NCBI GenBank assembly: GCA_048882325.1 | Contig: JBHLRS010000028.1 | Span: 1 to 21,578 of the forward strand | DNA: 21,578 nucleotides | DNA from: Candidatus Thorarchaeota archaeon | Lineage (GTDB): Archaea > Asgardarchaeota > Thorarchaeia > Thorarchaeales > Thorarchaeaceae | Direction of reading: 5' to 3' | In this document: positions 1 to 21,578 of the stretch, one piece after another | Layout of the letters: each line of letters starts with the position of its first letter | How positions within the stretch are numbered: the first letter of the stretch is position 1 | Notes under the pieces: generated by a model | The model's input: the letters and a program-made list of their open reading frames with translations, nothing else | What the model was told of the DNA's origin: nothing | Databases searched by the model: none | Made by a program: the position numbers and the translations under genes

Positions 1-92
1 TAGGAATAGAAACCCCGACTAATCAACTTGATGGAAAAATACACCTTAATCTCAATCCTCATAAACAAATTGGAAAGAGATTTTCATGAGGT

Positions 93-1094
93 TTGCTGAA
101 GTTGGAACGAAATCAAGCAGCCGCTCTCATTGTTGTGGCAGTTGTTATCGGCTCAGTCGCTCTTGTAGCTTTTTGGAACCCTGCTCCTGTACCTGACGTT
201 CGGATAGGGTACTTATCGAAGGACCTCCACCAGTTAGCCCTCCGAGTGGCACTTGAGAATGGTTACTTTGAAAGAGAGGGTATCACAGTTGAGTTGTTGC
301 AGTATGGCAATGGTGGATATGAGATGGACGGATTCCAATCTGGTCAGATAGATATGGGATACCTTGGAGCGGCTCCAGCAATCACCAAGCGTCTAAATGC
401 TGAGATTATGGTCACGATCCTTGCTGCAGCAAATATGGAGGGATCGGCTATTATGGTGGATAAGACCGAATACGAATTGGGTCATGTCACCTCCGTTGCA
501 GACCTCGCTGGCAAAGGAGTCTTCCATCCTGGACTCCCGACTGTTCAAAACTTTCTCCTACGGTTAGCATTAAACCAGTCGGGCTTGTCTTATGAAGACA
601 TCAATCCTCTTCAGGCATTTCCATCAGCCATGGCGGATTCACTCACTCCTGAGAATCCTGCTTTCATTGCGTGGGAACCGTTCAATGCATTGTCTGAATA
701 TCAAAACAAGACCGTACCTCTCATACTCTCTGGAGATATCTGGCCGGGTCATCCCTGTTGTGTTGTAGCAGCAGACAATACATTCCTCAGTGAGAATCCA
801 GAAATAGTCCAGAAGGTTGTTCAGATTCACCAAGAGGCAACGGATTGGATTGTCACTCATCCCACTCAAGCGATAGCGATTGCAGTGGACTGGCTTGAAA
901 TGGACCTCGAACCAGTAACAACCGCATTCAACAGGATCATATTTGACTACAACGTGAATGTGACTGGAATCGAGATGTATCTTGATTTCCTGATATCAGA
1001 GGGTCAGATTGATAATATCCCTCCGAGTATACCTGATTTTCTTGATGGATTCATCAACCAGACATATATTGAAGAATCTCTACTCTGTTGTTAA
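93..1094 (+). CDS. ABC transporter substrate-binding protein, NitT/TauT (SsuA/CmpA/NrtA-like)
   Basis: N-terminal hydrophobic anchor, VRIGY, GQIDMGYLG.AP, AFIAWEPF and WPGHPCCV motifs; adjacent to a permease. TTG start. Confidence 0.9.
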   Translation: MLKLERNQAAALIVVAVVIGSVALVAFWNPAPVPDVRIGYLSKDLHQLALRVALENGYFEREGITVELLQYGNGGYEMDGFQSGQIDMGYLGAAPAITKRLNAEIMVTILAAANMEGSAIMVDKTEYELGHVTSVADLAGKGVFHPGLPTVQNFLLRLALNQSGLSYEDINPLQAFPSAMADSLTPENPAFIAWEPFNALSEYQNKTVPLILSGDIWPGHPCCVVAADNTFLSENPEIVQKVVQIHQEATDWIVTHPTQAIAIAVDWLEMDLEPVTTAFNRIIFDYNVNVTGIEMYLDFLISEGQIDNIPPSIPDFLDGFINQTYIEESLLCC

Positions 1095-1141
1095 AAGCGA
1101 CAGACAGAAAAGCAGGACTAAATCTGGCATGATTGAGAAGA

Positions 1142-1981
1142 ATGACAGAGGTAGTCAATGGACCGCATGAAGACATCCAAGCAGATAATAATCCAGAACC
1201 ACAAAGGTCTCCTACTTCAGCACTGAAATACATCCTTCTGAAAATCATTCTTCCTGCAGCCGTTCTGATTATACTCTGGTTCTTGATAGCTGAAATTGCT
1301 CGTTCTACTCTCACTGAAGTGATTGATGCCTTCATTAGACTAGTAGTGGTGGGTGACAGTGAAGGGTATTATCTAACTGATCATATTAGTCTGAGCTTGT
1401 TTCGTGTTGCAATCGGTTTTGTTTTCGCTAGTCTTACTGCTGTACCTCTTGGAATAGCTATTGGCAGATATCGTGCAGTTGATGCAATACTCAATCCAGT
1501 TGTCGAGGCAATGCGTCCCATCCCTCCAATCGCATGGATTCCTTTGGCAATTCTCATGTTCTCTCGTAATCTACTTGGAGCTCAGGTATTCATTATCTGG
1601 GTTGGTGCATTTTTCCCAATTTTGATTAATACCACTACCGGGGTGAAACGAACAGAACCTGTGCACATAGATGTCGCAAAGACATTCGGTGCTGGAGAGG
1701 GTACAATTCTCAGGAAAATTGTATTACCATCAGCAGGACCCGAGATTTTTGCGGGTTTCAGAATCGGATTCGGTATAGGGTGGATGTGTCTGGTCGCAGC
1801 CGAGATGATTGGCGGAGGACTTGGTCTTGGCTATCTCATTCTGATAATGTGGCAGGTCGGAAGGACTGGCGCAGTAATTGTTAGTATGTTGATGATTGGT
1901 TTGATTGGCTTCATCTTCAGCTACTTCTTTCTCTTCATGGAGAAACGACTACTTAGATGGAGGCAGACTGTTTCTGTCTAG
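1142..1981 (+). CDS. ABC transporter permease, NitT/TauT (SsuC/TauC-like)
   Basis: SLFRVAIGF, RPIPPIAWIPLAIL, EAA-like loop (DVAKTFGA...IVLPSAGP) and LVAAEM motifs; multiple TM helices. ATG 1142 preferred over TTG 1133. Confidence 0.92.
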   Translation: MTEVVNGPHEDIQADNNPEPQRSPTSALKYILLKIILPAAVLIILWFLIAEIARSTLTEVIDAFIRLVVVGDSEGYYLTDHISLSLFRVAIGFVFASLTAVPLGIAIGRYRAVDAILNPVVEAMRPIPPIAWIPLAILMFSRNLLGAQVFIIWVGAFFPILINTTTGVKRTEPVHIDVAKTFGAGEGTILRKIVLPSAGPEIFAGFRIGFGIGWMCLVAAEMIGGGLGLGYLILIMWQVGRTGAVIVSMLMIGLIGFIFSYFFLFMEKRLLRWRQTVSV

Positions 1982-2753
1982 TTCGATTCATTGCTTTCTC
2001 CTGCTCCACCTTAAGTAGGTCCAGGATATCTCTGCGATATGCAAGGCACTCCTGTGACGTCCGAATCCTAGGTTTGGGAATTTCAATCTCGTACTCTGCT
2101 ATGATTCTCGCAGGGATGTTGCTCAGTACAAGAATCCGCTCTGACATGAAGACCGCCTCATCAACATTGTGCGACACAAAGAGAATGGTTGATCCCGTTC
2201 TCTTTTGGATCCGCAGAATCTCCTCCTGAAGGTAGTTCCTGGTCTGAGCATCTAAGTTGGACAAAGCCTCATCAGCAACCAGAATATCTGGAGAAACAAC
2301 GAGACTACGAGCCATTTCGGTCTTTCTTGCCTGCCCACCAGAAATCTCATGCGGATAGTTGTCCTCCAGATCTTCCATTCCAACTATCTTGATTATTTCA
2401 TCTACTCTCGTATTCATCTCATCCGGGTCGACCTTTGCTATCTCTAGGCCAAACTGGATATTTTGCCGTACGGTCCGCCAGGGGAACAATGATTCCTGCT
2501 GGAAAATGTAACCCACACGATTGTGGCCTGTATGAACCTCTTCCTTGTCAATAAAGACCTGCCCTTCATCTGGTTCTAGAAGACCTGCAATAATCTTCAA
2601 CAGAGTTGTCTTCCCACAACCACTTGGTCCAACAATACCTAATAGTTCACCTTCATGAACATCGAATGAGATGTCATCCAGGACATGAATTTCTTCATCA
2701 GAGTCGCCATTCGGGTAGGATTTTGACAGGTTTCGAACTGAGAGTTTTGGCAT
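1953..2753 (-). CDS. ABC transporter ATP-binding protein, NitT/TauT (SsuB/TauB-like)
   Basis: Walker A GPSGCGKTT, Q-loop FQQESLFPWRTV, signature ISGGQ, Walker B LVADE, H-loop VSHN. Start taken at ATG 2753 (MPKLSV). Confidence 0.93.
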   Translation of the reverse strand: MPKLSVRNLSKSYPNGDSDEEIHVLDDISFDVHEGELLGIVGPSGCGKTTLLKIIAGLLEPDEGQVFIDKEEVHTGHNRVGYIFQQESLFPWRTVRQNIQFGLEIAKVDPDEMNTRVDEIIKIVGMEDLEDNYPHEISGGQARKTEMARSLVVSPDILVADEALSNLDAQTRNYLQEEILRIQKRTGSTILFVSHNVDEAVFMSERILVLSNIPARIIAEYEIEIPKPRIRTSQECLAYRRDILDLLKVEQEKAMNRTRQKQSASI

Positions 2754-2939
2754 TGTTGCTACCAATCAATCTGGTTTCTCTCATTCTGTTAAATGCTGTG
2801 CTCTTGACACGTACATAATGAGTGGTGAGGTCAACCCAGCAAAGTAAAAAAAGGCCCCTGATGCAATCAGTATTTGTATTAGGCACTGTAATTAGTAGTT
2901 GAAATCATAAACGCCAATTACAACAGGAAGGTTGCTGAC

Positions 2940-5243
2940 TTGGGTTCACCGAAAGTTCTGTTCGAGATCGAGGATGACGAGAGCACCAGTGCAATTGCAG
3001 TGGGAGATGTTACTGGGAACGGATCCGCCGAGCTATGTACTGGCGGACGTGATGGAGTTCTTCGTCTATATGATGCAAATAGAAGTGAGATTGCCTTTCT
3101 CGCACAACACGATGTTGGAGGAAGTATTCTCTCCATCAAGATTGCAGATGCAAACAATGATGGGCAGATGGAACTCGTCATCGGTCGTGCAGTCGGAACT
3201 GGTGAGAATCCTGGTGAGGCTGGAACTGTGCAGATATACCGTTACGCTCCAAGTGGTCAGCTTGAGATTCTAGCTCAGTATCCAGTGGACCGGTTTGTCA
3301 CAACCGTCTACGTCACTGATGTCACTGGGGATGAGAAGAACGAAATTCTTGTTGGCGGTAGTGATTCTACCCTTAGAATTCTCCAGATGGACTCTGCAAA
3401 CAACCTTACAGAGTTTGTGAAGCACCAGTTGGAAGACATGCCTATTGCTATTGGGACCTGTGACGTCATTGGTGATGAGATTGAGGAGATTGTCACAGGA
3501 AATAGAGACAAGACTCTCAGGGTGTTTAAAGTTCGTGACCATTCTGTGGAACAGATAGAACTCATTCAACTACCCAGTCCTGTGATCTCTGTTGCTGCAG
3601 GCGATGTGCTGGGCGACAGAAAGATGGAGCTTGGTGTAGTCACTCATGATGGATCAATTCGAATCTATAGAAACGAAGAGAGCAAACTCGACCTGTTCTC
3701 GAAACTTGAGAACGTGAATGCGCTCTCAGTCCGCATCGAGGAGCTCAACGCAGACCATCAGGATGAGGTCGTTGTCGCTACATCAGACTTCAAAATAAAC
3801 TTCTATAGCCTACACATGGCAGATCTCAATAAGATTGCTACTGTGGACATTGGTAAGAAGATTCTCGCCATCAATGTTGGTGATGCTGGAGGCGATGGTC
3901 GAAAAGAGGTTCAGGTTGGCATATCCGATGGTCCCCTCCGAGTCATTGAAGGTCTTTACAAGATCATTCCAACCTTCGAGGTGAGCCCCGAAACAAAGAC
4001 CGGTGCTGAACTCAGCGGAAGGGTCACAGTTTACAATGTCAGCGACCAAATCATCAACGGTGTGTCTGGGAAGATATACTGGTTCCCAAAGGACCATATG
4101 GATGTCGACCCACAACAACTACGTTTTGACTTAGCCCCGGGTGAGAAAAAGTTCCTTGATGTCAAATTGACACCCAGAGAAGAGGGTACAGTCATCGTTC
4201 GACCTATTGTTCTGATGTGGACAGACCCCTCCGGTCAGGTCCGCCAGGTCACAACACCGGAGACCGCTATCCTTGTTGAGAAGGGTGCAGCTGTCGCGGC
4301 CCCTGCTGCAGTTGCTCCGGTACCTGTAGAGCCTAAAGAGACCTATGAACCCCCTGTTGTGAAGGAAGAGTCCCCATTTGGTCCGGTGGTTGGTACCGGG
4401 TTTGGAAGTCCTGGAGACCGTGAGAAAGCTTCTGAGATTTTGCAGACCACAATGTCTGATGATGCTGCTGACTCGTTGAAAGCTGCTGAGGAACTTCTTG
4501 ACCAACTCTTTGGTGCTGAAGAGACCAGCTCAGCTATGGCTGAGATTGATGACATAGAGGCGCTCGCAGCTGAGCCAACCCCTGAGGAGGTTGTGGTGAC
4601 TGCTGCAGTTTCAGATGTTGAGAGTCAGCTGGTCTCAGAGATACGGACTAGGAGACCTAAAGCTCCACAGCCTGGAACTGCTCCAGATTCTTACCAGTTC
4701 TTATTCAAGACGATGGTGATCGGTGAGGGTGCTGTTGGAAAAACCACTCTTGTGAACAGATATGTCACCGGAGTCTTCGAACGTGATTATAAAACGACCA
4801 TTGGATCTCAGTTCGCAGTGAAGCTCGCCCACATCTCGCCACCTGAGAAAGAGTACGCGACTGGGATCAAACTACAAGCCTGGGACGTGGCAGGCCAAGC
4901 GCGTTTCAAGGCGGTACGTAAGATGTATTACTCAGGAGCGGCTGGTATCATACTGGTGTTCGACGTGACCCGGCGTCGTTCCTTTACGGAGTTGTCGAAG
5001 TGGGTGCAGGAAGCTGATGAGTCGATCGGCACGAGAGTCCCGATGATCTGTGTGGGTAACAAGACAGACCTGCCAGACCGTGCAGTACCCTCAGATGAGG
5101 CAAAGCGTTGGGCTGAAGACCAGGGATTCTTATACATGGAATCCTCTGCAAAGACTGGAGATGGCGTAGCGGACATGTTCACAGTGCTGGCTGAGGTCAT
5201 GTGGCGGGAAGCTCGTAAGCTCCAAGAAGGAAAGAAGACATAG
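2940..5243 (+). CDS. Fusion protein: 7-bladed FG-GAP-like beta-propeller + Ig-like beta-sandwich + acidic/Pro-rich linker + C-terminal Rab-like small GTPase
   Basis: Seven ~45-aa repeats with D-x-x-[GNA]-[DN]-x-x-x-E cores (aa ~1-338); beta-rich domain aa ~339-449 (VTVYN...DLAPGEKK...P.EEG); low-complexity aa ~450-584; GTPase aa ~585-767 with G1 GEGAVGKT, G2 TTIG, G3 WDVAGQ, G4 NKTD and G5 SAK. Confidence 0.9.
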   Translation: MGSPKVLFEIEDDESTSAIAVGDVTGNGSAELCTGGRDGVLRLYDANRSEIAFLAQHDVGGSILSIKIADANNDGQMELVIGRAVGTGENPGEAGTVQIYRYAPSGQLEILAQYPVDRFVTTVYVTDVTGDEKNEILVGGSDSTLRILQMDSANNLTEFVKHQLEDMPIAIGTCDVIGDEIEEIVTGNRDKTLRVFKVRDHSVEQIELIQLPSPVISVAAGDVLGDRKMELGVVTHDGSIRIYRNEESKLDLFSKLENVNALSVRIEELNADHQDEVVVATSDFKINFYSLHMADLNKIATVDIGKKILAINVGDAGGDGRKEVQVGISDGPLRVIEGLYKIIPTFEVSPETKTGAELSGRVTVYNVSDQIINGVSGKIYWFPKDHMDVDPQQLRFDLAPGEKKFLDVKLTPREEGTVIVRPIVLMWTDPSGQVRQVTTPETAILVEKGAAVAAPAAVAPVPVEPKETYEPPVVKEESPFGPVVGTGFGSPGDREKASEILQTTMSDDAADSLKAAEELLDQLFGAEETSSAMAEIDDIEALAAEPTPEEVVVTAAVSDVESQLVSEIRTRRPKAPQPGTAPDSYQFLFKTMVIGEGAVGKTTLVNRYVTGVFERDYKTTIGSQFAVKLAHISPPEKEYATGIKLQAWDVAGQARFKAVRKMYYSGAAGIILVFDVTRRRSFTELSKWVQEADESIGTRVPMICVGNKTDLPDRAVPSDEAKRWAEDQGFLYMESSAKTGDGVADMFTVLAEVMWREARKLQEGKKT

Positions 5244-5280
5244 CAGACTTAGGATTCAATTCTTCAGGGTCTGAAACAAA

Positions 5281-5868
5281 TCACTTCAGAAAACGCACGC
5301 CCTCATCGAAGGCAGTCTGGTCCCGATCATTGTCAAGGATTTTGGAAACAGCTTTCTTGAGGTTCTTAGCCTCGAGTGGTCCTGTGTCAACAGTACTAAG
5401 CACTCCAATCATGAATGAGTTCAGGATCCTCGTTGAACCTAGCTTCTCCAGGACTGGTTCAGTGTCGAGCATATGCACCTCTCTGCAGAATGACTCTAGT
5501 TCCCTTTTGATGTCATCAATCTCTGGGTATGTGAAGTCTCCTGAGGTGACATTTGCGGGTGGAACTGGCATGGAACTCACAATCGCGACAGTCCGTTCAC
5601 CTGCATATCTCGTCGCTGCACGTAGCGCCTCAACTGGCTCAAAACCAAGAAGTACGTCCACATCTCCCCGTGGAATAAGAGGTCCCCAGTCCTGTGTTCC
5701 TATCCTGATGTGAGTCATCACACTGCCTCCACGACGCGAAGCACCAAATGTGTCACCTACGACGGGTCGGAGGCCCTGCATTACGGCGGCCTCGGCGATA
5801 ATCCTGCCACAGACAAGGTTCCCCTGTCCACCAACACCCGCGACCAGTATGGAATAGGGGTCTCTCAT
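5281..5868 (-). CDS. iorB: Indolepyruvate:ferredoxin oxidoreductase beta subunit
   Basis: AGVGGQG, GASRRGGSVMTHIRIG and LLGFEPVEALR motifs. The ATG at 5868 overlaps the iorA stop (TGATG); 195 aa. Confidence 0.9.
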   Translation of the reverse strand: MRDPYSILVAGVGGQGNLVCGRIIAEAAVMQGLRPVVGDTFGASRRGGSVMTHIRIGTQDWGPLIPRGDVDVLLGFEPVEALRAATRYAGERTVAIVSSMPVPPANVTSGDFTYPEIDDIKRELESFCREVHMLDTEPVLEKLGSTRILNSFMIGVLSTVDTGPLEAKNLKKAVSKILDNDRDQTAFDEGVRFLK

Positions 5869-7715
5869 CACTCGCCCTCCACAATAGCACTGTATGGACA
5901 CACAGCAATGCATGCCCCGCATCGGACACACACATGATTCAACACAACTGGATAGTTGGTCTTTTGGTCCCAGCTCAAGGCTGGACATCCAAATTCACGA
6001 GCGCAGATCTTGCAGTCCTCCCCTCTACATAGTTTCCGGTCTATCTTGACAGGAATGGAACCAACAAAACCTGGTTGCCTTTTGACTTCCTCAAGTCGAC
6101 ATACACTGTCCAAAAGCAAGACCTTCAGTCCATCACGCTTTATTGTTGAGTGAAGAAGGTCTGTGAGTGATCTGATGTCGGTCGCATCACCAGTAGCATA
6201 GAAATCAGGTTCTACTGCTCTGACTAGGTCCTCAATCTTGACAATTCTGTGGTTTTCTTGGTCCCTCGAACCAGGGTGCACCTGAAACCCTGTCATAGCA
6301 GTGGTTGCATTGTCGAGGATGACAAATGTCAGGTCTGCATTCTTGTGACGTGCGTTTATGAGACCTGGAATGCATGCATGGAAGAAAGTGCTGTCTCCTG
6401 CCAAAGCTATCACTTTCGAATCAAACCCGAACCTCTGGAGCTGGCCCAGTCCACTCCCCACGCCTATGCCAGAACCCATTGCCTGCATTGTGTCCATAGC
6501 TTCATCATAGAATACACCCAAAGAATAGCACCCAATGTCTCCTGCAACAACAACCTTTCCACCTAACCGTTTCTTCACGGTACGAATCGCCCAGTAGAAG
6601 TTACGATGGGTACAACCTGCGCAGAACGTGAGTGGTCTTTCAATAAGCAGGTCTGATGAACGATGCTCTCTTTTCACGACATTATCGTGTCCAGTCAATT
6701 TTGCCAATGCAGTCAGGACTAGATCTGTGTTCATTTCACCATATCCACGAATGTGTCCTGTCCTCTTCCCATAGAAATGCGGAGTTACCTCAATCTCTGC
6801 TGATAGCGACCTGATGGCATCCTCAAGAAATGAATCATTCTCCTCGATGAACAGAATGCGGTCAACGCCTTGAATCACGTTGGAGATCATCCTGCGTGGT
6901 AATGGAAACGTTGTGACAATATTCATGTGACCAATTTTGATTGGTGCCAGAGACCGAATTGCCTCCTGTGTGTACAGAGAACTTATCCCACTTGAGATAA
7001 CAAGGAGCTTCGTATCTGTGATGTTTGGCATCGAATTGAACTGAATCTTCTCAAAGTCGTTTGCGACATTCTCCAGCTTTTCGAGAAGTTCTCTGTGCCT
7101 TAGGTGAGGGGTTGGTACATTATAGAGCCTCTCAGGTAAATTTCTGGTCCTCTTTTTCTCCTTTGAGACCTTGCCAATACGAATCAGTCCCCTGGAGTGC
7201 GATAGTCGGGTTGTACTTCGAATAAGAACCGGGACTTCATACTTCTGAGAGAGGTTGAAGGCTTCTCTCGTGACATCCTTAGCCTCTTGGTGGGTTGATG
7301 GTTCGAGCAGAGGAATCTGAGCAGCTCTGGCGTAAAACCTGGAGTCTTGTTCGTTGCTGGAACTGTGACCTCTCGGATCGTCACAGACCGCAATCACTAA
7401 TCCTCCCTTTCCAGAGCCAGAGAGATTCAGATTGAGTAAAAAATCTGAGGCCACGTTCAGACCGAGTGACTTCATCGAGCATAGAGCTGGAATCCCTGCC
7501 CAGCTTGCAGCCGCTGCAGCCTCCATTGCCACTTTCTCATTAGTGGACCATTCAACATGAATATCATTTTCTGAAGCATAGCGGAAGAGTGTCGTGACTA
7601 TTTCTGTCGAGGGGGTTCCAGGATATGATGCGCAGAATCCAACACCCGCTTCCAATGCACCTCTTGCAATGGCTTCATTGCCACTCATGAGAACATCATG
7701 CTTGGGTCCACTCAT
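5868..7715 (-). CDS. iorA: Indolepyruvate:ferredoxin oxidoreductase alpha subunit
   Basis: GNEAIARGA, YPGTPSTE, WSTNEKVA, DDP..HSS.NEQD, FCAGCTHR, GDIGCY, TPP motif GDSTFFH...LDN, and a C-terminal ferredoxin-type Cys cluster (CVRCGACIAVCP). Confidence 0.95.
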   Translation of the reverse strand: MSGPKHDVLMSGNEAIARGALEAGVGFCASYPGTPSTEIVTTLFRYASENDIHVEWSTNEKVAMEAAAAASWAGIPALCSMKSLGLNVASDFLLNLNLSGSGKGGLVIAVCDDPRGHSSSNEQDSRFYARAAQIPLLEPSTHQEAKDVTREAFNLSQKYEVPVLIRSTTRLSHSRGLIRIGKVSKEKKRTRNLPERLYNVPTPHLRHRELLEKLENVANDFEKIQFNSMPNITDTKLLVISSGISSLYTQEAIRSLAPIKIGHMNIVTTFPLPRRMISNVIQGVDRILFIEENDSFLEDAIRSLSAEIEVTPHFYGKRTGHIRGYGEMNTDLVLTALAKLTGHDNVVKREHRSSDLLIERPLTFCAGCTHRNFYWAIRTVKKRLGGKVVVAGDIGCYSLGVFYDEAMDTMQAMGSGIGVGSGLGQLQRFGFDSKVIALAGDSTFFHACIPGLINARHKNADLTFVILDNATTAMTGFQVHPGSRDQENHRIVKIEDLVRAVEPDFYATGDATDIRSLTDLLHSTIKRDGLKVLLLDSVCRLEEVKRQPGFVGSIPVKIDRKLCRGEDCKICAREFGCPALSWDQKTNYPVVLNHVCVRCGACIAVCPYSAIVEGE

Positions 7716-7838
7716 ACTATCCAGCTCGGGAATACAGCCACTGTGCCTTCACAAAACACTTTCGAATTATCATAACAAGTCGGGATACCCTACGGGAAGA
7801 TAAAATAAGCCTACTATTATCTCGATGGATGAGCGTAT

Positions 7839-8912
7839 ATGCCTGTAGAACGAGAAAGCGAAGCAAAGACCAAGAAGATAACATCCCTCCTCTCAATCTC
7901 TCACGACAAGGATGTCGATGGATTAAACGCTGCCGCTATTGTTTGGAGATATGCAAAGGCAAAAGGTCTCGACTTCAAGGCTATGCTCACTGACTATGGT
8001 TCATTCGAACAAGTTTTCTCAGCTATAGGCAATCAACGTGACACCCTCATTATCATCACAGATCTTGGCATGGATGATACCATCATCGATTTTGTGGAAA
8101 CAGGACTGACCAGAGCCATCTCTCAGGGTTGTCGCATAGTATGGCTTGACCATCATCAGTGGACAGACCGTTCAATCAAGATGATCCTCTCTCTCGAAAA
8201 CAAACCAGTTTTGAAGGTCAATCACGAGTTCTGTGCAGCCGAGATAGCTCACAAGGTCCTTATGCCACGAGATGAGGTGTGTACTGAACTAGCTAGAATC
8301 GCGCATGACACGGACTTCAACCTCCGCGAGATTGAGGCTGCTACTGCACTCACTGATGCTGTGAGCGTCATCCGCTTTGGAGCAATCGATAAGAAAGAGG
8401 ATGTGACTGATGCACTATACCCGGTTCTCTCAAAGTTGGCTGAGAGTGGAATGAGTGGAGTCTGGGACAGCAATGCCCGTAAATTCAAAGACACACTTCT
8501 TCACAAACGCGTTGAGAACTACAGAAAAGAGAAGACCAAGAAGATGAGAAAGGCCCTAGCTGGTCATAACGACCAGGTCATCCACGGGAAGCTTGTAAGA
8601 ATTGTAGAGATCCCCAGTGGCCTTACTTCAACTGATATGGGTACGTTTGCTTCGAATCCAGAAAACTTGACATCAATTGATCCTGAGCTTATGGTTGCTG
8701 ACCTCTTACTCTCCCTGAGTCAGGGAGGAATGCTTGGTTTCAGACGAGGTCGGGATGGCGTTCTGTGTAATGCAGCTGCTAAGTTGTTCAATGGAGGTGG
8801 GCACCCATATGCAGCGGGTGGTGAGTATGGTCTCTATGAAGACTTTCAAGCAGTCAGTGCTGATATCTTCCTAACACTGTCAAAAAGCAAGGCATGGGTT
8901 TCTGAAGCTTAA
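7839..8912 (+). CDS. DHH/DHHA1 family phosphoesterase (NrnA/RecJ-like)
   Basis: Motif I HDKDVDG, motif II ITDLG, motif III WLDHH, CAA/HDTD, and DHHA1 GGGHPYAAG. Confidence 0.88.
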   Translation: MPVERESEAKTKKITSLLSISHDKDVDGLNAAAIVWRYAKAKGLDFKAMLTDYGSFEQVFSAIGNQRDTLIIITDLGMDDTIIDFVETGLTRAISQGCRIVWLDHHQWTDRSIKMILSLENKPVLKVNHEFCAAEIAHKVLMPRDEVCTELARIAHDTDFNLREIEAATALTDAVSVIRFGAIDKKEDVTDALYPVLSKLAESGMSGVWDSNARKFKDTLLHKRVENYRKEKTKKMRKALAGHNDQVIHGKLVRIVEIPSGLTSTDMGTFASNPENLTSIDPELMVADLLLSLSQGGMLGFRRGRDGVLCNAAAKLFNGGGHPYAAGGEYGLYEDFQAVSADIFLTLSKSKAWVSEA

Positions 8913-9874
8913 GCTGCTGGGCTTTCATGCGTCATTTGCTTTATGATATCCAGAATATCAACACTTGTTTCCCATAATTCGTCAAATGTCTTGAGTGCAT
9001 CATCAAGAAGACCAGGGTTGTCCTTTCTGTGTATAAGTGCAGCCACGTCTGACTCCTTTGCATGAGTTAGATAAAGTAACATCTTGTCTTCATTGAGGCT
9101 TACAATTCTATATGTATTGACAGGTTCCGGTGAGATTCTCAGACCTATGTTTCCTGTTTGCGCAGCCTGTTCGAAGGCTTTTGCCATAGGCATTAGATGC
9201 CTTGCCATTATTTCAAGATCAAGTTTGTCTTGTGTGTGAGGAGTTAAAAGACCCAAGACCTTTACTCCACGAAAACCAGCCTGAATGAGTCGTAGCTCGG
9301 TCACACCACCGGGACCAAGTCCTTCGGCTAATGTACTGGTATGACCGAGGACTCTGACAACATCCCCGGGTTGAGCTCCGTCTGCAAATTCCCTGATGAT
9401 GGTGCTTCTTACGTTCTCCACACCCTCGATAATTCCTGATTCTTCAATTGATGACACGCCAGCTAGTTGCTTGTGTAACATGAGTGCGAGATCTTGACTC
9501 TTGACAAATCTTAGTCGATTCATCATCGTTGTCAGTTCCTGTCTCCGTTCAAGACTCTCTGACAATCTTTCTTTCCGTTTCACTTCAAGAGCATTTGCTA
9601 CACTGGATTCTACAACTGCATAAGTCCTTGGAGAATGGATGTCATCTATAACAATTAATCCGCTCTCTTCCAGGTCTCTCAACCTTCGATAGATGTATGC
9701 CTTCGTGAATTTCTTGTTCGCCAATGACTCGAAACTGGCGGCAATCTCAGTGTAATTCACATACTTGTCCGTTCCACCAGCAGCAAAAAGAACTGCACGA
9801 AAAACTTGCATCTCGCTTGAATCCATATCTATTCCAATTTTCTCAAGATTGTTTTGGAACTTCTTGGTTGTCAT
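8909..9874 (-). CDS. TrmB-like regulator paralog 3 (wHTH + coiled coil + PLD-fold-like effector domain)
   Basis: HTH YTEIA...KAYIYRRLRDLEESGLI, PRTYAV wing, heptad segment, and C-terminal NPGLLDDALKTFDELW. Start reassigned to ATG 9874 (MTTKK), behind a GGTG site and just after the upstream stop; 321 aa. Confidence 0.7.
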   Translation of the reverse strand: MTTKKFQNNLEKIGIDMDSSEMQVFRAVLFAAGGTDKYVNYTEIAASFESLANKKFTKAYIYRRLRDLEESGLIVIDDIHSPRTYAVVESSVANALEVKRKERLSESLERRQELTTMMNRLRFVKSQDLALMLHKQLAGVSSIEESGIIEGVENVRSTIIREFADGAQPGDVVRVLGHTSTLAEGLGPGGVTELRLIQAGFRGVKVLGLLTPHTQDKLDLEIMARHLMPMAKAFEQAAQTGNIGLRISPEPVNTYRIVSLNEDKMLLYLTHAKESDVAALIHRKDNPGLLDDALKTFDELWETSVDILDIIKQMTHESPAA

Positions 9875-9878
9875 TTTC

Positions 9879-10823
9879 TTACACCTTATATTGCAACAAG
9901 TCAGTGCCCTGTTCAAAGTCTGCATCGAAACTATCAATCGCGTTATCGACCAATTCCACATTTCCGCTTCTTGGTAACCATGTAGCTGATAATGGACTCT
10001 CTGAAACAATTAGCACTATGCCATCACGATTCCGGCTCAGGAATTGATACGTAGCATCAGGTCGCGGGAATACCTTATACTCAACAATTCCACCACTGTC
10101 AGTAAATCTCTTAACTATCTCTCTCATACCCGGGCGAAACCCATTTTCTCCCCTATCGTGGTCAAGAGCTCGTAACACTATACCTTTCTTCAAAGCATTC
10201 TCGATGTTGAGTACTCTCTTTGAGCTTAGATAATCTATCTGAGACAACCACTCAAGTTTTATGCGAACAACATCTCCTTTCTTGAGATTGTTCCATATCG
10301 TACTATCAAGTAGTTTCAGGATGTTGTCCCATCCTTGAGCAAAGACTGGTTTCTCGATCCTCTTGTCCCCAGCTGAAAAATCAATCAATCCTATAGCCAT
10401 CTGGTCGGTGTTCATCTCTGATAACAATGTCACTTCATTATCAATTTCTCTCAGCCCTTTTTCCATTTCCTTGAGATTTTGAGTCACAATTCTTGCCAAT
10501 GCCTTCTCCAACAAAGCTATGCTAGAGTTGTATCCATGTTTGTGACCACCTTTGTCAATCTTGAGAAATCCATCCTTTTCCAGTTTCGAGAGAGTTCTGT
10601 ATATGAGCGGGTCTTTACCTTTTCTGGAACCTTCCTCTTTCTCAAGTTGCTCACGGAGTGTTTCGAAATCGACAAAGTCTGTAGGCTTTTTCTGAGCCTT
10701 GAGGAGCGCCCCAAGAATTACCATGTCTTTTCTGGTCTTGTCTAATCCAAATGTTTCAAGTAACTCCTCATGTCTTGACTCAGTTGCCACTCGTGTGTCC
10801 CCCACTCTCACTAATTTACCCAT
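9879..10823 (-). CDS. TrmB-like regulator paralog 2
   Basis: FETLRE...PLIYRTLSKLEKDGFL wHTH, coiled coil, and C-terminal ATWLPRSGNVELVDNAIDSFDADF. ATG 10823 follows GGTGA and overlaps the upstream stop by 8 nt. Confidence 0.7.
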   Translation of the reverse strand: MGKLVRVGDTRVATESRHEELLETFGLDKTRKDMVILGALLKAQKKPTDFVDFETLREQLEKEEGSRKGKDPLIYRTLSKLEKDGFLKIDKGGHKHGYNSSIALLEKALARIVTQNLKEMEKGLREIDNEVTLLSEMNTDQMAIGLIDFSAGDKRIEKPVFAQGWDNILKLLDSTIWNNLKKGDVVRIKLEWLSQIDYLSSKRVLNIENALKKGIVLRALDHDRGENGFRPGMREIVKRFTDSGGIVEYKVFPRPDATYQFLSRNRDGIVLIVSESPLSATWLPRSGNVELVDNAIDSFDADFEQGTDLLQYKV

Positions 10824-11844
10824 TTTCACCTTGGAACAGCTTACTAATTAGTCCTCCGGGTTCCCCTCCCAGAGCCTGAATCTCCTCTGGTTTCAGGTCT
10901 AAGAACGACTTTGCCTTCTTCCAATCCCTATCAAAAGCCTTGACTGCATTGTCAATCAAATCAGGATTGAACTCTCTTGTGATCCATGTGGCTGTCACAG
11001 GATTCTCTGCGATTATTAATGCCATATTGTCATTGTTCAGACTTACTTGATTGTATGTTTTTGGCCCTGAATATATGCGAAAGTCAATCTTCAATCCTTT
11101 CCTCTTTAGATCTACTATAGAGCGTAGAACTCTTCCCGCTCTCTCGAAGTCGACTTCGCGTTGTAAAAGGCCTCCCATCTTGAATATCTCGGTTGACATA
11201 AGGTATCTGACATCAGTCCCTCTGATTGCGGCATCTAGAAACTTCTGTGTCCGATCAAGAATACCATGGTCTAAGAATGGCCCAAACCAAAGCATTGTTG
11301 CTCTTATTATGTCTCCCTTCTTTGCCACATCTAGCATATTGTACTTGAGCACCCTGTGGAGTTCGTCAACCCCCCTCACAATTCGTGAACTTATCTTCTG
11401 CTGGGTCCCTGTGACATTCTTGACTAACTGCTGGGCAAGATCACCGCATTCTAAATTATTGATGAGCTCTAAGGTTTCATCAATCTCCGCTTTCTGTGCT
11501 TCTAGTTCCTTGATTCTTTTGCTCTTGAGCTGCTCCAACCCCGCCATGACAGTGTTAACATCTGCGATGTAGCGTTTACGAGTTGAAGTTGGACTCTCTA
11601 ATCTCACCAGCTGAACATCCACCAGAGACTTTAGCACTCTGTGTATCCACGCCTTTGTCAGCTTTGATTTTGGGTTCTCTCTCAGTAACTCGTCGTAGAT
11701 ATCTCCAAACGTTAAGGGGATTGGTGGATCAGATTGCAGCTTGAGAATGACAGTCAGCAGGTTCATTAGTCGTGACTCTTGCCGTTCTCCTGTTGTAAAT
11801 CCGCATAGCTCTAGGGCTCTTATGACATCAATCTCTTCCGACAT
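10816..11844 (-). CDS. TrmB-like regulator paralog 1
   Basis: TFGDIY...KAWIHRVLKSLVDVQLV wHTH, RKRYIA wing, coiled coil, RGTDVRYL, and C-terminal ATWITREFNPDLIDNAVKAFDRDW. Start taken at ATG 11844 (MSEEID). Confidence 0.72.
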   Translation of the reverse strand: MSEEIDVIRALELCGFTTGERQESRLMNLLTVILKLQSDPPIPLTFGDIYDELLRENPKSKLTKAWIHRVLKSLVDVQLVRLESPTSTRKRYIADVNTVMAGLEQLKSKRIKELEAQKAEIDETLELINNLECGDLAQQLVKNVTGTQQKISSRIVRGVDELHRVLKYNMLDVAKKGDIIRATMLWFGPFLDHGILDRTQKFLDAAIRGTDVRYLMSTEIFKMGGLLQREVDFERAGRVLRSIVDLKRKGLKIDFRIYSGPKTYNQVSLNNDNMALIIAENPVTATWITREFNPDLIDNAVKAFDRDWKKAKSFLDLKPEEIQALGGEPGGLISKLFQGENG

Positions 11845-11916
11845 CGCACATGTTCCTTCTACCCACCTTTGGGTACTACTTAAAAACATCGGTTTACTAA
11901 CTTTATGACTGTATAC

Positions 11917-11941
11917 AACCGCACCATATATATATGTGGTT
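11917..11941. promoter_or_regulatory. TATA element (ATATATATA) bracketed by inverted repeat AACCGCA/TGTGGTT; candidate ncRNA promoter and operator
   Basis: AACCGCA-CCATATATATA-TGTGGTT (1 mismatch between arms); the TATA lies ~25-30 nt upstream of the first hairpin at 11959. Confidence 0.5.
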
Positions 11942-11958
11942 AACCCTGTTAAGAATTA

Positions 11959-12111
11959 GGCAGCTGTCCGCTGCTAACTCCGGGTGGATGCTTCACGGTA
12001 ATCCACAACGGGCATGATACAGGGCACGCCGGGAATCACCCCGGCCATGAAGCAGGGTGGCGCGGGGGGGTGTCCCCTGCTTCTACTCCGTGATTCTCTC
12101 TCACCTTTTTT
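11959..12111 (+). ncRNA. Candidate structured non-coding RNA (~150 nt, four hairpins), family unknown
   Basis: GC-rich intergenic island with stems at 11959-11975, 11984-12006, 12028-12045 and 12049-12083. Extension of three stems needs G.U pairs available on the + strand. Upstream TATA and downstream T6 (12106-12111). Confidence 0.6.
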
Positions 12112-13339
12112 AAAGACCGCTCACAGCGATTGCTCGAAGGTAGCCCACACCGATCTTCATCACCATGGGGAGGAAGTCTGACATGAGGGTCATGATGGTC
12201 CCGATGCTAGCGTTCCCCTGAATAAGCTCGTTTAGGGTTCGTGCATCCAGCTGTGCTAGCACGATCTCCGCAGCCGCAATCGGATCGTTGAACATAGCGT
12301 ATTTTGACACAGCCCACATACCCTTACCCGTATTAGTGATGTTGTTGGCTAGTTGCGTCTTTCTATACTCTTTCTCGTACTGCTCCACACTCTTCTTCGA
12401 GAAGTCGCCTGAGTCTACCATCCGTTTTGCATGCTTGGCTAGTACCTGACCAGCATGAAAACAGGTTGTCACGCCTCCGCCCACAATGGAAGAAACTTGG
12501 CCAGCTGAGTTGCCGCACAACGCAACTCCAGTATCAGTGAACTTTGGTATGATTCCAGCGCAAGGTACAACTCCACCGTTGACCGCTGCAATCTTTGCAT
12601 TCTGGGTTTCAGGGTGTGTCTTCATGTACTTCTTCAGGACGTCCTTCATTGGTGGAAGGGCATGCCAATTGGCTTTTGATGAAGGGACCCGGCCAATTCC
12701 GAGATTAATCTCTGACTCAGATCTCGGGTACAACCAGAGGTAACCGAGGCCAACATCCTTGCCAACGTAGAAGTACGCGACATCTGGATCGATTCCTTTG
12801 CAACCTGTCAGCTTGAATCTGTACCCATAGCTGAGTAGCCATTTTGGATGTGTGAATCCAGCAGTCTCAGAAACCCTGCTGAATGCACCATCAGCTCCAA
12901 CTGTTAAGCTTGCCCGTTCTTCCTCCGTCCGATTGTACTTGACACCTACAACAGACTTGCCCTCCTTGATAACTGAACCTACATGAGACTTGTATCTGAA
13001 CTCAGCACCATCGGACATAGCACGGTCTCGCATGAGTTCCTGACACAGATTCTCATCGAAGAGGTATGAGTTCCCAAGAAGTGATCTATCGACTACAATG
13101 TTGGACCCGGTGTCTAGACTCTCGCCAATAATCGAGGTATACTTGTTCCCAATAAACTCCGAGTCTGGCTTGACCCTCAACAGTCGCAGGGCCTTGTCAG
13201 TGACTAACTCTCCCATGAGAGAAGAAGTAACATCCTTACGCTTCTCCAGCACAAGAGTCTTGAGGCCATATCTGGCTGTGTGTTCAGCAGTCATGAGTCC
13301 AGCTGGACCTGTCCCAGCAACAATCACATCGTAAGTCAT
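12110..13339 (-). CDS. Geranylgeranyl reductase family FAD-dependent oxidoreductase
   Basis: YDVIVAGTGPAG Rossmann motif, VGADGAFSRV, GYLWLYP (GGR YxWxFP-like) and GNSAGQV...GGG. Start ATG 13339 (alternative GTG 13372). Confidence 0.85.
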   Translation of the reverse strand: MTYDVIVAGTGPAGLMTAEHTARYGLKTLVLEKRKDVTSSLMGELVTDKALRLLRVKPDSEFIGNKYTSIIGESLDTGSNIVVDRSLLGNSYLFDENLCQELMRDRAMSDGAEFRYKSHVGSVIKEGKSVVGVKYNRTEEERASLTVGADGAFSRVSETAGFTHPKWLLSYGYRFKLTGCKGIDPDVAYFYVGKDVGLGYLWLYPRSESEINLGIGRVPSSKANWHALPPMKDVLKKYMKTHPETQNAKIAAVNGGVVPCAGIIPKFTDTGVALCGNSAGQVSSIVGGGVTTCFHAGQVLAKHAKRMVDSGDFSKKSVEQYEKEYRKTQLANNITNTGKGMWAVSKYAMFNDPIAAAEIVLAQLDARTLNELIQGNASIGTIMTLMSDFLPMVMKIGVGYLRAIAVSGL

Positions 13340-13474
13340 CGTATGGTGCTCCGTGAAGATACTCGAGTCCACTATGTATCATCTATATCTCTTTCTGAGT
13401 GGTCTTGCCTCGTGCCAAACCTATAATACAAAGTCAAAAGAGGAGGCGAGAATAGTCTTCCAGAAGGGTTGATA

Positions 13475-14377
13475 ATGAAAGCCAGTTCCATAGCGTACTC
13501 AATTTACCTGATTTTTTCGATTATGGTGAGTTTGACACTGGCTGCAATCCCCGCAATCCTGCTCTTTTCAATAATTGTTGAGAACTTTGATAACTTCATG
13601 AACTCAATCTGGCCCTTCTCTGCTATACACAACTTTGTTATTAGCGTACTCTCAGGTACTTGGCTTCCTGAATTTGCTCTTCAATACTGGTGGCTTATTA
13701 TCCTGTTTGTGCCGCTAGGCTTGCTCTGCTATGGTGTATTCCTCGCATTTCTGCTATTGTTCTTCAAATTCTCCCGTCGAGGTATCCCAAACCTACCCGA
13801 TGGTTACTATGAGGCTGAGTCCGAAGCTTGGTTGCTGTATGAATACTTTGAGGTCTACTATATCCTCTATCCATACTTTGCAGGATTCTTCAGCATCTTC
13901 TTCGACACGAAACCTCGGCATCAGGTGTTTGGTGCCAAAATCGGAAAGAACTCCATAGTTGGCAATGGACGGCTTTTCAATCCTGAACGAACGATTATAG
14001 GTGACAACTGCTTCTTTGGCTATGATGCCATTCTGAGTGGTCATGTCTACGAAGGGCGACGCCTCTATCTGAAGACAGTCCGTCTGGGAAACAATGTCAC
14101 AGTTGGTGCCAACGCTGTCATCCTTCCAGGGGCAGACATTGGCAACAATGTTATCATTGGCGCGAACTCAGTGGTTCCCAAAGACAAGGTTATTCCGTCA
14201 AATACAATATGGGTTCATGGTAAAGCCATTCCACGAGAGCCCAGACCAATTGCTGAAGAGCTCCATCAACCAATTGGTGGTCCTACAGTGATTTTTGAGA
14301 AGGTAGAGATGTCTAATGATGTGGAAGAAGAAGAAGAAGAAGGGACGACAATTCCATCAAATGGTGAGAGGTTCTGA
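13475..14377 (+). CDS. Membrane-anchored left-handed beta-helix (hexapeptide) acyltransferase-like protein
   Basis: Two or more hydrophobic helices, then GAKIGKNS, IGDNCFFG, LSGH, LGNNVTVGANAVILPGADIGNNVIIGANSVV repeats; acidic tail. Confidence 0.8.
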   Translation: MKASSIAYSIYLIFSIMVSLTLAAIPAILLFSIIVENFDNFMNSIWPFSAIHNFVISVLSGTWLPEFALQYWWLIILFVPLGLLCYGVFLAFLLLFFKFSRRGIPNLPDGYYEAESEAWLLYEYFEVYYILYPYFAGFFSIFFDTKPRHQVFGAKIGKNSIVGNGRLFNPERTIIGDNCFFGYDAILSGHVYEGRRLYLKTVRLGNNVTVGANAVILPGADIGNNVIIGANSVVPKDKVIPSNTIWVHGKAIPREPRPIAEELHQPIGGPTVIFEKVEMSNDVEEEEEEGTTIPSNGERF

Positions 14378-14401
14378 CCTGCATTTTGAGTGGTGATACA
14401 C

Positions 14402-14794
14402 TTGCGTCTTCTGATGCTGCATGTCAAGAGTTTCTGGTACCGCCCGCATAACTCAGACTCTCAAGAAAGGACTGAGATTGGTGAATCGATTCATGTCTGG
14501 ATCCACTCTGAAAAGGAGGATGAGGAGAATCGTACCGGAGTTCTAAGGAAGATGGTCAAGAACATAAGATGGTTGGCGAAGAAGAATGAGTGTACGACCG
14601 TGACTCTGCATTCTTTCGCTCATCTTGATGACAATAAGGCTGATCCAGCATTTGCTGACTTGTTGATTGAGGAAGCTGCCGCTAGACTAAATGAACGGGA
14701 CTATTCTGTACATATTGTCCCATTTGGACAGTTCTATGAGTTCAATCTTCATGTCAAAGGGCCATCACTGGCGAAGGTCTTCAAAAAGATTTGA
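14402..14794 (+). CDS. Standalone archaeal-type threonyl-tRNA synthetase editing domain (DTD-like fold)
   Basis: MRLLMLH N-terminus (TTG 14402 after GGTGA), SFAHLD (cf. PYAHLS) and PFGQFYEFNLHVKG (cf. PFG.YK.F...CKG); 130 aa. Confidence 0.82.
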   Translation: MRLLMLHVKSFWYRPHNSDSQERTEIGESIHVWIHSEKEDEENRTGVLRKMVKNIRWLAKKNECTTVTLHSFAHLDDNKADPAFADLLIEEAAARLNERDYSVHIVPFGQFYEFNLHVKGPSLAKVFKKI

Positions 14795-14821
14795 GGAACG
14801 AGGTATGGCGGGTTAGATTGT

Positions 14822-15028
14822 TCATCTCATGAAACCCGCCCTGTGATTCTCAATCAATGCTCTGTCCTTTCTCTGCTCGAATTCCCGGTTGGCAATCTCC
14901 GCAGCCAAGAAACGACGGAGCTCAATCGAATCGTCCCTATACTCTGCAAAACCTCGTTTCTTGATTTTCTTTGGAACGGCTCTTTCGATGATTGGTTTAC
15001 CAATGTCGTATATGGTTACAGCAATCAT
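14822..15028 (-). CDS. Small basic hypothetical protein (68 aa)
   Basis: ATG 15028 preceded by the SD-like GGAGTGA; MIAVTIYDIGKP...ENHRAGFMR. Confidence 0.6.
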   Translation of the reverse strand: MIAVTIYDIGKPIIERAVPKKIKKRGFAEYRDDSIELRRFLAAEIANREFEQRKDRALIENHRAGFMR

Positions 15029-15138
15029 ATTGATCACTCCTTGTTCTTGAAGTTCATGACGGAGTTGAATCGCGATCTGGTTCCTACGGTGTCCTAACAA
15101 ACACATGGTTCAGAGGGCATCAAACTCCGCCCGGTTAC

Positions 15139-15174
15139 AATAAAGAGAAGGGTGGTCGCGATATACACACGACC
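15139..15174 (-). terminator. Hairpin plus pyrimidine tract downstream of the 37-aa ORF
   Basis: Minus strand GGTCGTG-TGTATAT-CGCGACC (7 bp, one G.U) followed by ACCCTTCTCTTTATT. Confidence 0.4.
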
Positions 15175-15220
15175 TTTGCCACTGGTGTGGCTCTTTCTCT
15201 AAGAGATGGATGACCAGTTT

Positions 15221-15334
15221 TTACCGATGGAAAGAAGTTCGATAAACATCAGTCCGTACCTGTGACTTCAGTCTGTGAAGCTCTTTCAGATCTGGTTCAG
15301 GTCTGGGCTTTCTCTGTAATTTTGCGAATGCCAT
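15221..15334 (-). CDS. Small basic peptide (37 aa), absent from the ORF track
   Basis: MAFAKLQRKPRPEPDLKELHRLKSQVRTDVYRTSFHR*; SD AGGTG before the ATG and TATA TTTATATG at 15376-15369. Confidence 0.6.
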   Translation of the reverse strand: MAFAKLQRKPRPEPDLKELHRLKSQVRTDVYRTSFHR

Positions 15335-15350
15335 CGTTAAACACCTACTA

Positions 15351-15491
15351 AATATCTGGCACAATTTACATATAAATCTTGCCGAACTTTAGGGTTAAGT
15401 TTTGGTCAATATCAAAAACGAAATATGCCGATACTTAAGTAAAGACATCACTGTCTGGTAGAATTACTTTTAAAGGGGTTTGCCAAAATAT
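15351..15491. promoter_or_regulatory. Array of six imperfect 17-bp palindromic boxes (approx. AAWWYT-TGSCR-AAWWTT) in a divergent promoter; putative Lrp-family operators
   Basis: Box centres at 15359, 15382, 15405 and 15428 (exactly 23 bp apart), then 15458 and 15483. Confidence 0.55.
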
Positions 15492-15537
15492 AAGTATAGT
15501 CATCGACGTAATAATGCATGCTTGGTGATCACACACA

Positions 15538-16620
15538 ATGTCCCTGAAAGATTCACTTGATACACTAGACCTTGAGATACTGCGCGCCTACGAAGAGCTT
15601 GGAACAAAGGTGTCAACTAGAGAACTTAGTGAACGTTTAGGGGAACCTAGTAGAACAATTCGTTATAGGATCACCAAATTAAAAGAGAAAGGAATTCTGT
15701 GTAAGGCAAAGGTTCAGACTCACGAGAGAAAGCTTGGTCTGGCAGAATACATCCTTATAGTATCAAGTCTTCCTTCCACAGAGTCACAACTCCAGAAAGT
15801 CTTAGACAAAATTCCTGCAGTCTACTTCCATAGTTCCACATATGGAAAGTACGAGGGATATCTCATCTACATGGTCTATCCCCTTAATGCTCCTCGAATG
15901 GTTACTGATTTTGCTGAAGCACTGAAGCGAAAGAGATTGATAGAAGACTACTACATGTTCGATGTTGTAGACTACAAGCGAAGTGAAGCAAATATAGAAG
16001 ACTTCGAAACCTGGAGCTGGGAGAAGTGGTCAAAGTCACTCCCCCGAATTATGAAGAGAGCAACTCGCCTCAACCTAGACATGGAGGAATTTCCTCAGAC
16101 AGTGAGTTTTGACGCAAAAGACACACTGATACTTAGACATATGGTTGAAAATCCTGAGATTACACTTCGAGAACTAGGGAAGATCCTAGACTTGTCACAA
16201 CCACAGGTCCATAATCGAGTCAAGAAGCTAGAGGAATCTGGAATCATCCGAGGCTACAAGCTATCTTTGAAACCTTATGAGTCTGCAATGACCGTGATTT
16301 GCTTCTTCAAGTCTAGCGATGCCAGAAAGATTCTCCTCTGGTTTGACAAGCTGCCCTATTATCATCAGTTGACAATGGAGAGCAGTCGTCATTTCTTTGT
16401 CCAGGTATATCTACCATCAACCGAAACCAATGAGTTCTTGAAACATCTTCGAAATCTCAAGGAATACACTGATGAGATGTTTGTCCAATTTCTAGTTGAC
16501 GCGAAACACAAAGGGTATGGACATCTTATCGATATGTACAGTGAGGAAAGCGAGAGCTGGAGAATACCCTACGATGAGTTTGAAAATATCATCGATGAAG
16601 TCATGAAGACCAAGAACTGA
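15538..16620 (+). CDS. Lrp/AsnC-family transcriptional regulator with duplicated HTH-RAM architecture
   Basis: Two HTHs (LDLEIL...STRELSERLG.PSRTIRYRITKLKEKGI and DAKDTLIL...TLRELGKILDLSQPQVHNRVKKLEESGIIRGY), each followed by an alpha/beta effector-like domain; GGTGA SD. Confidence 0.85.
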   Translation: MSLKDSLDTLDLEILRAYEELGTKVSTRELSERLGEPSRTIRYRITKLKEKGILCKAKVQTHERKLGLAEYILIVSSLPSTESQLQKVLDKIPAVYFHSSTYGKYEGYLIYMVYPLNAPRMVTDFAEALKRKRLIEDYYMFDVVDYKRSEANIEDFETWSWEKWSKSLPRIMKRATRLNLDMEEFPQTVSFDAKDTLILRHMVENPEITLRELGKILDLSQPQVHNRVKKLEESGIIRGYKLSLKPYESAMTVICFFKSSDARKILLWFDKLPYYHQLTMESSRHFFVQVYLPSTETNEFLKHLRNLKEYTDEMFVQFLVDAKHKGYGHLIDMYSEESESWRIPYDEFENIIDEVMKTKN

Positions 16621-16672
16621 CCTCCCTGGCTTTAGATGGGTTCATAACGTCTTAAACAGACGTGAGACTGCG

Positions 16673-18103
16673 ATGTCAAAGACCAAGTACACTCCTCGAG
16701 GTTACCAGATTCATATCCTCAACGAAGTGGAACAGAAAGAGGGCAAACCCTTACTCTTGGAGCTGGACTGCGGTCTCGGAAAGCGATTTGTTACCCATCA
16801 ACTCGTGACTGTGAAGTATCCAAACTCCAAGATTATCATTGTCGTCCATTCATCATCCTCCCTCGCTGAAACCGTTGATTATCTTAAAGGCGAGTATGGC
16901 GGTCTTGAGGATGACCTGGGGGAGTTATCATCAAGAGTACCCTCAGGAAGACGTGCATACATTTTGAAGGAGAAGCGAGTCATTGTGGCAACACCTCAAG
17001 TTCTAGCTGGGATGTACAAGAAGGATCCCTCGTTGTTGGAACCATTTGAGATTGTACTCATCAATGAGGTTGATACTCTAGTTAGGAGGACTGGTACTCG
17101 AACAGCAATTGTCTTTCCATGGCCCACTCTACTCATGTATCTAAAGGATAAATGGCTCATTGGAATGAGTGGAACTCTTCGCGATGACCATGCAGTCTTC
17201 AACAATGAACAGGTTGAGATTCGAAAAGAGCTTGACACACTAAAACAGTTCTTTCCTGGTGCTGAATTGATTACTATGGAGGATCTTTATGATACAGATG
17301 TTGAGAAATATCTGGAGCCCACTTTCCTTACTGTAGTCACTGTCAATGATCCAAAGATTCGGTCATTAACAAAGGTCATTGATGAACTCATTAGAAATAC
17401 AAGGACCGACATTATGAACGAACTAGCAGAGGAGGACAATCTTCACCTAGTTGATGGAGACGCTCGACGAGTTCATCTCATGTTAGAGCGACTTCCAGTT
17501 GAAGAGGAGCTGAAGGGAAGATACTCCGGACTACTCATGTTGCGGAAATATGTCTATGCGATGCCGCCGAAGCGATTCCTCCGCATGTTTCACAGTGATT
17601 ATCTGAAACATTATTTCAACATCAATGAGCTGAGGAAGACCTTGCCCAAGATTTCCTCAAAGACAACCAGAGTGCTCAAGGTTGCGTTGAAGTATAAGAA
17701 AACCGTTGTCCTCACCTCCTATCTGGAGATGGTTTCGCAGACGAAGGATGTTCTTGAGAAAGCTGGCTTGAAGGTCCTCACAATCACTGGTGAAACCAGA
17801 GACAAAGGTGAGGTCCTCAAGGAGTTCCGTGAGGAAGAAGATACTCAGGTTCTGGTCATGTCCCCTGTCGGAGAGCGAGACCTTGATATTCCACAAGCCG
17901 AGGTCATGGTGGTGTGTGACTCGATAAACACGAGTAAGACAATGTACCAGAAGTTCAAACGGACAAGGGGAGGACTTGTCATCCTGCTCGCATATGCTGG
18001 AACCTCTGAGGAGCGAAAGGTTAGCCGCTTGATGACTAGTATACTTGATCGTTATCCCTGGTCCACAGCAGTGGTGGAAACTGATTCTGAGCGGCTTGGC
18101 TAG
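16673..18103 (+). CDS. Hef/FANCM(Mph1)-like SF2 helicase-fold protein with degenerate ATPase motifs and no nuclease domain
   Basis: Q-motif PRGYQ, motif I LDCGLGKR, Ib VATPQV, II INEVD, III GMSGT, V VGERDLDIP, VI QKFKRTRG. Confidence 0.78.
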   Translation: MSKTKYTPRGYQIHILNEVEQKEGKPLLLELDCGLGKRFVTHQLVTVKYPNSKIIIVVHSSSSLAETVDYLKGEYGGLEDDLGELSSRVPSGRRAYILKEKRVIVATPQVLAGMYKKDPSLLEPFEIVLINEVDTLVRRTGTRTAIVFPWPTLLMYLKDKWLIGMSGTLRDDHAVFNNEQVEIRKELDTLKQFFPGAELITMEDLYDTDVEKYLEPTFLTVVTVNDPKIRSLTKVIDELIRNTRTDIMNELAEEDNLHLVDGDARRVHLMLERLPVEEELKGRYSGLLMLRKYVYAMPPKRFLRMFHSDYLKHYFNINELRKTLPKISSKTTRVLKVALKYKKTVVLTSYLEMVSQTKDVLEKAGLKVLTITGETRDKGEVLKEFREEEDTQVLVMSPVGERDLDIPQAEVMVVCDSINTSKTMYQKFKRTRGGLVILLAYAGTSEERKVSRLMTSILDRYPWSTAVVETDSERLG

Positions 18104-18154
18104 CCGTGTCATTATGATTATAAGAGCCACAGGTTTTTTCCAAACCGAAAAACT

Positions 18155-18598
18155 TTGAATGACAAGCGCGGTCTCGATTTTGCTATTGGCACTGATATAG
18201 TAGAGATTGATAGGTTTCGCAATCTTGGATCGGAATCTCCCTTCTATCAGCGCGTCTTTACCGAGAGAGAGCTAGCATACTGTCACCGGTTCCCTGATCC
18301 CGCTCCTCACCTAGCCGCTACTTTTGCAGGAAAAGAAGCCATAGTAAAAGCCACAAATTCAAATTGCAGAGCAACAATTAACACAATCGAGATATTGCGG
18401 GATGAAGATGGCGCACCAGTTGTGGAGCTTTTTCAACCCAGCAATCATGACATATACGTGAGTCTTGCCCACTCATCAACTCATGCTATAGCTGTTGCGC
18501 TTGCAGTTAACAGGTCATATACAATGAATCTGAATGAGATCAAAGGGATATTGGAAAGAGCGGGGACAAAACTCCTCCCCAGGAGAGATGTTTCATGA
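18155..18598 (+). CDS. acpS: Holo-ACP synthase (AcpS-type 4'-phosphopantetheinyl transferase)
   Basis: IGTDIVEIDRF, RVFTERELAYC, LAATFAGKEAIVKA, GAP and VSLAHS motifs; ATGA overlap with the next gene. Confidence 0.92.
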   Translation: MNDKRGLDFAIGTDIVEIDRFRNLGSESPFYQRVFTERELAYCHRFPDPAPHLAATFAGKEAIVKATNSNCRATINTIEILRDEDGAPVVELFQPSNHDIYVSLAHSSTHAIAVALAVNRSYTMNLNEIKGILERAGTKLLPRRDVS

Positions 18599-20424
18599 CA
18601 GATCCAAATCAGGATATTGAAATGATTCTCCAACCTGTTCGAGAGAATCCTACATATCTCAACCTGTGGAGTGCATTCAAGAAAATCGAGAAACTTGACC
18701 TTCCTGTCACCGAGGGAGAAGACACTCTCAGCTTGGCGGTAATTGGTTCAACAACACTTGAGCCTCTAGCTGCGTGCTTGGATGTCAAGACAAGGCTGGA
18801 AGGATTCCAAACCACCACTTTTGTTGGCGGATTCAACACCTATCGTCAAGAGGCATTGGACCAGAAATCACCTCTTTACAAAGCTGAACCAGATGTTGTT
18901 GTCCTGTCAGTCGATGCAGGATCGGTTCTAGATCAACTATTCGAAGCCTCATTTGTCCGCGCATCTGAGAAGGAGAGAACGGACCTACAGAAAAACTTGG
19001 TCAACAGTGTCGTGTCCGTTGTGGATGTCCTGGAGAAGAAGACCTCAGCGATAATTCTTGTAAACAACTTCATTGTACCCGTGTTTTCGCCATTGGGCAT
19101 AGTGGACAACAAGCAGAAGACAGGGTTGAAAAAGTTCATACAGGGTGCAAATGCCGCGCTTGCTGAGCAGTTTATCAAGAGCAACCAAGTCTTCATTGTT
19201 GACCTCGACTCAATATCTGGTGACTATGGCAAATCCCGCGTCCTAAACTGGAACATATGGTACCGTGGTTCGGTACCTTTTAGCGAGGAATTCACACCAA
19301 TTTTGGCTGATGAGTACCTTCGATATATTCGAGCACTCAGGGGCAAGACAAAGAAGTGTATCGTATTGGATCTGGATAACACGCTCTGGGGTGGCATTAT
19401 CGGAGAGGATGGACTTGAAGGTATCAAGCTCAGTAACACCTCCCCTGGAATCGAGTATGTTGATTTTCAGAGGGGTCTTCTCAGTTTCTATAACCGTGGT
19501 GTTATTTTAGCAATCTGCAGCAAGAACAACTATGATGATGCAATCAAGGTGTTTCAAGAACACCCATATCAAGTGCTCAAAGAAGAGCACTTTGCAGCTA
19601 TGAGAATCAACTGGCAGAATAAAGCTGCGAACATAGCTGAACTTGCCAAAGAGATTAACATCGGCCTTGACAGTATGGTGTTCTTTGATGATAATCCGGT
19701 TGAGCGAGCTCAGATATCACTGGCTCATCCGGATGTGTTGGTGGTTGACCTACCCAAGAATCCCCGACTCTATCGAGAAACCCTTGAGAACCTGAAGGTC
19801 TTCGATGTCCTCTCCCTTACTAAGGAGGACATGGCTCGAGGTGAGATGTATGTGGGTAAACGAAAACGGGCTGAGCTGGAACAGAGTGCTGAGTCAATTG
19901 AGGACTTTCTCAGAACACTGGACCTAAAGGTGAAGATCCAACCAGTCAACGACTTTGACACACCTCGAGTTGTCCAGCTTATCGGGAAAACCAATCAATT
20001 CAACCTTACAACCCGACGATACACAGAGGCTGATGTTCGTCAGTTTCGGGATGACCAAAACGTGATTGTCTACAGTATGGCTGTAACGGACAAATTTGGT
20101 GATGAGGGCGTTGTGGGCGTGGCTATTGTTAAGATGAAAGATGATGATTGGTGGATAGATTTACTCCTCATGAGCTGCAGGGTCATAGGTAGGTCCGTAG
20201 AAACCGCCCTTCTAGCCAGGGTCGTAGCTGATGCCCGTGCTGCAAAGGCCAAGAGGATTATTGGTGAATACATACCAACAAAGAAGAATCCCCCTGCAGC
20301 AGACTTGTACGAGAAGCATGGTTTCGGAATGCCTACCGAGTCTAATGGTGGAAAAACCTGGATACTTAATCTTGATACAGACACTGTGGAAGTCCCAGAT
20401 TGGATCGAATTATCAGGGGAATGA
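18595..20424 (+). CDS. fkbH: FkbH-like glyceryl-ACP-forming protein (N-terminal SGNH-like + HAD-IIIC + GNAT-like C-terminal domain)
   Basis: KKCIVLDLDNTLWGGIIGEDG, CSKNN, RINWQNK, FFDDNPVER, KTNQFNLTTRRY, DKFGDEG and LMSCRVIGR (acyl-carrying Cys). Confidence 0.93.
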   Translation: MTDPNQDIEMILQPVRENPTYLNLWSAFKKIEKLDLPVTEGEDTLSLAVIGSTTLEPLAACLDVKTRLEGFQTTTFVGGFNTYRQEALDQKSPLYKAEPDVVVLSVDAGSVLDQLFEASFVRASEKERTDLQKNLVNSVVSVVDVLEKKTSAIILVNNFIVPVFSPLGIVDNKQKTGLKKFIQGANAALAEQFIKSNQVFIVDLDSISGDYGKSRVLNWNIWYRGSVPFSEEFTPILADEYLRYIRALRGKTKKCIVLDLDNTLWGGIIGEDGLEGIKLSNTSPGIEYVDFQRGLLSFYNRGVILAICSKNNYDDAIKVFQEHPYQVLKEEHFAAMRINWQNKAANIAELAKEINIGLDSMVFFDDNPVERAQISLAHPDVLVVDLPKNPRLYRETLENLKVFDVLSLTKEDMARGEMYVGKRKRAELEQSAESIEDFLRTLDLKVKIQPVNDFDTPRVVQLIGKTNQFNLTTRRYTEADVRQFRDDQNVIVYSMAVTDKFGDEGVVGVAIVKMKDDDWWIDLLLMSCRVIGRSVETALLARVVADARAAKAKRIIGEYIPTKKNPPAADLYEKHGFGMPTESNGGKTWILNLDTDTVEVPDWIELSGE

Positions 20425-20428
20425 GAAA

Positions 20429-20668
20429 ATGAATGATTTCGAAGACAAGCTTCTAGAAATACTCTCAAAGATTCTACTATTAGATAAAGACCAAATCACA
20501 GATGATCTACGTCGAAAAGACTTCGAACCGTGGGACTCAATGGCACACTTGATCATTGTGAGTGAAATTGAAAACGAGTTTGAGATGTTCTTTGAAGACG
20601 ATGAAGTTGTCGAGCTCTGGACTGTAGGGGACATAAAGAACGTTCTAGCTTCCAAGCTTGCATCCTAG
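20429..20668 (+). CDS. Acyl carrier protein (79 aa)
   Basis: Acidic small protein with WDSM phosphopantetheine site, EIENEF and TVGDI; ATG 20429, 4 nt after the fkbH stop. Confidence 0.92.
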   Translation: MNDFEDKLLEILSKILLLDKDQITDDLRRKDFEPWDSMAHLIIVSEIENEFEMFFEDDEVVELWTVGDIKNVLASKLAS

Positions 20669-21117
20669 TCTTTTTTGGGCTCTAGTTTTTGAACCATCCT
20701 TGCAGGATTACCTGCGACCATTGTGAGTGGTGGTACATCCTTACTTACAACTGCTCCTGCAGCTACGATTGCCCCTTCTCCAATTGTGACTCCAGGAAGG
20801 ATAATCGCCCCAGCTGCCAGCCATGCTCCCTTTCCGATGATGACCTTCTTTGGGCCTTCGTGAAAGATTCGCCGCTTCTGGTGATATGGGCTTGCTCCTG
20901 AATGAGCCATGATCTTAACACCAGGTCCAATGCTAGCCCAGTCTTGAATCTCAATGTACTCGGGATACTCTCCATCGATCAAAACTTGAAAACCCATATA
21001 GACTCCCTTGCCAATCTTTACACCACACTTACGGTATACACTCGCTCGAAACTGATAGGCTGGAGCGCTCCATGCCAAAATACGTAGTAGTCTTCCAAGT
21101 CGCTTTCCCATTGTCAT
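20665..21117 (-). CDS. Hexapeptide-repeat O-acyltransferase (LbH, maltose/galactoside acetyltransferase-like)
   Basis: GVKIGKGV, IMAH, IGKGAWLAAGAIILPGVTIGEGAIVAAGAVVSKDVPP and VAGNPAR. Confidence 0.9.
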   Translation of the reverse strand: MTMGKRLGRLLRILAWSAPAYQFRASVYRKCGVKIGKGVYMGFQVLIDGEYPEYIEIQDWASIGPGVKIMAHSGASPYHQKRRIFHEGPKKVIIGKGAWLAAGAIILPGVTIGEGAIVAAGAVVSKDVPPLTMVAGNPARMVQKLEPKKD

Positions 21118-21578
21118 TCACCCACATTTCTTCGCCACAGAATCCTTCTCAGGTAGTCAGAAAAGACCCAGTTATCAATATCACCTGTGAGGAGTATACA
21201 GAACTTACTGTCACCTTTCCAATTTCCATGAGTATTCCAGTATTTCACTGCCTCTGTTGGAGTGGTGCACCAAGCATCAAGACTGTTTGCATGTTCTATC
21301 AACTCCCTCAGACAACCCACATACCTCTCTTGTCCTATCCTAATTGGGTGAAGATCGAACATGATGACTCCTTCAGTAGGTGCCGCATTTGTCACCTCTC
21401 TTTTTAGAACCTTAGAGATTTGGTCTGATCCCATACCCATCCTATCTATCATGTAATCGTCACTCCAAATATTGAGGGGAATATAGGTCACTCTAGACTC
21501 CTGCCCATCAATATCCTCATGAAAGAAGTGTGTCTTTTCCCTGTGTTCCACGCGAAACCCAAATCCTCCATCCCATAC
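21114..21578 (-). CDS. Polysaccharide deacetylase-like protein, C-terminal part (5' end outside window)
   Basis: Frame is open to the window edge (VWDGGFGFRVEH...); IPLN..DD, FDLHP and W.TTP.E...YW resemble CE4/NodB-barrel C-termini; ATGA overlap with the downstream gene. Confidence 0.5.
   Translation of the reverse strand, partial: VWDGGFGFRVEHREKTHFFHEDIDGQESRVTYIPLNIWSDDYMIDRMGMGSDQISKVLKREVTNAAPTEGVIMFDLHPIRIGQERYVGCLRELIEHANSLDAWCTTPTEAVKYWNTHGNWKGDSKFCILLTGDIDNWVFSDYLRRILWRRNVGE

What the first reader, a model, noticed from the sequence alone, without database searches (positions are those of the whole stretch)
2940..5243. Single-chain coat-like propeller + Ig domain tethered to a Rab-like GTPase (BBSome/KICSTOR-like module in an archaeon)
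Seen: seven blades with Ca-blade-like loops (DVTGNGSAEL, DANNDGQMEL, DVTGDEKNEI, DVIGDEIEEI, DVLGDRKMEL, ELNADHQDEV, DAGGDGRKEV), most followed by a WD-like G..D..(L/I)R(I/L/V) hairpin. A ~110-aa beta-sandwich, a ~135-aa disordered linker and an intact GTPase follow. There is no signal peptide or TM helix, so this FG-GAP propeller is cytosolic, unlike typical secreted prokaryotic ones. Established: cytosolic FG-GAP-type propellers occur in BBS2/BBS7 (propeller followed by a GAE Ig domain) and in ITFG2/KPTN, and these complexes work with small GTPases. From memory, the blade DVTGDEKNEILVGGSDSTLRIL closely resembles BBS2/BBS7 blades; this needs checking. Inference: a Rosetta-stone fusion linking a proto-coat/tether subunit with its regulatory GTPase, a candidate precursor of eukaryotic trafficking complexes.
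Basis: partly seen in the sequence, partly recalled or inferred. Interest (0 to 1): 0.88.

Follow-up and report, generated by a model that had tools for sequence, protein, structure and literature searches.

The report
Thorarchaeal propeller-Ig-Rab fusion protein
This is a real, strongly conserved gene of Thorarchaeia (Asgard archaea) that ties a Rab-type GTP switch by a long acidic leash to a cytoplasmic seven-bladed propeller and an Ig-like domain. Its likeness to the eukaryotic BBSome and KICSTOR propellers is genuine but weak and shared with other prokaryotic propellers, so it does not show ancestry.

Summary
It has no signal peptide, TM helix or prenylation Cys.

The fusion is not an assembly artefact. 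It is single-copy in 77 of 85 genomes of the window's own family and in the one sister-family genome. It was not found in about 313 other Asgard genomes, and it sits in a conserved gene block.

The BBS/ITFG2 idea is partly borne out. BBS2 and ITFG2 are the two best solved-structure matches, and the family profile hits ITFG2 at E 6e-9. Three results limit this:
- 56-78% of unrelated prokaryotic FG-GAP proteins hit the same BBS/ITFG2 Pfam models, often more strongly.
- Predicted bacterial FG-GAP/VCBS propellers superpose better (TM 0.84-0.90 against 0.75).
- The Ig domain is generic.

No GTPase partner genes are linked to it, and the domain-docking prediction gave no verdict.

My best reading is a self-contained GTP-switched scaffold. 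A proto-coat ancestor remains a minority possibility.

This scan has already found the same family in other Thorarchaeial genomes. I found no paper that describes this architecture.

The parts
2940..5243 (+). Whole gene: 767-aa propeller-Ig-linker-Rab-like GTPase (TTG start, stop at 5241-5243)
   Evidence: More than 120 full-length 90%-identity clusters of 765-826 aa. Open frames of about 770-800 aa in 78 genomes.
2940..3953 (+). Seven-bladed FG-GAP-class beta-propeller (aa 1-338); blade loops at aa 23, 70, 127, 175, 222, 268, 315
   Evidence: Pfam FG-GAP_3 63.8, Beta-prop_BBS7 60.3, BBS2_Mid 52.5, Itfg2 30.1 bits. AF2 pLDDT 92.5. Fold searches. Motif positions.
3954..4286 (+). Ig-like beta-sandwich (aa 339-449)
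4287..4694 (+). Acidic, low-complexity linker (aa 450-585); the 133 residues aa 453-585 have net charge -18
   Evidence: Composition. Median identity 46% across the family, against 74% for the propeller and 90% for the GTPase.
4371..4406 (+). Conserved linker motif 1, SPFGPVVGTGFG (aa 478-489)
   Evidence: Conserved in most of the 20 Thorarchaeial sequences of alignment A1.
4473..4514 (+). Conserved linker motif 2, amphipathic helix-like SLKAAEELLDQLFG (aa 512-525)
   Evidence: E517 is invariant. L513, A516, L519, L520, D521, L523, F524 and G525 are at least 90% conserved.
4620..4676 (+). Conserved linker motif 3, ES.LV.EIR.R.PK.P.PG, just upstream of the G domain (aa 561-579)
   Evidence: E561, S562, R571, K574, P578 and G579 are at least 90% conserved.
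4695..5210 (+). Rab-like small GTPase domain (aa 586-757): G1 595-602, G2 T620, G3 649-653, G4 707-710, G5 736-738
   Evidence: Pfam Ras 156.3 bits, Roc 106.8 bits. PDB: Thor-Rab 7EZB E 3.7e-43, Rab14 8e-40, Sec4, Rab11. Motifs invariant across the family.
5211..5240 (+). Short basic C-terminal tail (…RKLQEGKKT) without Cys

Best explanation
A cytoplasmic, single-chain, GTP-switched scaffold specific to Thorarchaeia.

Shown:
- A catalytically complete Rab-like G domain is joined to a seven-bladed FG-GAP-class propeller plus an Ig-like sandwich.
- The join is a roughly 133-residue acidic, disordered leash that carries three conserved short motifs.
- All parts are under strong purifying selection.
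- The gene is single-copy and near-universal in one Asgard order.

Inferred:
- The propeller and Ig domain form a protein-binding platform.
- The G domain cycles between GTP and GDP states.
- In one of those states the G domain, or the linker motifs (above all the amphipathic helix at aa 512-525, the kind of element Rab effectors use to grip the switch regions), folds back on the platform or on the G domain itself. The nucleotide state would then gate access of outside partners.
- In effect this is a small GTPase permanently tethered to its own effector or adaptor module. The tether may replace the lipid anchor and separate effectors that eukaryotic Rabs use.

I take the propeller to be a diverged member of the prokaryotic FG-GAP propeller class that was recruited to the cytoplasm. 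It resembles BBS2 and ITFG2 at class level only.
For: - Architecture and models.
- Intact, invariant G1-G5 motifs and Rab-type motifs (DSY.FLFK before G1, IGSQF, KLQAWDVAGQ, YYSGA, LVFDVT).
- Domain identities across genera: median 90% for the GTPase, 74% for the propeller, 68% for the Ig domain, 46% for the linker, with three conserved islands inside the linker.
- Single copy in 77 of 85 family genomes and in the 1 sister-family genome, always as one frame of about 770-800 aa.
- A 42%-identical relative (P0123) keeps the same architecture.
- It is the only one of about 22 clear small-GTPase paralogues in this genome fused to a propeller; most of the others lie in open frames of 171-243 aa, one in a 360-aa frame.
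- No signal peptide or TM helix.
- No hit to any defence-system model.
- Solved precedents exist for small GTPases working on this propeller class. ARL6-GTP binds the BBS1 propeller (PDB 4V0M, a top-10 Foldseek match). KICSTOR, which contains ITFG2, is solved bound to GATOR1 (PDB 9O5A); that GATOR1 is the GAP of the Rag GTPases is from my own knowledge.
Against: - No direct evidence links the G domain to the propeller or Ig domain beyond covalent linkage.
- No partner, GEF, GAP, roadblock or longin gene is nearby. The conserved neighbours are an ABC transporter, a 2-oxoacid:ferredoxin oxidoreductase, a DHH protein and a geranylgeranyl reductase.
- The role of the linker motifs is inferred from conservation alone.
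- Nucleotide binding, hydrolysis, expression and localisation are all untested.
Confidence: 0.45

Rival explanations
1. Targeting-module reading. The propeller-Ig module is only an address tag that fixes the unprenylated Rab-like domain to a cellular structure, such as a membrane protein or the cytoskeleton. The G domain then recruits effectors in trans, with no intramolecular switching.
For: There is no C-terminal Cys, only a short basic tail. Archaeal Rab-like GTPases lack the prenylation machinery (Tran et al. 2024, PMC10933270). The long flexible leash would let the G domain search a volume around a fixed anchor.
Against: It does not explain why three short motifs inside the leash are conserved. 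No candidate anchor is known.
Confidence: 0.25
2. First reader's reading. This is a Rosetta-stone fusion of a proto-coat or tether subunit that is specifically homologous to the BBS1/2/7/9 or ITFG2/KPTN propellers, joined to its regulatory GTPase. On this view it is a relic of the precursor of the eukaryotic BBSome or KICSTOR-type complexes.
For: - BBS2 and ITFG2 are the two best solved-structure matches.
- Family profile against the PDB: ITFG2 5.9e-9, BBS7 1.6e-4, BBS2 2.8e-3. The alignment to ITFG2 is in register from the N-terminus.
- A canonical bacterial VCBS propeller hits CRTAC1 instead, and no BBS or ITFG2 chain.
- Another Asgard cytosolic propeller (P0149) also has ITFG2 and BBS7 as its best PDB hits.
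- A 2026 preprint lists one structural cluster exclusive to Asgard and eukaryotes, annotated BBS7/ITFG2 (doi 10.64898/2026.10.28.762692).
Against: - The BBS and ITFG2 Pfam models are hit as well or better by 56-78% of unrelated prokaryotic FG-GAP proteins.
- Prokaryotic FG-GAP/VCBS proteins are much closer in sequence (about 100 bits) and in predicted structure.
- The margin over ordinary WD40 propellers is only about 2 Z units.
- The Ig domain is generic.
- The gene was not found outside one order, including the roughly 313 other Asgard genomes searched.
- The coiled-coil, platform and hairpin modules of BBS2/7/9 are absent.
- No GTPase gene lies next to the unfused Asgard propellers inspected.
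Confidence: 0.12
3. Built-in regulator. The propeller acts as a tethered exchange factor or GAP for its own G domain, as the RCC1 and Sec12 propellers are GEFs for Ran and Sar1.
For: Only by analogy, from my own knowledge of RCC1 and Sec12. Covalent tethering of the two modules is conserved.
Against: Neither RCC1 nor Sec12 appears among the 50 best structural matches. A permanently tethered GEF would tend to defeat the switch. The intact catalytic Gln653 suggests ordinary hydrolysis.
Confidence: 0.1
4. Sensor-type signalling or defence NTPase, with a propeller as ligand sensor and a GTPase as output, as in Roco or STAND-like proteins.
For: Pfam Roc scores 106.8 bits. Propeller sensor domains are common in prokaryotic signalling NTPases (own knowledge).
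Against: There is no COR or other output domain in Pfam and no PADLOC hit. The gene is single-copy, near-universal and syntenic, with 90% G-domain identity across genera. That is typical of a housekeeping gene, not a defence gene.
Confidence: 0.04
5. Artefact or extracellular adhesin: a chimeric assembly, or a secreted FG-GAP/CARDB protein wrongly joined to a GTPase gene.
For: FG-GAP plus Ig (CARDB, FixG_C, HYDIN-like) is a common secreted prokaryotic architecture.
Against: The same single frame is present in 78 genomes and in more than 120 protein clusters from independent samples. There is no signal peptide or TM helix.
Confidence: 0.01

Closest known systems
Thor-Rab (PDB 7EZB/7EZD/7EZE; Tran et al. 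2024, Commun Biol, PMC10933270) and other Asgard Rab-like small GTPases
   Same: The G domain is the best PDB sequence match (E 3.7e-43, about 45-50% identity by eye from the printed alignment) and has the same Rab-type motifs and no prenylation site. This genome's nearest paralogue is a stand-alone gene in a 194-aa open frame, 53% identical.
   Different: Thor-Rab is a 182-aa stand-alone protein and a paralogue, not this gene. The paper describes GTPase fusions to longin and roadblock domains but contains no mention of a propeller. The G domain here has a 4-residue insert before the KLQ.WD strand.
BBSome propeller subunits BBS1/2/7/9 and their GTPase ARL6 (PDB 6VBU, 6VOA, 4V0M)
   Different: Identity is 14-16%. 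The same Pfam models are hit by most prokaryotic FG-GAP proteins. There is no coiled coil, platform or hairpin. The GTPase here is Rab-like, not Arl-like, and is covalently attached.
KICSTOR subunits ITFG2 and KPTN (PDB 9O5A, 9V6E and related entries)
   Different: The Pfam Itfg2 score is marginal (30.1 bits against a cut-off of 27). SZT2 and KPTN partners were not examined. ITFG2 has no Ig domain and no GTPase.
Prokaryotic FG-GAP/VCBS propellers, often combined with CARDB, FixG_C or HYDIN-like Ig domains (mostly secreted)
   Same: They are the closest non-family relatives by sequence (E 1e-25 to 1e-11, 25-33% identity). They are also closest by predicted structure (TM 0.84-0.90) and by language-model features. 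They share the same D-x-x-x-D-x-x-x-E loops.
   Different: Those proteins are usually long, multi-propeller and carry export-linked domains such as dockerin, SLH or TcdB_mid. This one is a single cytoplasmic propeller with a weakened FG-GAP_3 signal (64 bits, against 100-230) and is fused to a GTPase.
Unfused Asgard cytosolic propellers (the P0149, P0129 and P0145 family, about 500-800 aa, with winged-helix-like C-termini)
   Same: The propeller class is the same, and their best PDB hits are also ITFG2 and BBS7. They have no signal peptide and are near-universal and single-copy in their own lineage (114 of 135 genomes of family f22).
   Different: They are only about 30% identical over part of the propeller, have a different C-terminal half and no GTPase. 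None of the 85 other Thorarchaeial-family genomes nor the window's own genome has a match to the P0149 propeller. No GTPase gene is adjacent.

Membership tests
Ras-superfamily small GTPase, Rab-like | Pfam Ras domain above the gathering score, with intact G1-G5 motifs | tested here: met
   Ras 156.3 bits against a cut-off of 21.6. GEGAVGKT, T620, DVAGQ, NKTD and SAK are invariant in 21 sequences.
Ras-superfamily small GTPase, Rab-like | Rab proteins are the closest solved relatives, and Rab-family motifs are present (YDYLFK-type N-terminus, IG..F, KLQ.WD.AGQ, YY.GA, LV.D.T) | tested here: met
   Top PDB hits are Thor-Rab, Rab14, Sec4, Rab25, Rab11, Rab2 and Rab1. The motifs were read directly. 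No tree was built.
Ras-superfamily small GTPase, Rab-like | C-terminal Cys prenylation motif of eukaryotic Rabs | tested here: not met
   The C-terminus is …RKLQEGKKT, with no Cys in any family member.
FG-GAP-class seven-bladed beta-propeller | Pfam FG-GAP_3 or FG-GAP repeats above cut-off, and seven four-stranded blades | tested here: met
   FG-GAP_3 63.8 bits and FG-GAP 23.1 bits. The model has 28 strands and pLDDT 92.5. Seven loop motifs are present.
BBSome propeller subunits (BBS1/2/7/9) | Match to the BBS propeller models and structures | tested here: met
   Beta-prop_BBS7 60.3 bits and BBS2_Mid 52.5 bits, against cut-offs of 27. BBS2 is the top structural match.
BBSome propeller subunits (BBS1/2/7/9) | The match is specific, that is, stronger than for unrelated prokaryotic FG-GAP propellers | tested here: not met
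   42, 34 and 30 of 54 control proteins hit BBS2_Mid, BBS7 and Itfg2 at E <= 1e-5, with best values of 1e-37 to 1e-39. Bacterial FG-GAP models superpose better.
BBSome propeller subunits (BBS1/2/7/9) | Downstream coiled coil, GAE, platform and alpha-hairpin modules (BBS2/7/9), or a GAE domain (BBS1) | tested here: inconclusive
BBSome propeller subunits (BBS1/2/7/9) | Co-occurrence with the other BBSome subunits (BBS4, BBS5, BBS8, BBS18, ARL6) | not tested
   I did not search the genome for TPR or PH-type BBS subunits.
KICSTOR ITFG2 | Match to the Itfg2 family model and to ITFG2 structures | tested here: inconclusive
Roco proteins (Roc-COR) | COR domain following the Roc GTPase | tested here: not met
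   Roc scores 106.8 bits, but the G domain ends 10 residues before the C-terminus and there is no COR hit.
Anti-phage defence NTPases | Match to a known defence-system protein model | tested here: not met
   No PADLOC family at E <= 0.01.

The most novel reading that the evidence does not exclude
The cytosolic FG-GAP-like propellers of Asgard archaea are true homologues of the eukaryotic BBS1/2/7/9, ITFG2 and KPTN propellers. These Asgard propellers include the Thorarchaeial one fused to a Rab-like GTPase and an unfused family that is universal in another Asgard family. On this reading the Thorarchaeial fusion preserves, in a single chain, an ancient working partnership between this propeller class (plus an appendage-like Ig domain) and a Ras-superfamily GTPase. 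That partnership would predate the BBSome-ARL6 and KICSTOR/GATOR-Rag systems.
Probability: 0.12. Interest if true: 0.85.

Novelty: new variant of a known kind. Interest (0 to 1): 0.52.

Why it matters
Asgard archaea carry many Rab-, Arf- and Rag-like GTPases, but almost nothing is known about what those switches act on. Here evolution has tied one such switch covalently to a folded interaction platform, in a gene kept single-copy in nearly every genome of its family.

That offers a ready-made, experimentally tractable GTPase-plus-partner pair. The questions it opens are whether the G domain or its leash motifs dock on the propeller-Ig module in a nucleotide-dependent way, what the propeller binds, and whether it touches membranes.

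The report also sets a caution for claims about eukaryotic signature proteins. Pfam BBS and ITFG2 hits above the gathering score are common among ordinary prokaryotic FG-GAP propellers, so they are not evidence of a BBSome or KICSTOR precursor.

Tried and rejected
- Docking prediction. I folded propeller-Ig (aa 1-452) against linker-helix plus G domain (aa 500-767) with GTP and Mg. The score was 0.00, so there is no verdict and it is not evidence either way.
- Six-frame search of the window's own genome with the Pfam Itfg2 model found nothing. The BBS7 model found only this gene plus a weak hit in a 2296-aa ORF. None of the 14 control genomes gave a hit, so this was uninformative as a specificity control.
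- Looked for partner genes. The immediate neighbours are an ABC transporter, a 2-oxoacid:ferredoxin oxidoreductase, a DHH protein, three unknowns and a geranylgeranyl reductase. They are syntenic in 8 genera, but there is no GTPase regulator among them.
- Looked for split versions near the unfused Asgard propellers P0149 and P0129. No GTPase gene lies within 6 kb.
- Literature. There are no papers holding 'Asgard' together with 'FG-GAP', and nothing relevant for 'BBSome' with 'Asgard'. Tran et al. 2024 and Kostlbacher et al. 2026 do not mention a propeller-GTPase fusion in their main text. Their supplements are not held.
- The stand-alone propeller paralogue of this genome gave no PDB sequence hit.
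- Extracellular adhesin, misassembly and defence-system readings were rejected.
Full report
WHAT IS THERE

window:2940-5243(+) is a single open frame of 767 codons. It starts at TTG behind an AGGAAGG run. It lies between a divergently oriented ABC-ATPase gene and a convergently oriented 2-oxoacid:ferredoxin oxidoreductase gene, so it is probably transcribed alone.

The protein has four parts.

1. Residues 1-338 carry seven loops of the form [DE]-x-x-x-[DN]-x-x-x-E-[LIV], at aa 23, 70, 127, 175, 222, 268 and 315. Six are followed by a G..D..(L/I)(R/N)(I/L/V/F) strand. AlphaFold2 on a 21-sequence family alignment gives a closed seven-bladed propeller (pLDDT 92.5, pTM 0.91).
2. Residues 339-449 fold as an 11-strand beta sandwich (pLDDT 93.5).
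3. Residues 453-585 are rich in A, E, P and V, with net charge -18.
4. Residues 586-757 are a complete small GTPase (Pfam Ras 156 bits). It is followed by a short basic tail without cysteine.

There is no signal peptide and no TM helix; the highest 19-residue hydropathy mean is 1.5.

IS THE FUSION REAL, AND HOW WIDE IS IT?

A search of 5.8 billion proteins returned more than 120 clusters at 67-100% identity over the propeller-Ig part. Nearly all are 765-826 aa and carry both the propeller and Ras Pfam domains. Most are labelled Thorarchaeota; the shorter ones are flagged partial.

In 400 genomes of the phylum, the gene is present once in 77 of 85 genomes of the window's own family and in the single genome of a sister family of the same order (45% identity). 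With this query at E <= 1e-20 it was not found in the other roughly 313 Asgard genomes. The open frame is about 770-800 aa wherever the contig allows.

An exhaustive search of 1.8 billion representatives shows the same picture. There are two clusters near 70% identity, a few fragments of the same family, and one full-length cluster at 42% (P0123, same architecture). Then the scores jump down to generic FG-GAP proteins at E 1e-25.

The surrounding block is collinear in eight further genomes, seven of them from other genera. Its order is substrate-binding protein, permease, ATPase, this gene, oxidoreductase, DHH protein, three unknowns, geranylgeranyl reductase.

Across the family, median identity to the window protein is 90% for the G domain, 74% for the propeller, 68% for the Ig domain and 46% for the linker. 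Three conserved islands sit inside the linker:
- SPFGPVVGTGFG, aa 478-489
- SLKAAEELLDQLFG, aa 512-525
- ES.LV.EIR.R.PK.P.PG, aa 561-579

This is a vertically inherited, strongly constrained, lineage-specific gene. It is not a chimera.

THE GTPase

G1 (GEGAVGKT), the switch-I Thr620, G3 (DVAGQ, with the catalytic Gln653), G4 (NKTD) and G5 (SAK) are invariant. The domain also carries Rab-type signatures: DSY.FLFK before G1, IGSQF, KLQAWDVAGQ, YYSGA and LVFDVT.

The best solved relative is Thor-Rab (7EZB, E 3.7e-43). Next come Rab14, Sec4, Rab25, Rab11, Rab2 and Rab1. Thor-Rab is a 182-aa stand-alone paralogue, not this protein. The paper describing it mentions GTPase fusions to longin and roadblock domains but no propeller.

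This genome has about 22 clear small-GTPase paralogues. Most lie in open frames of 171-243 aa and one lies in a 360-aa frame. The nearest is a stand-alone gene (194-aa frame, 53% identical). This gene is the only one attached to a propeller.

THE PROPELLER AND THE BBS/ITFG2 QUESTION

- Pfam Beta-prop_BBS7 (60.3 bits), BBS2_Mid (52.5) and Itfg2 (30.1) all exceed their gathering score of 27.
- Foldseek against the PDB ranks BBS2 first (E 1.6e-15, TM 0.75). ITFG2, BBS1, BBS7, KPTN and BBS9 follow, with ordinary WD40 propellers around 1e-12 interspersed from rank 12.
- A profile of the family finds ITFG2 at E 5.9e-9, with the alignment in register from the N-terminus. These come ahead of the bacterial FG-GAP lyase YesW (0.04).
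- A canonical bacterial VCBS propeller used as a control hits only CRTAC1.

Evidence against specificity:
- I scanned 54 non-family proteins from the representative search, chosen only for being under about 1000 aa. Of these, 42 match BBS2_Mid, 34 match BBS7 and 30 match Itfg2 at E <= 1e-5. Their best values are 1e-37 to 1e-39, far stronger than this protein's. Several of these controls carry dockerin, SLH or TcdB-mid domains.
- By sequence, the nearest non-family relatives are prokaryotic FG-GAP/VCBS proteins at about 100 bits. ITFG2 and BBS7 reach only 15-39 bits.
- Among predicted structures of the ESM Atlas, bacterial FG-GAP/VCBS propellers superpose at TM 0.84-0.90 over 331-340 residues. 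One Asgard cluster does about as well. The comparison is not on equal terms, since it sets predicted against predicted models on one side and predicted against cryo-EM on the other.
- Language-model neighbours are bacterial FG-GAP clusters first (0.88), then BBS2 and BBS1 (0.81-0.83). All are below the level at which such hits count as more than leads.

My reading is that this is a diverged FG-GAP-class propeller that has lost much of the canonical FG-GAP signal (64 bits, against 100-230 in the controls). Among solved structures, the cytosolic FG-GAP-like propellers of the BBSome and KICSTOR therefore come out on top. That is a real resemblance of class. Specific common ancestry is neither shown nor excluded.

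OTHER ASGARD PROPELLERS

Several of the next-best hits are Asgard proteins (P0129 and P0149 labelled Promethearchaeota; P0138 labelled Helarchaeales). None has a signal peptide.

The P0149 type is single-copy in 114 of 135 genomes of another Asgard family and in 10 of 14 genomes of a neighbouring one. None of the 85 other genomes of the Thorarchaeial family, nor the window's own genome, has a match to it. Its best PDB hits are again ITFG2 and BBS7.

A 2026 preprint lists one structural cluster exclusive to Asgard and eukaryotes, annotated BBS7/ITFG2, and says it matches an existing catalogue of eukaryotic signature proteins. It does not mention a GTPase fusion (doi 10.64898/2026.10.28.762692). 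So the propeller class is already catalogued in Asgard archaea. The Rab fusion is not described in any paper I could search.

No GTPase gene lies within 6 kb of the unfused propellers I inspected. The Rosetta-stone logic therefore has no second leg yet.

THE Ig DOMAIN

Foldseek puts TRAP-beta first (TM 0.79). Behind it come MSP/VAP domains, complement MG domains, the archaeal CARDB domain of PF1109 and, at rank 27, the BBS9 GAE domain.

FG-GAP plus CARDB, FixG_C or HYDIN-like Ig is also a common secreted prokaryotic architecture.

MECHANISM

Shown:
- An intact Rab-type switch.
- A high-confidence propeller and Ig module.
- A flexible acidic leash with three conserved motifs.
- Cytoplasmic location.
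- Strong constraint on all parts.

Inferred (confidence about 0.45): the propeller-Ig module is a binding platform, and the nucleotide state of the tethered G domain gates it. The gating could work through fold-back of the G domain. It could also work through the linker motifs, notably the amphipathic helix at aa 512-525, which is the kind of element Rab effectors use on the switch regions.

Rivals:
- A pure address-tag role for the propeller (0.25).
- A tethered GEF or GAP (0.10).
- A sensor or defence NTPase (0.04). This is disfavoured by the lack of a COR domain, the lack of PADLOC hits and the housekeeping-like distribution.
- An artefact or secreted adhesin (0.01).

VERDICT

The gene is a new domain-architecture variant of the known Asgard Rab-like GTPases, built on a propeller class already catalogued in Asgard archaea. 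It is confined to Thorarchaeia and is of moderate interest, mainly as a tractable GTPase-plus-platform pair.

Earlier follow-ups of this scan examined the same family in other Thorarchaeial genomes (e1-4832082, e1-5236719, e1-5383552, e1-2878382). I re-derived each point above independently.

Noticed in passing
G000:C3:99995-100711 (L002:1207-2214, minus strand): The same genome has a stand-alone 335-aa propeller paralogue (E 2e-10 to the fused propeller, 24% identity) without a signal peptide. It has no PDB sequence hit and no GTPase gene next to it.
   Followed up: partly
Other Asgard genomes, e.g. G162:C1:276274-277353; L020:6001-7482: An unfused propeller family of about 500-650 aa (P0149 type, with a winged-helix-like C-terminus) is single-copy in 114 of 135 genomes of another Asgard family. 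No Thorarchaeial-family genome has a match to it, so its distribution complements that of the Rab fusion. Its best PDB hits are also ITFG2 and BBS7.
   Followed up: partly
window 93-13372: A block of twelve genes keeps its order and orientation in eight further Thorarchaeial genomes, seven of them from other genera, at 22-80% protein identity. The order is NMT1-type binding protein, permease, ATPase, the fusion gene, two oxidoreductase genes, DHH protein, three unknowns, geranylgeranyl reductase.
   Followed up: yes
window 8909-11889 (minus strand): Three overlapping or abutting genes of 316-366 aa have no Pfam hit at E <= 0.001. They are conserved in position across genera but only 22-44% identical, so they evolve much faster than their neighbours.
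   Followed up: no
G000, e.g. C12:83240-83758, C32:16370-16894, C14:5367-7761, C7:6640-7680: The genome encodes about 22 clear Ras-superfamily small GTPases, most in open frames of 171-243 aa. Some occur in tandem pairs (C14, C7, C5). The nearest paralogue of the fused G domain is 53% identical.
   Followed up: no
G000:C12:27258-27728 (inside a 2296-aa open frame): A very long ORF gives a weak match to the BBS7 propeller model (21.6 bits). It is probably a multi-propeller FG-GAP-type giant protein.
   Followed up: no
window 18155-20424: The phosphopantetheinyl transferase and FkbH-like genes at the right end of the window had no counterpart in the 20-kb regions taken around the fusion gene in eight other genomes. 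The conserved block therefore ends before them.
   Followed up: no

Follow-up and report, generated by a model that had tools for sequence, protein, structure and literature searches.

Several bacterial sRNA genes (OxyS/oxyR, GcvB/gcvA, and SgrS/sgrR) are transcribed divergently from their own regulator. RsaE/RoxS and RNAIII of Firmicutes, as well as sRNA41 of Methanosarcina mazei, mask ribosome-binding sites with unpaired C/U-rich motifs. In archaea, the approach of Klein et al. 2002 reportedly treated ncRNAs as G+C-rich islands in A+T-richer genomes, and Hgc families are said to be represented in Rfam. Asgard archaea are the closest prokaryotic relatives of eukaryotes. To our knowledge, almost nothing is known about their ncRNA beyond the universal RNAs.

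We analyzed a 21,578-nt stretch of DNA from a Candidatus Thorarchaeota archaeon (contig JBHLRS010000028.1, positions 1 to 21,578; the window). A 265-bp gap between two minus-strand genes is the site of a plus-strand RNA gene (Table 1). Taken together, the data make it very probable that this stretch is a real, independent ncRNA gene of ~150 nt with a defined structure.

The locus resembles the OxyS/oxyR, GcvB/gcvA, and SgrS/sgrR loci in that an sRNA gene with its own predicted promoter and terminator stands back to back with a transcription-factor gene, and in that a conserved putative control region is common to the RNA and regulator genes. However, the promoter here is of the archaeal type (TATA box), the regulator corresponds to three TrmB/TrmBL2-like paralogs, and sequence or structure homology is absent. 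As in RsaE/RoxS, RNAIII, and sRNA41, unpaired motifs (CUCC and UCUCUC) complement the SD consensus of the organism. In contrast to these RNAs, the molecule itself offers a G-run loop as a possible pairing partner of the CU motifs; cmscan finds no similarity to them, and masking is predicted here from motifs. Like the RNAs sought by Klein et al., the Thorarchaeia RNA is intergenic, forms stable hairpins, and is rich in G+C (61% in the RNA region vs 44% in the genome), but it belongs to the lineage Thorarchaeia and does not match the Hgc families. Clean comparative support and a fixed partner operon make the locus a testable entry to RNA-based regulation in Asgard archaea, and the covariance model allows annotators to fill a now blank gap with a real gene.

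Table 1 Features of the RNA gene and its surroundings (positions in the window).
Feature	Position	Strand	Remarks
First TrmB-like gene, divergent neighbor	10816-11844	-	Start probably ATG 11844, not 11889
Three TrmB-like paralogs (triplet operon)	8909-11844	-	Fold match of first gene
27-bp block TTACTAACTTTATGACTGTATACAACC	11894-11920		Near-invariant; directly upstream of the TATA box of the RNA
TATA box ATATATATAT	11926-11935	+	Center ~28 nt before H1
RNA gene as modeled	11959-12111	+	Predicted start ~11956-11959; predicted 3' end inside the T-run
H1, 6-bp 5' hairpin	11959-11975	+	Arms 11959-11964/11970-11975, loop UGUCC; sequence and loop variable
Joiner AACUCCG	11976-11982	+	Near-invariant; CCG 11980-11982 pairs with CGG 12009-12011
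H2 hairpin	11984-12006	+	Arms GUGGAU 11984-11989/AUCCAC 12001-12006, inner GCU/GGU
Conserved single strand CGGGCAUGNUACAGGGC	12009-12027	+	GGCAUGUU part kept across genera
H3 hairpin	12028-12045	+	Arms 12028-12033/12040-12045; variable, dispensable; loop often A-rich or GNRA
H4	12049-12083	+	Lower stem GAAGCAGGG/CCCUGCUUC; most conserved part of the RNA
Pyrimidine-rich 3' tail	12084-12105	+	ACUCC ... UCUCUCUCACC
T6 run, archaeal oligo-T terminator (by sequence)	12106-12111	+	Overlaps the convergent GGR stop codon by two bases
GGR gene, FAD-dependent geranylgeranyl reductase family, convergent neighbor	12110-13372	-	Pfam FAD_binding_3 and GGR_cat

Helices and possible tertiary pairings of the RNA

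The RNA is composed of four hairpins (H1–H4) connected by single strands. All four had been proposed in the initial annotation, and each can be read directly in the sequence where it was placed. The conservation among relatives starts at 11957-11960 in BLAST alignments, i.e. at the foot of H1. Covariance models match the RNA at 11959-12110, with 179 bits for a first model made from seven close sequences and a hand-drawn structure (R1) and 155 bits for a second model made from 37 sequences (R2).

The joiner that follows H1 and the strand that follows H2 form a short helix (CCG 11980-11982:CGG 12009-12011), which encloses H2 and is kept in other genera as CCA:UGG and via G-U pairs. The conserved strand at 12009-12027 is unique in the genome, and its ACAGGGC segment is kept only in the genus of the window. 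H4 consists of a lower stem (arms 12049-12057/12075-12083), a bulged U at 12058, and an upper stem (GGCGC 12059-12063/GUGUC 12070-12074) with two G-U pairs. The loop of H4 is G6 (12064-12069), and the apical G-run spans 12064-12070. The motif ACUCC is present twice, at 11977-11981 and at 12085-12089.

The RNAfold centroid contains the same four hairpins. The minimum free energy is -64.4 kcal/mol (z -2.53), which is equaled by 1 of 200 shuffles; the minus strand folds worse (-57.2, z -1.84). This single-sequence folding statistic is modest, and the weight lies in conservation and covariation. In an alignment of 22 sequences, 22 of the 39 pairs change on both sides and 95.6% of the cells are paired; in an alignment of 37 sequences, the corresponding values are 35 of 39 and 93.0%. 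Both alignments were fitted to the covariance model, which favors the model in these counts. None of 500 shuffles reaches the observed covariation in either alignment, and controls with slid partners leave 34-50% of the cells paired in the 22-sequence alignment. Among the 37 homologs, pairs that change on both sides are distributed over all hairpins (H1, 6/6; H2, 8/9; H3, 7/7; H4, 11/14). Compensations are also visible in the raw sequences, as GUGCG/CGCAC and AUGG..CCAU in H2, C-G to U-A in H3, and C-G to A-U, A-U to U-A, and G-C to A-U in H4. RNAalifold recovers H1–H4 unaided. The original proposal had called for a covariation analysis of homologs, and in the analysis made here all helices covary.

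The helices contain 105 G-U as opposed to 8 A-C pairs, and the plus strand is thus fixed. The assignment to this strand had been made earlier from G-U pairs in H1, H2, and H4, and the homologs bear it out. When the 22-sequence alignment is read as the minus strand, pairing falls from 95.6% to 83.9%.

Two tertiary pairings that had been suggested from the single sequence fare less well. A pseudoknot between the H1 loop and the following strand (UGUCCG/CGGGCA) can be drawn, but none of its pairs changes on both sides, all 500 shuffles do as well, and it clashes with the covarying CCG:CGG helix. Pairing of the H1 loop with the second GGGCA (12022-12026) gives the same result, with no pair changing on both sides and no advantage over shuffles. 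A switch between GGGCAC and GUGUCC can likewise be drawn, but it does not covary, is no better than shuffles, and involves two segments whose conservation ends at the genus. An all-against-all search of alignment columns for further pseudoknots returned scattered single columns and no stacked run.

A different pairing is suggested by four other genera. In g3, g5, g7, and g8, a C-run located 30-40 nt past the H4 loop complements the G-run, including lineage-specific flanking bases (GGGGGCG/CGCCCCC, GGGGGGCU/GGCCCCCC, GGGGUG/CACCCC, and GCGGGG/CCCCGC). These sequences suggest that the H4 loop pairs with the pyrimidine-rich 3' tail in these genera. A swap of loops and tails over all genera gives no general advantage to the cognate combination (-13.95 vs -13.67 kcal/mol, mean z 0.17); the signal is restricted to the four genera named above. 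In the genus of the window, the tail contains only CUCC, UCUCUC, and CAC, in addition to the U-run. Given this tail and the lack of a cognate advantage, we can only infer a loop–tail pseudoknot for the RNA of the window.

Known RNA families and distribution among Thorarchaeia

A cmscan of the entire window against Rfam 15 gives no match at gathering score. With permissive filters, the region 11850-12200 gives a sole match, to RF02937 Clostridiales-2 (11.6 bits, E 6.8). A GC-rich hairpin with a G-rich loop does align, but the gathering score is 58.6, the family is bacterial, and the match extends into the neighboring gene. We regard it as a chance match. ARAGORN finds no tRNA or tmRNA gene in the window. 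In the literature searched, we found no description of such an RNA, nor of any lineage-specific structured Asgard RNA. The initial annotation had been unable to assign the RNA to a known class and had called for a search of Rfam; after that search the RNA still appears novel.

Individual classes can be discarded on more specific grounds. Archaeal SRP RNA (RF01857) and archaeal RNase P RNA (RF00373) give no match here, and the genome carries both elsewhere, the former at the end of contig C25 and the latter on C3 (164.6 bits). The RNase P RNA gene on C3 is full-length; separately, the archaeal RNase P model has a second, weak match at G000:C5:8936-9065 (+) (locus L024; 25 bits, E 4e-5, model positions 38-191). 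A C/D box sRNA would contain a box C (RUGAUGA) close to its 5' end and a box D (CUGA) close to its 3' end, joined in a K-turn. CUGA is absent from the RNA, and its best approximation to a box C is AUGAUAC (12014-12020), where relatives have AUGGUAC or AUGUUAC. An H/ACA sRNA is not indicated either: all hairpins lack a pocket, and the ACA at 12019-12021 is 8 nt past the nearest stem and is not preserved in genus g3. An archaeal SECIS is discounted because the structure is on the strand opposite to the GGR mRNA and the GGR frame is open throughout; in addition, the RNA persists where the GGR gene is not adjacent. Inspection by eye for an HDV-like ribozyme, a Y RNA, a U6-like RNA, or a K-turn finds instead four covarying hairpins in a row and no pairing between the two ends of the RNA, and cmscan is empty for them. 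The conserved AUG (12014) is rejected as the start codon of a small protein, as the frames and their lengths vary (2-47 codons) and the codon is GUG in some homologs; the RNA homologs share no conserved reading frame.

The genome of the window contains one copy of the RNA. BLAST finds homologs in 22 of the 27 same-genus genomes, with identities of 92-70%. Model R1 gives one match each in 24 of the 27 genomes and, in addition, matches in a second genus. Model R2 is positive in 53 of the 86 family members searched, and the positive genomes represent eight genera (g1, 24/27; g2, 2/2; g3, 13/17; g4, 6/7; g5, 4/5; g7, 1/7; g8, 1/1; g9, 1/2). In contrast, R2 finds no match in 125 genomes sampled from 26 other families of the phylum. 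A pattern scan of metagenomes for the H4 arms retrieves two family members among the 80 matches listed, the others being chance palindromes. As judged by these searches, the RNA founds a new family and is confined, as far as searched, to one Thorarchaeia family. A MITE or other dispersed repeat, which the initial annotation had named as an outcome that would overturn its proposal, is disfavored: nearly every positive genome has a single match, and the match is always syntenic.

Conservation is unevenly distributed along the RNA. The fixed parts are AACUCCG, GGCAUGUU, ACGAAG, the lower stem of H4, the G-run of H4, and the pyrimidine tract after H4. The lower-stem sequence of H4 is almost unchanged over eight genera, and the G-run has a median length of 7 and a minimum of 4 among 41 homologs. 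A UCUCUC-type tract is present 3' of H4 in most genera; a few genera have almost no tail ahead of the T-run. H1 and H3 are free to vary in sequence, and G016 and part of genus g3 lack H3 altogether. H2 is missing in some homologs, and one genus has an unrelated hairpin in its place.

Neighboring genes and the shared upstream region

With the exceptions of G009, G024, and G001, every match with readable flanks is bordered by the 3' end of the GGR gene on one side and by the 5' end of the first TrmB-like gene on the other, and each of these RNAs points away from the TrmB-like gene. Matches of 28-40 bits are located in the same gap in the same orientation, and we take these weak matches to be real because synteny is kept. 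In four genera with no significant match, the best sub-threshold match of a filter-free search is at the same site and in the same orientation as well. In G009 and G024, the GGR gene is not adjacent any more, and the TrmB-like gene still adjoins the RNA. In G001, the RNA adjoins the GGR gene, and a TrmB-like match is absent from the genome. The link between the RNA and the triplet is therefore not obligatory.

The longest ORF of the first TrmB-like gene begins at 11889. However, the alignment with orthologs does not begin until residue ~12-25, which makes the ATG at 11844 the probable start. Searches of the three paralogs against Pfam, NCBIfam, and PADLOC give nothing significant. Only a fold search gave them an identity. 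A structure model of the first paralog (pLDDT 83.6) has full-length matches to TrmBL2 (E 4e-11) and TrmB (E 4e-7), and in this model the first gene of the triplet is predicted to fold like TrmBL2/TrmB. The earlier statement that the RNA is divergent from a TrmB-like triplet agrees with this fold match and with the arrangement in all readable flanks except that of G001. Of 26 genomes sampled from the family, 24 have the triplet, as opposed to none of 125 elsewhere.

All four neighboring genes are on the minus strand. The GGR gene scores below the cut-off of TIGR02032 (139 vs 159 bits). At 12106-12112, it has no oligo-T of its own past the stop codon; the shared run reads A6 on the GGR strand. 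Transcripts of GGR may run antisense into the RNA gene. In four loci of genus g3 (L090, L098, L086, and L104), the C-run of the RNA coincides with the terminal Gly-Gly codons of GGR (GGG GGG on the other strand), such that the RNA would overlap the GGR coding sequence there.

The initial annotation assigned the RNA its own promoter and terminator, and comparison among genomes points in the same direction. An A/T-rich octamer lies at an equal distance from H1 in all genera (ATATATAT, TTATAATA, TTTAATAA, and AATATAAAG), and the spacer between the TATA box and H1 is not conserved. Most homologs from the genus of the window have a T5-T8 run at the position of T6. Judged by sequence, the RNA gene has the promoter and terminator expected of a trans-acting base-pairing sRNA, in the form of a TATA-like box at about -28 and a terminal oligo-T. 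We infer that transcription starts from this promoter and ends at T6.

The 27-bp block directly upstream of the TATA box is nearly identical within the genus and recognizable in genus g3. No other copy is found in the genome, even at six mismatches. The block is a candidate operator and/or core promoter for the divergent operon that is shared with the RNA gene. It is non-coding and contains two small palindromes, TTACTAA and TGTATACA. A further palindrome (TACCCA-CCTT-TGGGTA, 11860-11875) precedes the ATG at 11844 by ~15 nt. In relatives, the arms read TACTCA..TGAGTA, both having changed jointly, and an SD-like GAGG follows. This palindrome could be a leader hairpin or an operator.

Possible functions of the RNA

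The 3' end of 16S rRNA was found neither in the genome nor, in a pattern search, in 28 genomes of the genus, and the anti-SD was deduced from the regions upstream of start codons. The SD consensus in this organism is GGAGGUGA, with GGAGG, AGGTG, and GGTGA enriched at -16 to -4. The G-run of H4 (GGGGGGGUG) resembles this consensus (GGAGGUG), and the motifs of the tail and the joiner (CUCC and UCUCUC) resemble the anti-SD. The CU-rich tail is conserved, as is the CUCC joiner, and both match the SD consensus; such complementarity to purine-rich SD sites is generic.

These features are consistent with a trans-acting regulator. The RNA would be transcribed from its own promoter and would terminate at T6. 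Via the shared 27-bp block, it would have its regulation in common with the divergent TrmB-like regulators or be under their control, and it would act in trans on mRNAs. Its working parts would be the near-invariant H4 with the G-run, in addition to the pyrimidine-rich tail and joiner. The tail would mask ribosome-binding sites, and intramolecular pairing of the G loop with the tail would leave the tail either hidden or exposed. In its broad form, as an independent structured-RNA gene that is co-regulated with the TrmB-like operon and acts in trans, this explanation is plausible, and we hold it with slightly more doubt than confidence. The specific form, an SD/anti-SD-type riboregulator co-controlled with the divergent TrmB-like operon, is only tentative. 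Several points weigh against this reading. The combination of fixed joiners and one fixed stem with otherwise free helices fits a protein-bound or tertiary-folded RNA at least equally well as a seed-pairing sRNA, the tail is almost missing in a few genera, and G001 has the RNA but not the triplet. Adjacency together with shared distribution reflects one locus inherited once, not independent functional evidence. If the RNA is an ordinary riboregulator, the gain is modest, namely one more sRNA family.

Nearly as likely as the trans-acting riboregulator, and itself more doubtful than probable, is an RNA that serves as a scaffold or ligand of a protein complex, e.g. as a decoy or cofactor of the TrmB-like proteins or of another RNA-binding protein. 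The partner would recognize the G loop together with the H4 stem, which is fixed, and the joiners, which are conserved. In accordance, the lower stem of H4 is near-invariant over eight genera even though compensated changes are tolerated, and the joining strands are conserved around H2 and H3, which are dispensable. The tight linkage and co-distribution with the triplet would be expected as well, and the possible loop–tail pseudoknot would make a compact 3' domain. However, no K-turn, Sm-site, or other known protein-binding motif is recognized in the RNA, the TrmB family is known for DNA binding, and G001 has the RNA but not the triplet. A tertiary-folded ligand sensor or catalyst (an orphan aptamer or ribozyme) could explain why the RNA has several helices and invariant joining nucleotides as well as a candidate pseudoknot, but we think it improbable: the riboswitch and ribozyme models all remain without a match, no helix closes the row of hairpins, two of which (H2 and H3) can be lost, and no same-strand gene lies downstream to be regulated.

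A role in cis is unlikely too, if a little less so than the sensor or catalyst. Transcription toward GGR, or antisense to GGR read-through, would insulate the TrmB-like operon or tune the 3' end of GGR. The geometry is suitable, with four neighboring genes on the minus strand, the RNA convergent with GGR, the T6/A6 run shared with the GGR stop codon, no visible oligo-T for GGR, and, in one g3 subclade, the C-run of the RNA inside the last GGR codons. Nevertheless, four helices covary although interference does not depend on a conserved structure, and the RNA is kept where GGR is not adjacent. There is very little chance that the conserved feature is a minus-strand element (the 3'-UTR of GGR, e.g. 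a SECIS, or the 5' leader of the TrmB-like operon), a DNA palindrome, or a mobile repeat. The flanking genes are indeed both on the minus strand, and the arms of H4 also form an inverted repeat in DNA. However, the helices lose pairs when read as the minus strand, and the T-run and TATA box suit the plus strand; the GGR ORF lacks the in-frame stop that a SECIS would lead one to expect; the variable length of the H4 loop and the G-U pairs of its upper stem do not fit a DNA palindrome; and one copy per genome does not fit a mobile repeat.

A more far-reaching possibility, which we consider unlikely, is that the RNA and the three TrmB/TrmBL2-like paralogs are one lineage-specific module. A heteromeric DNA-binding or chromatin complex of the TrmBL2-like type would have the RNA as its physical partner, be it a cofactor, a decoy, or a guide, and the G-loop/tail pseudoknot would serve as a switch. 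If the RNA is a partner of TrmBL2-like proteins, it would represent a new type of archaeal ribonucleoprotein, and a partnership with a TrmBL2-like complex would mean that an Asgard archaeon has a regulatory or chromatin particle with an RNA component.

The RNA copy that is found with no triplet belongs to the same genus, in a genome that is 97% complete (locus L050, G001:C4:69414-72567). It has a G12 run, and its tail is not CU-rich. These features may reflect relaxed constraint after loss of the triplet.
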